In this document: piece after piece, positions 1 to 57,918 of the stretch
Layout of the letters: each line of letters begins with the position of its first letter
How positions within the stretch are numbered: the first letter of the stretch is position 1
From: a virus
Taxonomy: Duplodnaviria > Caudoviricetes
IMG/VR virus record: IMGVR_UViG_3300026907_000064
Coordinates: 1 to 57,918 of that record
Strand: one strand, 5' to 3'
DNA: 57,918 bases
Program-made: the position numbers and the translations under genes
The notes under the pieces: generated by a model
What the model was told of the DNA's origin: nothing
The model's database searches: none
What the model saw: the letters and a program-made list of their open reading frames with translations, nothing else

Positions 1-666
1 ATGTGCAGCCACTACACCGCGCTCAAGAAGCAGGAACAGATGGAAAAGTACTTCCGGGCCCGAGCCATCCCGTTGCCGGCCAAGTCGGATATGTGGCCAA
101 AGTACCAGGGCTTGTTCGTGCGGCGCCCGCCCGAGCATGATGCGGGCGACGAGGCCGTGCCGGAGCGTGAGGCGGTCATTGGCCGTTGGGGCATGATCGC
201 GCCTGGCACGCCGCTGGGAAAATTGGCGCAGGCGGAGAAGATCTACACGTTCAACGCGAAAAGCGAGACCGCACACACGCTGTGGACATTCCGTCAGGCT
301 TGGGCCAAGGGCCAGCGATGCATCATTCCAGCAGAGGCCATCTTCGAACCCGACTGGAGATCCGGCGCCGCGGTGGCTACCCGCTTCACCCGCGCCGACG
401 GCGCGCCGCTTGGCATCGCCGGCCTCTGGGATCGCTACCGGGACGCCGCCGGCCAGTGGCAGGAGAGCTACACCATGCTCACCATCAATGCCGACCAGGA
501 TCCACTTTTCCAGCACTACCACCAGGCCGGCAAGGAAAAGCGCATGGTCGTGATCTTGCCAGAGGGCGCCTATCAGGACTGGCTCACCGCGCCGGCGGCC
601 CACACTCGCGATTTCCTGGTGCCCTACCCGGCCGATCGGCTGCTTGTCGAGGCTCTGCCGAAATAG
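1..666 (+). CDS. SOS response-associated peptidase (SRAP, YedK/HMCES family; abasic-site protection)
   Basis: N-terminal MC (catalytic Cys2) plus RWGMI, FNAKSET, RCIIPA..FEP, IAGLWD, MLTINA and RMVVIL motifs. Confidence 0.93.
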   Translation: MCSHYTALKKQEQMEKYFRARAIPLPAKSDMWPKYQGLFVRRPPEHDAGDEAVPEREAVIGRWGMIAPGTPLGKLAQAEKIYTFNAKSETAHTLWTFRQAWAKGQRCIIPAEAIFEPDWRSGAAVATRFTRADGAPLGIAGLWDRYRDAAGQWQESYTMLTINADQDPLFQHYHQAGKEKRMVVILPEGAYQDWLTAPAAHTRDFLVPYPADRLLVEALPK

Positions 667-670
667 CGCC

Positions 671-865
671 CTATCCCACCTTCTGCCGATACAAGTCTTG
701 GGCGGCCGGCAACGACGCGCGCATGCCGTAGATCGTGCCATTGTCGCCGCGGCTGAACCACAGTTCGTACTGCCACATGCCGTCCACGAAGACGCGGCAG
801 ATCGTCCATCCAGCCGGGCCCTGCCAGTAGAAGTCGTCCCGCTGTGTCCACTCTACATCCGCCAT
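671..865 (-). CDS. Hypothetical 64-aa Trp-rich protein, divergent from the LexA box
   Basis: Protein-like ORF that fills the gap between SRAP and the SOS box. Confidence 0.65.
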   Translation of the reverse strand: MADVEWTQRDDFYWQGPAGWTICRVFVDGMWQYELWFSRGDNGTIYGMRASLPAAQDLYRQKVG

Positions 866-920
866 GGTCGGTCCCCTATCGGCCGAAATCAGGGCCGAGT
901 TGCGTTGGTCTAGCGCTGAA

Positions 921-946
921 ATATACTGTGTTTTTGTACAGTATAT
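921..946. promoter_or_regulatory. LexA (SOS) box CTGT-N8-ACAG
   Basis: ATATACTGT-GTTTTTGT-ACAGTATAT, with the core at 926-941 and perfect 9-bp arms. It overlaps a TATATT -10 candidate at 942-947. Confidence 0.88.
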
Positions 947-957
947 TTGCTCCGACC

Positions 958-1272
958 ATGCAGCTCCAGTGCTCCGTCCTGCGCACCCATCACCTGGGTG
1001 AGCGCCGCCGCGACAATGATCCTGGCCAGCCCGTCGTAGGCATCGTCCGGATGTACTCCATGCTCCACAAAGGGCTGAATCGCCATGTCCCGCGCATGAC
1101 CATGGAAGCCCTGGCCAAGTTCGGAGCCACTGTTCCGGGCGCTATCCCTGATCTGCTCGAACCCCAGTTGCTCACGTTTAGTTCTGACCGCGGCATGATG
1201 GTCGTCGGCTTCGAGGAATTAGCCGGGGTGCGCTACTACCAAGGGTGGTGGATGCAATGGACCGTGGCGTGA
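958..1272 (+). CDS. Hypothetical 104-aa prophage protein, probably SOS-regulated
   Basis: ATG lies 12 nt downstream of the LexA palindrome. The C-terminal GFEE...YYQGWW motif resembles proteins I associate with prophage SRAP loci. Confidence 0.75.
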   Translation: MQLQCSVLRTHHLGERRRDNDPGQPVVGIVRMYSMLHKGLNRHVPRMTMEALAKFGATVPGAIPDLLEPQLLTFSSDRGMMVVGFEELAGVRYYQGWWMQWTVA

Positions 1273-1353
1273 CCGCCATAACTGGGACGGCGCGGGATAG
1301 TGCCATTGTTGGAGTGTTGCACGACGTCGACACCCAAACCACAAACCATTGAA

Positions 1354-1370
1354 ATTACACTTGGTGTAAT
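1354..1370. promoter_or_regulatory. HigA-type operator palindrome ATTACAC-TTG-GTGTAAT
   Basis: Perfect 7-bp inverted repeat just upstream of the higB-like promoter, resembling known higBA operators. Confidence 0.6.
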
Positions 1371-1379
1371 AGTGGTATA

Positions 1380-1407
1380 TTGACATCCTCATCGTAACGC
1401 CTAGAAT
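1380..1407 (+). promoter_or_regulatory. Sigma70 promoter for the higB-like operon (leaderless mRNA)
   Basis: TTGACA (1380-1385), 16-nt spacer, TAGAAT (1402-1407). The ATG at 1414 lies at the expected +1 and has no SD. Confidence 0.75.
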
Positions 1408-1413
1408 TGAGCA

Positions 1414-1701
1414 ATGAAAGTTGAGCACGAAGACGGCTTGCTGCAGCGATTAGAGACGGACCCCCACTTCGCAAATGGCGAGGACCCGCACATAGTGCGA
1501 TCTTTTCGCATGCGCCTCGTGATGCTTAGGAGTGCAACCAACGTGCAGTCCCTCGGCGCATTGAGAATGCTGGACCTTCAGGTCGGGGGCCACCGCACCT
1601 ATTCGATCCGCCTCACCGCAAACAAGCGTCTCAGCTTTAGGCAAGAACCGAATCACACAGAAGAGATGGTTAAGGTCCTTTCAATTGACACTGTCCGTTG
1701 A
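1414..1701 (+). CDS. higB: HigB/RelE-family toxin-like protein (divergent, possibly inactive)
   Basis: Size and the YSIRLT.NKRL motif match HigB, and it lies upstream of a HigA HTH gene. It ends IDTVR rather than the usual DYH. Confidence 0.65.
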   Translation: MKVEHEDGLLQRLETDPHFANGEDPHIVRSFRMRLVMLRSATNVQSLGALRMLDLQVGGHRTYSIRLTANKRLSFRQEPNHTEEMVKVLSIDTVR

Positions 1702-1721
1702 GGCCTGACCCGGAGAACGCT

Positions 1722-2834
1722 ATGCAAACAGCAGCAGAGTATTTCCCGCCAGGGGATTTTCTCAAAGAGGAGCTCGAAGCTCGAGGGTGGACACAAGTTG
1801 AGTTGGCCGAAATTATGGGCCGCCCTACCCGCCTGATAAATGAAATCATCGCTGCCAAGAAATCCATCACCCCCGAGACGGCTGTGCAGCTCGGCGAGGC
1901 GTTGGGGTCTGACGCTCGGTTCTGGATGAATCTGGAGAGCCAGTATCAGCTCTCAAAAGTGACGAAGCCCGACAATCTGATTGCACGCCGTGCGCAACTC
2001 TATGCTCGGTTTCCTGTCCGCGATATGGTCAAGCGTGGCTGGGTCCAGCTGAGCGAGAACATCGAAGTACTGGAACAGCAGTTCAAGACTTTTTTCGGTA
2101 TCGATCGCCTCGACCAAGATCCTCACTTCTTGCACGCTGCAAAAAAGACAGATGAGACGAAGGAAGCCAGCATTCAACAATTGGCTTGGTTGTTCCGCGC
2201 GCGAACGATCGCAGCCAATCAGGTGAGCAAGAAGTTTAAGAAAGAGCTTCTCCAAGCGGCGCTACCCAGGGTACATGCGTTGTTATCCGCGCCCGAAGAG
2301 GTCCGTCATGCCCCGGGAATCTTGGCCGATTGTGGTGTCCGACTCGTTTTCGTCGAAGCACTTCCTGGCTCGAAAATTGACGGTGCGTGCTTTTGGCTCA
2401 CACCGACACAGCCGGCGATTGCGATGTCGCTCCGCTTTGATCGAATAGACAACTTCTGGTTTGTGCTTCGACACGAGCTAGAGCATGTGCTGCAGGGTCA
2501 TGGCAAAGATGACGGCTACATCTTGGATGTGGATATGGATGGCGACACTGCAGACCAAGTCATTGCCGAAGAGCGTATGGCGAATGAAGCTGCAGCCGAA
2601 TTTTGCGTGCCTAAGACGGAAATGGACAACTTCGTGGCTCGTGTCGCACCGTACTTTAGCGACGAACGCGTGACGCTGTTTGCCAAGCGCTTGGAAGTTC
2701 ATCCGGGAATCGTAGCAGGCCAATTGCGAAAGCGGCTGAACCGATACGACAGATGGAGCAAGTATCTGGCGAAAGTCAGGCACATTGCGATTCAGAGTGC
2801 TCCAACCGACGGTTGGGGAAATGTTGACTATTAA
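1722..2834 (+). CDS. higA: HigA-family HTH antitoxin fused to an ImmA/IrrE (M78) zinc metallopeptidase
   Basis: PPGDFLKEELEARGWTQVELAEIMGR...ITPETAVQL...FWMNLESQY HigA signature. FWFVLRHELEHVL (HExxH) and EERMANEAAAEF. GGAG RBS before ATG 1722. Confidence 0.9.
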   Translation: MQTAAEYFPPGDFLKEELEARGWTQVELAEIMGRPTRLINEIIAAKKSITPETAVQLGEALGSDARFWMNLESQYQLSKVTKPDNLIARRAQLYARFPVRDMVKRGWVQLSENIEVLEQQFKTFFGIDRLDQDPHFLHAAKKTDETKEASIQQLAWLFRARTIAANQVSKKFKKELLQAALPRVHALLSAPEEVRHAPGILADCGVRLVFVEALPGSKIDGACFWLTPTQPAIAMSLRFDRIDNFWFVLRHELEHVLQGHGKDDGYILDVDMDGDTADQVIAEERMANEAAAEFCVPKTEMDNFVARVAPYFSDERVTLFAKRLEVHPGIVAGQLRKRLNRYDRWSKYLAKVRHIAIQSAPTDGWGNVDY

Positions 2835-2852
2835 TCGGAGGATGATGAACCT

Positions 2853-3338
2853 ATGTCGGCATACTCAAATGCAGTGAAAGACTACATCGAGCGCTATCAG
2901 CGCGAGAAAGGTGATTCCAGCGGTCTCGTTGATACACATGAACTCGCGGCCTGGGCTTACGAGAACGGCCTGCACAAGCCGAACGCCAAGACCATCATTG
3001 ACGCCATTGCGGCTGATATCGCTCAGGTCTTTCGCGAAGAATACAGAACGGATCGTCACGGGAGGCGCTATCGCGCGAAACACGCCACAACAAAAAAGGT
3101 AGGCAACAAGACGCTCTCGCTTTGGGCCGACCTTGACGATCCCAATGCCCCGCATGAGCATTTCCAGCGCTCGTTCGCTCAGCGGCGCCTTCAGATTGTG
3201 GGCGATTGCTTCCAGCTCAAGACTGACGCCGATGTGTACAACGACCAACGCCAGCCCGAAACGCCCGTCCAAATTGTCCTGGACTTTTCCTACGACGTGG
3301 AAGAACTTCAGCTCCGCAACAACAAGCGGGCTGCATAA
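2853..3338 (+). CDS. Hypothetical 161-aa protein, third gene of the HigB/HigA-peptidase operon (candidate toxin/effector)
   Basis: GGAGGA RBS, co-oriented and 18 nt after the peptidase stop, with a globular charged sequence. Confidence 0.8.
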   Translation: MSAYSNAVKDYIERYQREKGDSSGLVDTHELAAWAYENGLHKPNAKTIIDAIAADIAQVFREEYRTDRHGRRYRAKHATTKKVGNKTLSLWADLDDPNAPHEHFQRSFAQRRLQIVGDCFQLKTDADVYNDQRQPETPVQIVLDFSYDVEELQLRNNKRAA

Positions 3339-3508
3339 CGAAAAGGGCCTCAAAGCGCGCCAACGCCTGAGGCCCTGAATAAATGTGAAGCCCAACGGTC
3401 CCCTGGGCAACGCACCTTGACTGCAAAGTACAAATTGCATCGTAGTCGGTCGCCAAGCCGGCTGTCAATGTCAAGGCGGAAGTTGGGACGGCGTTTAGGA
3501 GCATACCT

Positions 3509-3631
3509 ATGCAGCCGAACGACACCGAAGAGGTCATCTATCGGATGACTATCAAGGTCAAGGGACGCGTCATCCGTCGTCCCAACGGCCAACCGTTCCG
3601 GATTGTGTTGCGCAAGAAAAAAGCCAACTAA
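3509..3631 (+). CDS. Small basic 40-aa protein MQPNDTEEVIYRMTIKVKGRVIRRPNGQPFRIVLRKKKAN
   Basis: Not in the ORF track. AGGAG RBS at 3497-3501, and a terminator follows directly. Confidence 0.65.
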   Translation: MQPNDTEEVIYRMTIKVKGRVIRRPNGQPFRIVLRKKKAN

Positions 3632-3643
3632 CAAGCCGGTATC

Positions 3644-3681
3644 AAAAAGCCCCTGGCCTTCGGCCGGGGGCTTCTTGTTTT
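3644..3681. terminator. Intrinsic terminator (bidirectional)
   Basis: AAAAAGCCCCTGGCC-TTCG-GCCGGGGGCTTCTTGTTTT. Confidence 0.8.
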
Positions 3682-3947
3682 CGTGCCTTAGCTTGGCCAC
3701 GCCGCCACAGTAGCCTGGTGCCGCGCCGCGCACACGCCGTACGCGACCAGCACGCTGTCCTGCAGCCAGACCTGCCATTCGTCATAGTTGGCAGGATCCT
3801 GAGGCGGATCAGAAATGTCCGAGCAAGGCGCAGCCAGGGCGCTATCGAGCGGCACGGAGCTTACCGCACACCGCCGCGGTCGATGGCATATGCTACATTT
3901 CCCCCGCCCTCAGGCTCCTTCGCCGGCGACTTTGGGTACTACGCTCC

Positions 3948-3974
3948 AGCCCCCTCACGGGTCGGGGCGTTTTT
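3948..3974 (+). terminator. Probable intrinsic terminator, possibly the 3' end of a small RNA
   Basis: GCCCCC-TCACGGGTC-GGGGCGTTTTT. An extended -10 TGcTACATT lies at 3891-3899. Confidence 0.45.
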
Positions 3975-4135
3975 GCTTCTGGGCCGAAGCAATTGGTATC
4001 GGCTCAGGAGATGCGCCGCAAGCTGCACAAGGGGATGGCGCCGCGCTAGGCTAGGTAGTACCGCCACACTATTGCAAGCCCGCCCCCCAAGCGCAATACT
4101 GACCTTCCCGTGTTCTTCTTTTGGAGGGTATAGCA

Positions 4136-4372
4136 ATGCAACGCGACGACATCCGAAAGTTGGGCGTCAAGGCTGCCCGCGAAGGCTTGACTCTGTGGGA
4201 TTGCCCCTACTATTGCGCCGCGGCCATGCCCGGGCACACAGGTGAACCGATCACGGCATGGCGCGAGAAGGTCGAAGCTTGGGAAGCTGGGTGGTTAGCG
4301 GAAATGAAATGTTTGAGACCCCCGGGAAAGACGAGGTTCGCACCGCTGTCAGTTGAGCGGCGCCCCAACTGA
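4136..4372 (+). CDS. CrpP-related small protein
   Basis: IRKLGVKAAREGLTLWDCPY...WEAGW matches the CrpP-like G..AAR.G....DCPY...W..G pattern. GGAGG RBS. Confidence 0.75.
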   Translation: MQRDDIRKLGVKAAREGLTLWDCPYYCAAAMPGHTGEPITAWREKVEAWEAGWLAEMKCLRPPGKTRFAPLSVERRPN

Positions 4373-4383
4373 ACTATGTGCTA

Positions 4384-4410
4384 ACGCCCCTGCAATGGGG
4401 CGTTTTCATT
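4384..4410. terminator. Terminator between the crpP-like gene and the spanin genes
   Basis: AACGCCCC-TGCAAT-GGGGCGTTTTCATT between convergent genes. Confidence 0.7.
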
Positions 4411-4420
4411 GGCGGCATGG

Positions 4421-4666
4421 CTACGGTCTGGCCCAAGCGTCTACCACTGTCTGATGCCGTGCCGCGCACTCTGCATACTGGAAGGCCAGCGCCACATGCG
4501 CCTGCGCCAGGTCGTCCCAAGAGGGCGAATCAACGCGCGGCACCGGCGGGCACGGCGCGCTGAGGTTGACGGGCAGCGTTGGCCGCGTCGATGGCTTCGT
4601 TGGTTGCGCGCACCCGGCCAGGGTCGCGCACGCAGTCAGCAGGCAAAGGGCGCTGAACGATTTCAC
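4421..4666 (-). CDS. o-spanin (Rz1-like outer-membrane lipoprotein)
   Basis: LAGC lipobox, Pro-rich, Cys pair, overlapping the 3' part of the i-spanin. Confidence 0.82.
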   Translation of the reverse strand: MKSFSALCLLTACATLAGCAQPTKPSTRPTLPVNLSAPCPPVPRVDSPSWDDLAQAHVALAFQYAECAARHQTVVDAWARP

Positions 4667-4922
4667 GGGTATACCTCTCGATGACCTTGGGCTGGGCAGT
4701 GGCGAGCGTGTGCGCGGTGTCGGCCAGGCTCTGCGACAGCCCGGTCAGCCGCTCGGCCTCAGTCTTGAATTCCTCGAGGCCTGCCACGCGGTGGGCTTCC
4801 TGGCACTCGGCCCGACCGGCCGCACGCTGGGCGTGCCCGTACCAGGCGACGGCACCTGCGGCCAGGGCCAGAGCAGCAGCCCCGATCAGGTATGGCGCCG
4901 CGGCGCGCAGCAGCGGGTTCAT
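4530..4922 (-). CDS. i-spanin (Rz-like)
   Basis: N-terminal TM helix (IGAAALALAAGAVAWYG), coiled periplasmic part, directly after the endolysin. Confidence 0.8.
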   Translation of the reverse strand: MNPLLRAAAPYLIGAAALALAAGAVAWYGHAQRAAGRAECQEAHRVAGLEEFKTEAERLTGLSQSLADTAHTLATAQPKVIERYTREIVQRPLPADCVRDPGRVRATNEAIDAANAARQPQRAVPAGAAR

Positions 4923-5329
4923 GCCTGCCCCTTCCATTCGCGCGGAATCTGGAAGTGCGGGCCGTCTTTGAACGACTTCCAGTCGCCGCCCCACTCCACT
5001 GGCACGCCCAGTTCGGCCGCGCACGCCTTCACGACGTCCGCCAGCCGACGGAACTCTTCCCAACGGTCCCAAGGAATCGCTCCGCCCACCAGCGGCGCCA
5101 GGTCGACCGCGCGGCCGTAGCCATCGACCTGTTTCAGGTGCAGGCTGTTCTGCGTCTGGCTGGCCCCCTTGGCGACCAGCTCGCGCTGGCGCTCGGCCGT
5201 ACGCAGGCCTTCCACGACGGTGAAGTCCACGGGCGTGCGCCGAATCGCCAGTTTGACGATTTCGACAAGCTGGGGGTGTACCCCTTCCAGGCGCTGCAGG
5301 CTGCGCGCCGACAGGATGAATTCGGGCAT
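4919..5329 (-). CDS. Endolysin, M15-family L-Ala-D-Glu peptidase
   Basis: EGLRTAERQ, SLHL, GRAVDL and WGGDW..FKDGPHFQ motifs. Confidence 0.92.
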   Translation of the reverse strand: MPEFILSARSLQRLEGVHPQLVEIVKLAIRRTPVDFTVVEGLRTAERQRELVAKGASQTQNSLHLKQVDGYGRAVDLAPLVGGAIPWDRWEEFRRLADVVKACAAELGVPVEWGGDWKSFKDGPHFQIPREWKGQA

Positions 5330-5341
5330 TGCTGCTCCTCA

Positions 5342-5368
5342 AATGAAAAGCGCGCCCGAAGGCGCGCG
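5342..5368 (-). terminator. Terminator-like hairpin between the giant gene and the endolysin
   Basis: Minus strand GCGCGCC-TTCG-GGCGCGC-TTTTCATT. Confidence 0.65.
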
Positions 5369-5393
5369 ACAGGGTGAGTCAGGTGGGTGGGGG

Positions 5394-8300
5394 TTAGCGG
5401 CGCGCGGCGCGGGCGTGCTCGTCGGCCAGCATGGCCAGGCGCCCGCGCGCGCGGTAAAGCAGGTCCAGCTGCGCTCGCTTCTCCTCGGCCGGCAGGCTGG
5501 AACGCTCCAGGGCCTTGATCCTGGTGTTCACCTCACGCAGCTGGCCGTCGGCAGTCTTGAACAGCGAGCGCAGCCGCAGCTGATCATCCCCCGCCAGCGC
5601 GCGCGCCCGCTCCAGGTCGCCCAGCTCGCGCGCCTGCGAGTACGCCGCGTACACCTGATTGATTTCGCGCTGCTCGTCGTAGAACCGCTGGATGTACTTG
5701 CTGCTGCGCGGGTCTGCTTCCTTGACGAAGTCGCCCAGCACGAACCAGTTGTCCATGCGGCCGAGGTCGCGGCGGGGATTCTCCGGCAGTCCCGACAGCG
5801 GCCTGGCCAGGTAGTCCGACGCGTTCAGCGCCTGAGTGCCCAGCCAGCCGAAGTAGCCGCGCACCAGGTGCTCCAGGCGCTGCGGTGACAGGCCCAGGGT
5901 GCGGCCCAGCGCTACAGCGCCGGCAGACGTCGACGCAGTGAAGCGATCGCCAGCAGGCAGGCGTTGCTGGCCAACGCTGTCGATGTCACGCTCCCGGAAC
6001 GAGTCATAGTTGAACGCGGCTTCCATAGCAGGCTTGACGATCTGCGGCACCGGGTTCATAGACAGCTGCTCGCTCAATATCGCGCCCACCGTGCGCCCGA
6101 AGTCGCCCAGGCGGAAGTCGTCACCGCCGAACGCCAGCTCGGTGCCGCGCTCGACGACACTGCCCAGCGCGCCGATTTCGAAGGGCTTGGGAATGTAGAC
6201 CAGCTGATTGGTGCCGGGCAGCTTCGTAATCCAGAACGAATTCCGGGCCCAGTCTGGCAGCTGCTTGTAATCGTCGTCATCCTTCATGCCCAGGTAAAGC
6301 AGCGCCGACGCCATAGCGACAGCGCCCGACACCACCGCGAAGCGTGCGGGATCCGCGGCCGCGCCACGCCCCAGCTTGTACATGCCCTGCAGCCTGGCGT
6401 TGAAGAACGGCACCACCTGGGAAAGCAGGCGCACCGCGGAGAACGTGCCGCCGGCGGTGAAGTCCATGAGGTCGCGCGCGGCGTAGCTCGCCTCCAGATG
6501 GCTGCGGCCGGCATTGCGGGCCTGCTGATAGATGGCGGCGCGGTTGATCGTCTCCGCCCGGTCGCCAGTTTCCTGGTACCAATCGAAAGCCCGGCGCATC
6601 GCCCGGCCCATGCCGGCCGGGGACGTGATCACGTCGTCGGGATGGGCGCCCAGCTCGTCAACCAGCCGTTTCACATTGCGGGCATTGCCGTCGTTGAAGG
6701 ATCCAAACCGGACGGCTCCGCCACCCGCCATCAGGCGCCGCCAGGTGTCGCTCTCCGCCCCGGTCGCTCGCCACCCCTCGACCAGGTTGCGCAACGGGTT
6801 AGTGGACAGGTTGCTGTCGATGGACATGGCCTGGATGGTGTCGCGCAGCAAGTTGCGCACGCGGAAGGTCGGGCTGATCGTCACGCCGACGGTCAGCGCG
6901 TGCTTGAACTTGCGCGCAGCCTTGGTGAACGGGTCATTGGAGCCCACGTAGTGCAGCGACGTCAGCGCATTCATCACCAGGGGATCATCCACCAGGTAGT
7001 GGCGCTCCTGCCCGTCGAACATCGCCCGCACGCTGCCGCGCTCCGCCTGGCGCACGCGCGAGGCGATACCCAACTTTTCCGCCTCTTGCAGCGCGCCCTG
7101 CGCGGCCAGGTTCTTCATGCTGGCCGAAAGGAGGTGCGACCAGTTGGAAACGGTGTTCGCCACCAGGTCGCCCAGCTTGTCGGTGCCACCCTTGAGGCGC
7201 TTGTAGGCATGCTGGCCAACCAGGCCGCCGATCTGGCCCGGCCCCATGGTCCCAGTCGCATCGTCCTCCATGACGCGGTAGAACGGGACATAGAACTCGC
7301 TTTCCCAGAGCGCGCGCGAACTGGGATCGACCAGTCCAGCCTGCTGCGCAACGTCCATTACGGAGCGCTGCAGCTCGTTGAACTGGCGCAGGGCTTCGCG
7401 GTAGACGGTAGAGCGCTCGCGACCGTCGGCCATTCTGCCGTCGGCCAGGCGCATGCCGGCCGCGATATCGTCGGGCGTGAAGAGACGTTCGCGCGAGGCG
7501 GCTTCTGCCTTGGCGCCCGGCCAGCGCGCCGCTTCCGCCCGCGCCGCGGCCTCGTCGGCAAAGCGTTCCGTGACGCCATTCTCGAATCGAACTTGCCATT
7601 CCGCTGCCAGCCGCTGCGCGCGGTTGGCAGCTATCCAGGCCATGAAGTGATCGTGCTCGCCATTCAGGCCGGCCAGGATCTCGGCCAGGCCAGCGCCGCC
7701 GGCCGTGTCCAGCGCGCCATCCTGCAGCCTGACCGCGCCATGCCGAACAAGATACTCCGCAGCACCGTCGGCCCCCTTCGACAGGCGAGCCTGCATGTAA
7801 GCCGTGGCGCTGATCCCCTTGAGCGGTGCGAACTGATCGAAAATGCCCTGCACCAGCTTGGCCTGCCAGCGGTCGGACACCTTCGCCATGCGTTCCTTGA
7901 TGGGTTCCTGTTCGGCCCAGGCTCCGATCTTGCCCAGGAACTTGTTGCGCTGGCGCCGCTCGATGTCCGACAGGGTTTCACCCGGCCGGGCGATCTTGGC
8001 GCCGCGCTTGGGCTCGCGAGCGGCGGCCGGCCCGGCAGGTGGCGCCCCGGCCGTCGAGGCGCCGGCGGCGCGCGATTCCCTGGGGCCAGAAGTAGAAAGC
8101 CCCGCACTTGGCGGGGCTTCGTTGTTGGCGTCGCGGCCTAGTGGGCGCGCGGCTTCTTCAGGAGCTCGCCTGCCAGCTTCATCGACTCGCGCATGTCTTT
8201 CAGCAAGGATTCGGTCTCGGACGGCGTCAGGCGCGTCATGCTTGGCGAGATAACGCCCTTCTGATTCCGTGAGCGCGTCGAAGCCGCGGCCAGTGGCTTC

Positions 8301-11300
8301 GCGGAAGGATTGTTCGACATCGCCATAGAGGGCTCGCAGTTCAGAAAGGGTTTCGGGGGACAGCCGCAATGTAGCGCTGTAGCGCTTGCCAGTCAACGCG
8401 AACGACCCGACAACCCGGCCCCCGTTTTGCTGGATGTGCGAGGCCAGCGCCGCCAGCGTGCCGCCTTGCGTCAGCGTGTCGTCCACCAGGAAATAGGCCT
8501 TGCCCGGCTGTACGGCGCCGTCGAACTCGGGCTGCTGAAAGATGCGGCCCAGGCCATCGAGCGTGGTGCGCTTGGCCTTCACCGACTGGTAGATACCGGC
8601 ATCCACGGGCAGGCCAAGCCGCTGACCCAGCGCCGTCGCCGCTACCGCCGGGATCTTGTTGTGGCCGGTGGCTTCAACGGCCAGCACGGGGACAATTGCC
8701 GGACGCTCGCCGCGGATCGCCTCCCGCACCTGCGCCACGGCCTCATCCGAAAGAACATCCTGAATCAAGCGCACGGCGGCCGCCGTGTCGCCCGCCTTTG
8801 CGGCGGCGTGGTCCGGGTGTTTACCGGCCGCGCCCAGCCGCTGCCCTATCACCACCGGAGGCAGCTCGACGGGTTCCTGGCCGCGGCGCGATTCAGCAGC
8901 GAGCGATGCCGCGGCCTCCTGCATGCCAGCGCTCACGCGCGCGGCGGGCGCACGCTGCAGGAACCGGCCGGCATCGATCACCATCTGCTTGATGTCGGTG
9001 TTGTTGAGCTGGAGGTTCAGACCGAGTCGGCGCAGCGCGGCTCGGATTTTTCCGTACAGGCGTTCCAGGAACAGCGGGCGCTTCCCCTGTTCCGCCATCC
9101 GCGCCAGCACTTCGCGCGCGCGGTTCTCGGCCGAATAGTCCGGATAGCGCGCGGTCACTGCCTCGAAGGTGGCGTAATGCTGATGCTCCGGGCCGGCGTC
9201 GCGCGGGATCTGCGCCCCATCCGGCGCCCTGGCCAGGCGGCGCACGTCGGCCAGCACGTCGCGGAATCGGTCGCCCAGCACGGCCTCCACGCCAAAGTGG
9301 CCCACAACCTCATGCGCCAGCACCTGCTGCAGGCGCTCCGCCGTCGGCAGGTTCTCGGCCACCAGGTAGATGCGGCCCCCGTCGCCCGCCGGATAGTACG
9401 CGCCCTCGGCCAGCGGCGACGGCTTCGCCCCTTCGGGGATCTGGTCGACGGTTTCGACGACAGACACGCGCAGGCCCGCCGCGCCCGGCAGCTTGCTCAT
9501 GAACTCCTCGGCCTGCCGCCGCGCCGCAGCGACATCCACGCCGGGCATGCGGCTGCCGCGGCTCTCCAGGGCAATCCGGCCGCCCTCGCGCGGCACCTGC
9601 TCGACCGTCTGGAAAAATCGATCGAAGGCGGCGCGAACCGGCGCAATCTCGGCGGCGGTCGGGTACGGATAGGACTGCTCGTCCCGGAACGCCTTTTCCG
9701 TGACGACGTTGGCCAGGTAGTCGTTGGCTGCGCCCTGGTCGGCCAGCTTGGCGATCACGTAGCTTTCAAACGCCCGTGCGGACATTTCCCGGCCCGTCGT
9801 CCAGTAGTCTTTCGTCCGGCGGGCATCCAGCTTGCTGGCGCGCTCGCGCATGCCGATCAGGCCGATCGTCTGTTTCAGGGCGCCGAAGGCCTCGGCCATG
9901 GCTGGCCGGATCCCTGTGGCTTCCCGCCCCGACTCGGACGCATAGGCGATCGGCGCACCGCCGCGCCGCGAAAAGTAGTTGTCCAGGCCGTGCCACCATT
10001 CATGAGCGAGCGAGCCCGCGCCTCGCGTCTTGGTCAGGTTGATCACGACCTGGACGGGCTCATAGTGCGCCAGCGCGGCGTTCTTGCCGCCGCTGCCGCG
10101 CGCACCGAAGGCCAGGCCCAACTCGCCGTTGAGCGATAGCGCGCGCGGCGGCACGCCAATGACGCCGGCCAGATCCATCAGGGCGTCATAGGCTTCATTC
10201 AGGTCCGCCTGCCGGCGGCTGCCCTCGACGTAGTTGCCGAACTGCACACCACGAAAGCCGAAGGAGTCGGCAAACTGCTCGGCCGACACGTCGCCGCCGT
10301 CTCGATGGTCGACGCCGACGCGCGGCGAATTCGTCTCGCGGCGGTGGGCGGGCGTCTCTTTGATCCTCTCCAACTGCTGGGCCAGGGCGTCCTTGTTCTC
10401 GGCCAGGAAAGCGCGGGCGGCCTTTACATCGTCGAAGCGCTGCAGGTCGACATGCACGCGCCCCACCTTCTTGCCGATGTAGAAGCCCGGCATGCGCGGC
10501 CGTGAGTAGATGTCGAATCGGACTTCGCGCCCCGGCGCGGCGGTCCCGTCTTCCTCCGCCCAGGCACGCTCGAATGCCTCGATCGCTGCCGCGGGCGTGG
10601 TGCCATGCCCCATGATGTCGGGCCAGTTACCAAAACCCGACGCGGCCTTGCGCTCCACGGTCCAGATGGTGCGCGGGCTATCGAACGTCTCGCCGTTGAA
10701 CACGCTATAGCTGCCGGAGCGCAGCGACACGCCGCGCAACGAGCGCTCATGCCCCACAGCCTCATACAGCTGCGCGCGGCCGTATACCTTGCGCAGTTCG
10801 GGTGATTTTTCCAGACCCGCGCGCACGTCGGCCGCCTTGAGCGTGCCGTCCAGCATCGAATTGGAGAAGTCACGCAGGGTCTGGACCTGGTCGGCCCAGC
10901 CCTTCACCTTCCAGCTGCTGCGCGGCTTGGCCGGGATCTCGTCGCGGCTGGCGTGGGCCACCGCCACCAGGAACGCATCCGCGCCGTCCTCGATGAGCTT
11001 GGCATAGTTGGGTTCTGGCCAAGTTTCGGACAGCGAGTGCTTGGCGACCGGCAGGGTTTCTGCCAGGCGCATGCGCTCGGTGTACTGCTCGGCGTAGTGT
11101 TTCCGTGCCCCGTGCAGAGTCTCGCCGAAATCTTCAATGCGCCCGGCGGACGGTGCGGCCGGCTCCGCAGCCGTGGGCGCTGCATCGGCCTCTGCAACTG
11201 CGGCCGGCGCCAACTCCATCTGGCCGCGCGCCGCGCCCTGATCGGCGGCTCGATCGCTGCCCGTCAGTACGAAATCATCGCGCGCCGCATCGGCGGCGGC

Positions 11301-14300
11301 GCGCTGGTCGGCCTCTCGGGCCTGAGTGGCGGCGCCCTGCTCCGCGACAGCCGCCGCCTCGGCTGCATTACGCAGCCCGTCGGCCGTCGGGTTCTCAAGC
11401 GTCAGCGCTTGCGGGCCGCCCGCGCGATCACCTCCTGCGCCTGGCCCATCGCCTCGCGCTCCCGGTTGGCCTGCACCGCGCGAAGGATTGCCAGAGTCCC
11501 GTCGGCCATACGCCGCTGCTTGGGACTTAATGTCGGCCTCGTAGAGTTCGGCGTCGCCGTCGGCTCGGATTGAGGCGCGCTCGATGATGGCTTCTTGGGT
11601 TGGGACATCCGTAATTCCTTGTTCGCTCAGGTAGACGGCCGCGTCGAACTGCGCGGCCAGCTCCAGCGCTGTCGTACCGGTGGGCATGGCGTCGATGACG
11701 CCAAAAAGGTCCTCGGCCAGCTTCTGCTTGTCTTTCGTATCGCTGAACCGCTCGGCTTGGCGCTCAGCATACGCGCGGCGGGCAGCCTCGTCCATCTGGT
11801 CCAGGCTGTATACCGCCTCGCCCTCCATAGCCTCGCGGACTCGATCCATCGCGGTGTTGGAAAGGTCGACCGTGTCGCCGTCCATGGGCAGGTACCCGGC
11901 TTGCTGCATCGCCTCGACCAGCATATCGGCGTCCATCCCGCCCTTGCGGAACAGGCCGGGCGCGCGGCGGTTGGCCAGGTGCGCGCGATCGCCGTAGATA
12001 TCGGCCGCCAGCTCCGGCCGAATGCCTCCAGCCTTTCGCACCATCTGCAGGAAATCACGGCGCGCGGTCTGGCCGAACTCGGCCGCGGACGGCTGGGCCT
12101 CGACACGGGGGGGTTGACCAGTTCGCGGGCGGGCGACGAATCCACCGTCCACCGGCACGGCGTCGGCATTGCCATGCGCCGTCGCCGCGCGCTGCGCGGC
12201 CCCGCGCGTCAGGAACGGCCGGCCGCCCTTGGCGGTCACGTCCGGCTCTGACACCAGGGTGCCAAGCCCAGACTCGGCCGCCGGCAGCGTGGTGTCACCG
12301 TCCGCCAGCCAGCGTTTGAACGTGGGCACGTCCATCTGGGTAACCTTGCCCATGCCGCGCCAGTCCGGCGTGTAGCTGTCGCGATAGGCGCGCTCGGCTT
12401 CCTCTCGCGTGTCGTAGCCCAGCATCACCTTGGATTCATCAAAGCCGCGGTGCGCGGGGTCCACCTGGTCGATGACGAACACCGGCCCGCTGAAATCCGG
12501 CGCAGTGCCTGGACGGACGAACACGTCGACCTGATCGCCATCGGCGCCTTCGGTGCGGCGGATGTAGCCATAGTGCCCCGCCATGCGGTTTGCCCACTGG
12601 GTTCCGTCCGGCGACGTGCCGCGGCGCTCCGAGCCCTCCGGATTCTCGATCGACAGTTCCAGGCCGGCCACGCGCGTGCGCCCGACCTTGTAGTTGCCGG
12701 CCGCCTTCTGCGCTTCCGAGGGCTCCGGCAGGTTGTTGCTGGGCGAGGTGGCTGCTTCGTGTGCGGCGGTGTCGGTCGCCGCGCCAGGATGGCGCGCGCC
12801 CGCGGCGGCGACGTCTGGCGTCATGCCCATGGCTGCCTGGCGCGCCAGCTCGGCATCGCGCTGACCTGACGTAGCCGCCACGCCCTGCCCGTCCACCTGG
12901 TAGACCGGCGCAGGCAAAGCCGCACGGGCCGGCGTGCCCTTGAGCGCGGCATCGATCCCCTCCTGCATCTGCGCCGTGGTGTACGGCTGCATGCCGTTCT
13001 CGTGCTGGATGATGGCAGCGGTCAGCCGGGCCAGAACGGTCGGGTTGCTCAGGTCCAGCCTGTCGTCGGGCTGCACCCCCACCGCACGGCTCACCTGCTG
13101 CACGTAGGCGCCCGTCTCGTTTTCCGAGTCCGGCGCCCAGCGGCCGATGATCCCCTGCACGGTATCCAGGCCATGCCGGCGCTGGTAGGTCAAGAGATTG
13201 ACGGCCAGACCACGGATGCCGTCCTCCGGCGCCTTGAAGGTGGCAAAGCGCGGATCGTTGCCCTCGACCTCGCCATCGAACCCGACGCCCTTCTCGATGT
13301 TGCCGGGGTTGTTGTTTCGGATCCCACGCGGCGCGTTTGCCGGCATCCGCCAGGACTCGCGGGCGGTAAAGCCCTCGCCAGCGGCGTAGCCCTCAGGCGC
13401 CGGCAAGGCCTGCCGCTCGATGGGCGCGTCCAGCACAGGAAAGGCCTGCGGCCCCTCAAGCGCGGCCGGCCCATCCATCGCCTCGCGCAGAGCGTTGCCA
13501 GGCAGCGGGTCGGCGGCCAACTCCGACAGACGCACAAAGCGCCCGCGGCCATCCGCCGTACGGATCCGCGCCAACGGCTCCCCGCCGGGCCGGGCAGTCG
13601 CGGCGTTTCGCTCCACCCCCAGGAACTCGACAGGCAGCTCGCGGCCATTCTGGCGCAGGTATACCTGCTGCCCGCGCGTGAAGGAATCGGACGCCGAGGT
13701 TTGCTCCTGCTCCGCTTCCGAAGACTGGCCCGCCGGGCGTTGCGCCTTGGCCAGCTCGTCCGCAGGGACATACGAATCCTGGCCGTTCACCCGCACCTTG
13801 GCATAGCGTCGCCCATCTGCGCCCGCCTCCTGCTCCAGGAGGACGAATTCAACTGGCACATCATGGTCCGCGTTCTTCCACAGAACCTGTTCACCGGGCT
13901 CATAGGTCGGCGCCGCCGGCTCCTGCTCCGATGGGGTAGCGGCCTGGGCAGAGTCCGCCATATCCCGCCCAGGCCGAACGATGAAGCCATTTTCGTGGCG
14001 CATGACCTGCGCGCCCTCACCCAGCTCTGCGGCGCGCTGGCGCGCGGCGCTGGCCGTCACGAACGGCTTGCCGCTGGCGTGCATCACGTCACCGGCTTCC
14101 AAGCTGGGGGCCGTCGGCGTACCCCGGCTGCGTACACCATCTGCCGCGCCGTGCACGGCGCCCGGCCCCATGCCCGCGACGAAGCCGAGCGCGGCGTTGC
14201 CAAATGATCCCGCGAGCGGGTCCAGCTCCATGCCAGCGCCGGCGTTGATGCCCTTCTGTGTGGCGACGCCCTCGCCCACTTCCTGGACGGCTTCCTCGGT

Positions 14301-15221
14301 GCCGGCCAGGCCTGCGCGCCCGAGGGTCTGCGCAACCACGCCGCGATCGCCCAAGACTCGGCCCGCCGGCGAGAGAATGCGGCCCGTCGCAGCACCACCC
14401 AACGCGGACACGGGCACTGTCCGCACAAACGCAGCTTCCTCGGCCTCTGCTCGAACACGCGCGCGGGCCTGCTCCGGCGTCGCGCCCTTCGCGACTAGGT
14501 CGCGGTAGGCGGACGAAGCCGCGGCCAGCTGTTCATCATCCATCCCGTCGATGGTTTCGCGCGCCTGCTCGATCGCGTTGCCCCCCCCCTGGGCACCACC
14601 CGCCGCGGCGCCGGCCGCCATCCGCGCACCGATACCCAACGGGCCGGCCGCGGCGGCCGCCGCGATGGGAAGCGCGCTGCTGCCCAAGGCATTCATGCCC
14701 TGCAGTAACAGGCCCGAAGCGGAGGGATCGCGGCCGAAGGTCCAGGTGTCAGGTTTGTCCAGATCGCCAGCGGGCTGCGAGTCCGCCTCGCGGCGCTTCG
14801 CTTCGTCCGTCCGAGAGTCCAGGACACGCTCACCCAGGCGATGCGTGGTATCCGCGGCCCCTTCGAACGGGTTGGTCGGCACATCCAGGCCCGCGTCAAA
14901 GGCTTGGTTGAGCGCCGTGACGCCCACGCGGCCCAGGCCTTCTGCCACCTTCCCGACGCCTCGCACGGCGCTGCCCGCTCCCTTGATGGCGCCACCGGCC
15001 AGCGTCTTGGGGAAGTCGACAAACTCTATGCCGCCAGTCTCCTGTTTAGGACGCGCGAAATCTGCGACCCGAAAGGAGAATGCCGCCGGCGCGCCCGTGG
15101 TACCGGCAGGTGCCTTGGCGTCCGAGAATTGCACGTCCAGGTCAGCTCGCACGCCGTCACGACGTGCGGCAACCTCGTCCGCGAACTCGATTCCGTCCAA
15201 CAGGTTATCAAAGTTGGCCAT
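5394..15221 (-). CDS. Giant (~3,275 aa) polyvalent virion/ejection protein
   Basis: Motifs in order: RGIRNNNPGNI (lysozyme-like, ~13330-12950); GNYKVG...SIENPEGS.R...HYGYI..T.GADGDQVDVFV (InPase-like, ~12720-12300); IEDFGE.L.GARK (LPD5-like); FRGVQFGN...GSLAHEWWH.LD (LPD1-like); LAHEVVGH (zincin); LVDDTLTQGGTL (PRTase); PKPFEIG (LPD38-like). It is the last gene of the virion cluster. Confidence 0.9.
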   Translation of the reverse strand: MANFDNLLDGIEFADEVAARRDGVRADLDVQFSDAKAPAGTTGAPAAFSFRVADFARPKQETGGIEFVDFPKTLAGGAIKGAGSAVRGVGKVAEGLGRVGVTALNQAFDAGLDVPTNPFEGAADTTHRLGERVLDSRTDEAKRREADSQPAGDLDKPDTWTFGRDPSASGLLLQGMNALGSSALPIAAAAAAGPLGIGARMAAGAAAGGAQGGGNAIEQARETIDGMDDEQLAAASSAYRDLVAKGATPEQARARVRAEAEEAAFVRTVPVSALGGAATGRILSPAGRVLGDRGVVAQTLGRAGLAGTEEAVQEVGEGVATQKGINAGAGMELDPLAGSFGNAALGFVAGMGPGAVHGAADGVRSRGTPTAPSLEAGDVMHASGKPFVTASAARQRAAELGEGAQVMRHENGFIVRPGRDMADSAQAATPSEQEPAAPTYEPGEQVLWKNADHDVPVEFVLLEQEAGADGRRYAKVRVNGQDSYVPADELAKAQRPAGQSSEAEQEQTSASDSFTRGQQVYLRQNGRELPVEFLGVERNAATARPGGEPLARIRTADGRGRFVRLSELAADPLPGNALREAMDGPAALEGPQAFPVLDAPIERQALPAPEGYAAGEGFTARESWRMPANAPRGIRNNNPGNIEKGVGFDGEVEGNDPRFATFKAPEDGIRGLAVNLLTYQRRHGLDTVQGIIGRWAPDSENETGAYVQQVSRAVGVQPDDRLDLSNPTVLARLTAAIIQHENGMQPYTTAQMQEGIDAALKGTPARAALPAPVYQVDGQGVAATSGQRDAELARQAAMGMTPDVAAAGARHPGAATDTAAHEAATSPSNNLPEPSEAQKAAGNYKVGRTRVAGLELSIENPEGSERRGTSPDGTQWANRMAGHYGYIRRTEGADGDQVDVFVRPGTAPDFSGPVFVIDQVDPAHRGFDESKVMLGYDTREEAERAYRDSYTPDWRGMGKVTQMDVPTFKRWLADGDTTLPAAESGLGTLVSEPDVTAKGGRPFLTRGAAQRAATAHGNADAVPVDGGFVARPRTGQPPRVEAQPSAAEFGQTARRDFLQMVRKAGGIRPELAADIYGDRAHLANRRAPGLFRKGGMDADMLVEAMQQAGYLPMDGDTVDLSNTAMDRVREAMEGEAVYSLDQMDEAARRAYAERQAERFSDTKDKQKLAEDLFGVIDAMPTGTTALELAAQFDAAVYLSEQGITDVPTQEAIIERASIRADGDAELYEADIKSQAAAYGRRDSGNPSRGAGQPGARGDGPGAGGDRAGGPQALTLENPTADGLRNAAEAAAVAEQGAATQAREADQRAAADAARDDFVLTGSDRAADQGAARGQMELAPAAVAEADAAPTAAEPAAPSAGRIEDFGETLHGARKHYAEQYTERMRLAETLPVAKHSLSETWPEPNYAKLIEDGADAFLVAVAHASRDEIPAKPRSSWKVKGWADQVQTLRDFSNSMLDGTLKAADVRAGLEKSPELRKVYGRAQLYEAVGHERSLRGVSLRSGSYSVFNGETFDSPRTIWTVERKAASGFGNWPDIMGHGTTPAAAIEAFERAWAEEDGTAAPGREVRFDIYSRPRMPGFYIGKKVGRVHVDLQRFDDVKAARAFLAENKDALAQQLERIKETPAHRRETNSPRVGVDHRDGGDVSAEQFADSFGFRGVQFGNYVEGSRRQADLNEAYDALMDLAGVIGVPPRALSLNGELGLAFGARGSGGKNAALAHYEPVQVVINLTKTRGAGSLAHEWWHGLDNYFSRRGGAPIAYASESGREATGIRPAMAEAFGALKQTIGLIGMRERASKLDARRTKDYWTTGREMSARAFESYVIAKLADQGAANDYLANVVTEKAFRDEQSYPYPTAAEIAPVRAAFDRFFQTVEQVPREGGRIALESRGSRMPGVDVAAARRQAEEFMSKLPGAAGLRVSVVETVDQIPEGAKPSPLAEGAYYPAGDGGRIYLVAENLPTAERLQQVLAHEVVGHFGVEAVLGDRFRDVLADVRRLARAPDGAQIPRDAGPEHQHYATFEAVTARYPDYSAENRAREVLARMAEQGKRPLFLERLYGKIRAALRRLGLNLQLNNTDIKQMVIDAGRFLQRAPAARVSAGMQEAAASLAAESRRGQEPVELPPVVIGQRLGAAGKHPDHAAAKAGDTAAAVRLIQDVLSDEAVAQVREAIRGERPAIVPVLAVEATGHNKIPAVAATALGQRLGLPVDAGIYQSVKAKRTTLDGLGRIFQQPEFDGAVQPGKAYFLVDDTLTQGGTLAALASHIQQNGGRVVGSFALTGKRYSATLRLSPETLSELRALYGDVEQSFREATGRGFDALTESEGRYLAKHDAPDAVRDRILAERHARVDEAGRRAPEEAARPLGRDANNEAPPSAGLSTSGPRESRAAGASTAGAPPAGPAAAREPKRGAKIARPGETLSDIERRQRNKFLGKIGAWAEQEPIKERMAKVSDRWQAKLVQGIFDQFAPLKGISATAYMQARLSKGADGAAEYLVRHGAVRLQDGALDTAGGAGLAEILAGLNGEHDHFMAWIAANRAQRLAAEWQVRFENGVTERFADEAAARAEAARWPGAKAEAASRERLFTPDDIAAGMRLADGRMADGRERSTVYREALRQFNELQRSVMDVAQQAGLVDPSSRALWESEFYVPFYRVMEDDATGTMGPGQIGGLVGQHAYKRLKGGTDKLGDLVANTVSNWSHLLSASMKNLAAQGALQEAEKLGIASRVRQAERGSVRAMFDGQERHYLVDDPLVMNALTSLHYVGSNDPFTKAARKFKHALTVGVTISPTFRVRNLLRDTIQAMSIDSNLSTNPLRNLVEGWRATGAESDTWRRLMAGGGAVRFGSFNDGNARNVKRLVDELGAHPDDVITSPAGMGRAMRRAFDWYQETGDRAETINRAAIYQQARNAGRSHLEASYAARDLMDFTAGGTFSAVRLLSQVVPFFNARLQGMYKLGRGAAADPARFAVVSGAVAMASALLYLGMKDDDDYKQLPDWARNSFWITKLPGTNQLVYIPKPFEIGALGSVVERGTELAFGGDDFRLGDFGRTVGAILSEQLSMNPVPQIVKPAMEAAFNYDSFRERDIDSVGQQRLPAGDRFTASTSAGAVALGRTLGLSPQRLEHLVRGYFGWLGTQALNASDYLARPLSGLPENPRRDLGRMDNWFVLGDFVKEADPRSSKYIQRFYDEQREINQVYAAYSQARELGDLERARALAGDDQLRLRSLFKTADGQLREVNTRIKALERSSLPAEEKRAQLDLLYRARGRLAMLADEHARAARR
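8088..8119 (-). terminator. Intrinsic terminator inside the giant gene, 18 nt after the nested ORF stop
   Basis: Minus strand AAGCCCCGC-CAAGT-GCGGGGCTT-TCTACTTCT, a perfect 9-bp stem. Confidence 0.7.
8138..8326 (-). CDS. Nested +1-frame small protein (62 aa; alternative starts at 8320 and 8239) overprinted on the PRTase module
   Basis: Own promoter upstream and terminator downstream. Amphipathic helix LTPSETESLLKDMRESMKLAGELLKK. SD is weak. Confidence 0.65.
   Translation of the reverse strand: MAMSNNPSAKPLAAASTRSRNQKGVISPSMTRLTPSETESLLKDMRESMKLAGELLKKPRAH
8368..8396 (-). promoter_or_regulatory. Intragenic sigma70 promoter driving the nested ORF
   Basis: Minus strand TTGACT (8396-8391), 17-nt spacer, TACATT (8373-8368). 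Confidence 0.72.
11402..11608 (-). CDS. Second nested +1-frame small protein (68 aa) within the giant gene
   Basis: AAGGA SD 7 nt before ATG. Helical C-half LSPKQRRMADGTLAILRAVQANREREAMGQAQEVIARAARKR. Possible promoter TGGACG-17-TATGCT at 11794-11766. Confidence 0.55.
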   Translation of the reverse strand: MSQPKKPSSSAPQSEPTATPNSTRPTLSPKQRRMADGTLAILRAVQANREREAMGQAQEVIARAARKR

Positions 15222-16974
15222 CTGCACCCTCTACGTTGTTGCGCCCCATCGCGGCGCGCGTGATTTCTGATCCTTCCGTGGCCCGCGCCCAACGCTCCGC
15301 GGCTGCTTGCTCCGCGGCTCTGGCCAGCTCGACGTCGCGCTCCGCCTGTTGCAGGCGTGCGGCATGGGCGGCGCGTGCCTCCTCACCTGCCTTGAGGCCC
15401 GGAGGCTTGGTCCGCAGCTGGCGCACTACCACCTCGGCTTGGCGCAGGTCGGTACGCGCGGCATCCAGCTGCGCACCTTCCGCGCTCTCCGCCGCCGGCG
15501 AAACTGCGGTCGTCGATGGGCGGGACGGCGGGGTTTGGCGAGCCGCGGCGTCCGGCGCTTTCGCGGCAGCTGCTGGCGCCGTCTGGGCCTCGTTCGTGGC
15601 GGCGCCGGTCGAGGCCGGAACGGTCTGCAGCCGCGTCCGGATCTGGTCCTGAACTTCCTTAGGCACGACTGATACGGGTAGCCGCACCAATCGGCCCTCG
15701 TGCTCGACACCGAAGCCGAACTGCCGATCCCCCAGCTTGATGGGCACGATCGAAGCCGTGCCTTCCTGGACTTGCTGCGACAGATCGGCCAGGTTGCCCG
15801 GCGTCAGCACTTCGCCGGCGGGCGTACCGGCATTCAGCCGATTGATGTTTTCACCCACGCTGATGATCCCGCTCACACGTTTGCGCTCGTCCTCGCCCAG
15901 GGCTTCCAGACTGTCCACCTTGTTGATGCGCATGACGTGATTGGCGAAATCCTTGTCGGAAGTGACCATCTTCGGCTTGCCCGCTTCGCTTCCTTGAGCG
16001 CTAGCCCGCATGCCACCCTTGCCATCAGGCATGTACAGCGTCTGATCCTTGCCCAGGATTCGGGGTTTGCTAGCCTCCTCGTCCTTGCGCAGCTGACTGG
16101 CCAGCAGCGCCTCCCGGCGCTTTTCCTCCGCCTGATACAGCAGCTTCGCCTGCTGCGCCACCATGGCCTGCTGGGCCTTCGGATCGCTGATGCTCTGCAC
16201 GAAGCTCTGCAGCATGTGTTCGGTAATGGGCTGCTGCACCCGCTTTCCCGTGGCGGTGTCTACGCCGACGAAGTCGTACAGCGGAGCGCCGCCGGCCTGC
16301 TCCGCTCGCCGATTGATAGACGTCACCTCGATGCCGCCCGGCATAAAGCGGTTCACGAAGGGCACAAAGGAGTTCGGGTCACCGGTCAACTGGTATCGGC
16401 TCTGCGCAGTCGCGAACGCCTGTTCCCTGTGCTGTCCGACGAATCGCTCGCGGTCGGTGAGCAGTTCCATCGCACGGCCTGGCTCTCCCAACTCCAGAGC
16501 CTTGCGGTAGGCCCGCGTGAGACCGTCGGCGACCTGGCCGAAGTCCCCACCGCCGAGGAAGTCACCGACGTCCGGGCTTTTTTTTTCCGCAGCGGCACCA
16601 AATCGGGAGGCACCTTGCCGCACAGCGGTGCCGTTCCCAAACTGCGCGCCGGGCGCGAAGTCGCCCAGGTTGACGGTGGTGGGGTCCGGCCCCTGGCTCA
16701 AGATGGGTATGCCCGTGGGGTTGATTGGCACCGGCTGCAAGCCGCCCACGTCACCCGACGCCGGACCGCCCGCCACAGCCTCGGGAACCTGGATCCGCTC
16801 AAGACCAGCCTGCGCCGGTCGCTGCGAGCCATCGCCTGCCAACGCGTCGGCAATCTGCTTGTCAGCCTCTCGTGCCCGCCGCTCCTCAGTAGCCCTGTTG
16901 AAGGCATTCCCGATAGCCATTCCGTTGCGCAACCCGTCGGCGAGGCCGCCCGCAAAACTTCCAATTCCAGCCAT
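15208..16974 (-). CDS. Internal virion/ejection protein (588 aa)
   Basis: N-terminal GSFAGGLADG Gly/Ala pattern, helical, located between two other ejection genes. Confidence 0.7.
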   Translation of the reverse strand: MAGIGSFAGGLADGLRNGMAIGNAFNRATEERRAREADKQIADALAGDGSQRPAQAGLERIQVPEAVAGGPASGDVGGLQPVPINPTGIPILSQGPDPTTVNLGDFAPGAQFGNGTAVRQGASRFGAAAEKKSPDVGDFLGGGDFGQVADGLTRAYRKALELGEPGRAMELLTDRERFVGQHREQAFATAQSRYQLTGDPNSFVPFVNRFMPGGIEVTSINRRAEQAGGAPLYDFVGVDTATGKRVQQPITEHMLQSFVQSISDPKAQQAMVAQQAKLLYQAEEKRREALLASQLRKDEEASKPRILGKDQTLYMPDGKGGMRASAQGSEAGKPKMVTSDKDFANHVMRINKVDSLEALGEDERKRVSGIISVGENINRLNAGTPAGEVLTPGNLADLSQQVQEGTASIVPIKLGDRQFGFGVEHEGRLVRLPVSVVPKEVQDQIRTRLQTVPASTGAATNEAQTAPAAAAKAPDAAARQTPPSRPSTTAVSPAAESAEGAQLDAARTDLRQAEVVVRQLRTKPPGLKAGEEARAAHAARLQQAERDVELARAAEQAAAERWARATEGSEITRAAMGRNNVEGADGQL

Positions 16975-16975
16975 C

Positions 16976-18178
16976 TCAGATCCTCTCCAGTCCAACCAAC
17001 CCCGCCGACAGGTCGCCGGCCAATGCCGACGGCAATGCGTCAGGCTCCTCGCGCGCTGGCACCGCAACACGCTCCAATCCAGCTTTCCCTCCGCGCTCGC
17101 CGCCCGCACGCCGCTCCAGCCTCTGCACCTTCTTGTTCAGGGCGCGAATAGCCGCATGGTGCTGGCCGCTAACGCTGACCATGTCCAGACCGATGCCGCC
17201 AGGCGCAACCTGATCGCCGAACTGCGCCTGCATGTCTTCGGCGTAGGGGCCGGTATGGCGCCCGCCATCCGCCACACCGTCCTGGTACTTCCAGCTCTCC
17301 ACGGGCACCTTCGTCAGGCCTTCCAGGGCCGCGTCATCGTCCACCGGCGCACCGTCCTCCTTCAGCTCCTTGGACGAGAAGGCCATCGCCCCGGCCATCA
17401 GGCCGGTGCCGATCAACGAACCAAGCCCAGCCTGGCTGGACGAATTCGCCTGCTGCTGCATCTGCATCTGGCTCAAGCCCAGATTGCCCATGGAATTGAA
17501 GGCGCCGCTGGCGGTGCCCAGGAACCCCTGCGCGGTACCCGCCGCATTCCCCTGCGCAGTCTGGCTCCCCATGATCCCGGTGGCCGCATTTCCACCAGCC
17601 AGCGCGGCCTGGGATGCAGCGATCCCGGTACCCGTCTGGTTCCGCCCGAACCGCGCCGCGTTCTCGCGCAGGCTCATGCCCAGCAGCTTCGTGTTGTTGC
17701 GCTCCCCCGTCACCGCGCCGGCCGTCGCCAGCGCGCGCGCATTGGCCTGGTCGTTCATGGCGTCAGCGCCCAGGCTGCTGGTGGGCGAGACGCCCATGCG
17801 CGCCATTTCGCGCGACGTCTGGGCCTGGGCGTTGTCGAACTGGCGGCCGACAGTGGCGGCGGCCAGACCCTCGCGCCGCGCCACTTCCTCGGCGCTGTCA
17901 TAGTTCATGGCCTCGTCGGCCATCTTGTTTTCGATCGGCTGGAAGACGTCCTTGTATTGCTGCCACTGGTCATCACCACGCGCGGCGTTCTTCTGGCTCT
18001 CGGCCGCCGCGGAGTTCAGAAGCTGCTTGTAGGTCGGCGCAAACTCCTCCGTCAGCTTCTGGTTCCAGTCGAAATTTCGCTCGGCCAGGTCTTGCGCGCG
18101 CATGCCCAGCTGCGCGTTCGCTTCCTGCGCCCGGCCGACGGCCGGATCCTGCTTCACTTCCGTGGACATGCAGCCCAT
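16976..18178 (-). CDS. Ejection (DNA pilot-like) protein with a C-terminal S74-like chaperone/autocleavage domain
   Basis: A/Q/G-rich helical body. Hydrophobic GLGSLIGTGLMAGAMAF, then SSKELKED...WKY...GPYAED...DMVS...AIRAL. Starts MGC. Confidence 0.7.
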   Translation of the reverse strand: MGCMSTEVKQDPAVGRAQEANAQLGMRAQDLAERNFDWNQKLTEEFAPTYKQLLNSAAAESQKNAARGDDQWQQYKDVFQPIENKMADEAMNYDSAEEVARREGLAAATVGRQFDNAQAQTSREMARMGVSPTSSLGADAMNDQANARALATAGAVTGERNNTKLLGMSLRENAARFGRNQTGTGIAASQAALAGGNAATGIMGSQTAQGNAAGTAQGFLGTASGAFNSMGNLGLSQMQMQQQANSSSQAGLGSLIGTGLMAGAMAFSSKELKEDGAPVDDDAALEGLTKVPVESWKYQDGVADGGRHTGPYAEDMQAQFGDQVAPGGIGLDMVSVSGQHHAAIRALNKKVQRLERRAGGERGGKAGLERVAVPAREEPDALPSALAGDLSAGLVGLERI

Positions 18179-18179
18179 G

Positions 18180-18653
18180 TCAGTCCCCTCGCGTGGCCAT
18201 CTCGGCCTCCAGGTTGGTCAAGTACTCGGGATAGGGCTCGGCAAGCTGGCGCAGCTCGACGCCCACCTGGCGCGCCCAGGCCTGGCCGCCCACCAGCAGC
18301 GCGCTGTGCGTCACCAGGTCAACGTAGGAGGCGCGAAGCACGTAGGCGGTGCGCTTGGCGGGCACACCACCGCCGCGCTCCAGCTCGGTCGCTATCTGCC
18401 AGTTCGTGATGGCGTTCGCCAGCACGGCGTTCAGATCGGCGAAATGCGCGCGGTAGAACGCGTTGCGCGGCAGCAGGACCAGCGCCTGAAACATGGCACC
18501 ATGCACGTCGGCGTCACCGACCACGTTGTCCCGGTCGACCAGGTCGTCGTAGAAGTGCGCCACCTGGAACATGCCGCGCAAGAACTCGACGGCGGCCTCA
18601 TTGCCGCGCATCCAGCGCAGCGCGGTGTCCTGCGAAAAAAAAGGCGCGCTCAT
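18180..18653 (-). CDS. All-alpha protein with a DDxxD motif (isoprenoid synthase-like fold?)
   Basis: VAHFYDDLVDRD motif, predicted helical, immediately upstream of the ejection genes. Confidence 0.6.
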   Translation of the reverse strand: MSAPFFSQDTALRWMRGNEAAVEFLRGMFQVAHFYDDLVDRDNVVGDADVHGAMFQALVLLPRNAFYRAHFADLNAVLANAITNWQIATELERGGGVPAKRTAYVLRASYVDLVTHSALLVGGQAWARQVGVELRQLAEPYPEYLTNLEAEMATRGD

Positions 18654-18973
18654 CGGCGCGCTTTCTTGGGAGTGGAACGGGGCTGACGTGGCCGCGCGAG
18701 CGGCGCAGGCGCGGGCTCATCCCGTCTGGCATATGCGGAGTCGATGCACGGATCAAAGCCGGTTGGTGCCGGCGCCGCGTCGCCGGCTTCCGAGACCAGA
18801 GGCCGATCCTCCTCGTCGCCCGCGTCAGGAGAGCGCGCAACAGTTTCGGCGCGAGCGGCATCCACTGCTTGTTGCGCTACCTGCATCACAGTCATGATCA
18901 GACCATAGGCGAGTTCCTGCGTCAGGCGGTTCCCCACATTGGAGAGAATGGCACTTTCAATTTGCTGTTGCAT
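18650..18973 (-). CDS. Hypothetical protein (107 aa)
   Basis: AAGGA RBS. The stop overlaps the next start (ATGA). Confidence 0.7.
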   Translation of the reverse strand: MQQQIESAILSNVGNRLTQELAYGLIMTVMQVAQQAVDAARAETVARSPDAGDEEDRPLVSEAGDAAPAPTGFDPCIDSAYARRDEPAPAPLARPRQPRSTPKKARR

Positions 18974-18995
18974 CACGGTCCTTGTAGAGGGGTGG

Positions 18996-19646
18996 TCAGA
19001 GGATTCCCGCCACGTCGATGATCGAAACGTGACAAGTCGGCTCGTAGCTGATGAAGTTGTTGGCGTTGGTTGGGCTCCAGCCAAAGATCGGACTGAAGCG
19101 GTCGGTGAAGCGAGCGAAGAAGCCGTTGGCCGTTGGCAGAATCCCCTCGGGTCGGATGAAGCACTGCCAACCGCCGCCGGCGACCGGATAGGAGTCATAG
19201 CCGCGGCGGACGAAAGCCACGTTGTATGCGTACTTGCCTGAGACCAAGCCGTTGTAGGTCCAACCATCGCGATAGGCCTGACGGTATGCGGCGTAGTAGT
19301 TACCGATGACCACGCTACCGATGACGTTCAGAGGACGCTGTGCAGCCGTGAAAATCTGGGCGGCGCCTTCATTGAAGACATCGAGATAGCTAGATTCCAC
19401 AGGCCTGTCGAAGACGTAATACTCCGCCGAAACCGGGCCAACTCCCAACGAAAGCACCCCATCCTTGTGAACAGCCGTCACGAACTGTGGCTCACTCCCA
19501 ATAGGCCGAAAGAACACGACAGGATCTGATGCTGCGAGAGACACGGAGCCGTTCATCACCCCTGCGTGCCGCAGGAACATCGTGATGCTCGGTCCATCCA
19601 CAATCAGCTCGCTAAAGGCGTTCCACACCTGCATCCCGGCGGCCAT
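18996..19646 (-). CDS. Tail-tip-associated protein (variable receptor module)
   Basis: AGMQVWN and LDVFNEG repeats typical of proteins downstream of tip/fibre genes. Lower GC. Confidence 0.6.
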   Translation of the reverse strand: MAAGMQVWNAFSELIVDGPSITMFLRHAGVMNGSVSLAASDPVVFFRPIGSEPQFVTAVHKDGVLSLGVGPVSAEYYVFDRPVESSYLDVFNEGAAQIFTAAQRPLNVIGSVVIGNYYAAYRQAYRDGWTYNGLVSGKYAYNVAFVRRGYDSYPVAGGGWQCFIRPEGILPTANGFFARFTDRFSPIFGWSPTNANNFISYEPTCHVSIIDVAGIL

Positions 19647-19936
19647 CAGCGCACCCCGTAAACGATCTTGACGGGCCTGCGATCGCCTGGCACGCCAGCA
19701 ATAAAGCTCCAGGAAATCGTCGTGCCGCTCAGGTTGATGACCGGCGTACTCTGAATCGCTCCGCCTTCGCCTGGCGACAGAGTGGCGATCCAGGCCACGC
19801 CCTGCGCAAGCTCCGGAATGGTGACCGCCCCGTTGGAGGTCCCCGTGTTCACGCTCCCGAGCTGGCGCCCTATCCGGCTGGTGTACGACACCAGCGTTGC
19901 TCCCGAGGGGCCGTAGGTTTCAAGACCCGCTGGCAT
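19646..19936 (-). CDS. Small tail-tip-associated protein
   Basis: MPAGLETYG...TISWS...IVYGVR pattern, coupled to its neighbours. Confidence 0.65.
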   Translation of the reverse strand: MPAGLETYGPSGATLVSYTSRIGRQLGSVNTGTSNGAVTIPELAQGVAWIATLSPGEGGAIQSTPVINLSGTTISWSFIAGVPGDRRPVKIVYGVR

Positions 19937-21105
19937 TACCAGATCCCCAGCCGCACACGCAGCACATTGTTGCCGTCGAACACCAGCAGCAAGTTGTCGC
20001 GAATTTCTAGCCGTGCTCCCGTGGCCGCAGTCCGCAGCAACCCGATCGTGGCCGTGATGGCAGACAGCGATGTCACGTTGAGCTTGTCCGCCGTCACTGA
20101 GTTGCCGGCCAGGCGCGCAACGTTCAGGTATCCCGCGGTGATCTTCTCCGCATTCAGGTTGGCGATATGCCCGTCCTGCACTGCGGCGAACTGAATATTG
20201 GCCGACTTCACGTAGGCGTCTGTGATGATGGCCAGCCGCGCAGACAACGACGCGACCGTCAACCGGTCCGCGTTGAGGCTATTGACCGCGATGCGATCGC
20301 CGCTCATCTCACCGAAGGTGATCTTCGCCGCGGACAGGTTGGCCACCTTGGCATCCGTGATGACGGCGTTGCCTAGCTGCAGCGTCCCAATCGAGCCGTT
20401 CGCGACGTAAAGATTCCGGATGTAGATCCCCGGCGGCACGGGCACGCCGTTGATGACGGTGGGCTCATGGACCTCGTACAGCAACGCCTTTGGGTCGCCG
20501 GCCGCCGACAGCACGTCTATCAGGTAGCTGGGGTCCAGCGACACCGTGCCTTCCTGGCCGCCCACGGCGTTGAACGGGCCAACCTTCCCGCCGCCGGAGA
20601 TGTACCGGATCCAGTAGAAATAGGTCACCCCACCGGCGCCGCCGACCGGGTCCGCGTAGACCCAGCCCGTGGTCTGGCCTACGTTCACGGCCTGCGCCAC
20701 ATTGTTATTGGTGCTGCGGAAAATCTCGGCATAGCCGAAATAGGCAAAGTTCGGCTTGTCCCACTCCAAGATGACAGTGCCCAGTCCGGGCGTCACCTTG
20801 AGGCCCGTTGGCGCCGGCGGGATACCGTCCACCACGGGCGGCAGCGAAGGCTGGAACTGGCCGCCAGGGTTCTTCACCAGGATGGTCTTGCCGGTCGTGC
20901 CAAGCATCGTGACGATGCCATTCTCGACAAGGTCGCCCCAGGTCACCGCACGGTCCACCGCCTGGCCGCCCTTCCCGAAGCGCGTCTGCAGAATCTGCCG
21001 GACCTGCTCCATGGCCCGCGTCGCGGCCACGTTGTCCGGAAAGCGCGCGCTATCCACCGCGGGTAGCTCCGCGTAGCGAAGGCCCGTTACAGAGGAAGTC
21101 GCCAT
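19936..21105 (-). CDS. Tail spike/host-specificity protein (FN3 domain + J-like C-terminus)
   Basis: PPAPTGL...LEWD...YFYWIRY (FN3), short A-K-I beta repeats, and a C-terminal LVFDGNNVLRVRLGIW. Confidence 0.75.
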   Translation of the reverse strand: MATSSVTGLRYAELPAVDSARFPDNVAATRAMEQVRQILQTRFGKGGQAVDRAVTWGDLVENGIVTMLGTTGKTILVKNPGGQFQPSLPPVVDGIPPAPTGLKVTPGLGTVILEWDKPNFAYFGYAEIFRSTNNNVAQAVNVGQTTGWVYADPVGGAGGVTYFYWIRYISGGGKVGPFNAVGGQEGTVSLDPSYLIDVLSAAGDPKALLYEVHEPTVINGVPVPPGIYIRNLYVANGSIGTLQLGNAVITDAKVANLSAAKITFGEMSGDRIAVNSLNADRLTVASLSARLAIITDAYVKSANIQFAAVQDGHIANLNAEKITAGYLNVARLAGNSVTADKLNVTSLSAITATIGLLRTAATGARLEIRDNLLLVFDGNNVLRVRLGIW

Positions 21106-21107
21106 CG

Positions 21108-22763
21108 TCAGGCCGCCGTCACGTTGCCCAAGGTGGACGCCACCGTCACTTCCGTGACCGCTGCAGCCCCACTGACGGAATACTCGAACTGCCGCGCCCG
21201 GTAGTTCCCAGGCAGACGGAATGGGCGGCCGTTCAGCGCCTGCGCCGAAACACGCACCTCCCGCGGACCCGTCGACGATTCGATAACCGCCGTCAGTTCA
21301 AACTGCACCGGGTAGGCGTCGGCAATGACTTGCGCCGCGCCGATGTTCTGTGGCCGCTCGAGGATGTAGCGTTTGCTCAGATGCCGCATCGCCAGGCGAG
21401 CGCCGGCCCCCTCCCACTTGTGCACGGTGGTCCCGCCCAGCACCAGGAAAAGCTCGTCGCGGCGTCCGTCCGAGAAGCTGGCCGTGGCGTGCACGTCCGT
21501 CCGCGTCAGACTCATTGCGCCGCTGGTAAGGTCGAAGATCAGCCCGCCGCGCGCGGCGCCGGTGTCGTACCAGCAGAAATATCGGTTGTCGTGGACAGCG
21601 GCATGCATCGACTCGGGCCGGTACGCCTGCCACTGTTCGCGCGTCAGCAGCGCCTCTGTCACCAGCGACAAGCCGCCGGTCGGGTCCACCATGGCCAGGC
21701 CGTCAGGGGATGCATAGACCACACCTCCCTTAAACGGTTTGATGGTGCGCTTCGCCACGCAGGGCTGGTGGCCTTCAAGGCGCACAGGCGTCAACATCAC
21801 CGGATCGGCCTGGGTGGCGAGATAGGTGTCGCCCTTGGTGCATATGACCGTGGCCTGACCCATGATCGCGCCACCCACGATTTCATCGGCCACAGGCGAA
21901 AAGTAGGGCCAGCCGTAGGGCTTGAAGACCTCCGACCGGCACACGCGCTTGCCGGAGAATCCAACCATGAACCCTGCCGGGTGCGCCATCAGGCCGAATA
22001 AGTCCGCCGGTGGTGGCACCAGGGAGCGCTCCGGCAGCGCTTCGCCCAGCAGGGTGAAATCGACCTTGTCGTTGAAGGCCACGGCGCCGGCCGGAATCTC
22101 CTTCCAGAGGCGCAGCACTGCAGTCCCGGCCGCGTCCGTAGTGGACAGGTACAGCCGTTTGAGCTGGATGTTGTACTCGCCCGTGGGCGGACCCTGCAGG
22201 TTGAATACGTTGATAGTGTCGCCCGTGGCAGCATCAAACGAGTCCGTCACCTCATTCGGCGGCCCTTCTTCGCCCCAGGCAGAAACGAAGGTGTACGCCA
22301 GCAGGCAGGCTTGCCGCTCGAGGTTCGCTGGGGGGTTCGGCTGGGACGTCACGATCACGGCGGCCGGCGCGGTTGCGGCGGGAATTCCTAGGCGATACCA
22401 GGCGGACGGCATCTGCGCGCCCGCGGTCGCCATAGTCGAATCCGTCACCCGCGGCGGCTGGCCGGCCTCGGTAAAGTAGGTGCGCTCCTGCGTGTCATCC
22501 GGAATCGGCCCGCGGGCCACGTCCGTGTCCTGCCTCCAGTGGAACCAGAACCGGGAATCGTCATCCAGGCTGCGACCGAATCGGTAGATCGCCAGAATCG
22601 GCGCAGCCTTCGCCAGCGTCGCGACCTGGGCCGGCGCCCGGCGCGGCACCAGTGAGCCGCGCACGACATTGACATTCAGCATGTCCTGGCTGGCGCCCGG
22701 CGGCAGCAGGTGCGGCTCCACCCTCGGCAGCATGCCGGAGAACGCCTTGACAGCTTCCCTCAT
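21108..22763 (-). CDS. Tail nozzle/tubular protein (P22 gp10-like position)
   Basis: 551-aa beta-rich protein with FSGMLPR, YTFVSAWGEEGPP and YASPDGL motifs. Confidence 0.65.
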   Translation of the reverse strand: MREAVKAFSGMLPRVEPHLLPPGASQDMLNVNVVRGSLVPRRAPAQVATLAKAAPILAIYRFGRSLDDDSRFWFHWRQDTDVARGPIPDDTQERTYFTEAGQPPRVTDSTMATAGAQMPSAWYRLGIPAATAPAAVIVTSQPNPPANLERQACLLAYTFVSAWGEEGPPNEVTDSFDAATGDTINVFNLQGPPTGEYNIQLKRLYLSTTDAAGTAVLRLWKEIPAGAVAFNDKVDFTLLGEALPERSLVPPPADLFGLMAHPAGFMVGFSGKRVCRSEVFKPYGWPYFSPVADEIVGGAIMGQATVICTKGDTYLATQADPVMLTPVRLEGHQPCVAKRTIKPFKGGVVYASPDGLAMVDPTGGLSLVTEALLTREQWQAYRPESMHAAVHDNRYFCWYDTGAARGGLIFDLTSGAMSLTRTDVHATASFSDGRRDELFLVLGGTTVHKWEGAGARLAMRHLSKRYILERPQNIGAAQVIADAYPVQFELTAVIESSTGPREVRVSAQALNGRPFRLPGNYRARQFEYSVSGAAAVTEVTVASTLGNVTAA

Positions 22764-22765
22764 GC

Positions 22766-23077
22766 CTACCTCGCGCGCGCTGCCGGCTTGCCAATCGCCG
22801 CGACGTTGCCGCGGGCACGGAACACCAGGATCGCCAGCAAGACGGCCAGGCCCAGCTGCCAGGCCGACACCGTGCTGTGGCGCACGGCGACGTCCAGGGC
22901 CTGCCCACCCGTGAAGACGAACATCAGGTAGGCGACCACCGCCATGCCCGGCCGGTAGCGCGCGCCGCGTCGGCGATAGCAGGCCAACCGCAAGGCCGTG
23001 GCGAAATTGGCGACCACAAAAAGAAGGGCCACCAAATGGTGGCCCGTGATGGCGCTGCTCAGGTCCGCTGGTTGCAT
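22766..23077 (-). CDS. Putative holin (3 TM)
   Basis: Three hydrophobic segments, YRRRGARYR and a C-terminal RARGNVA motif. Confidence 0.75.
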   Translation of the reverse strand: MQPADLSSAITGHHLVALLFVVANFATALRLACYRRRGARYRPGMAVVAYLMFVFTGGQALDVAVRHSTVSAWQLGLAVLLAILVFRARGNVAAIGKPAARAR

Positions 23078-23078
23078 G

Positions 23079-23426
23079 TCAGCCTCCCCTCTTCCAGAAC
23101 GTCAAATCGCCGGCTTTGATCTTCTCGATCAATGTCAGGGCCAGGGTAACGGCCACGGCGGCCACGCCGAACCCCGTAACAACGGTTTCACGAATGCCGA
23201 CCAGGCTCCCAAGTTCCGGCGCGGCGAAGTAGCCGATCAACCAGGACACCAAGCCGTACACCAGGCGTTTTGCAACACCCAGCTCGTTGTTGTGCAGGAT
23301 AAAGACCGCGGCGCCGGCGAATGCTCCGATGAGCGCACCGCCGTCCACCCCAGGCAGCATGGCCCCGAATAGGATCCCTGACGCCGTGGTCGCGGCCGCG
23401 CTTATTCCGCTGGTAGGTTCAGCCAT
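23079..23426 (-). CDS. Putative holin/antiholin
   Basis: MAEPTS...LIGAFAGAAVF pattern with several TM segments, adjacent to the second holin. Confidence 0.75.
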   Translation of the reverse strand: MAEPTSGISAAATTASGILFGAMLPGVDGGALIGAFAGAAVFILHNNELGVAKRLVYGLVSWLIGYFAAPELGSLVGIRETVVTGFGVAAVAVTLALTLIEKIKAGDLTFWKRGG

Positions 23427-23461
23427 TTTTTCTCCGGTGTGGTGGGCGAACGCCCTAGGTT

Positions 23462-23872
23462 CTAGATAATCTTCGCGGCGCTGATGAACAGCTGATCGAG
23501 ATAGGCATCGTCCCATCCCATCACGCTGGCCATGTATGCGATCGTCGGGCTGCGGCGCTCCCACGTGATCGCCCGCTGATAGGCAAGGCGGTACAGCATC
23601 GGCGTCGCTACGTCATTAAAGTGAGCTTCCACCACGGCCAGGTGACCGGCCGCGTCAAGGGCCGCCAGCCCTTGGAAGGGTGTGACGGAGGTGGGCACCG
23701 CAACTGAAGGAGCTTCCGGCGGTGGCATTTCGCCCGGCACCAAAGTCAGCGGGACATCCAGCTTTTCGCCATGCGGCGCGTAGAACTCGCGCCCAGCCGC
23801 GGATAGCTCGACTCGTACGTCGTCTTCGAACTGCCAGTAGCTGCCCGCCTCAGGATCTTTAAAGCTCTGCAT
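23462..23872 (-). CDS. Tail fibre assembly/chaperone-like protein
   Basis: VPTSVTPFQG..AL...WERRSP...LDQLFISAAKI, directly after the fibre gene. Confidence 0.6.
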   Translation of the reverse strand: MQSFKDPEAGSYWQFEDDVRVELSAAGREFYAPHGEKLDVPLTLVPGEMPPPEAPSVAVPTSVTPFQGLAALDAAGHLAVVEAHFNDVATPMLYRLAYQRAITWERRSPTIAYMASVMGWDDAYLDQLFISAAKII

Positions 23873-24804
23873 TACCGGTACTCCATCCAGGTGACGGTGT
23901 CGATGTTGTAGGCCACAACCGCGTAGTTTTGACCAGTGGGGACAATGGCGGACGCACCCACTCCGGCGCCCGTCATTGCTGCCGCCCAAGCCGGCCGAGT
24001 CAAGATGCGACCTTGTGACAGAATCTGAAAGTTCGCTATGTCACCGGTCGTCACCCCTGCGACCGCAACCTGGATGGGACGGCCAGTGGAATTGACGTAG
24101 AGCGTGCCATTGGGATTGCGGCTGCCGGTCACGTCGACGAGAGACTGGTTGATCCCAAACGCCGTATTGATGATGCTCAGCAGGTTGACGATCTGCGCTT
24201 CGTTTGCCGTCTTAATCCACGCTCCGAACGAACCGTTGACGGTGGATCGCCAGTAGACCTCCGAGTCCAGCGTCACGTACGTCTGGAAAGCCGTTACTGC
24301 GACCACCCCTCCTTTCTTCACGATGAGCGTACCCGCCTTGCCGACTGGGTACCCGGTGCCGGCTGTGGCGCCAACATTCGTGTCCTGCCACCACGTGCCA
24401 TCCTCTGTGAGCAAGTCCAAGTTGCTGCCCGAAGCAGAAAGGCGGATGGGCGTGCCGTGTAGCTGGTATGCGCCCTTAGAACTCGCCCACTCGGCCATCC
24501 CCTTGCCGTTCAACCACACGGCGCCGATGTCGCTGGAGGGAATCTCGTTCACGTTATAGGGATGGATCGATCGCCGTAGCAGTCGCCTTTCCTCTGCCCA
24601 GCCGGTATTCGCTGCATTGCGGCGCTTCAACCATCCCGTGCCCGTATCCGCCCAGCTCATATTGGGCAGCAGATTGGCGCCTGCCACCGCCGCCGGGTCA
24701 GTCGCACCAGAGAAGTCTGTTGCCACGGTGACGAAGTTGTCATCGACTTCATCGGCGGTCAGCAACCGCGCCAGCATTCGGCGAAGAGTAAGCTTTTGCG
24801 CCAT
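23872..24804 (-). CDS. Short tail fibre with a pyocin-knob-like domain
   Basis: LTADEVDDNF N-terminus, NLDLLTEDGTW...YPVGKAGTL...FQTY...YWRS...W knob, and YVNSTGRPIQV C-terminus. Confidence 0.72.
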   Translation of the reverse strand: MAQKLTLRRMLARLLTADEVDDNFVTVATDFSGATDPAAVAGANLLPNMSWADTGTGWLKRRNAANTGWAEERRLLRRSIHPYNVNEIPSSDIGAVWLNGKGMAEWASSKGAYQLHGTPIRLSASGSNLDLLTEDGTWWQDTNVGATAGTGYPVGKAGTLIVKKGGVVAVTAFQTYVTLDSEVYWRSTVNGSFGAWIKTANEAQIVNLLSIINTAFGINQSLVDVTGSRNPNGTLYVNSTGRPIQVAVAGVTTGDIANFQILSQGRILTRPAWAAAMTGAGVGASAIVPTGQNYAVVAYNIDTVTWMEYR

Positions 24805-24805
24805 A

Positions 24806-25270
24806 TCAGCCTCGCACGTGCCGAAGGGTCCAGTTGACCGTGAACACGTCCTCCGGATCCTTGGTCTTCGTCCCGAACGCCGTCCGGTTCGTCATCAGCC
24901 CACTCGAGGCAGCATTGAACAATCCGGCCTCCCGCCACTCTCCAGTCGCCACGCCCGCGCCAAAAACTGCTGTGTAGGTACGCTGCGCACCGGGACCGGC
25001 GATGGTCACAGCCTGCCTCGAGCCGGCAATCTCCGCGCCCAGCGCAAGGTCGGTACCGCCGGCGGGCGCCGCGGATCTGCCCGCCGCCATATGGGAAATC
25101 GGGGGAACAGCCTCGCCCGCACACCGGGCGGCGATGTAGCCCAGGCCACCATCGACCCAAATGTTGTCCACGATGAAGCGTTCCACAACGCCGGTTTTGC
25201 CGCGATGGGCAATAATTTCGAGACGACCAAGCGCGCCGGCCACGCTTCGCTGCTGAGCCTGATCTTTCAT
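24806..25270 (-). CDS. Virion structural protein
   Basis: EAGLFNAASSG.M..RT.F...K motif, within the tail cluster. Confidence 0.6.
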   Translation of the reverse strand: MKDQAQQRSVAGALGRLEIIAHRGKTGVVERFIVDNIWVDGGLGYIAARCAGEAVPPISHMAAGRSAAPAGGTDLALGAEIAGSRQAVTIAGPGAQRTYTAVFGAGVATGEWREAGLFNAASSGLMTNRTAFGTKTKDPEDVFTVNWTLRHVRG

Positions 25271-25282
25271 AGGTCTTGTTTC

Positions 25283-25939
25283 CTAAAAAGTGATGAGTTC
25301 GCCGACGTATGGGCTTTCAACGTAGCCCGTGGCGTAGGTCTGCTTATGAAGGGATACATCGTCCGCCGCCGCGGAGCTGTCCAGGAATGACCTGGATAGA
25401 CGCAATGCCAAAGGGTCCACTGCCGCGGCCGCGTCGCGCAGCTCGACCTGCACCGTTGCTGTGAGGGAATCGATGCTCACGCCCGTATCCACCTGGGGGT
25501 AGCCGAAGACGACACTCTCCAGGGCCGTTGCGGAAGACAGCACCGAAGCGGCGCTGCCGACGGAAAACGCCTCCACAGCACCCGCCGCGTCCAGCCACGC
25601 GACCATCTGGCCCAAGGCGATGGAATCCTGCGCTGAGGCCAGGTCGGTCAACAGCGCTGTCCGGATCAGAGAGAACACCTCTTGCGCTGCAGCCGCATCA
25701 AGCAGCACCGGACTCATGCCGCGAGCGTCCAGCGACGCCTGAACCTGCACTGCCACCCATTGCGGCAGGGCCTGCATGAATGCACTCAGCAGGAAAGGCC
25801 CTCCCACATACATGGGCTGCACGTAGCCGTCGGCATAGGATTGCCGGAAGTCGATGCCGGGCACTTCGACGCGGGCGGTTGCCCGCACGATTTCCCGTTC
25901 GACGTGCACCCCGCCCGTGGATTTCTTAGAACTGGTCAC
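25283..25939 (-). CDS. Hypothetical structural protein with D/A-spaced repeats
   Basis: Coupled ORF in the late operon with repeated D.A.A.D units. Confidence 0.6.
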   Translation of the reverse strand: MTSSKKSTGGVHVEREIVRATARVEVPGIDFRQSYADGYVQPMYVGGPFLLSAFMQALPQWVAVQVQASLDARGMSPVLLDAAAAQEVFSLIRTALLTDLASAQDSIALGQMVAWLDAAGAVEAFSVGSAASVLSSATALESVVFGYPQVDTGVSIDSLTATVQVELRDAAAAVDPLALRLSRSFLDSSAAADDVSLHKQTYATGYVESPYVGELITF

Positions 25940-26315
25940 GAACCTGGAATTTCAGGATGCCGAAGGCGGTCTGAATGCGGCCGTCAGGAAACCGCGTTTC
26001 GACCTCGGCCTCAAACTCGCCTGCCGTGTCCAGCGCGGTCTGCGACCACTGCATCACCACGCGCCCGCCCCGGCCAGGTTCTGTGTAAGGCGGCGTGAAT
26101 TCAATTTCCTGCGTCTCCGGGTTCTGGTACCCCGCGATGGGAAATGCGCTCATCGTCGCCTTCACCTGCTCGCCTCCAACTTCGCGGAACAGGACGCGCA
26201 CTGCGGTACCCGCGCCGGACACGTCAATCGGCAGGCCGGTCCGCTCGTCCGTAAGCGACAGGATGAGGTCGGGCGCGGTGTCGCCCTGCACCAGTCGAAT
26301 CTTGGTCGCAGCCAT
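25926..26315 (-). CDS. BppU-N-like structural protein
   Basis: IRLVQGDT.P...GEFEAEVE..FPDG.IQT motif. Confidence 0.6.
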   Translation of the reverse strand: MAATKIRLVQGDTAPDLILSLTDERTGLPIDVSGAGTAVRVLFREVGGEQVKATMSAFPIAGYQNPETQEIEFTPPYTEPGRGGRVVMQWSQTALDTAGEFEAEVETRFPDGRIQTAFGILKFQVRDQF

Positions 26316-26317
26316 GG

Positions 26318-26959
26318 CTATTTCTGTTCGTTGGGGCTGGTCATTGCCTTGGCATTGACGTCGCCGGTGAGAGTGGCCTGGCACGCAGCCAGGTGCTGGG
26401 CGGCGCGCTGGTGGAAGGCTGGCACTGTGTCGGCCTCCTTCAGGAAGGCCCGATACAGGACGTAGTCGACCAGGGCAGGCGCGTACTCACCCTCTGCCGC
26501 CAGTTCGACATTGCCCTGATCCTGCATGACAGGGACGGGACGCTTCGCATAGGACACCTCGACAACGACGCCGGCGCGCGCGGGCGGATAGACGTCGAAC
26601 TGCCCGGGGCTGCGCTCGTCATAGAGGAAGTGGCGGACTTCCATCGCCTTGGCCTGGCTGCGCCAGTTCGGCCGCACACGTGCCAGCGCGCCGGCGTCCG
26701 TCACGGTAATGGCGCGCTGGCGCGGCGCCGACACATTGCGGGGGACGTCGAACAGCAAACGGGCTCCGCCCGGCAACTGTTGCCGGTAGCCCTCGGCGCA
26801 GGTGAAATCCTCGGTCACCTCGTAGATGTCCGGCCGAAGGCGGTAGGCTTCGAGGCGGCCGTCGCTCAGCCACATGGGCAGCTCAGCGGCTTCCCAATAC
26901 ACCGCAGCGTTGTCCTGCAGGATGGTGCGCGCCCGGTCCAGCACTTCGGATACTTTCAT
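26318..26959 (-). CDS. Head-tail adaptor-like protein
   Basis: VLDRARTILQD...W...EL..WL and ALVDYVLYRAFLK motifs. Confidence 0.65.
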   Translation of the reverse strand: MKVSEVLDRARTILQDNAAVYWEAAELPMWLSDGRLEAYRLRPDIYEVTEDFTCAEGYRQQLPGGARLLFDVPRNVSAPRQRAITVTDAGALARVRPNWRSQAKAMEVRHFLYDERSPGQFDVYPPARAGVVVEVSYAKRPVPVMQDQGNVELAAEGEYAPALVDYVLYRAFLKEADTVPAFHQRAAQHLAACQATLTGDVNAKAMTSPNEQK

Positions 26960-27606
26960 CGGAACTCGTCTCCACCAGTACGCATTTGCCGCTTGACGAA
27001 GCCGCGCGCGCCATCGTCGGCCAGGACGTTGCAAGCCCGGTCAAAGTCGGCCAGGTATGCTCCGGCCCTGCCCGCGTCCGCATATCCCGCCTTGTGTTGA
27101 TGCAGGCGCGCCAGCGCACCGTTCGCCAGGTGCTCGGCGTAGAAGTTCAGCAGGACGTCGGCCAGCTCCCTGGCGGTGCGCGTGGGCGCATAGGCCACCT
27201 CCAGACGCAGCGCCCGCGGCGCCTTGACCGTCAGGGATGGCACCAGCTGGATGATCCCTGGAAGGCGGCAGTAGAACCGGGAGATTTCGGCCGTGGTGCC
27301 GACTTGGCGCCAGGCCCATCCGTCCGGGAACATTTCTTCCAGCTCGGGGCGTGTTGCTGATGTCAGCGCGCCCTCGGGCAGCCAGGCGGCCATCACGCCC
27401 ACGATCTGCGTGTCGGCCTCGGGCGCGTCCAGCTCATACTCGGTCGTGCCGGGCACCAGCGTCACCGGATCAAGGAAGGTCCGAAGTAGGCGCGTGCGGG
27501 TGCAGAACTCGATTGCAGCGTCGACGATCGCGTCATCTACTGCCGGCGCCGGCGCGCCCTCAACGAACGGCACGACGAACCGCTCGAAATCTGCCAGGGC
27601 CGCCAT
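26956..27606 (-). CDS. Head-tail adaptor-like protein (second paralog-like)
   Basis: AAIEFC.RT and GALARL motifs, in the late operon. Confidence 0.6.
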   Translation of the reverse strand: MAALADFERFVVPFVEGAPAPAVDDAIVDAAIEFCTRTRLLRTFLDPVTLVPGTTEYELDAPEADTQIVGVMAAWLPEGALTSATRPELEEMFPDGWAWRQVGTTAEISRFYCRLPGIIQLVPSLTVKAPRALRLEVAYAPTRTARELADVLLNFYAEHLANGALARLHQHKAGYADAGRAGAYLADFDRACNVLADDGARGFVKRQMRTGGDEFR

Positions 27607-28035
27607 TTAGTTCGGCTCGCCAGCCGCGCGCGAGTTGGCCAGGCTGACGATCTGCTGGATCATCTCGTCCTTCTTGAGGCCGTTGTCCAGCTGGTGATTG
27701 AACTGGCCCAGAGAAAACGCAACCAGGTCTTCCTTCTTCATGCCCTGCAGATTCGGCATGTTGAACGGCGGGATCTGGGACTGCTCGGTCCCTTGCCCGG
27801 CGGCCGTGCCAGTTTGCGGCTCGGTCACCACCAGGCCGACGCGGCCCGGGTCTTCTTCTGCCTCGTCCCAGGCTTCGCGCCAAACGTCGGGGTATCGGAT
27901 CAACTTGCTGGCGATCAGCGGCGGGACGAAATGGATTTGGTTGGCAAGCCACTCCAGGCCGGTGCCGGCCACTGTGTCCGTCTTCCGTTCCTTCTTCCCG
28001 ATGTACATGACCGGGATGAGATTGCTTTGCTCCAT
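27607..28035 (-). CDS. Hypothetical virion-associated protein with a C-terminal helical (HeH-like) motif
   Basis: YIGKK..KTDTV.GTG..W N-terminus and MKKEDL...KKDEM C-terminus. Confidence 0.65.
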   Translation of the reverse strand: MEQSNLIPVMYIGKKERKTDTVAGTGLEWLANQIHFVPPLIASKLIRYPDVWREAWDEAEEDPGRVGLVVTEPQTGTAAGQGTEQSQIPPFNMPNLQGMKKEDLVAFSLGQFNHQLDNGLKKDEMIQQIVSLANSRAAGEPN

Positions 28036-28044
28036 GGGAACTCC

Positions 28045-28082
28045 CAAAAAAATGGGGCCAGGCGGTTACCCACCCAGCCCCT
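28045..28082 (-). terminator. Terminator after the capsid/decoration genes
   Basis: Minus strand GGGGCTGGGTGG-GTAA-CCGCCTGGCCCC-ATTTTTTT. Confidence 0.75.
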
Positions 28083-28119
28083 GAACGCCGCACCAGGCGG
28101 CGAGACAGCCCCGAAAGGA

Positions 28120-28539
28120 TTAGGCGACGCCCACCATTTGGCCGTTGACCAGTGCCGTGATCTGCGGCGTGCCCGTGAAGGCTGCGCCGCTGACCGTCGC
28201 CACCAGCTTGACAGGCTGCTTGAAGGAGATGGGATGGGCCTTGGAATCTACGATGCCGGCGGTGGCGATATCGGCACCGGCGAGCCAGACGTCCAGGTCG
28301 GCCACGGGGCCCGCGGACGCGTCGTAGGGTTCGAAGCCGATATCCACCTTGACGCCGGCGCCGGCGGCATCGGCGATCAGGCGCAGCGCCGTCACCACCA
28401 CGCCAGCCGGGATGACGCCCAGATAGACCTTGTCGCCGGCCGCGGCAGCGCCGCGATAGCCGTAGGTTTCCACCCAGGCATTGCCGAAGGCCTGCGTGTG
28501 CAGGGGCTTCGAGTTGTAGTCGGGAGAGTAGCGATCCAT
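28120..28539 (-). CDS. Capsid decoration/minor capsid protein
   Basis: 139-aa beta-rich protein directly after the major capsid gene. GGAG RBS. Confidence 0.65.
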   Translation of the reverse strand: MDRYSPDYNSKPLHTQAFGNAWVETYGYRGAAAAGDKVYLGVIPAGVVVTALRLIADAAGAGVKVDIGFEPYDASAGPVADLDVWLAGADIATAGIVDSKAHPISFKQPVKLVATVSGAAFTGTPQITALVNGQMVGVA

Positions 28540-28591
28540 GAATTTCTCCAGTTCCACCGACAGCAGGCGGCCCACGGCCGCCCGCCGCCGA

Positions 28592-29890
28592 TCAGGTGTT
28601 GAGGTTGACGGCGGTATCCAGGGCGATCACGCCGTGGTCCGTCGGGATCTTGTTGCCGCGCGCGTCCGGCACCGAGAAGCGGAGCTTCGCCTTGCCGCAC
28701 ATGACTTCGCCCGCGACCTCGAGATTGCGCTCGAAGTTGTAGCGGTTCTCCATCCAGTTGGCGTAGGTGTCGGAGCCCTGGTTCTTGCCGTAGACGTGGG
28801 CCAGCGCCTGCGCGCCCAGCAGCATGCCGCGGTCGACGGCGAATCCCGGTTGCAGCGTCGGGATGGTGACGTCGGCCTGGGCCGCGGTGGCCTGGCCGGC
28901 CTGCGTGCAGTACTGGACCGAATCGCCCGGGTTCAGGCGGATGGCGCGGTCCATCTTGCGCACCAGGATGTTGTGCCAGATACCGGCTTCCCCCGTGAAC
29001 AACGGGTGCTTCTTCGGGCCAGTGAACGACGAGGCGCGGTTCCAGGCATTCTGGAGGAAGGTGCGCCACTGCAGGCTGTTGGCCGCCGTGTTGGTCAGGA
29101 TGCTCTGCCACATGCGGTTGGTGACCAGCAGCAGGTACAGCGGCTCGTCATCGGCAGCGGCATCGCCCGCGATCTTGATCGGCTGGAGCTTGAACTCCAT
29201 GTCGTCGATGATCGCGCCCAGGTGGTCCAGGTGTTCCAGCTTGAACGTGTCGGTGGTGTCGATCGCGCCCAGCGCCTGGCCGCCCTGCACCAGCGACGTG
29301 CCGTCGGCGACCCAGTGGCGGTTGAAGGTCGGCGCCTTGACGGGATTGATCATGATTTCGGCGAAATCGGGATCGGATGCCATGGGCACCACCCAGTCCG
29401 TACCGACCTGGGAGCCGCGGGTGCCAGCCAGGTGCACGATGGTGGACTGGTCGTTGAAGCGGCGGAACCAGCCCTGCAGGTTCGCCATCGCCAGGCCGCG
29501 CAGGTTGTGCACGGTGCGCTGCTGGGTCATCTTGCCGCCGGCGTCGACCACCTTGGTGGCCAGGTCGATGCGGATGTCCATGCTGGACATATCCAGGCGC
29601 TCGCCTTTGCCCTCGGCCTGCTTGTCGCCCATGATCGGCTTGCCGCCGGTCTGGTTGATGAGGTCAACGCTGACCTGGTCGCCCTGGGATTTCGTCAGGT
29701 CGGTCACGCGGACGAGCGGCATGTCCGGGCTGGTCTGGCCTTTCAGCTTCGCCTCGGCCGCCGATTGCTTCGGCGCCGCCCCGGTCAGGTTGTTCATCAG
29801 CGAGGGCTGACGTTGAGTGTTGGCGAACAGCGCCGCGCCAAAAACCTTGCGCGCGAGCGGCGAGCCAACGGGAACAGTAGTTTGGGACAT
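28592..29890 (-). CDS. Major capsid protein, N4-gp56/DUF4043 family
   Basis: VRVTDLTKSQGDQV..DL, MGD...EGKGE.L, G.MTQQRT.HNLR, HPLF.G..G.W and LLGAQAL motifs. Confidence 0.92.
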   Translation of the reverse strand: MSQTTVPVGSPLARKVFGAALFANTQRQPSLMNNLTGAAPKQSAAEAKLKGQTSPDMPLVRVTDLTKSQGDQVSVDLINQTGGKPIMGDKQAEGKGERLDMSSMDIRIDLATKVVDAGGKMTQQRTVHNLRGLAMANLQGWFRRFNDQSTIVHLAGTRGSQVGTDWVVPMASDPDFAEIMINPVKAPTFNRHWVADGTSLVQGGQALGAIDTTDTFKLEHLDHLGAIIDDMEFKLQPIKIAGDAAADDEPLYLLLVTNRMWQSILTNTAANSLQWRTFLQNAWNRASSFTGPKKHPLFTGEAGIWHNILVRKMDRAIRLNPGDSVQYCTQAGQATAAQADVTIPTLQPGFAVDRGMLLGAQALAHVYGKNQGSDTYANWMENRYNFERNLEVAGEVMCGKAKLRFSVPDARGNKIPTDHGVIALDTAVNLNT

Positions 29891-29911
29891 ATAGCCTCCA
29901 GTTCGTGAGGA

Positions 29912-30967
29912 TTACGAAGAGAGGCGCGCCAGCTGCGCTTCGATTTCATCCGGCGACATATTCATGAAGTGGTCCGTCAGGGCGCTGCCCGACAGCGCCG
30001 TCATGGCGTCAGCCTGGGAACCGGCGGCCGGCTGGCCGCCAGGAATATCGGAAAGCGTGGAAGGACCCGATGCGGTCGCCTGCGCCTTGGCGACGGCTTG
30101 CGCAACGCGCGCGGCTTGATCGGCTGGCTGCTGTCCGGCCGCGGCCTGGGCCTGGCCGGGCAGCTCGATCGTGCCGCGTTCGGCTTCGTACATTCGGAGG
30201 GCCGCATCGAACCGCTCGGCGAGCGGCTTGTCCTTCCATGCCACGCGGCTGCGCAGCATGGAGTCGATATCGGCAACCTCGTTGAACGCGGCCGGGTCAG
30301 TGGTACGGAGGTGGGCGAGTTTCTGGTTTGCCTGGATGGTGTCCTCGACGGACACGATGGCCTGGACCTGCTGTTCGCGCCGCGCGGCCTCTGCCTCCTC
30401 GGCTGCCGGCCGTCCGGCGTCCACCTGGCCGCGCAGGTCATTCACCATGGCGATCAGGTTGTCCATCCGGGCGGCGACATCGGGGGCTTCTTCGCGCAGC
30501 TGCTCCAGCAACTGCTCGTCGACGATCGTGGAAAGATCGGCCGACTTGGTGGCCTTGCCCAGATGGGCCGCAGCCTGGTCCAGTTCCAGCTTGGACGTCA
30601 GTTCCCGAACCATCTGCTCAGCCCGGACCGCGCGTTCGCGCTCCTGCTGCAGCACCTGGTACGGAATGGCGTGCTTGCCGTCCTTCGTCAGTACAACGGA
30701 TTCGAGCTGTTCGCTCTGGGCGCCAACAGCTGGCGCCCGCGTCCCTTCCTCGCCGGTACCGGGCGCTGCACCGCTGGTATCGCCCTTGGGGTTGGCGCCG
30801 GACGCGGCATCCGCGGCGGCTCCTTCGGTCGTGGTGTCGTCGGCGCCGATGGTGGCTTCCTGCCCACCAACCAGCGCGGCAAGCGCCTCTTCCGACATGC
30901 TGAGGGGGTCGCGCAAAACCTCATCGAGGTCGGCGATGGGAAATTCCGTCGTGTTCTCCGTGCTCAT
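29912..30967 (-). CDS. Scaffolding protein
   Basis: Acidic, helical, KDGKH.IPY.VL motif, between portal and capsid. Confidence 0.8.
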   Translation of the reverse strand: MSTENTTEFPIADLDEVLRDPLSMSEEALAALVGGQEATIGADDTTTEGAAADAASGANPKGDTSGAAPGTGEEGTRAPAVGAQSEQLESVVLTKDGKHAIPYQVLQQERERAVRAEQMVRELTSKLELDQAAAHLGKATKSADLSTIVDEQLLEQLREEAPDVAARMDNLIAMVNDLRGQVDAGRPAAEEAEAARREQQVQAIVSVEDTIQANQKLAHLRTTDPAAFNEVADIDSMLRSRVAWKDKPLAERFDAALRMYEAERGTIELPGQAQAAAGQQPADQAARVAQAVAKAQATASGPSTLSDIPGGQPAAGSQADAMTALSGSALTDHFMNMSPDEIEAQLARLSS

Positions 30968-31011
30968 CTCTTCCTGCTCCTAGTTTTCGGATAGGTCCGT
31001 GGGTGGAAACG

Positions 31012-31046
31012 AAAAAAGCCCCCAGCGATTGCTCGATGGGGGCTTG
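31012..31046 (-). terminator. Terminator-like hairpin after the portal gene
   Basis: Minus strand AAGCCCCCA...TGGGGGCTTTTTT. Confidence 0.7.
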
Positions 31047-31085
31047 CGGGTTGCCCGTATCCCAGGGCGGGGAATCTGTGTGACG

Positions 31086-33368
31086 CTACGCGGCCGCTAC
31101 CTGCTGACCGCCAAGGCGGGACCGGACTTGGTCGACCTCGTCGGTTAGTTGAGCGAATCGCTCCTGCAGCTGGGCGCCGCCGGTCGCCGCTTCGGCGCGG
31201 ATGCGCGCCCGGACGGTCTCGGCTTGTTCGTGCATCTCGGTCTGCTGCAGGCGGGCCTGCCACTCGGTCGTCCGATCGGCCAATTGCTGGCGCAGCTTCT
31301 GCAGTTCTTCCTCATAGCGCGCCATCGCGCCGTCGACCTGGCCGACCGTATCCGCGTCGCCGGCCGCGCCGGCCTCGGCACGGATGCGCTCGGCCTCGGC
31401 CAGCAGCTTCTGTGTGCGGGCCTGACGCTCCTCGATCTTGGACTGAGCATCCTGCATGGCGGCCTCGGCTTGCGCCGCGGCGGCCTGGCTGGCCTGCTGT
31501 TTCGCCTGCTGCGCCTCCGGCGAATTGGGATCAGCCTGGATCCCCAGCTGCGACCGCAGGAACTCGGCCATTTCCTTGCGCTTGCCGAAGTCGGACATTT
31601 CCAGCGCGAACGGGATCAGCAGGCCCTGCATGTTGGGCGGCATGGACTTGAGGATTTCCGCGAAGGCAGCGAACTGTTGGGCGCGATAGGTAGGCGTGCT
31701 GGGCACGTCGGTCAGGGCGACCTTTACCGGTGCCGTCTGAACGTCGTTCTCCTTGTAGGCCTGACCGGTGACCGGATCCTTGCGGGGAATGTTCACGATC
31801 ACTCGGCGCTTAACCGTGCCGTTGTCGACCAGGATTTCCGCCTGATCGGTCATGTCTTCTTTGATGAGGTCCAGCAGCGCATTGCCCACGCCGCGGCGCG
31901 CGATGCGGTAGTGGTCGTTGATCTTGGCCAGGGTCGTGACGCCCTGCTCCACCAGCGACTGGATGGCCAGGCCGGAGCTGGCATTGGACTGCTGACCCAT
32001 CATGGCGGCGTACACGCCAGCAGCTTCCTGGATGGCCTGCTTGCGCTCCTGCATGATCTGGAACTGCTGCTGGGATAGTTGCTGGTTGTCGTCGACGGAG
32101 ATGGCGCCCAGCTTGTTCACGCGGCCCGGGTTCATGACCACAAAGGCATCCGCACGACCCAGCTCCCGGCTCACGTCCGACACCGAGTTGTATTTCGGGT
32201 CGAACGCATCGGAGTCGACCGTGGCGCGCCGGCTACTGAGCAACCACATCATCTTCGCGGAGCGTGCATTGACCTCGTCCTGCGGCGAAATCATGGCGCG
32301 GATCAGGCCATAGGGCACGCCCGTCAGGTCTTCCCGGTACCCGAAGAACGGTACATACGGGAACCTACGCCGGTTGGTGCCGCGGTCCAGCACTCGAATG
32401 GGGCCGATGTAGAAAGCCGAGCGGATCTTGTCGTAGACCGCCAGCTTGGGCTGCACGGCACCCGACGCGACCAGTGCGCGGTGCACCTGGTTCTTGTCGT
32501 TGAACTCCAGTGTCCGGCCGCCGGGCAGTGACAGCACCAGGCCGCGCACCCAGACCCGGTACCAGACTTCGAAGCACGTCACGACGCGGCGGTCGATGTC
32601 GCGCCAATCAAGGTCATCCCAGGTCGTGCGCGTGCCTTGTAGCGCATCGTTGAAGAAGTCGGCGGACGCCCGCGACTCGCTGGTCAGGTAGTCGGCCCAG
32701 TCCCGCCAGTTGGCCGCGGCCAGGATCATTTCCCGATGCTGCGGGAAGAACGAGGCGATATGGTCAGCGTCGTACCGCTTCTTGCGCACCACGTACCGCG
32801 CATCGCTCCAGTCCAGAGCCTTGCTGCGCCAGTCCCAGAACATCTCAGACCGGTGCACGCTAGTGACGCGGTATGGATAGTTGAAGGGGTTGCTGTCCCT
32901 GGACACTTCAACCACGCCCAGGCCTGCCTTGATTTGCCCGGCGTATGCCTCAGACGTGGCGGTGTCCGCCTGCGTCTCTCGCTCGGTTTCGTGCATCTTG
33001 GCCGAAAGCGCCTCGGCGACGTCCTGGTACTTGTCATCGTCCCCGCCGACGCGCCAATCGGTGCGCGTCTTGGCCTCCATGCCCAGCACCGCGTTGACGG
33101 TCGGTTGGATCAGGTTCGTCACCAGCGGGCCGAGACCTTTATCTTCCAGGCGCGCGAGCGTATCGGCGTCCAACTGGTTGCCGTCGTAGTAGTCGCAGGC
33201 CTTGTCAGCCTCGCGGCGCCAGGACGGCTGGTCGCGGATTTCCTCCAGCCAGCGCTCCAACTGGGTGACCGACAGCGCGCCCGGCTCGGCCGGCGCCTGG
33301 TCGCGGGCGTGCGCGGTCGCGCCGTCGTCGCCATCGAGGAGGCGGAAGCCGGTAACGGAAGTGTTCAT
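31086..33368 (-). CDS. Portal protein (P22-like with C-terminal barrel)
   Basis: DYYDGNQ, NLIQP.VN.VLG.E, FPYVPF.GY, PYG..R.M..PQDEVN.R and SG.AI motifs, with a coiled C-terminus. Confidence 0.92.
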   Translation of the reverse strand: MNTSVTGFRLLDGDDGATAHARDQAPAEPGALSVTQLERWLEEIRDQPSWRREADKACDYYDGNQLDADTLARLEDKGLGPLVTNLIQPTVNAVLGMEAKTRTDWRVGGDDDKYQDVAEALSAKMHETERETQADTATSEAYAGQIKAGLGVVEVSRDSNPFNYPYRVTSVHRSEMFWDWRSKALDWSDARYVVRKKRYDADHIASFFPQHREMILAAANWRDWADYLTSESRASADFFNDALQGTRTTWDDLDWRDIDRRVVTCFEVWYRVWVRGLVLSLPGGRTLEFNDKNQVHRALVASGAVQPKLAVYDKIRSAFYIGPIRVLDRGTNRRRFPYVPFFGYREDLTGVPYGLIRAMISPQDEVNARSAKMMWLLSSRRATVDSDAFDPKYNSVSDVSRELGRADAFVVMNPGRVNKLGAISVDDNQQLSQQQFQIMQERKQAIQEAAGVYAAMMGQQSNASSGLAIQSLVEQGVTTLAKINDHYRIARRGVGNALLDLIKEDMTDQAEILVDNGTVKRRVIVNIPRKDPVTGQAYKENDVQTAPVKVALTDVPSTPTYRAQQFAAFAEILKSMPPNMQGLLIPFALEMSDFGKRKEMAEFLRSQLGIQADPNSPEAQQAKQQASQAAAAQAEAAMQDAQSKIEERQARTQKLLAEAERIRAEAGAAGDADTVGQVDGAMARYEEELQKLRQQLADRTTEWQARLQQTEMHEQAETVRARIRAEAATGGAQLQERFAQLTDEVDQVRSRLGGQQVAAA

Positions 33369-34771
33369 GCGCGCCAGTTGTCCCGGTGTCGTTTGAAATT
33401 GATGGGCACGTTGTCGCGTGCGTAGCGGAGGGACATCACGCCGTAGCGCGATGCGGAAATGACGTCGTCATCGATCTTCACGATGGCGCCGTCCTTGCGG
33501 TGATAGGTGCGGTACTCGGATAGCCACAGCTCCAGGTGGGAAAACACCTTGAACCGGCCTGTAACCATCCGGTTGAGGATGATCTGGATGCCCGCCTCAA
33601 CCCCGTTGGAGCCGTCCTCAAACTGTGTGCGCTCGGGCAGCATTGCCACACCCTCGGCGATATATGCGTCGCGCATCGGCGTGCCGGTGTCCTTCTGCGC
33701 CTGCAGGGCGTCGTGCGGCCAGGCCACCGGGATCCAGCTTCCACGGCCCTTGATAGCGCTGGCATGTACCGATACCGGCTGTTTCTTGGCCGCGTACACG
33801 TCGTACACGTAGACGATGTCCGCGTCCTGGTTGTGGGCCAGCCAGGCCGCGGCCGTCGGGTGATCCCATCCCAGATCCAGGCCGCAAATGCGTGGCCAGC
33901 TGTCCGGGATGTTGAACGGTGGCACCACGATGCTGGATTCCGGTACCGGAAAGACCGCGCCGGAGCCCAGCACGGGCCTGCCATACGCGCGGGCCTCGCG
34001 CTCATGCTCCGGGTAGCTGGCCAGGATGGCGTCGGCCTGATCGCGGGTGTAGTGCTCGGCATCGTAGATGCCCATGAACACCACAACCGTGCCGGTGTGC
34101 TTGTCGATCAGGAACCGCTTGACCGTCGCCGACATGCCCATCAGGGGCGTGAAGGTCATGTACACCGGGCCCAACGTCGTGTTGGTCCGGGTGATGGCCT
34201 CCATGTAGATGTCGTGTGGCGGCTCCTCATCGAGCCAGACGAAATCCAGGGTCTCCGCCTGGAACTTTTCCCGGCCCTGCTCGTAGTTCCGGAAGCCCAG
34301 CACGCTCTCGCCGGCCTGGACGTCACCGCCGCCGCCATGGCGCACCACGATCATGGACACCGCGCCCGGCACGCCGGCCAGCGGCGCTGTCTCTTTGATC
34401 GCGTCCGCCGGGATGGCGCCAGTGCCTCGATCACTGTCCACACCAGGGCGGCCCAGCAGCAGGCGCTGCATGCCGTCGCGGGTCAGTGCAGAGGACACCG
34501 AAGCCGCCCAGCCCGCGGTCGGCCGCTGGAATGCCTTGCCTTCCCACCAGTCCGGGTAGCGTCCGGTCAGGTGCATGGACGTCTCGTAGGCGCCCGAATA
34601 GGTCTTGCCCAGTTGGTTGCCGGCAGAAAAAAGGCGCTCGCGGTATACGGCGCCTTGTGCGTGAAACTCCCTCTGCTTCTCGTAGGGGCGGTAGTACTTC
34701 AGCCGGTTGCGCTTGGCGCGCCAGGCTCGCTCCTGCAGCGCCCTGGCCAGCATCAAACGCGGATTGGACAT
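33365..34771 (-). CDS. Terminase large subunit
   Basis: AGNQLGKT (Walker A), VWLDEE (Walker B), TFTP and GLDLGWDHPTA nuclease motifs. Confidence 0.95.
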   Translation of the reverse strand: MSNPRLMLARALQERAWRAKRNRLKYYRPYEKQREFHAQGAVYRERLFSAGNQLGKTYSGAYETSMHLTGRYPDWWEGKAFQRPTAGWAASVSSALTRDGMQRLLLGRPGVDSDRGTGAIPADAIKETAPLAGVPGAVSMIVVRHGGGGDVQAGESVLGFRNYEQGREKFQAETLDFVWLDEEPPHDIYMEAITRTNTTLGPVYMTFTPLMGMSATVKRFLIDKHTGTVVVFMGIYDAEHYTRDQADAILASYPEHEREARAYGRPVLGSGAVFPVPESSIVVPPFNIPDSWPRICGLDLGWDHPTAAAWLAHNQDADIVYVYDVYAAKKQPVSVHASAIKGRGSWIPVAWPHDALQAQKDTGTPMRDAYIAEGVAMLPERTQFEDGSNGVEAGIQIILNRMVTGRFKVFSHLELWLSEYRTYHRKDGAIVKIDDDVISASRYGVMSLRYARDNVPINFKRHRDNWRA

Positions 34772-35487
34772 CAGTGCATCGTGGCCCCGGCGCCAGCGGC
34801 GCGCAGCTGGGCGAGGACGGTTTCCACGGGCACACCTTCCAGTTCGGCAATCTCGGCAGCCGCCTGAGCAATGGTTTGATCCAGTTCGGCGTCCGATTTC
34901 TTGTCCAGCTCGCCCAGCCGCAATTCCTTGCGCTCGACGAACATGCCCAGGTGCCGACCGATCAGCTCCAGATTGGGCGTCTTGGGCGCCAGCTTGAGCG
35001 TGAAGTTGCCGTTGCGGTCCCAGCTCCAGCCGATGATGCAGCGGCGGACCTGCTCCGGCAGCAGTTTCAGATCCCGCGGGCTCGTGATGTCGCGCACCTC
35101 GCCCGTCGTCGGATCGGTCACCACCAGGTCGGCCGGGTCGTAGAAGCCCATCGCCACCCACTCGGCCAGCACGCGCTCCGCTTTCACCTCCAGCTTTTCC
35201 GAGAGCTTGTCGCGCATGGCCTGGACCGCCGCAGCGACATTAGCCTGCGCTAGCAGCCGGGACGCGCCACTGACCGCCGCCGCGCCTTTCGCCTTGTAGG
35301 CCGCCTCATACGCCTTGGTCTGGTTCAGGAAGCCGCCGGCGGCGAACTCATCCACGAACCGACGCTGTTGCGGCGTCAGGGCGGTATCCGCAGACACCAC
35401 GCGGCGGGCGGCGGTCGACAACGTGCGTTTCGAGCGCGCAGGCGTCTTCCGCGCCTGCTTGGGCGCTTTGGATTTCCTGGTGGGCAT
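34771..35487 (-). CDS. Terminase small subunit
   Basis: LTPQQRRFVDEF...AY..AY...ASRLL...V and LELIGRHLGMF motifs. Confidence 0.88.
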   Translation of the reverse strand: MPTRKSKAPKQARKTPARSKRTLSTAARRVVSADTALTPQQRRFVDEFAAGGFLNQTKAYEAAYKAKGAAAVSGASRLLAQANVAAAVQAMRDKLSEKLEVKAERVLAEWVAMGFYDPADLVVTDPTTGEVRDITSPRDLKLLPEQVRRCIIGWSWDRNGNFTLKLAPKTPNLELIGRHLGMFVERKELRLGELDKKSDAELDQTIAQAAAEIAELEGVPVETVLAQLRAAGAGATMH

Positions 35488-35532
35488 AAGGCTGATTGAG
35501 TAACAGGTTGAAATACAATGACGTAGCGCTCT

Positions 35533-36255
35533 GTGGGAGCACTGATCAGCTACGTGAGGGAAAGGATGTCGTTGGATGACACCGCCGAGAAAGCGCGGCG
35601 CAATTTGGTCGCCGCTGCTACTGGCATCATCGCAGTTTGGGTGTTGGGAATTCCACTGGACGGAAAGCTCATTGGAGCGATCAACTTGGACAACGTCCAA
35701 CCTTGGCGAGCCTGGTTCTGCGCCACGACCGTTCTTGTCTACTTCTGGTTGCGATACAAGCTATCCCCCAAACGCATCGAAGCTCGGGATAACCACCGAA
35801 ACCAGAAAGAGGTCGACAGAAAGGACGTTCAAAATAACTTTGCTGTGGGGCAGTTCTACCGCTTCCTCAGCGGCAAACGCTACTGGATCCGCCTCATTGA
35901 CATGCCAACTGCACCAGTCGGCATGATTCCCTCTCCCGCCACAGACGTGAAATGGACCACGGAGTACTCGGCGGGCAAGATAACTTTTTTGTGGTACCTC
36001 CGGCCTACCGACGGTACTGAGCCCATCTTCAGCGGAGCACCTATCGAACGGGTAGCATTCCGAGTGCAGTGGCCGGTTCGCGCGGCTCGCGGTTTGTGGC
36101 ACCAACTCCGACGAATTAGGAGTCTGACCTGGAATAGCCTCGAGGTATCCCTCCCCGTCTATCTGACGAGCGTGGCCCTGGCTATCTGCCTCTGGAAGTT
36201 AGGTGGAAGCCTCTACTACGACTGGCCCTTCGTGCGCCAGTTGCTTTCGGCATAA
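35533..36255 (+). CDS. Moron: multi-TM membrane protein (start may be 35566)
   Basis: Antisense to flanking genes, lower GC, about 3 hydrophobic segments, TACAAT -10 at 35514-35519, own terminator. Confidence 0.75.
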   Translation: MGALISYVRERMSLDDTAEKARRNLVAAATGIIAVWVLGIPLDGKLIGAINLDNVQPWRAWFCATTVLVYFWLRYKLSPKRIEARDNHRNQKEVDRKDVQNNFAVGQFYRFLSGKRYWIRLIDMPTAPVGMIPSPATDVKWTTEYSAGKITFLWYLRPTDGTEPIFSGAPIERVAFRVQWPVRAARGLWHQLRRIRSLTWNSLEVSLPVYLTSVALAICLWKLGGSLYYDWPFVRQLLSA

Positions 36256-36288
36256 AAAAACCCCGCTCGGTTTCCCGGCGGGGTTCTT
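36254..36288. terminator. Bidirectional terminator
   Basis: AAAAAAACCCCGC-TCGGTTTCCCG-GCGGGGTTCTT between convergent genes. Confidence 0.7.
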
Positions 36289-36347
36289 AGGCGCACTGAT
36301 GACCAGTGACAGAATGGGGCCGATTTTGCGGGTTCAATTCTCAGAAG

Positions 36348-36977
36348 TCAAGCAGCGGCCTCCAACTCTCCCACCATCCCGGCACCACGCAGCACCGATT
36401 CGATCAGCTCCATGGCGCGGGCCTCCTCCCCTTTCTTGCCCTCCTCCACGGTACCGGAGCCCTTGCGCACGATTCGCGCACCGCGCAGCCAGATCGTGAT
36501 TTTTCCGTTCTGATCGGTCACCGTGCGTTCGCTGATGCCGGCGTGGATGGCCAGGTCTTTCAGCAGCACGCGGCTGCGGTTGCCTTTCTCGGCGAAGTAC
36601 CTGGCGACGATGCCGTCGCGCACCGCGCGGTTCACGATGTGCCCGGACAGAACGCCGCTTCCCATGACGCCATCGGACACCGCGCGCACCGCGGCGAACC
36701 AGTCCTGATCCCAGACAGAGCTGCGGCAGCACGGGCAAGGTGTGGTCTGCGGGAGAAAGCGAGCCTCCAGGATGCGCTGGTGCAGCGGCGTGAGCGCCTG
36801 CAGCTCGCGCAGGATGAATCCGGCCTGCGCTGCGCCGTCAACGCCGGCCAGGCCGCGGCCAGTACGCGGCGTGCGGTCCGCCATCTTCACCATGGCGGGC
36901 CTGTCCAGCGTGCCGTTGGAGTAGTTGAAGGCGTAGGTGAGGGCCTGGTGGGCACCCTTGAAAAGCGGTTCGGACAC
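36348..36977 (-). CDS. Late regulator / Q-like antiterminator
   Basis: Last early gene before the terminase, with CPCC zinc motif and C-terminal HTH. AGGAG RBS before GTG. Confidence 0.6.
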   Translation of the reverse strand: MSEPLFKGAHQALTYAFNYSNGTLDRPAMVKMADRTPRTGRGLAGVDGAAQAGFILRELQALTPLHQRILEARFLPQTTPCPCCRSSVWDQDWFAAVRAVSDGVMGSGVLSGHIVNRAVRDGIVARYFAEKGNRSRVLLKDLAIHAGISERTVTDQNGKITIWLRGARIVRKGSGTVEEGKKGEEARAMELIESVLRGAGMVGELEAAA

Positions 36978-37032
36978 TGTGCGCTCCTGGCAATCGGGAA
37001 AATTCTGGGCACCGGCCAGGCCGGCGGGCTGA

Positions 37033-37608
37033 TCAGTCCTGGTCATGAAATCCGCCAGTGCGCGCGCGGCTGCCGCCGTGCATCGAGTGCATGCGCGGCT
37101 GGGCGCCGATGCGCTCCGCGTTCAGGCCAAGGGTTGCGGCCATGCGCAGCGGCTTGCGGCTGGCAACGCCGGGCAGCACTTGCACCTGGCCGGCGTGCAC
37201 GGGGGTAAGCGCCGGCGCCATTGGCTCAGGTTCTGGGGTGGTGGTGCTGGCGGCAGGCTCTTCGGCCGCAGTGCTGGATTTCTTCCCCAGCCACTGCGCG
37301 TATGCCTCCGGCTTCGTCGCCCCGACGCCAATGCGCATGTCGCCGGCGCACTCCCACCATTCCGTGCCTGGTGGGCGGCCGGGCCACAGGCGCAGCCGCG
37401 GGCGGATTGCCGGATGGACGGGCGCCTGGCCCGGGCCCGTGGTTCGCCGGCGCGGTTTGGCCGGCTCCCCGCGTTGCCGGCGCTGCTCGGCCTGCACGAT
37501 CTGCCAGATGCGCTCGGGCGTCACGCCGAACTCAACCGCCAGGTCGGTGGGACGCTCGCCGGCCAGGCGTCGGTGCAGGATTTCGGCGTTTCGTTCGCTG
37601 GTGCTCAT
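37033..37608 (-). CDS. HTH (Mor-like) DNA-binding protein
   Basis: RNAEI.....GE...DLAVEFGVTPERIWQIV. Confidence 0.65.
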   Translation of the reverse strand: MSTSERNAEILHRRLAGERPTDLAVEFGVTPERIWQIVQAEQRRQRGEPAKPRRRTTGPGQAPVHPAIRPRLRLWPGRPPGTEWWECAGDMRIGVGATKPEAYAQWLGKKSSTAAEEPAASTTTPEPEPMAPALTPVHAGQVQVLPGVASRKPLRMAATLGLNAERIGAQPRMHSMHGGSRARTGGFHDQD

Positions 37609-38096
37609 GCTTGGCCCTCCACGCCGAACAGGACCGATTGCGGGTCGTAGGTCAGCAGCGCGGTGACGGTCACCTCCAGCCTGCCGCCGTGCTCGTCGGG
37701 TTCGGCGCGGCGAGCGTTGATTTCGCGCACCCATGCGTCATCCTGGAACACCACGTCCTTGAGGCTGTCCATGACCACCTTCTGCGTGTTGTCCAGGTCC
37801 AGGCACTGCACGGAATCGTCCCAGGACGCGCCCATCTTGCGCTGGCGCGTCTTCCAGTCCTGAGGACGGTTCGGGTACAGCACGAAGTCAACGCGCACGC
37901 GACCGATGATCGGCTGGCGAATGCCGCACGCCTTGGCACGCTGTGCCACCTCCTCGCGGTAGGCCAGGGCCTCCTTGGTGACGTAGGTCGTCGTGAACGG
38001 CTTGCCACCACCACGCGGGGCGACAGTGCGGCTCTGCCAGTAGCGGTTGGCGCTGATCGGATACGGCAGCACCAGGCTGTGGGATTGGGTGGGCAT
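37605..38096 (-). CDS. rusA: RusA-family Holliday junction resolvase
   Basis: LPYPISANRYW and DLDNTQKVVMDSL...DDAWV. Confidence 0.88.
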   Translation of the reverse strand: MPTQSHSLVLPYPISANRYWQSRTVAPRGGGKPFTTTYVTKEALAYREEVAQRAKACGIRQPIIGRVRVDFVLYPNRPQDWKTRQRKMGASWDDSVQCLDLDNTQKVVMDSLKDVVFQDDAWVREINARRAEPDEHGGRLEVTVTALLTYDPQSVLFGVEGQA

Positions 38097-38320
38097 CAGG
38101 CTCCCTCGCTGCGCAAGTCGCGCAGCCATTCGATACGCGCCGTGGCCTTGGCCTCCGGCGCAGGTTGAAAGTTGCCGCACACGCGGCGATACAGCGGGCT
38201 GACGAAAGTGCCCGGGCGGTCGGTCATGCTGGCGCAGCGCCCTAGTCCGACAGCCGCAAACTTGGCGTTGTCGCGCAGCGTGAAGCGATCGCAGTAGACG
38301 CACTGCACGGTCGCGATCAC
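38096..38320 (-). CDS. Small Cys-rich (zinc-binding) protein
   Basis: CVYC...GRC...C pattern, translationally coupled on both sides. Confidence 0.65.
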   Translation of the reverse strand: MIATVQCVYCDRFTLRDNAKFAAVGLGRCASMTDRPGTFVSPLYRRVCGNFQPAPEAKATARIEWLRDLRSEGA

Positions 38321-39396
38321 AGGTTCACCCCGTAATCCGCGCGCAGCCGGGCTTTGTCCTGGTCGGTCAGGCCTGCCGCGTCGATGACCCGGGCCTTGAA
38401 CCGCCAGAACTCCTCGCCCTCGGCTTGGAAAATCCCCAGCTCCGCGCCGCGGTCGGTGATGCCCTGCGCGCTGGTGACCCATGCCTGCCGGTCGGCCGCC
38501 TTGGCAGCAGCCGCGCGCTTGGCGTCGACCTTGCTGCCCGCCGTGGGCGGGTTCAGCACCTTGGCGACGAAGATGTCCAGAAAGCCGGCCGTGATTGGCC
38601 CTGCGTCGCCGGTCGCGGCGCGATCGGCCACGGCCAGGAGGTAGGCCTCGACCAGCTGTTCACCGGACACGCCCGCAGCGATCCAGGCGGTAATGCGCGG
38701 GTCATTGCTCTGCGTGCCGCGTGGCTGCTTGCCACGGGCCATTTCCTGGCGCCGGATCCAGACCGCGATCGCCATGGCCTGTTCCTCGGCAGTCTTCCCG
38801 GCCAGCTGCGGCGGCGGGGCCTCGCCCTCGCGTACGTGCGCGCCCGCGAGAGACGCCGCCGCAGAAGGAGTTTGTTTTATCTGTTCTTGCTCTTGTTCTT
38901 GTTCCTGCTCCTGCTCTTGGCTTCGGAGGGGCTTACAAGGGGCTTCAAAGGGGCTTACTTCCGGACGGTCGCTAAACCGCTTCGAAACCATGTGAAATGC
39001 CACCCCGTATTTCTCGTAGAACGGCTCCAGATAAGGGTTTTCGGGCAGTCCGTCATACTCGCGCTGGATGCCCTTGCAGCGGTTGTCTTTGGCCTCCAGT
39101 TGTGCCGCGATCTGGTAGCGGGCCATTTCGACCACCCACACCACCATGCTGTCCTCGTCAAACCGGCAAAACCCCGCTTCGCAGGCGCTTCGAAGCCCCT
39201 TCAAAGCCCCTTCCAAGGGGAGTCCGGTATCGGCCGTGATGTAGGCCGGATTCAGGTGATACAAGCCCAGCATGTTGGCGTGCTGGCACGTCATCAGGTA
39301 CATGGCCACGATGACCGCCTCAGCACCCTTTTGCTTCAAGGCTCGACCCGTGCGCCCGCTCCAGAACTGCGGGCCGACCTTTGCGTATTCGCGCAT
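38317..39396 (-). CDS. Replication initiator protein (O-like)
   Basis: MREYAKVGPQFW...YLMTC.H.NMLGLY wHTH N-terminus, (QE)n linker and internal iterons. Confidence 0.8.
   Translation of the reverse strand: MREYAKVGPQFWSGRTGRALKQKGAEAVIVAMYLMTCQHANMLGLYHLNPAYITADTGLPLEGALKGLRSACEAGFCRFDEDSMVVWVVEMARYQIAAQLEAKDNRCKGIQREYDGLPENPYLEPFYEKYGVAFHMVSKRFSDRPEVSPFEAPCKPLRSQEQEQEQEQEQEQIKQTPSAAASLAGAHVREGEAPPPQLAGKTAEEQAMAIAVWIRRQEMARGKQPRGTQSNDPRITAWIAAGVSGEQLVEAYLLAVADRAATGDAGPITAGFLDIFVAKVLNPPTAGSKVDAKRAAAAKAADRQAWVTSAQGITDRGAELGIFQAEGEEFWRFKARVIDAAGLTDQDKARLRADYGVNL
38927..39212. repeat. Iteron-like repeats (probable phage origin)
   Basis: (A)AGGGGCTT x3 with 11-bp period at 38927-38956, and the inverted AAGCCCCTT x2 at 39193-39212, inside the initiator gene. 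Confidence 0.6.
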
Positions 39397-39408
39397 ATCG
39401 AGCCCCTC

Positions 39409-39984
39409 CTACGCCCGCCCGCGGTCGCGGCCGGGGGTTTGCCACTGCGCGACCAGCAAGCACGCCAAAGCGCGCGCAATCTCACGCGTCAGGAGCGACT
39501 CCAGACGACCCGGGTCCATCGTCATCAGCGCTTGTGTCGAAATTGCGTACGCGACAGCCTCGCGCCCAAGACGCACGGTCATGTGCACCTGCCCACGCAT
39601 CGTGGAGAAATCGGTGTCCGCCACCAGAACAGCCATCTCGGCATACAGCAGATCGGTATCCATCGAGGCCGCTGATGAATGACCTACGAACGTCGGTGCA
39701 AGCGACCGCAACGGGACGCGCGCTGGGTACCCACGCTGAATCTCCTGCTCCATCGACGAGAAGTCGTATTCAGGCCGCCGATCCACCGGCAGCAGGGGAT
39801 GGTTTGGCAGCTCCTCGCGCACCAGGTTGATAATTGCGGCCAGGGCGCGGTTGCGCTCGCAAGCGCTTGCCAGCAAAGCCCGATCCATGGCCTGCGACTG
39901 GGTCTGGGCGGCGTGGTCTTGCTCCAGTTCGGCGATGCGCTCGCGCGCGCGGCGCCGCTGATTTCGTCCGTAGCGACGGCTCAT
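39409..39984 (-). CDS. Hypothetical phage protein
   Basis: MSRRYGRNQRRRARERIAELE N-terminus, in the early operon. Confidence 0.75.
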   Translation of the reverse strand: MSRRYGRNQRRRARERIAELEQDHAAQTQSQAMDRALLASACERNRALAAIINLVREELPNHPLLPVDRRPEYDFSSMEQEIQRGYPARVPLRSLAPTFVGHSSAASMDTDLLYAEMAVLVADTDFSTMRGQVHMTVRLGREAVAYAISTQALMTMDPGRLESLLTREIARALACLLVAQWQTPGRDRGRA

Positions 39985-40082
39985 CAGAAATTCTCCATAT
40001 CTAAACCCGCCCGCGCCGCGCTTTCGATGCGCTCGGACGCGTGCTACAACTCTCGCAACCTCGCCACCGGATGCCCTGCGCC

Positions 40083-40400
40083 ATGAGTTTCGACACAGAC
40101 CAAGAAATTGAAGACTGGATAGGCACCAACGGAATAGATGCTTTCAGGCGTAACGCGGAGAACGGCGGTTTTTCGGGCCGCCGCAGAGCGAATGCACTTG
40201 CGTACTTGCGGCGGACTGATGCGGATAATGCCGGCGCTCGGGACGAACGCCTCGTGAAGGCGGCAGAGGATTCGGCCCAGGCAGCCAAAGACCAAGCTGT
40301 TACGGCCAAGAAGGCGCTAAAAGTTTCGAAGTGGGCGATCGGTATTGCGATCGCCGCAGCAGTCTTCACGTTTGTGCAATGGTGGCTCCCCCGGCACTGA
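40083..40400 (+). CDS. Antisense moron: small protein with a C-terminal TM helix
   Basis: Fills the gap between minus-strand genes. WAIGIAIAAAVFTFVQWW TM segment. Confidence 0.7.
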   Translation: MSFDTDQEIEDWIGTNGIDAFRRNAENGGFSGRRRANALAYLRRTDADNAGARDERLVKAAEDSAQAAKDQAVTAKKALKVSKWAIGIAIAAAVFTFVQWWLPRH

Positions 40401-40401
40401 C

Positions 40402-42342
40402 TCATACACCTTCCCCTCCGCGCACGGCCAACGCTGTGGCGATCGGCCGCACCCAGATGGGCATCGACGACAGCTGGAACGAGTCGCCCGCGCGCGACAG
40501 CAGGATGGCGCGGCCGATTTCTTCGGCCATGGCTTTGGCGGCCTTGCGCGGAACGGCATTGCCGATGCGTTCGCGGTGCGCGCTGTCCGACGAACCATCC
40601 ATCTGGAACACCTCGCCACGTTCCTCGGCCTCGGCGTAATCGTCGGGGTCGTACAGACTCTGCAGGGCGGCCAGCTCCAGCGTGGTGAAAGGCCGGTGCC
40701 AGGTGCCATCCTCGGCCACGATGCGGCACACCAGCTTGTCGTTGGCCGCCGGCAACGCGCGCGGATCTGCCACCGACCATGAGCCGTTGTCGTGGCAGGC
40801 TGACGCCGATACGGCGCCGACGTGCTTGTCCCAGGCGGCCACACCGTAATGCCCTGCGGTCAGATGGTGATCGCCGCGCTCGCGGGCCAGGCCCGGGCGG
40901 GGATCGGCCACAGCGAATGCGCCATTGGCATAGCCAGCAATCACCGCGTGCGAATGCTCATCCCATGCAGCCGTGTGGAATTTCCCATGCAGCTTGCTGG
41001 CGTCCGGGCCGCCGCGCGGATCCGCGACGGCCTGGCCGCCGCTGGACGGCCCATGTCCGGCGCTGACGGTGCCGGCGGTGCCTTCCCACGACACAACGCG
41101 GAACACGTTTTTGTGGGTGTCCTCCCCAAACCCGCGAGGGTCTGCCACGCATTGCCCGGTGCCATGGGCGCCAGTAACGGCGCGCGCGGCGGCGTCATAG
41201 CGCACGATGCGGAACTCGTTGCTGTGCTTGGCCGGGCCGTGGTGCCGCGGATCAGCCACGCTGTACGCGCCCTGCCCTGGGCCTTGCTGACCCGCGATCG
41301 CACCGGTAGATGCGTCCCAGCGCCGCACCCCGTAGGCCTGGCCATCCTTCCACGCTGAGGAAGGGTCAAACCGAGGATCAGCCACGGAGAAGGCGCCGTT
41401 CAAGGGCAGAGATTCGCCGGCAACCGCGCCTGTGGTGTCTTCCCACCTGCGCACGCCGAGCCCCCCGCGGTACATCTGCGGCACCAGCAGATAGTCCTGC
41501 AGGTAGCCGTCCTGGACGGACAGGCGATTCAGGCTGCGCCAGTCGCTACCGGCCTCGACGAAGGCCAGCCGCACCCAGGTTTTCCAGCTCAGATTCGGGA
41601 TGCGGTGCATCGGGCCGGCGCGCAGATCGCCCGGCAGGTGCATACGGCCCAGGATTTCGCCCACGGCGCGTAGCGGGCGCTTGGGTGGCTCGTAGATGAA
41701 CGCCGGCACCTTTTCGGCGTGGCGCGCGATCAGTAGGAAGCGTTTGCGGCTTTGGGCCAGGCCGCCCAGCTCGCCGCAGTCGTGAGCGGTTTCGCGCACG
41801 ACGTAGCCATAGTGGCGCAGCAGCTGCACGATCTGGTCTAGAAAGTGGCGGCCGCGCGAGGCGATGCGCGGCACGTTCTCGAATAGGATCACTTCGACGG
41901 GGTCGTCCTTCCAAGCCTCGAGGGCCAGCCAGATCCCCCGTAGCGTCAGCTCGTTCAGCGCCTGATACTTGGCCGTCAGGCTACGCGAGTGCGAGAGCAG
42001 CCCCGAAAAGCCCTTGCACGGCGCCGACAGAAAAAGGATGTGCGGGCGGCGCCCGCCAGCAGCTGCGCGGATGTCATCGGGCGTGGCCTCAAGCCAGCCG
42101 GCCGGCGGCTCATGCCCATGAAAGGCGATGTACTGGTTGCGACTGAACAGGTCGCGCACCGTGCAGCGCACGCCCGTGAAGCGGAAGAAATCGGCCGCGC
42201 CGGCCGCGTCCACGTCGATTCCCCCGAGGCACACCATGCGCCCGCGCAAGCCGGGGATTTCCGGCTTCGCGTCCTGCATGCCCGCGGCGCCGATGCCGGA
42301 ACCAGAAAACAGGTGAAAGTGGTTAATGTCGGAGACGGTCAT
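40402..42342 (-). CDS. DNA cytosine-5 methyltransferase with a repeat-expanded variable region
   Basis: LFSGSG (I), SAPCKGFS (IV), ENVP (VI), QSRKR (VIII), RPFTTLELAALQS (IX), IGNAVP (X), and six VADPR-terminated repeats. Confidence 0.9.
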   Translation of the reverse strand: MTVSDINHFHLFSGSGIGAAGMQDAKPEIPGLRGRMVCLGGIDVDAAGAADFFRFTGVRCTVRDLFSRNQYIAFHGHEPPAGWLEATPDDIRAAAGGRRPHILFLSAPCKGFSGLLSHSRSLTAKYQALNELTLRGIWLALEAWKDDPVEVILFENVPRIASRGRHFLDQIVQLLRHYGYVVRETAHDCGELGGLAQSRKRFLLIARHAEKVPAFIYEPPKRPLRAVGEILGRMHLPGDLRAGPMHRIPNLSWKTWVRLAFVEAGSDWRSLNRLSVQDGYLQDYLLVPQMYRGGLGVRRWEDTTGAVAGESLPLNGAFSVADPRFDPSSAWKDGQAYGVRRWDASTGAIAGQQGPGQGAYSVADPRHHGPAKHSNEFRIVRYDAAARAVTGAHGTGQCVADPRGFGEDTHKNVFRVVSWEGTAGTVSAGHGPSSGGQAVADPRGGPDASKLHGKFHTAAWDEHSHAVIAGYANGAFAVADPRPGLARERGDHHLTAGHYGVAAWDKHVGAVSASACHDNGSWSVADPRALPAANDKLVCRIVAEDGTWHRPFTTLELAALQSLYDPDDYAEAEERGEVFQMDGSSDSAHRERIGNAVPRKAAKAMAEEIGRAILLSRAGDSFQLSSMPIWVRPIATALAVRGGEGV

Positions 42343-42346
42343 GTCA

Positions 42347-42577
42347 TCAACCCACCGGATTCGCGCGTGCGCGCACGTAGCCCAACGCGCCGAACGCGTG
42401 CTGCTCCAGCACGGCGCGGGCATATTCGGCCTTGGTCTTGCCGCTCATCGTCGCGAGCGCGGCGATGGCGTCGTACAGGTCGCTGGTGCACGGAATGTCC
42501 AGGCGCTCCGTGCATTTGCCGGCGGCGGACGTTTCGGAGGGACGGGACTCGAGGGAGTGCAGGATTGGAGTGCTCAT
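42347..42577 (-). CDS. Small ribbon-helix-helix-like regulator
   Basis: TERLDIPC...LYDAIAALA...GKTKAEYARAVL. Confidence 0.65.
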   Translation of the reverse strand: MSTPILHSLESRPSETSAAGKCTERLDIPCTSDLYDAIAALATMSGKTKAEYARAVLEQHAFGALGYVRARANPVG

Positions 42578-42745
42578 GGGATTCCTATCGGTTATTTGTC
42601 GGCTGGCCTAGCAGTTGCCCGATCGGCACACTGCTGTGCATGCGAAATTGGCGAGGTCCCCTTCCTGCGGCTACGATCGGCAGTGCCCGTACCATCCGGG
42701 CGTGGCGACCAACCACAACCAACCTTCATCGCAGGAGGGGATCTC

Positions 42746-43027
42746 ATGGCGAACAATCTGTTTATTACGTACGACCTCAACAAAAGCGACAAAAACTACG
42801 AAGGCGTTTTCGAAGCGATCAAGAGCCTCGGCAATTGGGCGAAGTATCAAAAATCAGCGTGGTACGTCCGCAGCAACTACACCGCCGACCAGGCTTGCGC
42901 AATCGTTTGGGCGAAGATGGATGCAAACGACTCTCTGATGGTTATCGACGCTTCCAACAACTTGGCGCGTTGGCAAGGCCTCACGAATCAAGTGGCAACT
43001 CACATTCAGCAGAACTGGAACCTGTAG
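42746..43027 (+). CDS. Antisense moron: stand-alone Cas2/VapD-like ferredoxin-fold protein
   Basis: LFITYDL...Y..V...I..LG.W.K.Q.SAW.V...NDSLMVID pattern. Strong AGGAGG RBS. Confidence 0.75.
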   Translation: MANNLFITYDLNKSDKNYEGVFEAIKSLGNWAKYQKSAWYVRSNYTADQACAIVWAKMDANDSLMVIDASNNLARWQGLTNQVATHIQQNWNL

Positions 43028-43241
43028 CTTTGCCGGACTTGGCTGCGTCGAGCTGGCGCGCCGAGTCCGATCCAAATGGCAAACCGTCCACGTGCACCAG
43101 CACACCAAACAGCTTGGCGACAACGTGGACGGGCCATAGCCTCCACTTCTGGTACTGCGTCGATTTCTGGTTGATCAAGACGTTCTCCGAATCGGGTTGG
43201 GAGGATGGGTATTCTGTGAATGAGGCCCGGTGCCAAGCCGA

Positions 43242-43940
43242 TCACCAATCTGGCCGGCCCGGACGATTACCAGGCGCTGGCGTCGATCCTGTTGCCCTAC
43301 ATTCACGAGCAGCGCTGATAGCGGCGCGGCACATCGCTGCCGCGGTCAGCACCGTCAGGACAGCAAAATGGGACCGGTCGCCGGGTGGCAGCCACAGGTC
43401 CAATTCGTCGGCCAGCGCCTGCTGTAGGTACGTCGCCCCATTAGGCAAGACGGACACGCGCGCCAGCACCAAGCCCGCGGCATGCCGGTCAGTGGAGAAA
43501 CGCGGCAACTGGATGGGCCAGGTATTGAGGGTTTCGGCAGGTATTCCGAAGACCACTTCCGCCACCGTGCGATCGAGCGCCAGCGCGGCGTCGTTCGGCC
43601 CCAATTGCACGGGCGCATCGGGCCGTCCAGCCAAGCCAGATTGCCCCGTTTCGATCAGATCGGCCCAGGTCGGCGCACACTGCGCGGGTGCGATCGGCGC
43701 GCCCTGCTCCCACACAGCCAAGATCCGCTCGGCCTCCTCTTCGGAGATCCGACCGCCGTTCCTCGCGCGGACGACCAGGCCTAGCGTCAACGACAGGCGC
43801 GGGGCCAAGCCGTTGGTCAGGACCGAGCCAGCGGGAAACCCTTCTGCTCGGCCGTCTGGCCAAATCCGGAATGCGTGGCCGTCAGGGGTCACGACTTCGA
43901 ACAGGGGCGCAGAACTGGAGCGCTTGAGCTTGTCAACCAT
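43242..43940 (-). CDS. Hypothetical phage protein (232 aa)
   Basis: GGAGG RBS. The PRFSTD..AA..V motif is seen in phage proteins. Confidence 0.65.
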   Translation of the reverse strand: MVDKLKRSSSAPLFEVVTPDGHAFRIWPDGRAEGFPAGSVLTNGLAPRLSLTLGLVVRARNGGRISEEEAERILAVWEQGAPIAPAQCAPTWADLIETGQSGLAGRPDAPVQLGPNDAALALDRTVAEVVFGIPAETLNTWPIQLPRFSTDRHAAGLVLARVSVLPNGATYLQQALADELDLWLPPGDRSHFAVLTVLTAAAMCRAAISAARECRATGSTPAPGNRPGRPDW

Positions 43941-44023
43941 GGCGCCCTCCCCGCATGGGGTTCCCACGCAACATAGAATCGGAGGCGCCACACCTACCCA
44001 TTTCTACGTTGGGGGAACTCTCT

Positions 44024-44314
44024 ATGAGCAAAGAAATACTCGTCATGCTTCACCCGGATACATTGACGCACCGAATGCTTGCGGCAGCGGCGACGTTGCT
44101 TGGCAAAAACCCATTGCAGCTTTATCCGGAAACGCCGGACCGACCTGCGGCGCTGCAAGTGAAGTGCACACAGGTCGGGGCCACGGACTATGGTCTGGTC
44201 CGCCTTGTGCTGGGAGAGGACGGCCAATCGCCTGCGGTATCGGTGCGACCGGAAATGCTGATAGCAGTGTTCGATTCGGAAGAGCGGCTGCCAGCTGGCT
44301 TCCTTTCGGACTGA
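44024..44314 (+). CDS. Antisense moron: hypothetical 96-aa protein
   Basis: GGGGGA RBS and TAGAAT -10 at 43974-43979. Confidence 0.6.
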   Translation: MSKEILVMLHPDTLTHRMLAAAATLLGKNPLQLYPETPDRPAALQVKCTQVGATDYGLVRLVLGEDGQSPAVSVRPEMLIAVFDSEERLPAGFLSD

Positions 44315-44616
44315 GCGCTCGATTGCGCCGTTCCGCCGCGATCGCTACCTCGACTTGCCCGATGAGGCGTGCAAACGTCGCCTCGTCGTATTGGCGCATG
44401 GCGCGGATGAGTTGGGTGGCGGCGTTACGCATGGCGCCCCTCTCGCGCGGCGGCGCGGGCGCCTTCATCCAAAGCCTGTACTACCTGGATAGCCGCGAGA
44501 CGATGTACGCTGCCGGCCCAAGGATGCACACGCTTCCGACAAAGCCGGCCAGCATGCTGAGCCCCAGCAACTCCCAGCCGCAGGCCTCCCACCACAGATA
44601 CAAGACGGGTTCGCAC

Positions 44617-44964
44617 ATGCAGATCACCAGTGAAATGTTGACGTTGATTGGCACTCTCGGAGGTGTTCTGATCGGGGCGATCGCCACGACGGTCACCACC
44701 TACATCACGAAACGATCCGAAGAACGCAGGCACTTCCAGCAGCTCGCTATGCAAGCTGCCATCGAAAGCTGGAAGGGAGTCATCCAGCACGACCGGGCTG
44801 GCCGTGTCGCGCCGCTGTCGCACTTCATCCTTCACACGGTACTGACATCCCAACTGCTCTCGCAGAAGGGACTCACGCCGGAAATCGTTCGGAAGCGTCA
44901 CGACGAAATTTCCGCCATGCTCGCCACTCTGGAGGAGAACGCTGATGCCTCGCGGCGCAGGTGA
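44617..44964 (+). CDS. Antisense moron: 115-aa protein with an N-terminal TM helix
   Basis: LIGTLGGVLIGAIATTVTTYI TM segment, convergent with cro. Confidence 0.7.
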   Translation: MQITSEMLTLIGTLGGVLIGAIATTVTTYITKRSEERRHFQQLAMQAAIESWKGVIQHDRAGRVAPLSHFILHTVLTSQLLSQKGLTPEIVRKRHDEISAMLATLEENADASRRR

Positions 44965-44971
44965 CTTTGCG

Positions 44972-45238
44972 CTAGACATGCCCCGCCCTCCCCGCTTTTT
45001 GGTCAGAAGGAGCTTCTTGCTGGACTTTTGCCTGGTCAGTGCCTGCCGCTTCGCTCCGCTCGAAGTAGTCGTGCAGCGCCTGCACCGTCTGAACGCGGGG
45101 ATTCTTTACCTCCCCGTACCTCAATTTGCGTACCGTGCTTTCCGGCACGCCAGAGCCCTCCGCCACGTTGTGCAGATCGGGGAATCGAACAGCGCTCAGA
45201 CGTGCGAGCACCGAGGTGAGGAATGTCGGCTGATTCAT
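44972..45238 (-). CDS. Cro-like HTH repressor (probably leaderless)
   Basis: VAEGSGVPESTVRKLRYGEVKNPRVQTVQAL. Promoter TTGACG-17-GAAAAT ends 7 nt before the ATG. Confidence 0.85.
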   Translation of the reverse strand: MNQPTFLTSVLARLSAVRFPDLHNVAEGSGVPESTVRKLRYGEVKNPRVQTVQALHDYFERSEAAGTDQAKVQQEAPSDQKAGRAGHV

Positions 45239-45245
45239 GCGCCGC

Positions 45246-45289
45246 ATTTTCAACCCATATTTGGGTTGCGTCAACCCGCAAATGGTCCA
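45246..45289. promoter_or_regulatory. OR-like operators and PR-like promoter
   Basis: CAACCC-ATATTT-GGGTTG (45251-45268) and degenerate CAACCC-GCAAAT-GGTCCA (45272-45289). Minus-strand -35 at 45274-45269 and -10 at 45251-45246. Confidence 0.8.
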
Positions 45290-45312
45290 CTAGCCGGGGC
45301 ATAGTTCCATTT

Positions 45313-45744
45313 ATGGGTAAAAAATCCGCTGCCGAAATCGTTGGCGCAAATCTCGATCGATTGATGACCGATGCTGGTTTTTCTAACGTCACGTTGGAAA
45401 ACCGGCTCTCTCGCCGTGTCACGAAATCGACCATTGGCCGCATTCGTAATGCAGAGAGCAACGCGGGGATTGGGAACATAGAGGAAATCGCGCACGCGTT
45501 CGGTCTGGACGCGTGGCAATTCCTTATTCCCGATGTTTCGATCACCGACAAGCCTCGGCTAGCGGGATCTGCTGCGCCAATCAGTAGCGCGAGCGCCAGC
45601 CCCGCCGACGTCGAATTGTTGGCGCTGTTTCACCAACTGGATGACACGTACAAAGCGCTGCTCCTCGCGGACGCGAAAAAGTATCTCCAAGTGCAGCAGC
45701 CCACCATCAAAAGCGGCAATCCCAAGAGGGCTAGTGCGTCCTAG
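45313..45744 (+). CDS. CI-like repressor (HTH, no S24 autoprotease domain; probably leaderless)
   Basis: NL.RLM...VTKSTIGRIRNAE....I..IEEIA.AFG...WQ.L.P XRE HTH, divergent from cro. CATAGT -10 lies 7 nt before the ATG. Confidence 0.82.
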   Translation: MGKKSAAEIVGANLDRLMTDAGFSNVTLENRLSRRVTKSTIGRIRNAESNAGIGNIEEIAHAFGLDAWQFLIPDVSITDKPRLAGSAAPISSASASPADVELLALFHQLDDTYKALLLADAKKYLQVQQPTIKSGNPKRASAS

Positions 45745-46033
45745 CATTCGCTTAGTATGGTCCGACGGGAAAAAAATTTGGCCAGATTGAAACAAAACCA
45801 GTCAAAACATGAGCAAACTCATACTCTTTCTACGTTTGGCTTTGGCCGTGTGTGCTACGGCGGCGCGTAGGTCCCCTCTCCCAAACACCGCAAATTCGCC
45901 GCGAAGTTAGACCAATTTGGCGCACTGAAAAAGCGGTTCGGGATGCGGCCTCCGACTCATCAGCGCGCGCTGCATCACATGGCAAGGATTTTCCCGAATG
46001 TGGGGACTCAATAAACAGGAGTGTGTGCAAACC

Positions 46034-46651
46034 ATGAAACGAATCACTGCGGCAGCTGCTTTGGTGGGTATCACTGCGATCCTTTCGGGCTGTAAACCCG
46101 ACGCTGAGACCGTAGCGGAACTGCAGTCGCTGCGAAACATCGCCACGGAACAGGGGAAAGCGCTCAGCCGATTTGAGGCCGCGCGTTCTAAATTGACGGC
46201 TGATGTTGAGAAGCTGCAAAGCGAGGTGCTGAGCCTCCAGATCGAAAATGCTCTTAGCAGTGGCGCCGGCAAAACTGCGACTCTTTCTGTGACGGAAAAG
46301 GGCTATAGCGTCGCTCAAATGGACATTGGCAGCGTCACACTCGCGGTCAAGGACGTTGCCCCCTATGCAAACGGCGTCAAGGTCAAACTCAACATCGGCA
46401 ACCCAACGTCAGCAACCTTTCCAGGTTTGAAGCTGAATGTCGTTTGGGCGAACGCGGCGCCGGGCACCAAGAACTACGATCCGAGCACGCGTCAGACGAA
46501 AGAGATCGATATCACGGGCGAGATCAAACCAGGGATGTGGAACACGGAAGAGATCGTGCTCGCGCCGGCCAAACCGGATCAGATCGACTACTTGACCATC
46601 AAACCATCTGCTCCCAGCGTGATCCTTAGAACGCCCGCTGAGCGGAAATAG
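46034..46651 (+). CDS. Lipoprotein (YajI/DUF3251-like), candidate superinfection exclusion
   Basis: LSGC lipobox, coiled coil, V.PYANG.KV.LNIGNP and I.PG.WN motifs, in the immunity region. Confidence 0.75.
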   Translation: MKRITAAAALVGITAILSGCKPDAETVAELQSLRNIATEQGKALSRFEAARSKLTADVEKLQSEVLSLQIENALSSGAGKTATLSVTEKGYSVAQMDIGSVTLAVKDVAPYANGVKVKLNIGNPTSATFPGLKLNVVWANAAPGTKNYDPSTRQTKEIDITGEIKPGMWNTEEIVLAPAKPDQIDYLTIKPSAPSVILRTPAERK

Positions 46652-46661
46652 GAACAAACTA

Positions 46662-46688
46662 GCCCCACCACTGGGGCATATTTTTTTT
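46662..46688 (+). terminator. Terminator after the lipoprotein gene
   Basis: GCCCCA-CCAC-TGGGGC-ATATTTTTTTT. Confidence 0.7.
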
Positions 46689-46694
46689 CCTGAG

Positions 46695-46764
46695 CAACCC
46701 ATTTTCGGGTTGACTGACCCACAAATGGGTTGTAAATTCCTTTCGTCGACCCATTTGTGGGTCA
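46695..46764 (+). promoter_or_regulatory. OL-like operators (x3) and PL-like promoter
   Basis: ACCC-N6-GGGT palindromes at 46695-46712, 46715-46732 and 46747-46764. TTGACT (46710-46715), 17-nt spacer, TAAATT (46733-46738). Confidence 0.85.
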
Positions 46765-46783
46765 TTAATGTCGATAGGAAGCT

Positions 46784-47149
46784 ATGCAAGCCCTCAATTC
46801 GGCACCCACGCCGGCAAGCTACCAAGCCCTGGGCGAAAACAAAGACGCCGCAATCCGCGTAAGCCGGCCCGAACTTACCGACGTCGACATCCTCAGCGTC
46901 CTCTGCGACCTGTTCGCCGGCCGCGCCACCACCGCGTTCGGCGAGGCCTTGGACTGGTGGATCGAAACCCTCCAGTGCGACCTGAGCCCGAAGGCGGCGG
47001 CCGGCGTCGCGCTGTCGGTCATCAGCAAATGGCACTTCGATCAGCGCGACGGCGCCGATGGCGTTCAGCAGCTGCAGGCCGAACTGCTGCAGCGCGCGCG
47101 CCGCCTCCTCGACGAGCAGTCGTTGCGCAACAAGGGAAAGGCCGCTTGA
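46784..47149 (+). CDS. Hypothetical early protein
   Basis: First ORF after PL. AGGA RBS. Confidence 0.7.
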   Translation: MQALNSAPTPASYQALGENKDAAIRVSRPELTDVDILSVLCDLFAGRATTAFGEALDWWIETLQCDLSPKAAAGVALSVISKWHFDQRDGADGVQQLQAELLQRARRLLDEQSLRNKGKAA

Positions 47150-47335
47150 TGGGCTTCCTCATCGTCGGCGCGCTCTCTCTGTACCTCGAAATCCGCGGCT
47201 GGCTCCAGGCGCGCCGCCAGAGGTCACGCAAATGATCACCGCCGCCCTCTTCTTCCTTCCCCTTGCCTTCGTCATGGCCCGCGCCATCGACCTGTTCGCG
47301 GCGCATCGCCGCCGCACCGACCCCTGGAGCGAACA

Positions 47336-47731
47336 ATGAGCGTTTCCCCCCTCCCTTTTTCGGCGCTGCCGGTGACCCTGCAGGTGCCCCAACTGCGCCC
47401 TGGCCAACTGCGCGCCAGCGTGCTGCAGACCCAGATTACCGACCTGGCCGACGCGGCCGACCTGGGTTGGAACGCGGCTGTCGTCGCGATCCAGCAAGAC
47501 CTGGTCGGCAACCGCCTGTACTCCGAGCGTGCCGTCGTCGACGTGCACGAAGCGGCCCAGCGGAGCAGCACATCCCAGGTGGCGCAGCTGATCGACGGCC
47601 TCAGCACGGCGATCGCCGAACTGCAGGGCGCGATCCAGGCCAAGGATCTGGCGGCCGCAAGCACCGCGCACGCGAGCCTTGCCGCAGCCCTCGCCACCTA
47701 TCAGCTGGGTTCGCCCCGGAGCGCCGCATGA
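47336..47731 (+). CDS. Hypothetical early protein
   Basis: Coupled ORF with host-like codon usage. Confidence 0.65.
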   Translation: MSVSPLPFSALPVTLQVPQLRPGQLRASVLQTQITDLADAADLGWNAAVVAIQQDLVGNRLYSERAVVDVHEAAQRSSTSQVAQLIDGLSTAIAELQGAIQAKDLAAASTAHASLAAALATYQLGSPRSAA

Positions 47732-47937
47732 CCGCCGCCACGCTCTGGGTGCTGCTTGCCTTCTTGCCGCCCGGCGAAGACCGCCAGCCCGTCACGGTGA
47801 TCGAGCGTTTCACCACCCAGGCCGAATGCCTCGACGTCCTCGACGTCTTCCCGCTGACAACCCGCGTCACCTTCGACTGCCTGCCGAGCGAGCAGATCCG
47901 CACGGGCGCGGCCACCTTGGAGAACCGCCCGCTATGA
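47728..47937 (+). CDS. Hypothetical 69-aa protein
   Basis: ATGA coupling on both sides. F.TQAEC...C motif. Confidence 0.6.
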   Translation: MTAATLWVLLAFLPPGEDRQPVTVIERFTTQAECLDVLDVFPLTTRVTFDCLPSEQIRTGAATLENRPL

Positions 47938-48269
47938 ACACCCACGACATTCAGCGCGACGCGCTGGATCACATCATGCGCACCGCGCGCGCCAGCTCGT
48001 CGCAGACGCGGCGTCTGCGCTGGATCGCCAGCCGCGCCGAGGCTGCGCTGGATGGCCGGCCTTACGTCGCGTCCGAGCATGACCAGCCCAAGCTTGTGAC
48101 CCAGGCGGCGCTGCAGAAGAGCAATCTGCAGCTGCGCCTGGTCAATACCCGCCTGCGCTCCGCACTGGCGCAAGTGGCCGGAGGCGCCACCGGATATCTG
48201 GACCGCGACACCGAGTTGGCGCAGATCGCCCAGGCCGCGCTCGACGCCGAGCAAGGGAGCCGAGCATGA
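47934..48269 (+). CDS. Hypothetical early protein
   Basis: GGAG RBS, coupled to neighbours. Confidence 0.65.
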   Translation: MNTHDIQRDALDHIMRTARASSSQTRRLRWIASRAEAALDGRPYVASEHDQPKLVTQAALQKSNLQLRLVNTRLRSALAQVAGGATGYLDRDTELAQIAQAALDAEQGSRA

Positions 48270-48550
48270 CGCCGACTCGCAAGCTGATCCGCGCCGACGG
48301 CGCCGAAACCGTGCTGCACGGCCCTCATGCCATCCAGGACGTTTGCCAGATGATCGGCGCCGACGCGCTGGACACCGTGCGCCTCGCCGACCGCGTGCAC
48401 GTGATGCTGGTCGATGACGACGGCATCAGCAAGGGCCTGCCCGTCAACCCCGCCGCGACGCGCCTGTACCAGGACGCCCGCGGCGTGCCCCACCAGATCC
48501 GCGGCGACGTCGTGATCGTGCCGGACTCCGACTATGCGAGGCATGCATGA
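48266..48550 (+). CDS. DUF3846-like phage protein
   Basis: MLVDDDG..KGLPVNP.AT.LY...IRGDVVI. Confidence 0.7.
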   Translation: MTPTRKLIRADGAETVLHGPHAIQDVCQMIGADALDTVRLADRVHVMLVDDDGISKGLPVNPAATRLYQDARGVPHQIRGDVVIVPDSDYARHA

Positions 48551-48849
48551 GCGCCCAGCACACGCCCGGGCCGTGGGTCGTCTCCCTCCGCGGAGCATTC
48601 TTCACCGATGTGCGCGCTGGCGACGCAATCACTGGCCGCCGCATCGCCTGGACCTGGGTTCAGAACCAGCCTCGTACCCGTGAAGGCGCGCTCTGCACCG
48701 CCCAAGAAAATGAGGCCAACGCGCTTCTGATCGCCGCCGCACCCGATCTGCTGGCCGTCGCCGAAGCCGCCCTGTGGGAAGACGACGGTCTGTCCTGCGC
48801 CGACGCACTGCGCGCCGCCATCGCCAAGGCCAAGGGGGAGCAGCCGTGA
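48547..48849 (+). CDS. Hypothetical phage protein (HTPGPW / ANA.LIAAAPDLL family)
   Basis: HTPGPW and EANALLIAAAPDLL...AAIAKAKG motifs. Confidence 0.8.
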   Translation: MSAQHTPGPWVVSLRGAFFTDVRAGDAITGRRIAWTWVQNQPRTREGALCTAQENEANALLIAAAPDLLAVAEAALWEDDGLSCADALRAAIAKAKGEQP

Positions 48850-49034
48850 CCCGTCGTCTCCACATCGTCTGGCGCCGCGCGCGCCGCACCGGCCGCGACC
48901 TGGACCTGGCCGCCTACGCCGCGGTCATCGCGGGCGGAACGCTCTTGCTCGCCGCCTTCACGGGCGTGCTGGGTCCGACGCTCGACGCCCACCAGCCGCA
49001 GCAGGCCAGCGCCGCGCGCCACGCCTCCCGCTGA
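48846..49034 (+). CDS. Small membrane protein
   Basis: GTG start coupled to the previous stop, single TM helix. Confidence 0.55.
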   Translation: MTRRLHIVWRRARRTGRDLDLAAYAAVIAGGTLLLAAFTGVLGPTLDAHQPQQASAARHASR

Positions 49035-49048
49035 CCGGAGCCACCACC

Positions 49049-49852
49049 ATGCAACCCAACATCTTCAAGGTCCGCGCCTCCAGCTGGGGCCGCCTGTTCG
49101 ATTGCGCCCACGCCTGGGAAGGCACGCACATCCTGGGCATGAAGAAGCCCGCCGGCATGCGTGCGCTGCTGGGCACGGCCGTCCACGCCGGCACTGCCGT
49201 CTACGACCAGGCCCGGCTGGACGGCAACCCGTGCACGCCGGACGAAGCCGCTGACGTGCTGGTCGACGAGCTGCACAACCCCGCCTATGAGGTCGATCAC
49301 GCCCAGGATGGACTGACGCTGGCGAAGGCTGAGGCGATCGCGCTGACCGTCCTGGTGAAGTACTGCGCCGATGTCGCCCCGCAGTTCACCTACATCGACG
49401 TGGAAACGGCCCTGGACCCGCTGGACATCGATTGCGGCGGCGGCATGACCGTGCGCCTGACCGGCACCATGGACCGCGCCCGCGTGGCTGAAACCGAGGG
49501 CGGCATCGTCGTACCCGACGTGAAAACCGGCGCCCGCGTCGTCCAGGACGGCAAGGCCGTCACGCAAGGCCGCGCCGCGCAGACCGGCACCTACCAGCTC
49601 ATGTACGAGCACACCAAGAAGGTGCGTACGGTCGGCTCCCAAATCATCGCCCTATCTACCAGCGGCAGCGCGGCCACGGCCGTGAGCCCCATTTTCGACG
49701 CCCGCCGCGTCATGGTCGGCGAGCCCGATCAGCCCGGCCTGCTCGAGCACGCGGCAGCCATGTTCCGCACCGGCCTTTTCCCCCCGAACCCCTCCAGCGT
49801 GCTGTGCAGCCAGAAGTACTGCGCGCGCTGGTCCTCCTGCCTTTTCCGATAA
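49049..49852 (+). CDS. PD-(D/E)XK exonuclease (RecB/Cas4-like)
   Basis: GTAVHA, GTMD, DVKTG and Q...Y motifs, with C-terminal CSQKYC...C. Confidence 0.85.
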   Translation: MQPNIFKVRASSWGRLFDCAHAWEGTHILGMKKPAGMRALLGTAVHAGTAVYDQARLDGNPCTPDEAADVLVDELHNPAYEVDHAQDGLTLAKAEAIALTVLVKYCADVAPQFTYIDVETALDPLDIDCGGGMTVRLTGTMDRARVAETEGGIVVPDVKTGARVVQDGKAVTQGRAAQTGTYQLMYEHTKKVRTVGSQIIALSTSGSAATAVSPIFDARRVMVGEPDQPGLLEHAAAMFRTGLFPPNPSSVLCSQKYCARWSSCLFR

Positions 49853-49867
49853 CCATAGGAGCCCCGC

Positions 49868-50089
49868 ATGTCCCTCCATCCCGTCAGCCGCGACGTGTTC
49901 GTCCGGCGCACCGACCAGGCCGGCAAATCGGTCGTGACCCAGCACCTGGCATGGGATCCGGCCGAATTCCTGGTCAGCCAGGTGAAGCAGTACGACCGCG
50001 ACGCCAAGCCCGCAGAACGCCAGACCGTGGCGATGGCCACGGCCGCCGAATACCGCGCCTACCGCACCCAGCAGAAGAAAGGAAACTGA
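49868..50089 (+). CDS. Hypothetical 73-aa protein
   Basis: AGGAG RBS, between the nuclease and the recombinase. Confidence 0.7.
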   Translation: MSLHPVSRDVFVRRTDQAGKSVVTQHLAWDPAEFLVSQVKQYDRDAKPAERQTVAMATAAEYRAYRTQQKKGN

Positions 50090-50091
50090 CC

Positions 50092-51300
50092 ATGAGCCAA
50101 CCCACCACCGTCCAGAACCTGCGCGCCGCGCCGGAAGCGCAGATGCCCGTCGTGGCGCCCGGATTCGGAAGCCTGCAGGGCTTCGAACTCATGCAACGCG
50201 CCGCACGTCTGCTGTCGAGCAGCACCCTGGTGCCCGTCGCCTATCGCCAGACGATCGAGAAGCTGGACCGGTTCGGCAACGTCAAAGAATCGCGCGAGAA
50301 CCCGAACGCCCTCGCGAACTCCGTGGTCGCGCTCAACATGGCGCAGCGCATGGGCGCCGACCCGCTGATGGTCATGCAGAACCTCTACATCGTCGAGGGC
50401 CGCCCGTCCTGGTCATCGCAGTGGATTATCGCGGCCATCAATGGCTGCGGCCGCTTCTCTCCCCTGCGCTTTCGCATTGAAAGCCGAGGCGAACGCGAGG
50501 TCGAATACAAGTCGACGTATTGGGACAACAACCAGCGGCACACCAAGGTTGAGAAGGTCAAGATCAACGACAAGGTGTGCGTGGCGTGGGCGATCGAGAA
50601 GGAAACCGGCGAGGTGATCGAATCGCCGGCCGTATCGATCGAAATGGCGGTGCTGGAAGGCTGGTACACGAAGAACGGCAGCAAGTGGCAGACCATGGAC
50701 GAAGTCATGCTCCGGTACCGCACTGCGTCGTTCTTCGGCAAGCTCTACGCGCCGGAGCTCCTAATGGGCCTGCAGACGGTCGAAGAGGCCCAGGACATCA
50801 TCGAAGCATCGACGGGTCCGGACGGCACCATCAGCGTGAACGTGGAAGAGCTCCGCGGCAACGCACAGCCCGCGCAACGCCAGCATGCGCCCACGAACGC
50901 GACGGACCTGGAAGCGCGCGAGCCCGCGGCACAAGCGGACACCTCCTCCGCAAAGGCGCAAGCCGAGGCCGGTAGCCCGGCGCAGGGCGCGGCAACGGCC
51001 GCCCCTGCCTCGCAGACGGAGCCGGCCGGCGCCCCGCAGCCCCAGCAGACTGGTGCCGGAGCAGAGGACGCTGGCCTGGATCCCGCCGCGGTTGAACACC
51101 AGATCGTCAATGCCAAGACCCTGGACGTGCTGGACCTGGCCAGCGACTCCATCGACGGTGTCGACGACCTGGGCGAACGCGCACGGCTCCTCGAGCTGTA
51201 CCAGGCCCGCCGCCTGTCCATGACGGCGCAGCAGCAGCAGCAGCAGCAGCAGCAGCGCCCCTCGGGCCGCCCTGCTCGCCGCATGGCCGCGCCCGAGTAA
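50092..51300 (+). CDS. Probable single-strand annealing protein (RecT/Red-beta-like)
   Basis: PL.VMQNLYIV.GRPSWSSQ..IA and W......MLRYR..SFF...YAPE.L.G motifs, following the exonuclease. Disordered C-terminus. Confidence 0.6.
   Translation: MSQPTTVQNLRAAPEAQMPVVAPGFGSLQGFELMQRAARLLSSSTLVPVAYRQTIEKLDRFGNVKESRENPNALANSVVALNMAQRMGADPLMVMQNLYIVEGRPSWSSQWIIAAINGCGRFSPLRFRIESRGEREVEYKSTYWDNNQRHTKVEKVKINDKVCVAWAIEKETGEVIESPAVSIEMAVLEGWYTKNGSKWQTMDEVMLRYRTASFFGKLYAPELLMGLQTVEEAQDIIEASTGPDGTISVNVEELRGNAQPAQRQHAPTNATDLEAREPAAQADTSSAKAQAEAGSPAQGAATAAPASQTEPAGAPQPQQTGAGAEDAGLDPAAVEHQIVNAKTLDVLDLASDSIDGVDDLGERARLLELYQARRLSMTAQQQQQQQQQRPSGRPARRMAAPE
51229..51255 (+). repeat. (CAG)9 microsatellite encoding polyQ
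   Basis: Nine perfect CAG units in frame. Confidence 0.95.
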
Positions 51301-51316
51301 GGCATAGGGGACCGAC

Positions 51317-52477
51317 ATGGTTTTTTTCCGCAACCTCTCGGTCTACTGCCTGCCCGCCGGGTGGGTGGTGACCCTCGAGCAGCTGACAAGCATGCTGGAG
51401 CGCTTCCCGTTCGTGCCCACCACGGACCTGGAAGCCGAGTCCACCGGCTGGGCCCCGGTCCATGAGGGGTATGGCTTGGTGCATGCTGTGCAGGGCCACC
51501 TGCTGCTACGAATGCGCAAGGAATCGCGCGTGATGCCCGCCAAGGCGATTGAGCTGCAGGTGCACGAAGTCGCTGCGAAGGTCGAGCAATCCCAAGGGTT
51601 CAAATCCGGCAAGAAGCAGCGCAAGGAAATCCGTGACCAGGTCATCACCCAGATGCTGCCTGCTGCCTTCCGGCAGCAGGATGACGTGCTGGTGTGGATC
51701 GACACGCACGCGGGCCGCCTGGCCATCGACAGCGCCGCGAGCGGTCCGCGCGACACCGCCATCAGCCTGCTGTGCAAGAGCATCGACCACTTCGTCCTGG
51801 AGCGCCTGACCGTCAACACCGCGGCGGCCGGTGCCATGACGGGCTGGGTGGCCGACGACGAAGCGCCGGACGGTTTCACCATCGACACCACGGCGGAGCT
51901 GCGCGCCACGGGCGCAGGCGCTGGCGCTGTCCAGTACGTGAACCGCCCGCTGGAGCCCGACGAGATCCGCCGCCACCTCCAAAGCGGAATGCAATGCACG
52001 CGTTTGGGCCTCACCTGGGACGACAAGGTTTCCTTCGTGCTGGATGACGAGCTGGTCCTAAAGCGCGTCATGCCCTGCGAGGCGTTGCACAAGGACGTGG
52101 AGCGCGTGGCCAAGAACGACGCCGAGACATTCGAAGCGGATTTCTACCTGATGGCCAGCACGCTGCGCCCTTTGATCGCCGACCTGGTCGACGTCCTGGG
52201 CGGCGAACGCGTGGACGATCGCCAGGCCGATATGTTCCGCCCGGCCACCGGCCCTGCGCTCGCCGCCGCCGAGGGCGGCGATCACCTCGTCGACCCGCTA
52301 CTGACCGACGCCCGCCGCGTCGTGCTCGAGTACCGCCGCCCCTCAATTTCCGTCATCCAACGCCATTTGCGCATTGGCTACAACCGCGCCGCGTCGCTCC
52401 TTGAATCCCTGGAGCAATTCGGCTTGGTCACTGCCATGCGCCCCGATGGCACCCGCGAAGTGGTTTACCCCCTTTAA
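51317..52477 (+). CDS. rdgC: RdgC-family protein fused to a C-terminal FtsK-gamma domain
   Basis: FFRNL.VY, GW.P and L.LTW.D..SFVL...L.LKR (RdgC). DPL...A...V......SIS.IQRHLRIGYNRAA.LLE.LE..G.V (FtsK gamma). Confidence 0.88.
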   Translation: MVFFRNLSVYCLPAGWVVTLEQLTSMLERFPFVPTTDLEAESTGWAPVHEGYGLVHAVQGHLLLRMRKESRVMPAKAIELQVHEVAAKVEQSQGFKSGKKQRKEIRDQVITQMLPAAFRQQDDVLVWIDTHAGRLAIDSAASGPRDTAISLLCKSIDHFVLERLTVNTAAAGAMTGWVADDEAPDGFTIDTTAELRATGAGAGAVQYVNRPLEPDEIRRHLQSGMQCTRLGLTWDDKVSFVLDDELVLKRVMPCEALHKDVERVAKNDAETFEADFYLMASTLRPLIADLVDVLGGERVDDRQADMFRPATGPALAAAEGGDHLVDPLLTDARRVVLEYRRPSISVIQRHLRIGYNRAASLLESLEQFGLVTAMRPDGTREVVYPL

Positions 52478-52486
52478 GGAGCAGTC

Positions 52487-54313
52487 ATGCGAATCAACCG
52501 TATCACCATCGAGAACTTCCAGGGCGTGCGCGCCGTGGATCTGGACCTGCGCACGCCGGTGGCGCTCATCGCTGGCGCGAACGGCGCCGGCAAGTCCAGC
52601 GTCGCCGAGGCGGTACGCCTGGCAATGCTGGGATCGCCGGAGCGCGTCGGCCTAAAAAAGGAGTACGGCGCTCTGGTCACTGACGGCGCCAAGGGCGGCG
52701 CGATCGTACTGGACTTGGCCGAGGGCTCTGTCGGCATCAGCCTGCCCAAGGGCACGCAGTCGGGCGAAGGTCTGGTGCCGCAATCCAGCGCCCTGCCCTT
52801 TGTTCTGGATCCCCAGCGATTCGCCGCGGCCAAGCCTGATGATCGCCGCACCTTGCTGTTCGCCCTGACAGGCACGAAGGTCAAGCCGGATGACATCGAG
52901 CGCCGCCTGCTGGAACGCGGTTGCAACGCCGTGCTGGTGACGCAGATCAAGCCGATCCTGCGCAGCGGGTTCGCCGCCGGAGCCGACCACGCCAAGCAGG
53001 AGGCCACGCAGGCCAAAGGATCCTGGAAGGCTACGACCGGCGAACAGTGGGGCAGCCAAAAATCGGAAGGCTGGGCCGCGGATATCCCGCCGTTCGACCA
53101 GGCCGCCCTGGCGGGCGAGCGCACTGCGCTGGCCGGCGTCGACGCCAAGCTGGAGCAGAACACCAAGGCGCTGGGCGCGCTGGAGCAAAAGGCAGCCGCC
53201 TACGCGGCCGCCCGCGACCAGGTCGCGGCCCGCCAAGCCAAGGCCGCCCAGCTGCCTGCGCTGCGCAAGAAACTGGAGTTCGACCAAGGGGAGCACACCA
53301 AGCTGGCCGAGAGCGTCGCCGCGCTGCAAGCGAAGGCGGGAACTGGCCCACGCCAAGGTGTGGTGCACAACCTGGCCGTCAGCCTATCAGCCTTGATGGA
53401 CATTCGGAACGACAGCGAGGGAGTGGCCGGCTATCACCGGAACGGAGAAATTGCTGATTGGGCCGAGTTCGACGACGAACTGAACGCGGCCCAAGGCTCC
53501 CTAACAGCCTACGAGAACCAGTACGGGAAACTTGACGCCGCCGGCGACGCCGAGGCGTCCGCCGCGCTGCCCAAGGAGATCGAAAGCCGCGATCTGATGG
53601 CGCGCAGTATCGAGAACGATCGTCGCGACATCGCTGCTGCCGAAGCGGCAGCAGCCCAGCTGCAGGATGAGGCCGCACCGGTGGAAATCCAACCCACCGA
53701 CGTCGAAGCGGCCCGCGCCAAGGTGACCGCGCTGCGCGCCGAGCGCAAGGCAATCGATGATCGTGTGCAGATCATGCTGAACGCCAAGCAGGCGGCGACC
53801 AGCGCCACGGAGCGCACGTCGAACGCGGCCCGCTATCACACAGAAATCACCGACTGGCTGGCGATCGGCGACGCGCTGTCGCCCGACGGCATCCCGGGGG
53901 AGATCCTGGCCGAGGCCCTGCAGCCGGTCAACGACAAGTTGACCGGCCTGGCCGAGCTGGCGAACTGGCGCGCCCCGGCCATCGACGCCGACATGGGAAT
54001 CACCTGGGGCGGCCGCGCCTACCGCCTGCTGTCGGAGTCCGAACGTTGGCGCGTGGACGCGCTGATCGGCGCCGCCCTGGCCGAAATCTCCCGCCTGCGC
54101 TTGCTGGTCCTGGACCGCTTCGACTGCCTGGACATGGCCGGCCGCGCCGACGCGCTGGGGCTGGTCGATGCGCTGGCCGCCGACGGCCACATGGACACCA
54201 TCCTGGTGCTGGGCACGCTCAAGGCTGCACCGGCTGCCCCCTCTGACGCCTTCACCACCTTCTGGATCGAAAACGGCACCACCGAGCAGCCGCAGCTGCG
54301 TGCCGCCGCCTAA
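52487..54313 (+). CDS. Rad50/SbcC-like coiled-coil ABC ATPase
   Basis: GANGAGKSS Walker A, long coiled coil, LSESE signature variant and LLVLDRFD Walker B. Confidence 0.85.
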   Translation: MRINRITIENFQGVRAVDLDLRTPVALIAGANGAGKSSVAEAVRLAMLGSPERVGLKKEYGALVTDGAKGGAIVLDLAEGSVGISLPKGTQSGEGLVPQSSALPFVLDPQRFAAAKPDDRRTLLFALTGTKVKPDDIERRLLERGCNAVLVTQIKPILRSGFAAGADHAKQEATQAKGSWKATTGEQWGSQKSEGWAADIPPFDQAALAGERTALAGVDAKLEQNTKALGALEQKAAAYAAARDQVAARQAKAAQLPALRKKLEFDQGEHTKLAESVAALQAKAGTGPRQGVVHNLAVSLSALMDIRNDSEGVAGYHRNGEIADWAEFDDELNAAQGSLTAYENQYGKLDAAGDAEASAALPKEIESRDLMARSIENDRRDIAAAEAAAAQLQDEAAPVEIQPTDVEAARAKVTALRAERKAIDDRVQIMLNAKQAATSATERTSNAARYHTEITDWLAIGDALSPDGIPGEILAEALQPVNDKLTGLAELANWRAPAIDADMGITWGGRAYRLLSESERWRVDALIGAALAEISRLRLLVLDRFDCLDMAGRADALGLVDALAADGHMDTILVLGTLKAAPAAPSDAFTTFWIENGTTEQPQLRAAA

Positions 54314-54329
54314 AAAAGAGAGCCCCGAC

Positions 54330-54944
54330 ATGAAAAACCTGAAACTGTTCTTCGATACCGAAACCACCGGCTTGCCACTCTTCAAGGAGCCGTCCGAACA
54401 CCCTGACCAACCGCACATTGTCCAGCTGGCCGCGGCGCTGGTGGACATGGACACCCGCGAGGAAATCGCCAGCATGGACGTCATCGTCCGCCCGGACGGC
54501 TGGATCATTCCGGACGAGGTTGCCGCAGTCCATGGCATCACCACGGAACACGCCGCAGCCGTTGGCGTGCCTGAGTCGCTGGCCCTGTCGATGTTCCTGG
54601 AATTGTGGGCCGGGCGCCCGCGCATCGCCCACAACGAACAATTCGACGCCCGGATCATCCGCATTGCCCAGCACCGCGCCGGCGAACTTGAGCAGGACCT
54701 GGTGCGCTGGAAGGACGGAGCCACGGAGTGCACCGCGCGCCTGGCCACACCTATCGTCAAGTGCCCGCCCACCGCCAAGATGCTTGCGGCCGGCCGCACG
54801 CACTACAAGACGGCCAACCTGGCCGAGGCCGTGCAGTTCTTCACCGGTAAGCCTCTGGAGAACGCACACAGCGCCATGGCCGACGTGCGCGGCTGCATGG
54901 CCGTCTATTTCGGCATCCAAGACATGCAACCGGTGGAGGCCTGA
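54330..54944 (+). CDS. DEDDh 3'-5' exonuclease
   Basis: FFDTETTG, AHNEQFD and AHSAMADV. Confidence 0.92.
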   Translation: MKNLKLFFDTETTGLPLFKEPSEHPDQPHIVQLAAALVDMDTREEIASMDVIVRPDGWIIPDEVAAVHGITTEHAAAVGVPESLALSMFLELWAGRPRIAHNEQFDARIIRIAQHRAGELEQDLVRWKDGATECTARLATPIVKCPPTAKMLAAGRTHYKTANLAEAVQFFTGKPLENAHSAMADVRGCMAVYFGIQDMQPVEA

Positions 54945-54946
54945 CC

Positions 54947-55441
54947 ATGCACCCGTACTTGAACCGAAAGGACCGGCGGCAGGCAGCGCGACTGGAAGGC
55001 CGCCGCGCGCGATCGCCGCGCCACGCATTCCGCCCCAAGGCGTCGCCCATGTTGGTCGGCGCGGAGATTGTCATGCGCCCGCTTGAGCAGCTTTTCGACG
55101 AGCTGGAGCGGACAGGTGCCGTCTCCGTCAACGCTCGCGGCTTCCCGCAGTTCCTGGCCTGCGACGGCCATTGGTACGAGGCTGCGCCGGCGATCGAGGG
55201 CCTTATCTGGCACTTTGAAATGTGGTCCACCCGGCACGGCAAGGAATTGCCGCTGCAGCCCCTGCGCGACCTGCACGTCGCCCTGCACTACCTGGTCCCG
55301 ATCCAGGAACAGACCGTCCACGCCTTGCGCGACGCGCTGCCCGTGCTTCGCCGCGTGATGGCGCTTGGGCAGCCTGACGACCAGATCGACCTGCTGCAGC
55401 AGACGCGCATCAAAGCTGCCATGGAGGGCCCCCGCGTATGA
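54947..55441 (+). CDS. Hypothetical phage protein
   Basis: GGAGG RBS and host-like codon usage. Confidence 0.7.
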   Translation: MHPYLNRKDRRQAARLEGRRARSPRHAFRPKASPMLVGAEIVMRPLEQLFDELERTGAVSVNARGFPQFLACDGHWYEAAPAIEGLIWHFEMWSTRHGKELPLQPLRDLHVALHYLVPIQEQTVHALRDALPVLRRVMALGQPDDQIDLLQQTRIKAAMEGPRV

Positions 55442-56142
55442 ACCAGTCCATAACCTGGAAGGCGGTGCCGGCGGAGCCCACCAGCAACTGGACCAACGCC
55501 TTCGCCGCACGCGGGCCGCGGATCGGTACGTTCGACACCACCATCCGCGACGTGCTGGCGACCGCCCCGGAGCCGCCGTTCGACCTGCAGCAGGCGCTGC
55601 AGGACGTGCGCGCCGCGCTGGCGTTCCTTCCGCCCGCCGATGCCGCTGTCGCAGGACTGGATCGAATCATCGCCATTTTCGGCGCGGCAGCCGGCGGCAC
55701 CCAGGACGACACCCTGGCGCGCATGGGCAATACAGCCGACCACCAGGAAGGCTGGTACGCCGGGATTGAGCGCGGGCGAGCCGAGGCACGGGATACCGCT
55801 GGGATCGGCGCGCGGCAGTTGCAGGAGCGTGCCGACAAGGTCGTGATCATGAACGCCACCGGCGACCCGGATCTGTTCCTGCAAGCAGTCAAAGACCTGC
55901 TCGCGGCAGTCCGCATGTTCCGCCCCACTTCGGCTATGGGCATTGCGCGAGATGCGGAGCGGTATCACGGCTTTCGGACAGCAATCGCAAATCAAGACGT
56001 GACGTGGCTCGACATCATCGACGAAGCGTTGATGGCCATGGGAACCGCTCTAGATGAAGCACCGACCGCCGAACAGGTGGATCAGGCTGTTGATGCCGCT
56101 ATCGCCACTCGACAGGGTCAACGCACGGGGGACCCGGAATGA
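55438..56142 (+). CDS. Hypothetical phage protein (mosaic; RDAERY motif)
   Basis: Coupled start. WK.VP.EPT and RDAERY...DAAI motifs common in phage early proteins. Confidence 0.7.
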   Translation: MNQSITWKAVPAEPTSNWTNAFAARGPRIGTFDTTIRDVLATAPEPPFDLQQALQDVRAALAFLPPADAAVAGLDRIIAIFGAAAGGTQDDTLARMGNTADHQEGWYAGIERGRAEARDTAGIGARQLQERADKVVIMNATGDPDLFLQAVKDLLAAVRMFRPTSAMGIARDAERYHGFRTAIANQDVTWLDIIDEALMAMGTALDEAPTAEQVDQAVDAAIATRQGQRTGDPE

Positions 56143-56399
56143 CACCCCCCCCTCTGCAACGCTTCAAATTCCTGATTCTTCGCATGCCTCGCTTCAATGT
56201 CGGGCCAACAATGCGAGCACGCGCCAAGTCTGTGACGCTGGCCATAACCGTTCAGCGACGTTCGCGACTGAAAACGAAGCCAGTTTCCCGGTGTCTTTTC
56301 TTTCGTTCCGCAGGCACCAAGGATATGGACCGTATGACTACCTTTCGGCGATCCTTTCTTAGTCGGCCTGGTGTTGACGCGATATTGCTCAGCCTTCAT
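56118..56399 (-). CDS. Antisense moron: 93-aa protein with a putative zinc-binding H/C motif
   Basis: GGAG RBS, TAGAAT -10 at 56440-56435, and VH...AC...ACSHCWP. Confidence 0.5.
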   Translation of the reverse strand: MKAEQYRVNTRPTKKGSPKGSHTVHILGACGTKEKTPGNWLRFQSRTSLNGYGQRHRLGACSHCWPDIEARHAKNQEFEALQRGGCHSGSPVR

Positions 56400-56509
56400 A
56401 GCGGGTCGCTCCATCGGCAAGTTGAGTTCAGAAAATTCTACTCCGCGGGAGCACCCGTATGACCCACAAAAACAGCTTCGCGAGGGACGAATTCAGGAGG
56501 ATCCGATAA

Positions 56510-56989
56510 ATGTCCGACATTCCTCCGCGATTCATCCGCGTGGGCAAGGCGCCAGCGTATCTCGCGATGTGCCGCCGAGTATTCGATAAGGAAATACGCC
56601 CTCTTCTGCGGGAAATCAGCATCGGCAAACAAGGGATTGCCTTCGATCGCAAGGAACTCGACCTGGTCGCGGACGAGTATGCCGAGCGCATGGCAATTGA
56701 CAAGGCAGCACCTGCGGGCAACGATGCCCAACGCAGCGAGCGCCGCCATAGCCAAGGAGCATCAAGCCTATGGGGCAAAAAACAATCACCGGACTCACGC
56801 TCAAGGAAGGTATCTGGCACATCGACAAGGTCGTCCACGGGCATGGCCGAATTCGAGGCAGCACTGGCACAGGTGTACGCGCAGAAGCGGAGCAATTCCT
56901 CCTTGCGCGCATCGTCGAAGCCCAGGCCGCCAAAGCCGAGCAGCAGGATCAGCGGAAGACCTTCCGAGACGCAGCGACCCGCTACCTAA
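56510..56989 (+). CDS. Excisionase-like protein overlapping the integrase
   Basis: PRFIR...AP.YL.M....F..E.RP.......G..G..FDR..LD winged-helix pattern. AGGAGG RBS. Confidence 0.7.
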   Translation: MSDIPPRFIRVGKAPAYLAMCRRVFDKEIRPLLREISIGKQGIAFDRKELDLVADEYAERMAIDKAAPAGNDAQRSERRHSQGASSLWGKKQSPDSRSRKVSGTSTRSSTGMAEFEAALAQVYAQKRSNSSLRASSKPRPPKPSSRISGRPSETQRPAT

Positions 56990-57918
56990 AGGAGTACGCG
57001 CATCAGCCTTCAATCTGGCTCACCGGCACCTACCTGAAGCAGCTCGATCCATACATCGGCGAGCTGTATCTGGACGAGGTGGACGACGAGGCCTTGCAAC
57101 CCTACGTTGAGGACCGCCTGGAGCTGGGCCGCGCGCCGCGCACGATCAACATCGCGCTACAGCGCGTGGTTCGCGTCCTCAACGTCTGCGCCAGAAAATG
57201 GCGTGACGAGGAGCGCAAGCCGTGGCTCCGGACCGTGCCCATGATAGAAATGCTCAGCGAGAAATCGCGACGGCAGCCGTATCCACTTTCATGGGATGAG
57301 CAGGCCATCCTGTTCAAGGAACTCCCCGATCACCTGCTGGCCATGGCCCTCTACAAGGTGAACACGGGATGCCGCGAACAGGAGGTTTGCAAACTGCGAT
57401 GGGAGTGGGAAATCAAGGTGCCGGACCTGGAAACCAGTGTCTTCTTGATACCCGCTGATTTCGGCGGACGGTTCGATGATTCCGGCGTCAAGAACGGCGA
57501 GGAACGTCTGGTCGTGCTGAACGACGTGGCCAGGTCGATCATTCGCAAGCAGCGCGGCCTGCACCCCGAATGGGTTTTTCCCTACGAGGAGCGCGCGCTA
57601 CACCGGATGAACGACACGGCCTGGCGAAGCGCACGCAAACGCGCAGCTGAGAAGTGGAAGAAGTTGCACGGTGTGCCTGCACATCCCAGCTTTGGCCGGG
57701 TCCGCGTGCATGATTTGAAGCATACCTTCGGGCGCCGACTGCGCGCGGCGGATGTGCCGGAGGAAGATCGTAAGGCGCTGTTGGGCCATACGGTTGGTAG
57801 TATCACCTCGCATTATTCAGCAGCCGAACTGACCAAGCTGATTGAGTATGCGAACCGCATTGCAGCAACTGATACGCGCAGTCCGGCGTTGACGATGCTG
57901 AAGCGGCGGGCGGCTTAA
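56770..57918 (+). CDS. int: Tyrosine integrase
   Basis: TGCREQE, HDLKHTFG, LLGH and TSHYS catalytic motifs. AAGGAG RBS. Confidence 0.93.
   Translation: MGQKTITGLTLKEGIWHIDKVVHGHGRIRGSTGTGVRAEAEQFLLARIVEAQAAKAEQQDQRKTFRDAATRYLKEYAHQPSIWLTGTYLKQLDPYIGELYLDEVDDEALQPYVEDRLELGRAPRTINIALQRVVRVLNVCARKWRDEERKPWLRTVPMIEMLSEKSRRQPYPLSWDEQAILFKELPDHLLAMALYKVNTGCREQEVCKLRWEWEIKVPDLETSVFLIPADFGGRFDDSGVKNGEERLVVLNDVARSIIRKQRGLHPEWVFPYEERALHRMNDTAWRSARKRAAEKWKKLHGVPAHPSFGRVRVHDLKHTFGRRLRAADVPEEDRKALLGHTVGSITSHYSAAELTKLIEYANRIAATDTRSPALTMLKRRAA

Follow-up and report, generated by a model that had tools for sequence, protein, structure and literature searches.

The window that we analysed, positions 1 to 57,918 of IMG/VR record IMGVR_UViG_3300026907_000064 (Caudoviricetes), carries on its minus strand a gene (5394..15227) for a giant polyvalent protein of the virion or ejection type, 3277 amino acids long, whose reading frame we call frame 0. 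This protein matches the Pfam families InPase, LPD5, LPD1 and LPD38, and tail-fibre and virion structural genes lie upstream of its gene. At residues ~2110-2348 (8184..8900, minus strand) it contains a domain that an earlier, preliminary description of this DNA had called phosphoribosyltransferase (PRTase)-like, and we confirmed both a PRTase fold and PRTase sequence similarity. The domain profile matched adenine PRTases in the PDB (E 1.2e-7), and an AlphaFold model (pLDDT 91) retrieved OPRT/APRT structures with Foldseek (E ~1e-5), with Helicobacter pylori ComF giving the best superposition (rmsd 3.3 Å over 133 columns). The PRTase-type motif LVDDTLTQGGTL is read in frame 0, and DD occupies domain residues 140-141. 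Among PADLOC models, similarity to PsyrT (7e-6) and ShosT (1e-4) was weak and fell well short of any family threshold.

The 3' end of the PRTase-domain coding sequence is covered by a second open reading frame (ORF) on the same strand, in the +1 frame, which runs for 62 codons from an ATG at 8326 to a TAG at 8140-8138 (8138..8326), as had been described. Within the window, a +1 frame of this length would be open by chance with P ~0.19 judged by stop density and P 0.14 given the frame-0 protein. These values suit a reading in which no protein is made, as high-GC DNA yields long open alternative frames. Against that reading, the +1 frame is uninterrupted over this stretch in the window, as it is in each of the 80 loci examined (domain identity 37-96%, GC 54-71%; L073 included), which bears out the preliminary expectation of a conserved open frame in homologous PRTase modules. 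It is also open in two GenBank phages, Burkholderia phage vB_HM795 and Moraxella phage Mcat8; in the latter, at 42% GC, it extends over 105 codons (P 4e-4) and continues for 35 codons beyond the normal stop of the host protein. Judged by stop density, the joint chance of openness was 1e-22 (20 representatives), and with synonymous codons redrawn it was 1e-16 (17 representatives), although both values assume independent representatives and are overstated because the loci are related. The candidate gene is found in every relative examined, and it overlies the PRTase domain there except in two orphan copies (L083 and L088) described below.

Selection on the shared DNA also points to a second coding frame. 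Frame-0 synonymous variation was lowest at 8246-8187 (constraint z 25.2, sd 5.1, 2149 windows in 6.5 kb), with constraint raised from ~8420 to 8100, so that the suppressed synonymous variation anticipated by the preliminary description has its strongest peak in 6.5 kb on the small ORF. Here frame-0 GC3 falls to 0.42, the minimum of the giant gene (mean 0.817, sd 0.083), and GC1 is 0.85-0.90. Rare frame-0 codons that preserve the +1 residues are fixed: CGA at one Arg in 69/69 sequences, at the next Arg CGA in 55 and AGA in 5 of 67, GAA at a Glu in 66/67 and CTC at a Leu in 65/69. The small-protein core, RLTPSETESLL (residues 32-42; 8201..8233, minus strand), shares its DNA with PDAVRDRIL in frame 0 and has the consensus RLT.SE..SL across relatives; among 28 diverse sequences L33, E37 and L41 never vary, and at least 90% retain S36 and S40.

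Several of these features weigh directly against the reading without a protein, which would attribute the constraint to DNA or RNA signals only, or the open frame to high GC and frame-0 conservation. The motif L..[SA]E..[SRQ]L arose in at most 0.26% of synonymous redraws compared with 17/17 real sequences, and variation in the core was maximal at the +1 wobble position (1.05 vs 0.68 and 0.62). In the following helix, hydrophobic positions are kept with swapped residues (L/W/F, I/V/A) where frame 0 encodes a low-complexity linker. The N-terminal half of the peptide fits that reading better, since it varies mostly at frame-0 wobble positions and thus appears to be a passenger of frame 0, and the peptide is without a known family or structure. 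Given also the free-standing copies and the controlled complex prediction presented below, we consider the absence of a protein very improbable and the ORF very probably a real protein-coding gene. By comparison across relatives, its 62-residue product would combine a loosely constrained, Ser/Thr/Pro-rich N-terminal half with a selected C-terminal half made of RLTPSETESLL and an amphipathic helix.

Both orphan copies occur in records that lack a PRTase match. L083 is free-standing and starts at a GTG preceded by a GAGG Shine-Dalgarno sequence, and its old frame 0 is broken by stops. Of these records, one is an element of 10.8 kb that has terminal repeats and encodes a P4-type primase, and the other encodes a polyvalent protein in which InPase and MuF_C domains are present; one of the two is only 71% complete.

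Upstream of the small ORF, the promoter TTGACT-17-TACATT of the preliminary description is present at 8396-8368 on the minus strand, with 9/12 matches to consensus. The -35-like hexamer TTGACT (8391..8396) includes a rare Leu codon, TTG, of frame-0 ALTGK, and the -10-like hexamer TACATT (8368..8373) lies 17 nt away. A scan of the window found one promoter-like site, and shuffled sequences predict 0.9. Among 70 unique homologous sequences, however, the TTG codon that keeps TTGAC is used in 68, compared with 13% background use, and A at position 2 and T at position 6 of the -10-like hexamer are present in 70/70. The whole site satisfied a fixed criterion in 61/70 sequences, while the background was 96 in 910,662 positions (1e-4 per position). 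The frame-0 motif ALTGK.YSA(T/K)(L/I) dictates part of this conservation and leaves free only the choice of TTG and the A-rich wobbles. From this conservation we think it likely that the small ORF has its own sigma-70-type promoter within the PRTase coding sequence.

A Shine-Dalgarno-like triplet, GAG (8333..8335, minus strand), lies 6 nt before the ATG and is weak evidence; it derives from a rare frame-0 Arg codon, CGA, used at this residue in 32/67 sequences compared with 7% background. Other clades have A-rich leaders or GGAG/AGGAGG at this position. The aligned ATG is found in 52/70 unique sequences through TAT-G or CAT-G, with frame 0 switching between Tyr and His, and an ATG, GTG or TTG of some kind precedes the core in all sequences.

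Downstream, a hairpin of 10 pairs with a loop of 5 (8096..8120, minus strand; arms 8120-8111 and 8105-8096, loop 8110-8106) begins 17-18 nt past the TAG, in DNA that also encodes the frame-0 linker EAPPSAGL, and an interrupted T-rich tail, CTACTTCTGG (8086..8095, minus strand), lies 3' of it. Its folding energy was unexceptional (z -1.86; 12/200 shuffles equally good), and the interruption of the T run kept it from being called by a terminator scan of the window. Within the clade, 99.2% of cells were paired across 13 sequences, with compensatory changes in 2 pairs (3 cells), and the T run after the hairpin is longer in two relatives (L013 and L067). Three other clades have hairpins at this position with different sequences, and most other clades have none within 100 nt of the stop. 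Of the terminator claimed earlier, then, the hairpin and its maintenance in this clade stand, while the interrupted T run, the negative scan and the absence from most other clades count against it. The same division applies to the nested transcription unit as a whole: comparison places promoter, ORF and hairpin far above chance, but taken alone the window's signals are at chance level, and only comparison reveals the putative unit.

The layout of a stop followed by a hairpin resembles a gene end, and would also fit programmed +1 ribosomal frameshifting into the +1 segment, by which the polyvalent protein would be truncated and end with the LTPSE helix just before the hairpin. In two among 150 listed database representatives the reading does pass from frame 0 to the +1 peptide: P0027 (3060 aa), which ends ...AKF-RP-LTPSEAESLRNEMRE..., and P0012 (215 aa), which changes frame earlier. 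These may, however, be indels or assembly errors, and an informal look at the alignments noticed no shared slippery sequence before the core. All loci have a start codon inside the open +1 frame, several (L004, L005, L007, L013 and L041) have stops just upstream of that start, and any possible shift site would have to lie downstream of the conserved TTGAC and start-region codons. As L083 is free-standing with its own Shine-Dalgarno sequence and the Mcat8 host protein ends normally while the ORF goes on, we judge frameshifting to be highly unlikely as the source of the +1 product.

The preliminary description had further bounded the module by a 9-bp direct repeat, GCGCGATTC, whose copies lie outside the unit at 8070..8078 (downstream) and 8886..8894 (upstream, at the PRTase N-terminal edge). 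Both copies are present and in frame, each encoding E-S-R on the minus strand. The mobility of the region would agree with a discrete cassette swapped by recombination at these repeats: the PRTase domain and small ORF are placed very differently among proteins of 240 to 6167 aa, their neighbours differ (the downstream domain in L006 and L014, the upstream domain in L088), and one contig diverges at 8117, a position within the hairpin, from the sequence of the window. That sole observed breakpoint, however, is away from the repeats, and in L088 the small ORF moves without the PRTase domain. The 9-mer itself occurs 4 times in the window compared with 1.9 expected (12/100 shuffles reach 4), and at the downstream site the DNA word is kept in 4/13 clade members only, the others retaining the peptide ESR through synonymous changes; ESR or DSR also recurs at the upstream site in relatives. 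On this pattern the 9-mer is a protein motif rather than a DNA repeat, the proposed cassette boundary does not hold up, and repeat-mediated exchange has very little probability.

Co-folding of the peptide with the PRTase domain, which had been named as a check, placed the peptide helix on the domain with an ipSAE of 0.90 in 3 runs, compared with 0.00 for the best of 3 controls. In a benchmark, 58/80 solved complexes and 2/110 mismatched pairs reached this value, counts that apply only roughly here as the model was fed custom row-paired alignments. The runs agreed in at least 83% of contacts, with a partner pLDDT of 66-67. Nearly all contacts fall at domain residues 5-127, outside the part encoded by the shared DNA, in a predicted groove formed by the N-terminal helix 37-48 and loops 71-75, 99-111 and 118-127, adjoining invariant residues. 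The PRPP loop (138-148) is absent from the listed contacts. On these predictions, the peptide probably binds the PRTase domain. Inhibition and activation are indistinguishable in a complex model of this kind.

The explanation that we prefer, with a probability of roughly 0.45, is that the small gene is overprinted and self-transcribed and that its product partners the PRTase effector, probably as an inhibitor or immunity protein. As conservation suggests, it would be transcribed from its own promoter (-35 at 8396-8391, -10 at 8373-8368) and translated from its own ATG (8326), and in this clade the short RNA would end at the hairpin at 8120-8096, where frame 0 reads the linker residues APPSAGL. 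Ribosomes on the small ORF would halt 17-18 nt short of the hairpin, which would remain available to terminate the short RNA, whereas those reading frame 0 would cross it, so that the full-length late protein is still made. With its helix docked in the predicted groove, the small protein would most likely hold the PRTase effector inactive in the producing cell, and expression from a prophage or an orphan copy may neutralise the same effector brought by related phages. The effector-plus-immunity proposal of the preliminary description thus gains from the predicted docking, the orphan copies and the weak ShosT/PsyrT similarity, and loses the boundary drawn at the 9-bp repeat.

A less probable alternative, though one that we take seriously, is that the overprinted gene is real and encodes something other than an inhibitor, such as a required subunit, an activator, or a folding or packaging helper of the PRTase domain, or else a protein acting on a host target with a historical link to the PRTase domain. 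The evidence for the gene and for binding fits this equally well, the predicted contacts avoid the PRPP loop, and toxicity of the PRTase domain is putative; moreover, the giant protein is made late and in bulk, when a helper could be needed. The PRTase-less copies are awkward for an obligate subunit, though readily accommodated if the role is independent of the PRTase. A separate promoter and terminator in a late operon, however, is the layout of an accessory gene, unlike that of structural helpers, and related PRTase domains are toxins with antidotes, both of which favour the inhibitor or immunity protein.

Parts of this arrangement have precedents. In the lambda Rz/Rz1 spanins, the small gene is nested entirely within the larger, in the +1 frame, and the two products are thought to bind; Rz1 has a role in lysis and is without its own promoter or terminator. 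The small ORF shares the nesting in the +1 frame and, by prediction, the binding of the products, but its host is a 3277-aa polyvalent protein, its promoter- and terminator-like signals are conserved and its partner is an enzyme domain. Morons are autonomous promoter-gene-terminator units in phage late operons. With a predicted sigma-70-type promoter, a small accessory gene and a predicted hairpin terminator inside a late structural operon, the unit described here resembles a moron (a term used in PMC7067206), and expression independent of late transcription would be expected. Morons, however, lie between genes, whereas here promoter, gene and terminator double as codons of the host protein.

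In polymorphic toxin, contact-dependent inhibition and toxin-antitoxin pairs, the immunity gene is normally separate and downstream. The likeness lies in a small putative cognate protein encoded at the effector domain, its predicted binding and effector-less orphan copies, as orphan immunity genes likewise exist without a partner; the difference is that the small gene overlaps the effector codons, with toxicity and neutralisation putative. Toxins with a PRTase domain are known from two defence systems, ShosTA and PsyrTA. The PRTase toxin ShosT couples PRTase and pyrophosphatase activities, and ShosTA is classed as type IV, with ShosA binding DNA (PMC11961720). ShosT and PsyrT share the PRTase fold and weak profile similarity with the domain studied here, and the giant protein also has an InPase domain, but the antidotes ShosA and PsyrA are different and larger proteins than the 62-aa peptide, which showed no similarity to any PADLOC model. 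In the polyvalent proteins of phages and plasmids, the PRTase domain is known from MuF fusions, giant polyvalent proteins and solo forms through the work of Iyer et al. (2017, PMC5512222), which cites polymorphic toxins and terms the role of the domain enigmatic. The main text of that paper describes no embedded gene and contains none of the words 'overlapping', 'frameshift' and 'linker'. As far as that text goes, the domain it describes is the one found here, in the same contexts and with the same ComF-like affinity.

A single 3277-codon ORF (5394-15227, minus strand) is present in the ORF list of the window, which is an entire 57.9-kb virus record, and tail-fibre and virion structural genes precede it. 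Pfam matches to InPase, LPD5, LPD1 and LPD38 mark its product as a phage polyvalent protein, a member of a large class of virion-delivered multi-domain effectors. A terminator lying 27 nt past its stop codon (5350-5367, minus strand; GCGCGCC-TTCG-GGCGCGC followed by TTTTCATTTG) marks the end of the late operon. Residues ~2110-2348 of the giant protein (8900-8184) form a domain with a phosphoribosyltransferase (PRTase) fold. A profile of this domain matched adenine PRTases (APRT) over the PRPP loop (E 1.2e-7), which consists of an acidic pair followed by T.GGT, and domain residues D140, D141, G146 and T148 are invariant among 28 sequences. The AlphaFold model of the domain (pLDDT 91) gave 69 PDB matches at E <= 0.001, with OPRT and APRT structures on top, and superposed best on H. 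pylori ComF (rmsd 3.3 A, 133 columns). Judged by its loop motif and predicted fold, the domain is a type I PRTase with putative phosphoribosyl transfer activity, in agreement with the ComF-like PRTase group known for polyvalent proteins, whose role is termed 'enigmatic' in the main description of these proteins (PMC5512222).

The preliminary description reported a nested transcription unit over the 3' end of the PRTase-domain coding region, and every element it listed is present where it was placed on the minus strand: a promoter-like site, TTGACT-17-TACATT (8396-8368); a 62-codon ORF (8326-8138) in the +1 frame relative to the giant ORF (frame 0); a hairpin after the TAG of this small ORF (8120-8096); and a 9-mer repeated at 8070-8078 and 8886-8894. 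From the window alone, these elements prove nothing. The promoter-like site occurs once in 11 kb, where shuffles yield 0.9, and the +1 frame is open for 84 codons from stop to stop with a probability of 0.19 from stop density and 0.14 once the frame-0 protein, with its codon usage, is taken into account. The hairpin folds 1.9 sd better than shuffles (z -1.86) and was not called by a terminator scan of the window, and the 9-mer has 4 copies against 1.9 expected, a count that does not bear out its proposed role as a cassette boundary or recombination site. What does stand out within the window is frame-0 GC3, which at 8273-8100 falls to 0.42, the minimum of the giant gene (mean 0.817, sd 0.083); where it dips, GC at codon position 1, which is the wobble position of the +1 frame, climbs to 0.85-0.90.

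Homologous loci for comparison comprised 15 fetched with the PRTase domain and 65 fetched with the tail of a distant homologue; their identity in the domain is 37-96% and their GC content is 54-71%, with L014 and L052 being the same contig. The +1 frame is open over the same stretch in the window and in all 80 loci, as well as in the records of two cultured phages, Moraxella phage Mcat8 and vB_HM795; every PRTase-domain locus examined carries the small ORF. The encoded peptides share the core (R/M)LT.SE(I/T)ESL(R/L); L073, which the search pattern missed, was checked by eye. In Mcat8 (42% GC), an open +1 frame spans 105 codons (P 4e-4) and the small ORF extends 35 codons beyond the stop of its host gene. 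The joint probability of openness was 1e-22 for 20 clade representatives from stop density and 1e-16 for 17 representatives with synonymous codons redrawn, both values being overstated through the assumption of independence, and the core motif arose in at most 0.26% of synonymous redraws.

Selection on the overlap is also visible in frame 0. When synonymous sites were scanned over 6.5 kb of the giant gene (13 sequences), the top of 2149 windows was 8246-8187 (z 25.2; sd 5.1), and the same peak was recovered with 9 more distant sequences (z 17.7), within a region of elevated synonymous conservation that extends from ~8420 to 8100. The conserved open frame and the suppressed frame-0 synonymous variation anticipated by the preliminary description are thereby both upheld. 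This peak is due to codon choice, with rare codons fixed: CGA, rarely used elsewhere (background 7%), encodes the Arg of frame-0 'RDRI' in 69/69 sequences, the following Arg is CGA or AGA in 60/67, Glu is GAA in 66/67 and Leu is CTC in 65/69. In the core, entropy at +1 codon positions 1, 2 and 3 is 0.68, 0.62 and 1.05 bits, so that the wobble position is highest, and over the N-terminal 30 residues of the peptide it is the frame-0 wobble position that varies most. These wobble patterns indicate that selection acts on the C-terminal half of the peptide, with the N-terminal half carried along as a passenger of the PRTase sequence. Purifying selection on the +1 protein was accordingly found for the core and helix and not for the N-terminal half, and residues L33, E37 and L41 do not vary among 28 sequences. 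Beyond the core, frame 0 encodes a low-complexity linker, and the +1 frame retains hydrophobic positions with varying residues (L/W/F; L/V/A/I). As read from these alignments, the small ORF is a conserved overprinted coding sequence, and with selection of this kind on the +1 product we regard the alternative that no protein is made at all as highly improbable.

Conservation extends to the start of the small ORF. The ATG at 8326 arises from frame-0 TAT-G, and the aligned start column holds TAT or CAT, with G as the next base, in 52 of 70 unique sequences, such that frame 0 alternates between Tyr and His while the ATG persists; the other unique sequences have ATG, GTG or TTG close by. Stops in the +1 frame a few codons upstream of the ATG in several loci leave no earlier start possible. 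In the window the Shine-Dalgarno element is just GAG; its counterparts in other clades are GGAG, AGGAGG or A-rich leaders. We also considered whether programmed ribosomal frameshifting yields the +1 segment, as reading into the +1 frame by two database homologues (P0027 and P0012) might suggest. However, these are only 2 of the 150 representatives listed, and the presence of a start codon in all loci, the stops just upstream of it in several and the separate Shine-Dalgarno element of the small ORF at locus L083 argue against this mechanism, to which we assign a very small probability.

Upstream of this start, the Leu of frame-0 'ALTGK' is encoded by TTG in 68/70 sequences (background 13%), which preserves TTGAC, and in the hexamer 17 bases past TTGAC the second base is A and the sixth is T in 70/70. 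Under a fixed promoter criterion the site is recognized in 61/70 sequences, compared with 96 of 910,662 background positions (~1e-4 per position). The host protein motif dictates part of this conservation but neither the choice of TTG nor the A-rich wobbles (AAA 40/47, GAA 44/45, CAA 27/27, AAA 36/41). The preliminary description had proposed looking for a retained promoter and terminator; the promoter-like site is widely kept, and the hairpin is kept in the clade of the window (13 sequences) and missing from most other clades, where none follows the stop of the small ORF. Within the 13 clade sequences, 99.2% of cells are paired and two pairs have changed on both sides (G:C to U:A in L003 and L005; A:U to C:G in L007, with frame-0 Leu becoming Arg); the observed pairing and covariation values were reached by 1 to 9 of 500 shuffles. 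The T run of the hairpin is interrupted in the window. Three other clades (L059/L062/L064, L067 and L060) have hairpins unlike it in sequence 11-19 nt past the stop. Taken together, the alignments suggest that a promoter-like site, a gene and a terminator-like hairpin can all be written over coding sequence and kept over long evolutionary time.

In the clade of the window, the hairpin DNA (8096-8120) is translated in frame 0 as the linker motif (A/T)PPS(E/A)G(L/V)S.SG. The same motif is common in remote polyvalent proteins (P0004, P0007, P0028 (twice), P0084, P0096, P0137 and others) and may be a general mark of RNA hairpins at domain junctions. The codon past the hairpin (8079-8081, minus strand) is AGG (Arg) in the window, CGA (Arg) in L004 and ATG in the other 11 of 13 clade members ('GPMESRAA'). 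We rejected this conserved ATG as the start of a separate downstream gene because the residue is Arg in the window and in L004, and because frame 0 is open, with in-frame indels, in all 16 close loci. The peptide ESR downstream of the hairpin is found again at the N-terminal border of the PRTase domain.

The RNA data, from four runs, consist entirely of assembled contigs, which give no level, strand or end information and whose gaps and depths are uninterpretable. With that restriction, metatranscriptome X4 contains one 211-nt contig at 8130-8340 and no other in 7000-9600, and RNA-library run X2 contains contig pieces at 7112-7263, 8154-8373 (with a strand-switch joint), 8411-8610 and 9317-9349. 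We propose that the small unit would be transcribed as an RNA of ~270 nt that begins near 8361 and ends near 8090. Ribosomes translating frame 0 would cross the hairpin and silence the terminator, and those translating the small ORF would halt 17-18 nt upstream of it and leave the terminator active.

Run X5, recorded as an RNA library, contains a 794-nt contig that matches the window at 7520-8117 and continues into 200 nt of unrelated sequence, which means that a relative has a module junction within the 5' hairpin arm. Such a departure from the window at 8117, the very different positions of the PRTase domain among proteins and the differences in its neighbours between loci all speak for modular exchange of the domain. 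Such exchange does occur, but not at the 9-mers, and a cassette bounded by that repeat is in our judgement most unlikely.

Database searches with the peptide gave no fitting family, structure or annotation. For the peptide family, Pfam gave scattered single matches (best E 0.0066; none for the peptide of the window) and PHROGs a best value of 0.0072 in 1 of 28 members; the peptide had no matches in NCBIfam or PADLOC. Profile matches in the PDB to mitochondrial TFAM (E ~0.01), spanning a helical stretch, were read as chance. The top ESM Atlas score of 0.86, under the 0.9 lead level, was to unnamed 'hypothetical protein' clusters, and a profile search found 124 short database proteins that resemble the peptide, all hypothetical where named. 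Standard annotation misses the small gene, as the preliminary description foresaw: the peptide is reported by database callers no more than sporadically, as these 124 matches attest, and in Mcat8 GenBank covers just the last 39 codons. In the Mcat8 record (L081, KR093632.1; 1954-3796), a CDS annotated 'coat protein' has the PRTase domain at its C-terminus, and the 39-aa 'hypothetical protein' that follows is only the tail of the conserved small ORF, which begins ~50 codons further upstream, within the 'coat protein' gene. A tblastn search of 50,697 phage records with the free-standing-looking homologues P0239 and P0262 found nothing, and a scan of viral contigs with P0257, representing ~110-aa low-GC forms, found no relative. 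Our literature search found no description of the embedded gene, and the words 'overlapping', 'frameshift' and 'linker' do not occur in the main text of PMC5512222, whose supplementary alignments (File S2) could bear on it.

Co-folding of the peptide with the PRTase domain, as suggested in the preliminary description, predicted a complex with ipSAE values of 0.90, 0.90 and 0.89, compared with 0.00 for each of three controls. The ipSAE mark used here is reached by 58/80 solved complexes and 2/110 mismatched pairs, counts that are only rough owing to self-made alignments. At least 83% of contacts agree between runs, and the partner has pLDDT 66-67. In the model, peptide residues 26-60 contact domain residues 37-48, 71-75, 80-93, 99-111, 118-127 and 234-238, which flank the invariant E76, N81, Q105, R119 and F126; the PRPP loop is absent from the modelled contacts. 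As the overlap begins at domain codon 192, the codons of nearly all contact residues lie outside the shared stretch, and the predicted interface is therefore no artefact of two frames sharing nucleotides. This prediction and its controls support binding of the peptide to the PRTase domain. A small partner on every copy examined offers a first handle on this domain, as a probable regulator or inhibitor.

Two loci contain the small gene in records that have no PRTase match. At L083, it is a free-standing gene that starts with GTG behind a GAGG Shine-Dalgarno sequence, the old frame 0 being interrupted by stops; the element that holds it is 10.8 kb long, has terminal repeats and also encodes a P4-type primase-helicase. 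At L088, the peptide follows a MuF_C domain in a polyvalent protein, in a 42.5-kb record that is 71% complete. Such orphan copies would be more in keeping with an inhibitor than with an obligate subunit. It is possible, if doubtful, that the peptide is instead a cofactor or has a role independent of the PRTase. The free-standing copy (L083 3880-4170) adjoins the primase-helicase gene, and on the opposite strand just upstream of it is a stretch, ..VRPKGSNCPSVVHQNG.., that in L088 is the N-terminal part of the nested ORF, suggestive of an inversion or of a recombination site common to both.

We propose that the peptide acts as an inhibitor or immunity factor, both in the cell producing it and towards superinfecting relatives. 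In full, this reading holds that a cognate anti-effector gene is overprinted as a complete transcription unit, with a frame-dependent terminator, in the codons of a PRTase effector, and that prophages, together with satellites carrying orphan copies, express it against the injected PRTase of superinfecting phages; we give it a probability of roughly 0.3. The PRTase domain has weak matches to the PADLOC models PsyrT (7e-6) and ShosT (1e-4), and likeness to these toxins is the sole observation hinting, weakly, that the effector could be harmful and the peptide neutralising. If the full anti-effector reading is true, a layer of immunity is hidden from gene callers in very many prophages, and an immunity factor of this kind would link superinfection exclusion, satellites and injected effectors.

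An immunity factor would also predict more hidden genes at other domain junctions. A second candidate in the same gene is a +1-frame ORF of 68 codons in a linker (11402-11608, minus strand). Counting the window, 10 of 13 close sequences keep this frame open and encode similar versions of its peptide (M.QP.KPSS...LSPKQ.RM.DGT.AIL...AARK.); in the other three, the region is unalignable or the ORF absent. Frame-0 GC3 dips below 0.6 from near codon 1224, with synonymous z values of just 5-7. Frame-0 synonymous conservation peaks at two other places in the giant gene, 7865-7889 and 5705-5735 (minus strand; z 11.7 and 13.1 in 20-codon windows).

The arrangement described here has parallels in known systems. 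The layout of the small ORF within the giant gene is the same as that of Rz1 within Rz. With its putative own transcription, the small unit would work like a moron; however, morons lie between phage genes and the small unit lies wholly inside the 3277-aa ORF, so it is not a classical moron. ShosT is a toxin in which PRTase and pyrophosphatase activities are coupled (PMC11961720), and the giant protein likewise has an InPase domain. If the peptide confers immunity, the small unit would work like one half of an effector-immunity pair, in which a gene tied to the effector domain and orphan copies without the effector are expected, and both are found here.

What the first reader, a model, noticed from the sequence alone, without database searches (positions are those of the whole stretch)
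11402..11794. Second overprinted small gene in a linker of the giant protein
Seen: a 68-aa ORF (11608-11402) in the same +1 frame as the first nested gene, with an AAGGA SD 7 nt upstream of ATG and a possible promoter TGGACG-17-TATGCT (11794-11766). The host frame here is a low-complexity G/R/A linker with unusual A/T-ending codons, while the nested frame reads as a clean helix (LSPKQRRMADGTLAILRAVQANREREAMGQAQEVIARAARKR). Both nested peptides have a disordered S/P/K-rich N-terminus, an L-T/S-P helix cap and a basic end. Inference: domain-plus-hidden-partner pairing recurs in this gene. Here the partner would be the small domain just upstream (DFLQMVRKAGGI...).
Basis: partly seen in the sequence, partly recalled or inferred. 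Interest (0 to 1): 0.72.

Follow-up and report, generated by a model that had tools for sequence, protein, structure and literature searches.

The report
Hidden small gene inside giant phage gene
A 68-codon gene is written one base out of frame inside the floppy linker of a giant phage virion-protein gene; related phages keep it by selection, and its product is predicted to clamp onto the neighbouring part of the giant protein.

Summary
The 68-aa +1-frame ORF (11608..11402, minus strand), AAGGA 7 nt before ATG, and the low-GC3 G/R/A linker are all as described. The ORF alone is not beyond chance: given the host protein, the +1 frame stays open with P=0.87, and the gene holds 16 such ORFs. Comparison with 19 relatives makes the case. 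ATG, AAGGA (built from rare CAA and GGA codons) and the stop position are kept in 20 of 20. The stop appears as TGA, TAG or TAA, sometimes through very rare host Leu codons. In the last 42 codons the +1 frame has pN/pS 0.43 against 1.03 for the host frame. Over the 2,259 36-codon windows, which span most of the gene, this is the only place where another frame beats the host frame. Host synonymous change is the lowest of the scanned part of the gene here and recovers just after the nested stop. The peptide has no relatives outside this prophage lineage. It folds as a disordered tail plus one long helix. A complex model supports, but does not show, binding to the helical sub-domain just upstream (score 0.84, best control 0.02). 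The other nested ORF (8326..8138) shows the same signature. No expression data exist. This scan has noted nested genes in polyvalent-protein linkers on other DNA.

The parts
5394..15227 (-). Host gene: 3277-aa polyvalent virion (ejection-type) protein
   Evidence: ORF. Pfam hits: InPase 838-974, LPD5 1510-1654, LPD1 1800-1877, LPD38 2984-3145. It lies at the end of a podovirus-like structural module and just before the endolysin gene.
11402..11608 (-). Nested 68-codon gene in the +1 frame, stop included
   Evidence: Intact in all 20 distinct sequences of the final alignment, and also in L009.
11616..11620 (-). Shine-Dalgarno AAGGA, 7 nt before the ATG
   Evidence: Made from host codons CAA (12% of Gln codons) and GGA (4% of Gly codons). 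Both are invariant in the 13-row alignment, where only 27 of 154 comparable codon columns are invariant. AAGGA is present in 15 of 15 and 8 of 8 rows.
11606..11608 (-). Start codon ATG of the nested gene
   Evidence: Kept in all rows, although the host residues vary here (D/N followed by V/A/E/G) and the host codon keeps the less-used T ending.
11531..11608 (-). Nested codons 1-26: P/S/K-rich tail, predicted disordered; the host frame dominates here
   Evidence: pN/pS is 0.61 in the host frame and 1.21 in +1. pLDDT is about 61-63 with no secondary structure.
11405..11530 (-). Nested codons 27-68: the helix-coding part, where the +1 frame is the selected frame
   Evidence: pN/pS is 0.43 in +1, 1.03 in the host frame and 1.35 in +2. 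With 20 sequences the values are 0.55, 0.90 and 1.34. Tree-parsimony codon changes (synonymous/non-synonymous) are 82/110 in +1 and 43/140 in the host frame. The AF2 model has a helix at 29-66.
11402..11404 (-). Stop codon of the nested gene
   Evidence: A stop sits at the same alignment column in 20 of 20 sequences: TGA 13, TAG 5, TAA 2. In 7 of 20 the host Leu codon is CTA or TTA (1% and 0% usage), which preserves the stop.
11541..11747 (-). Host-frame helical sub-domain (P0001 residues about 1161-1229), predicted docking site of the nested helix
   Evidence: Interface residues 118-186 of alignment A2 in the complex model. Helices at 124-137, 144-159, 165-179 and 183-192, with pLDDT 60-84, in the AF2 model of the domain.
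11766..11794 (-). Possible internal promoter TGGACG-17-TATGCT (unproven)
   Evidence: Matches 8 of 12 consensus positions and is not reported by the scan. Both hexamers are kept in 19 of 20 sequences, including the rare GCT codon. Host synonymous change dips to pS 0.208 at 11780-11738, the 5th lowest non-overlapping 15-codon window.

Best explanation
This is a genuine overprinted (gene-within-a-gene) protein-coding gene. Ribosomes start at its own AAGGA-N7-ATG inside the mRNA of the giant polyvalent virion protein, read the +1 frame for 68 codons and stop at 11402. The first 26 codons overlap the end of a folded host domain and give an unconstrained, disordered P/S/K-rich tail. The last 42 codons overlap a host-frame G/R/A linker that tolerates almost any change, and they encode a conserved amphipathic helix with a basic end.

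The helix probably docks in trans onto the three- or four-helix sub-domain of the giant protein that is encoded immediately upstream of the linker and partly on the same DNA. It would then act as a dedicated partner of that module, as a cap, chaperone or inhibitor.

Shown: the sequence features, their conservation, and frame-specific purifying selection. Inferred: translation, binding and role.
For: (1) Frame-specific selection. I made a 13-sequence codon alignment and scanned 2,259 windows of 36 codons, starting at window positions 15143-8270. An alternative frame has lower pN/pS than the host frame in only 35 windows. All 35 are contiguous at 11588-11381 and all are in the +1 frame. The minimum is +1 0.40 against host 1.15; one search confirms this with smaller windows. 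By segment, nested codons 27-68 give +1 0.43, host 1.03 and +2 1.35. With 20 sequences the values are 0.55, 0.90 and 1.34.

(2) Changes counted on a tree. In the helix-coding part, synonymous/non-synonymous codon changes are 82/110 in +1 and 43/140 in the host frame. In the flanks the +1 frame gives 100/777. Fisher tests give 8e-5 and 1.5e-21.

(3) Host synonymous change. It is the lowest of the scanned part of the gene at 11528-11486 (pS 0.146; median 0.465; 1st percentile 0.22). It returns to about 0.57 right after the nested stop.

(4) Start signals. ATG and AAGGA are present in 15 of 15 rows and 8 of 8 further rows. These include L020, whose host domain is only about 60% identical. The SD rests on rare codons CAA (12%) and GGA (4%), both invariant. 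Only 27 of 154 comparable codon columns are invariant, and 26 of those 27 use common codons.

(5) The stop is kept in 20 of 20 sequences, using all three stop codons. When the next host codon starts with G, the host Leu codon is CTA or TTA in 5 of 5 cases.

(6) All three antisense frames carry stops in most relatives, and the sense +1 frame has the lowest ratio of the six frames.

(7) AF2 model of the peptide: residues 1-28 are disordered and 29-66 form one helix. Mean pLDDT is 79.8, and 25 residues are at 90 or above.

(8) Complex model of host domain (A2 residues 8-192) with nested residues 25-68. The verdict was 'supports binding; does not show it'. Score 0.84, best of 3 controls 0.02. That mark was reached by 58 of 80 solved complexes and 2 of 110 mismatched pairs, counts that hold only roughly because my own alignments were used. 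The runs agree in at least 96% of contacts, and partner pLDDT is at least 81. The lowest-error contacts involve G37, T38, I41, L42 and A44, which are invariant in the peptide alignment.

(9) No solved structure resembles the host domain (best E 0.07), so the pass is unlikely to come from memory of a known complex.
Against: There is no direct evidence of transcription start, translation or protein. The one reads call gave only contigs, which cannot show expression.

The ORF itself is expected by chance (P(open)=0.87).

The +1 pN/pS of 0.43-0.55 shows moderate, not strong, constraint, and pN/pS is biased where two frames overlap. The between-frame Fisher tests reuse the same substitutions.

Nearly all relatives with a named host are Achromobacter prophages, and most rows share at least 74% identity in the host domain. 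L020 is the only distant row, so phylogenetic depth is limited.

The first 26 codons show no +1 constraint (1.21 against 0.61). The position of the start therefore rests on ATG and SD conservation alone.

The host domain on its own folds with low confidence (pLDDT 57.8). The complex score is the model's own confidence, obtained with shallow alignments of 8 and 10 rows. The geometry, with the nested N-terminus near the host C-terminal helix, would also fit a fused frameshift product.
Confidence: 0.62

Rival explanations
1. The small protein is real but its job is different. It may not be a cap for the upstream sub-domain. Alternatives include a protein made in the lysogen from an internal promoter that blocks superinfecting kin, or a basic helix that binds DNA, the capsid interior or a host target.
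For: The same selection evidence applies as for the best explanation. The -35/-10-like hexamers, with a rare GCT codon, are kept in 19 of 20 sequences, and host synonymous change dips over them. The C-terminal half of the helix (residues 53-68) is conserved in the Achromobacter group but lies outside the predicted interface. The basic end is kept even in L020.
Against: The complex model places the most conserved residues (G37, T38, I41, L42, A44) in a confident interface with the upstream sub-domain. The promoter match is only 8 of 12 and below the scan's threshold. In L020 the -10-like hexamer ends in C.
Confidence: 0.2
2. The +1 frame is reached by programmed +1 (or -2) ribosomal frameshifting from the host frame. 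This would give a truncated isoform of about 1270 aa that ends in the helix. There would be no free 68-aa protein.
For: +1 constraint begins only at nested codon 27, just where the host domain ends. In the model the start of the nested helix touches the last helix of the host domain, which is compatible with a covalent join. SD-like sequences can stimulate frameshifting (established for prfB and dnaX; recalled).
Against: No conserved slippery or stop/hungry-codon site exists between 11625 and 11530. The codons around the onset of constraint vary (TCC CAA, TCC GAA, TCA GCA, CGA GAA). There is no homopolymer run for transcriptional slippage. Frameshifting does not explain an ATG placed 7 nt after AAGGA and kept in all rows through rare codons, 26 codons upstream.
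Confidence: 0.08
3. No second protein is made. The pattern is a by-product of a nearly neutral low-complexity linker together with mutational or compositional bias, local recombination among closely related prophages, or sampling noise.
For: The ORF is expected by chance. Host pN/pS of about 1 shows that the linker is free to drift. The relatives are a narrow clade. GC at host position 1 exceeds GC3 in 697 of 3238 windows.
Against: A neutral stretch should give about 1 in all frames, yet +1 is 0.43 while +2 is 1.35. Other host linkers with raised pN/pS (0.6-0.75) show alternative-frame values of 0.8-1.1 and never fall below the host value at 36 codons. Low host pS together with high pN is the opposite of what recombination would give. 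The stop is preserved by paired changes and rare codons, and the SD is preserved by rare codons.
Confidence: 0.07
4. The conserved element is nucleic acid, not protein. It could be an RNA structure, a regulatory DNA site, or a gene on the opposite strand.
For: Host synonymous change is depressed across 11800-11402. The plus-strand ORF 10953..11573 shares its wobble positions with the +1 frame.
Against: Variation is three-periodic in the +1 phase, with 82 synonymous changes in that frame, which a structure or binding site would not produce. The antisense frames carry extra stops in many relatives, and the mirrored antisense frame scores worse (0.80 against 0.55). The signal ends exactly at the nested stop, whereas the antisense ORF runs on to 10953.
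Confidence: 0.03

Closest known systems
Phage lambda Rz/Rz1 spanin genes (recalled from general knowledge; no call)
   Same: A small gene lies wholly inside a larger phage gene, on the same strand and in the +1 frame, with its own start signals. The two products work together physically.
   Different: Rz1 is a lipoprotein with a signal peptide and a lipobox Cys. The nested peptide here has no Cys and no signal peptide. The host here is a 3277-aa polyvalent virion protein, not a lysis protein. There is no sequence similarity to any known family.
comS inside srfAB (Bacillus subtilis) and mobB inside mobA/repB (RSF1010) (recalled; named as comparators in scan notes)
   Same: A small out-of-frame gene is embedded in a very large multi-module gene.
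   Different: Those products act on unrelated targets (MecA/ClpCP; relaxosome). Here the predicted target is the module encoded on the same stretch of DNA.
Polyvalent proteins of phages and conjugative elements (Iyer et al. 2017, PMC5512222; I saw the search listing and abstract and ran a term search)
   Same: The host gene is a typical member, with InPase, LPD5, LPD1 and LPD38 domains strung together by linkers.
   Different: In the main text of that paper 'frameshift', 'overlapping', 'alternative reading', 'internal start' and 'linker' occur 0 times, and 'nested' occurs only for a hairpin fold. Genes hidden in the linkers are not part of the published picture as far as I could search.
Overprinted genes of small viruses (review PMC8227390 and tombusvirus p19/p22 PMC11044054; search listings and abstracts only)
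   Same: A new frame is born inside an older gene. The novel protein is short, partly disordered and restricted to one lineage. The older frame is relaxed where the new one is constrained.
   Different: Those cases are mostly RNA or ssDNA viruses under genome-size pressure. This is a 58-kb dsDNA temperate phage, and the overlap sits in an inter-domain linker.
Nested genes in linkers of other polyvalent proteins noted by this scan (e1-4322284 and kin: TnpV; e1-5853690; e1-5995886; e1-6279313)
   Same: The layout is the same: a small out-of-frame gene with its own SD lies in the linker after a domain of a giant polyvalent gene. e1-6279313 appears to be this same 68-aa gene in a relative.
   Different: Those are AI notes on other DNA that I did not re-test. 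Their peptides are unrelated families (TnpV, a 51-aa gene). A predicted fit of the peptide to the adjacent host module is new here.

Membership tests
Same-strand embedded (overprinted) protein-coding gene | Complete ORF inside another gene, in another frame | tested here: met
   11608..11402 lies within 15227..5394, in the +1 frame.
Same-strand embedded (overprinted) protein-coding gene | Own conserved translation start (RBS plus start codon) | tested here: met
   AAGGA-N7-ATG is present in 15 of 15 and 8 of 8 rows, held by rare host codons CAA and GGA.
Same-strand embedded (overprinted) protein-coding gene | Purifying selection on the embedded frame, distinct from the host frame | tested here: met
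   +1 0.43 against host 1.03 in codons 27-68. It is the only such locus among 2,259 windows. Tree counts are 82/110 against 43/140.
Same-strand embedded (overprinted) protein-coding gene | Conserved stop | tested here: met
   20 of 20 at one alignment column: TGA 13, TAG 5, TAA 2.
Same-strand embedded (overprinted) protein-coding gene | Product detected (ribosome profiling, MS, genetics) | not testable with these tools
   Only contigs were on hand.
Programmed ribosomal frameshift site | Conserved slippery or shift-prone codon, with a stimulator at fixed spacing | tested here: not met
   No conserved motif lies between 11625 and 11530, and the codons at the onset of +1 constraint vary among relatives.
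Rz1-type o-spanin | Signal peptide with a lipobox Cys | tested here: not met
   No Cys and no hydrophobic N-terminus in any of the 11 aligned peptides.
Polyvalent protein (host gene) | Several LPD or effector domains in one polypeptide of a phage or conjugative element | tested here: met
   InPase, LPD5, LPD1 and LPD38 all score above the Pfam cut-offs.
   8 of 12 match, and the scan reports 0 sites. The hexamers are kept in 19 of 20 sequences and synonymous change dips over them. No start-site data exist.
Carrier-protein-like helical bundle (host sub-domain) | Significant similarity to ACP/DltC and a Ser for phosphopantetheine | tested here: not met
   Best E-values are 0.07-0.4, and DAM aligns where DltC has DSM. 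This is a lead only.

The most novel reading that the evidence does not exclude
Giant polyvalent ejection proteins may carry a second, hidden layer of genes. In this reading each inter-domain linker can encode, out of frame, a small helical protein that binds the module translated just before it. These would be built-in trans partners. They might keep an effector module capped during assembly. If expressed from internal promoters in the lysogen, they might instead neutralise the same module when a related phage injects it, giving a nested immunity system. Two unrelated examples sit in this one gene, and the scan has noted the same layout in other polyvalent genes.
Probability: 0.2. Interest if true: 0.85.

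Novelty: new variant of a known kind. Interest (0 to 1): 0.72.

Why it matters
Gene callers discard ORFs that lie inside other genes. The closest deposited phage annotates nothing here, and the few database copies of the peptide are unnamed or called 'hypothetical protein'.

If the peptide is real, giant phage and plasmid polyvalent proteins, already viewed as multi-tool weapons, also hide small partner proteins in their linkers. That would change how such genes should be annotated, how their modules are thought to be regulated or assembled, and how often new genes are thought to arise by overprinting in dsDNA phages.

The case is also unusually testable. The helix is short, the predicted interface is defined residue by residue, and mutations that are silent in the host frame are available.

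Tried and rejected
Searches for relatives of the peptide found nothing informative.
- Pfam gave 0 families.
- PHROGs gave only E 0.09-0.23.
- The 5.8-billion-protein word search gave 4 hits, all the same nested ORF.
- A full HMMER search of 1.84 billion representatives gave 4 hits, again all the same ORF or its upstream-extended form.
- The ESM Atlas best score was 0.77, below the level that counts.
- An in-frame copy of the helix in 28 homologous giant proteins: none, all E above 1. An origin by a compensated frameshift of an ancestral in-frame helix is therefore not supported.

The identity of the host domain remains open.
- Pfam gave nothing.
- The PDB profile search gave only marginal DltC and portal hits, E 0.07-0.7.
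- The AF2 model has pLDDT 57.8, so I ran no fold search.

Other checks that led nowhere or proved non-specific.
- The promoter/terminator scan found 0 and 0.
- The GC3 phase test alone is not specific: 697 of 3238 windows have GC1 above GC3.
- The two nested peptides show no similarity to each other.
- Sequencing runs: 24 were listed, nearly all DNA or contigs. I laid four of them. X6 is probably DNA. X21 and X22 laid nothing. X18, an RNA library kept as contigs, has a 415-nt contig over 11336-11748 and a 249-nt contig over 6830-7072. That run was found with this very stretch, and contigs cannot show transcription, starts or ends. I draw nothing from cover or from lack of cover.

Literature. 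'CF418P1' gave 0 papers. Searches on polyvalent protein / phage / overlapping gene, overprinting / bacteriophage / embedded gene / virion protein, LPD38 / Achromobacter and polyvalent protein / nested gene / out-of-frame / gene within a gene / overprinted listed no paper that describes genes nested in polyvalent-protein genes. In PMC10457797, which describes CF418-P1, I saw passages only, and 'overlapping' and 'polyvalent' occur 0 times. Its supplementary annotation table (Table S7) was not seen and could bear on whether the ORF was called.

Rows dropped before the counts:
- L007: identical to L005.
- L009: many host-frame stops, although its nested ORF is intact.
- L011, L022, L025: the same contigs as L002, L010 and L019.
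- L021: identical to L020.

The wide scan covered windows starting at 15143-8270 only. L004 and L012-L015 contributed only part of that length.
Full report
**What is there**

The window is a podovirus-like temperate phage genome of about 58 kb. On the minus strand PHROGs identify a terminase large subunit (33365-35161), a portal (31086-33368), an internal virion protein (21108-22763), a tail fibre (19936-21105) and an endolysin (4919-5329). The closest deposited phage is Achromobacter prophage CF418P1, with 81% nucleotide identity over the region. Its paper describes it as a temperate, inducible prophage (passages seen).

Between the structural genes and the endolysin lies one ORF of 3277 codons, 15227..5394(-). 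It carries Pfam InPase, LPD5, LPD1 and LPD38 domains, so it is a polyvalent protein in the sense of Iyer et al. 2017 (PMC5512222; abstract seen).

The reported ORF is present exactly as described. It runs from ATG 11608 to TGA 11402, 68 codons, in the +1 frame (nested codon position 1 = host position 2). AAGGA lies at 11620-11616, 7 nt before the ATG, and TGGACG-17-TATGCT lies at 11794-11766.

**Is the ORF itself more than chance? No.**

I resampled the host codons synonymously 20,000 times. The +1 frame stayed free of stops over the 68 codons in 87% of trials. The gene contains 16 same-strand out-of-frame ORFs of 68 aa or more. Low GC3 in the host frame is real (0.53 against 0.82 for the gene), but a GC-phase test is not specific. 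The promoter hexamers match 8 of 12 consensus positions and fall below the scan's threshold.

**Comparative evidence**

I collected relatives from four sources:
- CF418P1 (L001);
- nine IMG/VR loci;
- four Achromobacter genome contigs;
- further metagenome and viral loci found with an alignment of the most distant protein hits.

After dropping duplicates and one locus with host-frame stops, 20 distinct sequences remain. They include L020, whose host domain is only about 60% identical.

All 20 have an intact nested ORF. The ATG and AAGGA are present in 15 of 15 rows and 8 of 8 rows. A stop sits at the same alignment column in 20 of 20.

The way these signals are kept is telling.

- The SD is built from host codons CAA (12% of Gln codons) and GGA (4% of Gly codons). 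Both are invariant. Yet only 27 of 154 invariant-residue codon columns upstream keep one codon, and 26 of those 27 use common codons.
- The stop is TGA in 13 sequences, TAG in 5 and TAA in 2.
- Wherever the next host codon begins with G, the host Leu codon is CTA or TTA (1% and 0% usage). Any other Leu codon would read through for 46 more codons.

**Frame-specific selection**

I built a 13-sequence codon alignment of most of the giant gene and computed Nei-Gojobori pN/pS in all three sense frames in sliding windows.

Among 2,259 windows of 36 codons, an alternative frame beats the host frame in only 35. All 35 are contiguous at 11588-11381 and all are in the +1 frame. The minimum is +1 0.40 against host 1.15. 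Gene medians are 0.23 for the host frame, 1.69 for +1 and 2.12 for +2.

With 20-codon windows the same locus gives 39 of 46 hits. The remaining hits are marginal and lie in gapped regions.

The signal is confined to nested codons 27-68, where +1 is 0.43, the host frame 1.03 and +2 1.35. In codons 1-26 the host frame dominates (0.61 against 1.21). With all 20 sequences the values are 0.55, 0.90 and 1.34.

Codon changes counted on a tree by parsimony give, as synonymous/non-synonymous:

| Region and frame | Syn/non-syn |
|---|---|
| Helix part, +1 frame | 82/110 |
| Helix part, host frame | 43/140 |
| Helix part, +2 frame | 23/157 |
| Flanks, +1 frame | 100/777 |

Fisher tests give 8e-5 for +1 against the host frame and 1.5e-21 for +1 in the helix part against +1 in the flanks. 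The frames share the same substitutions, so I treat these tests as descriptive.

Host-frame synonymous change is the lowest of the scanned part of the gene at 11528-11486 (0.146; median 0.465). It jumps back to about 0.57 immediately after the nested stop.

The three antisense frames carry stops in most relatives. The mirrored antisense frame scores worse than the sense +1 frame (0.80 against 0.55).

Together these results argue against an RNA structure, an antisense gene or a merely neutral linker.

**What the product looks like**

The peptide has no detectable relative outside this lineage. None of 28 homologous giant proteins carries an in-frame copy of the helix. It therefore looks like a lineage-restricted gene born by overprinting, not a remnant of an older frame.

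AF2 with the 11-row alignment gives a disordered N-terminal tail (residues 1-28) and a single long helix (29-66). Mean pLDDT is 79.8. The invariant residues cluster at S28, P29, Q31, R33, G37, T38, I41, L42 and A44, and again at A57, Q58, I61, A65 and K67.

**How it may work**

The verdict was that the model supports binding but does not show it.
- Score 0.84, best of 3 controls 0.02.
- That mark was reached by 58 of 80 solved complexes and 2 of 110 mismatched pairs. These counts hold only roughly, because my own alignments were used.
- The runs agree in at least 96% of contacts, and partner pLDDT is at least 81.

The interface uses nested residues 27-52. The lowest-error contacts are at G37, T38, I41, L42 and A44, which are exactly the invariant residues.

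On the host side the interface lies in the helices of the C-terminal sub-domain (P0001 residues about 1161-1229). This sub-domain is encoded immediately upstream and partly on the same DNA as the peptide's own tail. No solved structure resembles this domain, so the pass is unlikely to be memory of a known complex.

The C-terminal half of the helix and the basic end lie outside the predicted interface. They may contact something else.

I therefore favour a trans-acting partner (cap, chaperone or inhibitor) of that module. I cannot say which of those roles it has.

**Rivals**

A +1 frameshift isoform would explain why constraint starts at codon 27, and it would fit the model geometry. However, there is no conserved shift site, and the codons at the onset of constraint vary. 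It also leaves the rare-codon SD and the ATG 26 codons upstream unexplained.

An internal promoter remains possible. The hexamers are kept in 19 of 20 sequences, including a rare GCT codon, and synonymous change dips over them. The match is weak, and in L020 it is degraded.

No expression data could be obtained, because the runs on hand were contigs.

**Recurrence**

The other nested ORF, 8326..8138 (62 aa, +1 frame), lies after the PRTase-like domain. It sits at the lowest host GC3 of the whole gene.

In a 7-sequence alignment it shows the same split. Its N-part is host-dominated (0.15 against 3.65). In its C-part +1 is 0.59 against 0.89 for the host frame, and ten consecutive 20-codon windows favour +1.

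The two peptides are unrelated in sequence.

**Comparison with what is known**

The architecture is that of classic embedded genes such as lambda Rz/Rz1 (recalled). The peptide fails the defining features of a spanin, having no Cys and no signal peptide. The host is a polyvalent protein, and its founding paper does not mention overlapping or internal genes (term search). Five literature searches found no description.

This scan's own notes report the same layout on other DNA: TnpV genes and small peptides in the linkers of other polyvalent genes, and apparently this very gene in a relative. I did not re-test those notes. They are leads, not support.

**Verdict**

This is a real feature and very probably a true overprinted gene (about 0.8). 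It has a model-supported but unproven partnership with the adjacent host module. The overall explanation stands at 0.62. I class it as a new variant of a known kind.

Noticed in passing
window 8138-8326 (-): The other nested ORF (62 aa, +1 frame), after the PRTase-like domain, shows the same signature. Its C-part 8242-8141 has +1 pN/pS 0.59 against host 0.89. Two ATGs and the stop position are conserved in window plus L026-L031, and the region has the lowest host GC3 of the gene (0.425). It has no similarity to the 68-aa peptide.
   Followed up: partly
Host pS is 0.208, the 5th lowest 15-codon window. It could be an internal promoter or another nucleotide-level signal.
   Followed up: partly
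window 11583-11732 (host residues A2 123-172): The helical sub-domain has a marginal profile match to D-alanyl carrier proteins (E 0.07-0.4), with DAM where DltC has the DSM serine motif. It may be a carrier-protein-like bundle without the modified Ser.
   Followed up: partly
L009 (IMG/VR contig), whole locus: The host frame of the giant gene carries many stops in this relative (frameshifts or assembly errors), yet the nested 68-aa ORF is intact.
   Followed up: no
L020 1976-2143: In the most distant relative with DNA on hand the nested ORF is 56 codons. AAGGA, ATG and the first half of the helix are conserved (LS.KQR.MV.GTMA pattern), but the second half is different and shorter, and still basic. 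The predicted interface half is the conserved half.
   Followed up: partly
window 10953-11573 (+): A 206-codon antisense ORF is codon-aligned with the host frame. It is not conserved (extra stops in several relatives) and is typical of GC-rich genes.
   Followed up: yes
host gene, relatives P0008-P0035: The giant protein exists in several modular forms of 2543-3358 aa, with or without the LPD5/LPD1 block, LPD3 (PF18798) or other inserts. The domain that carries the nested gene is kept throughout.
   Followed up: no
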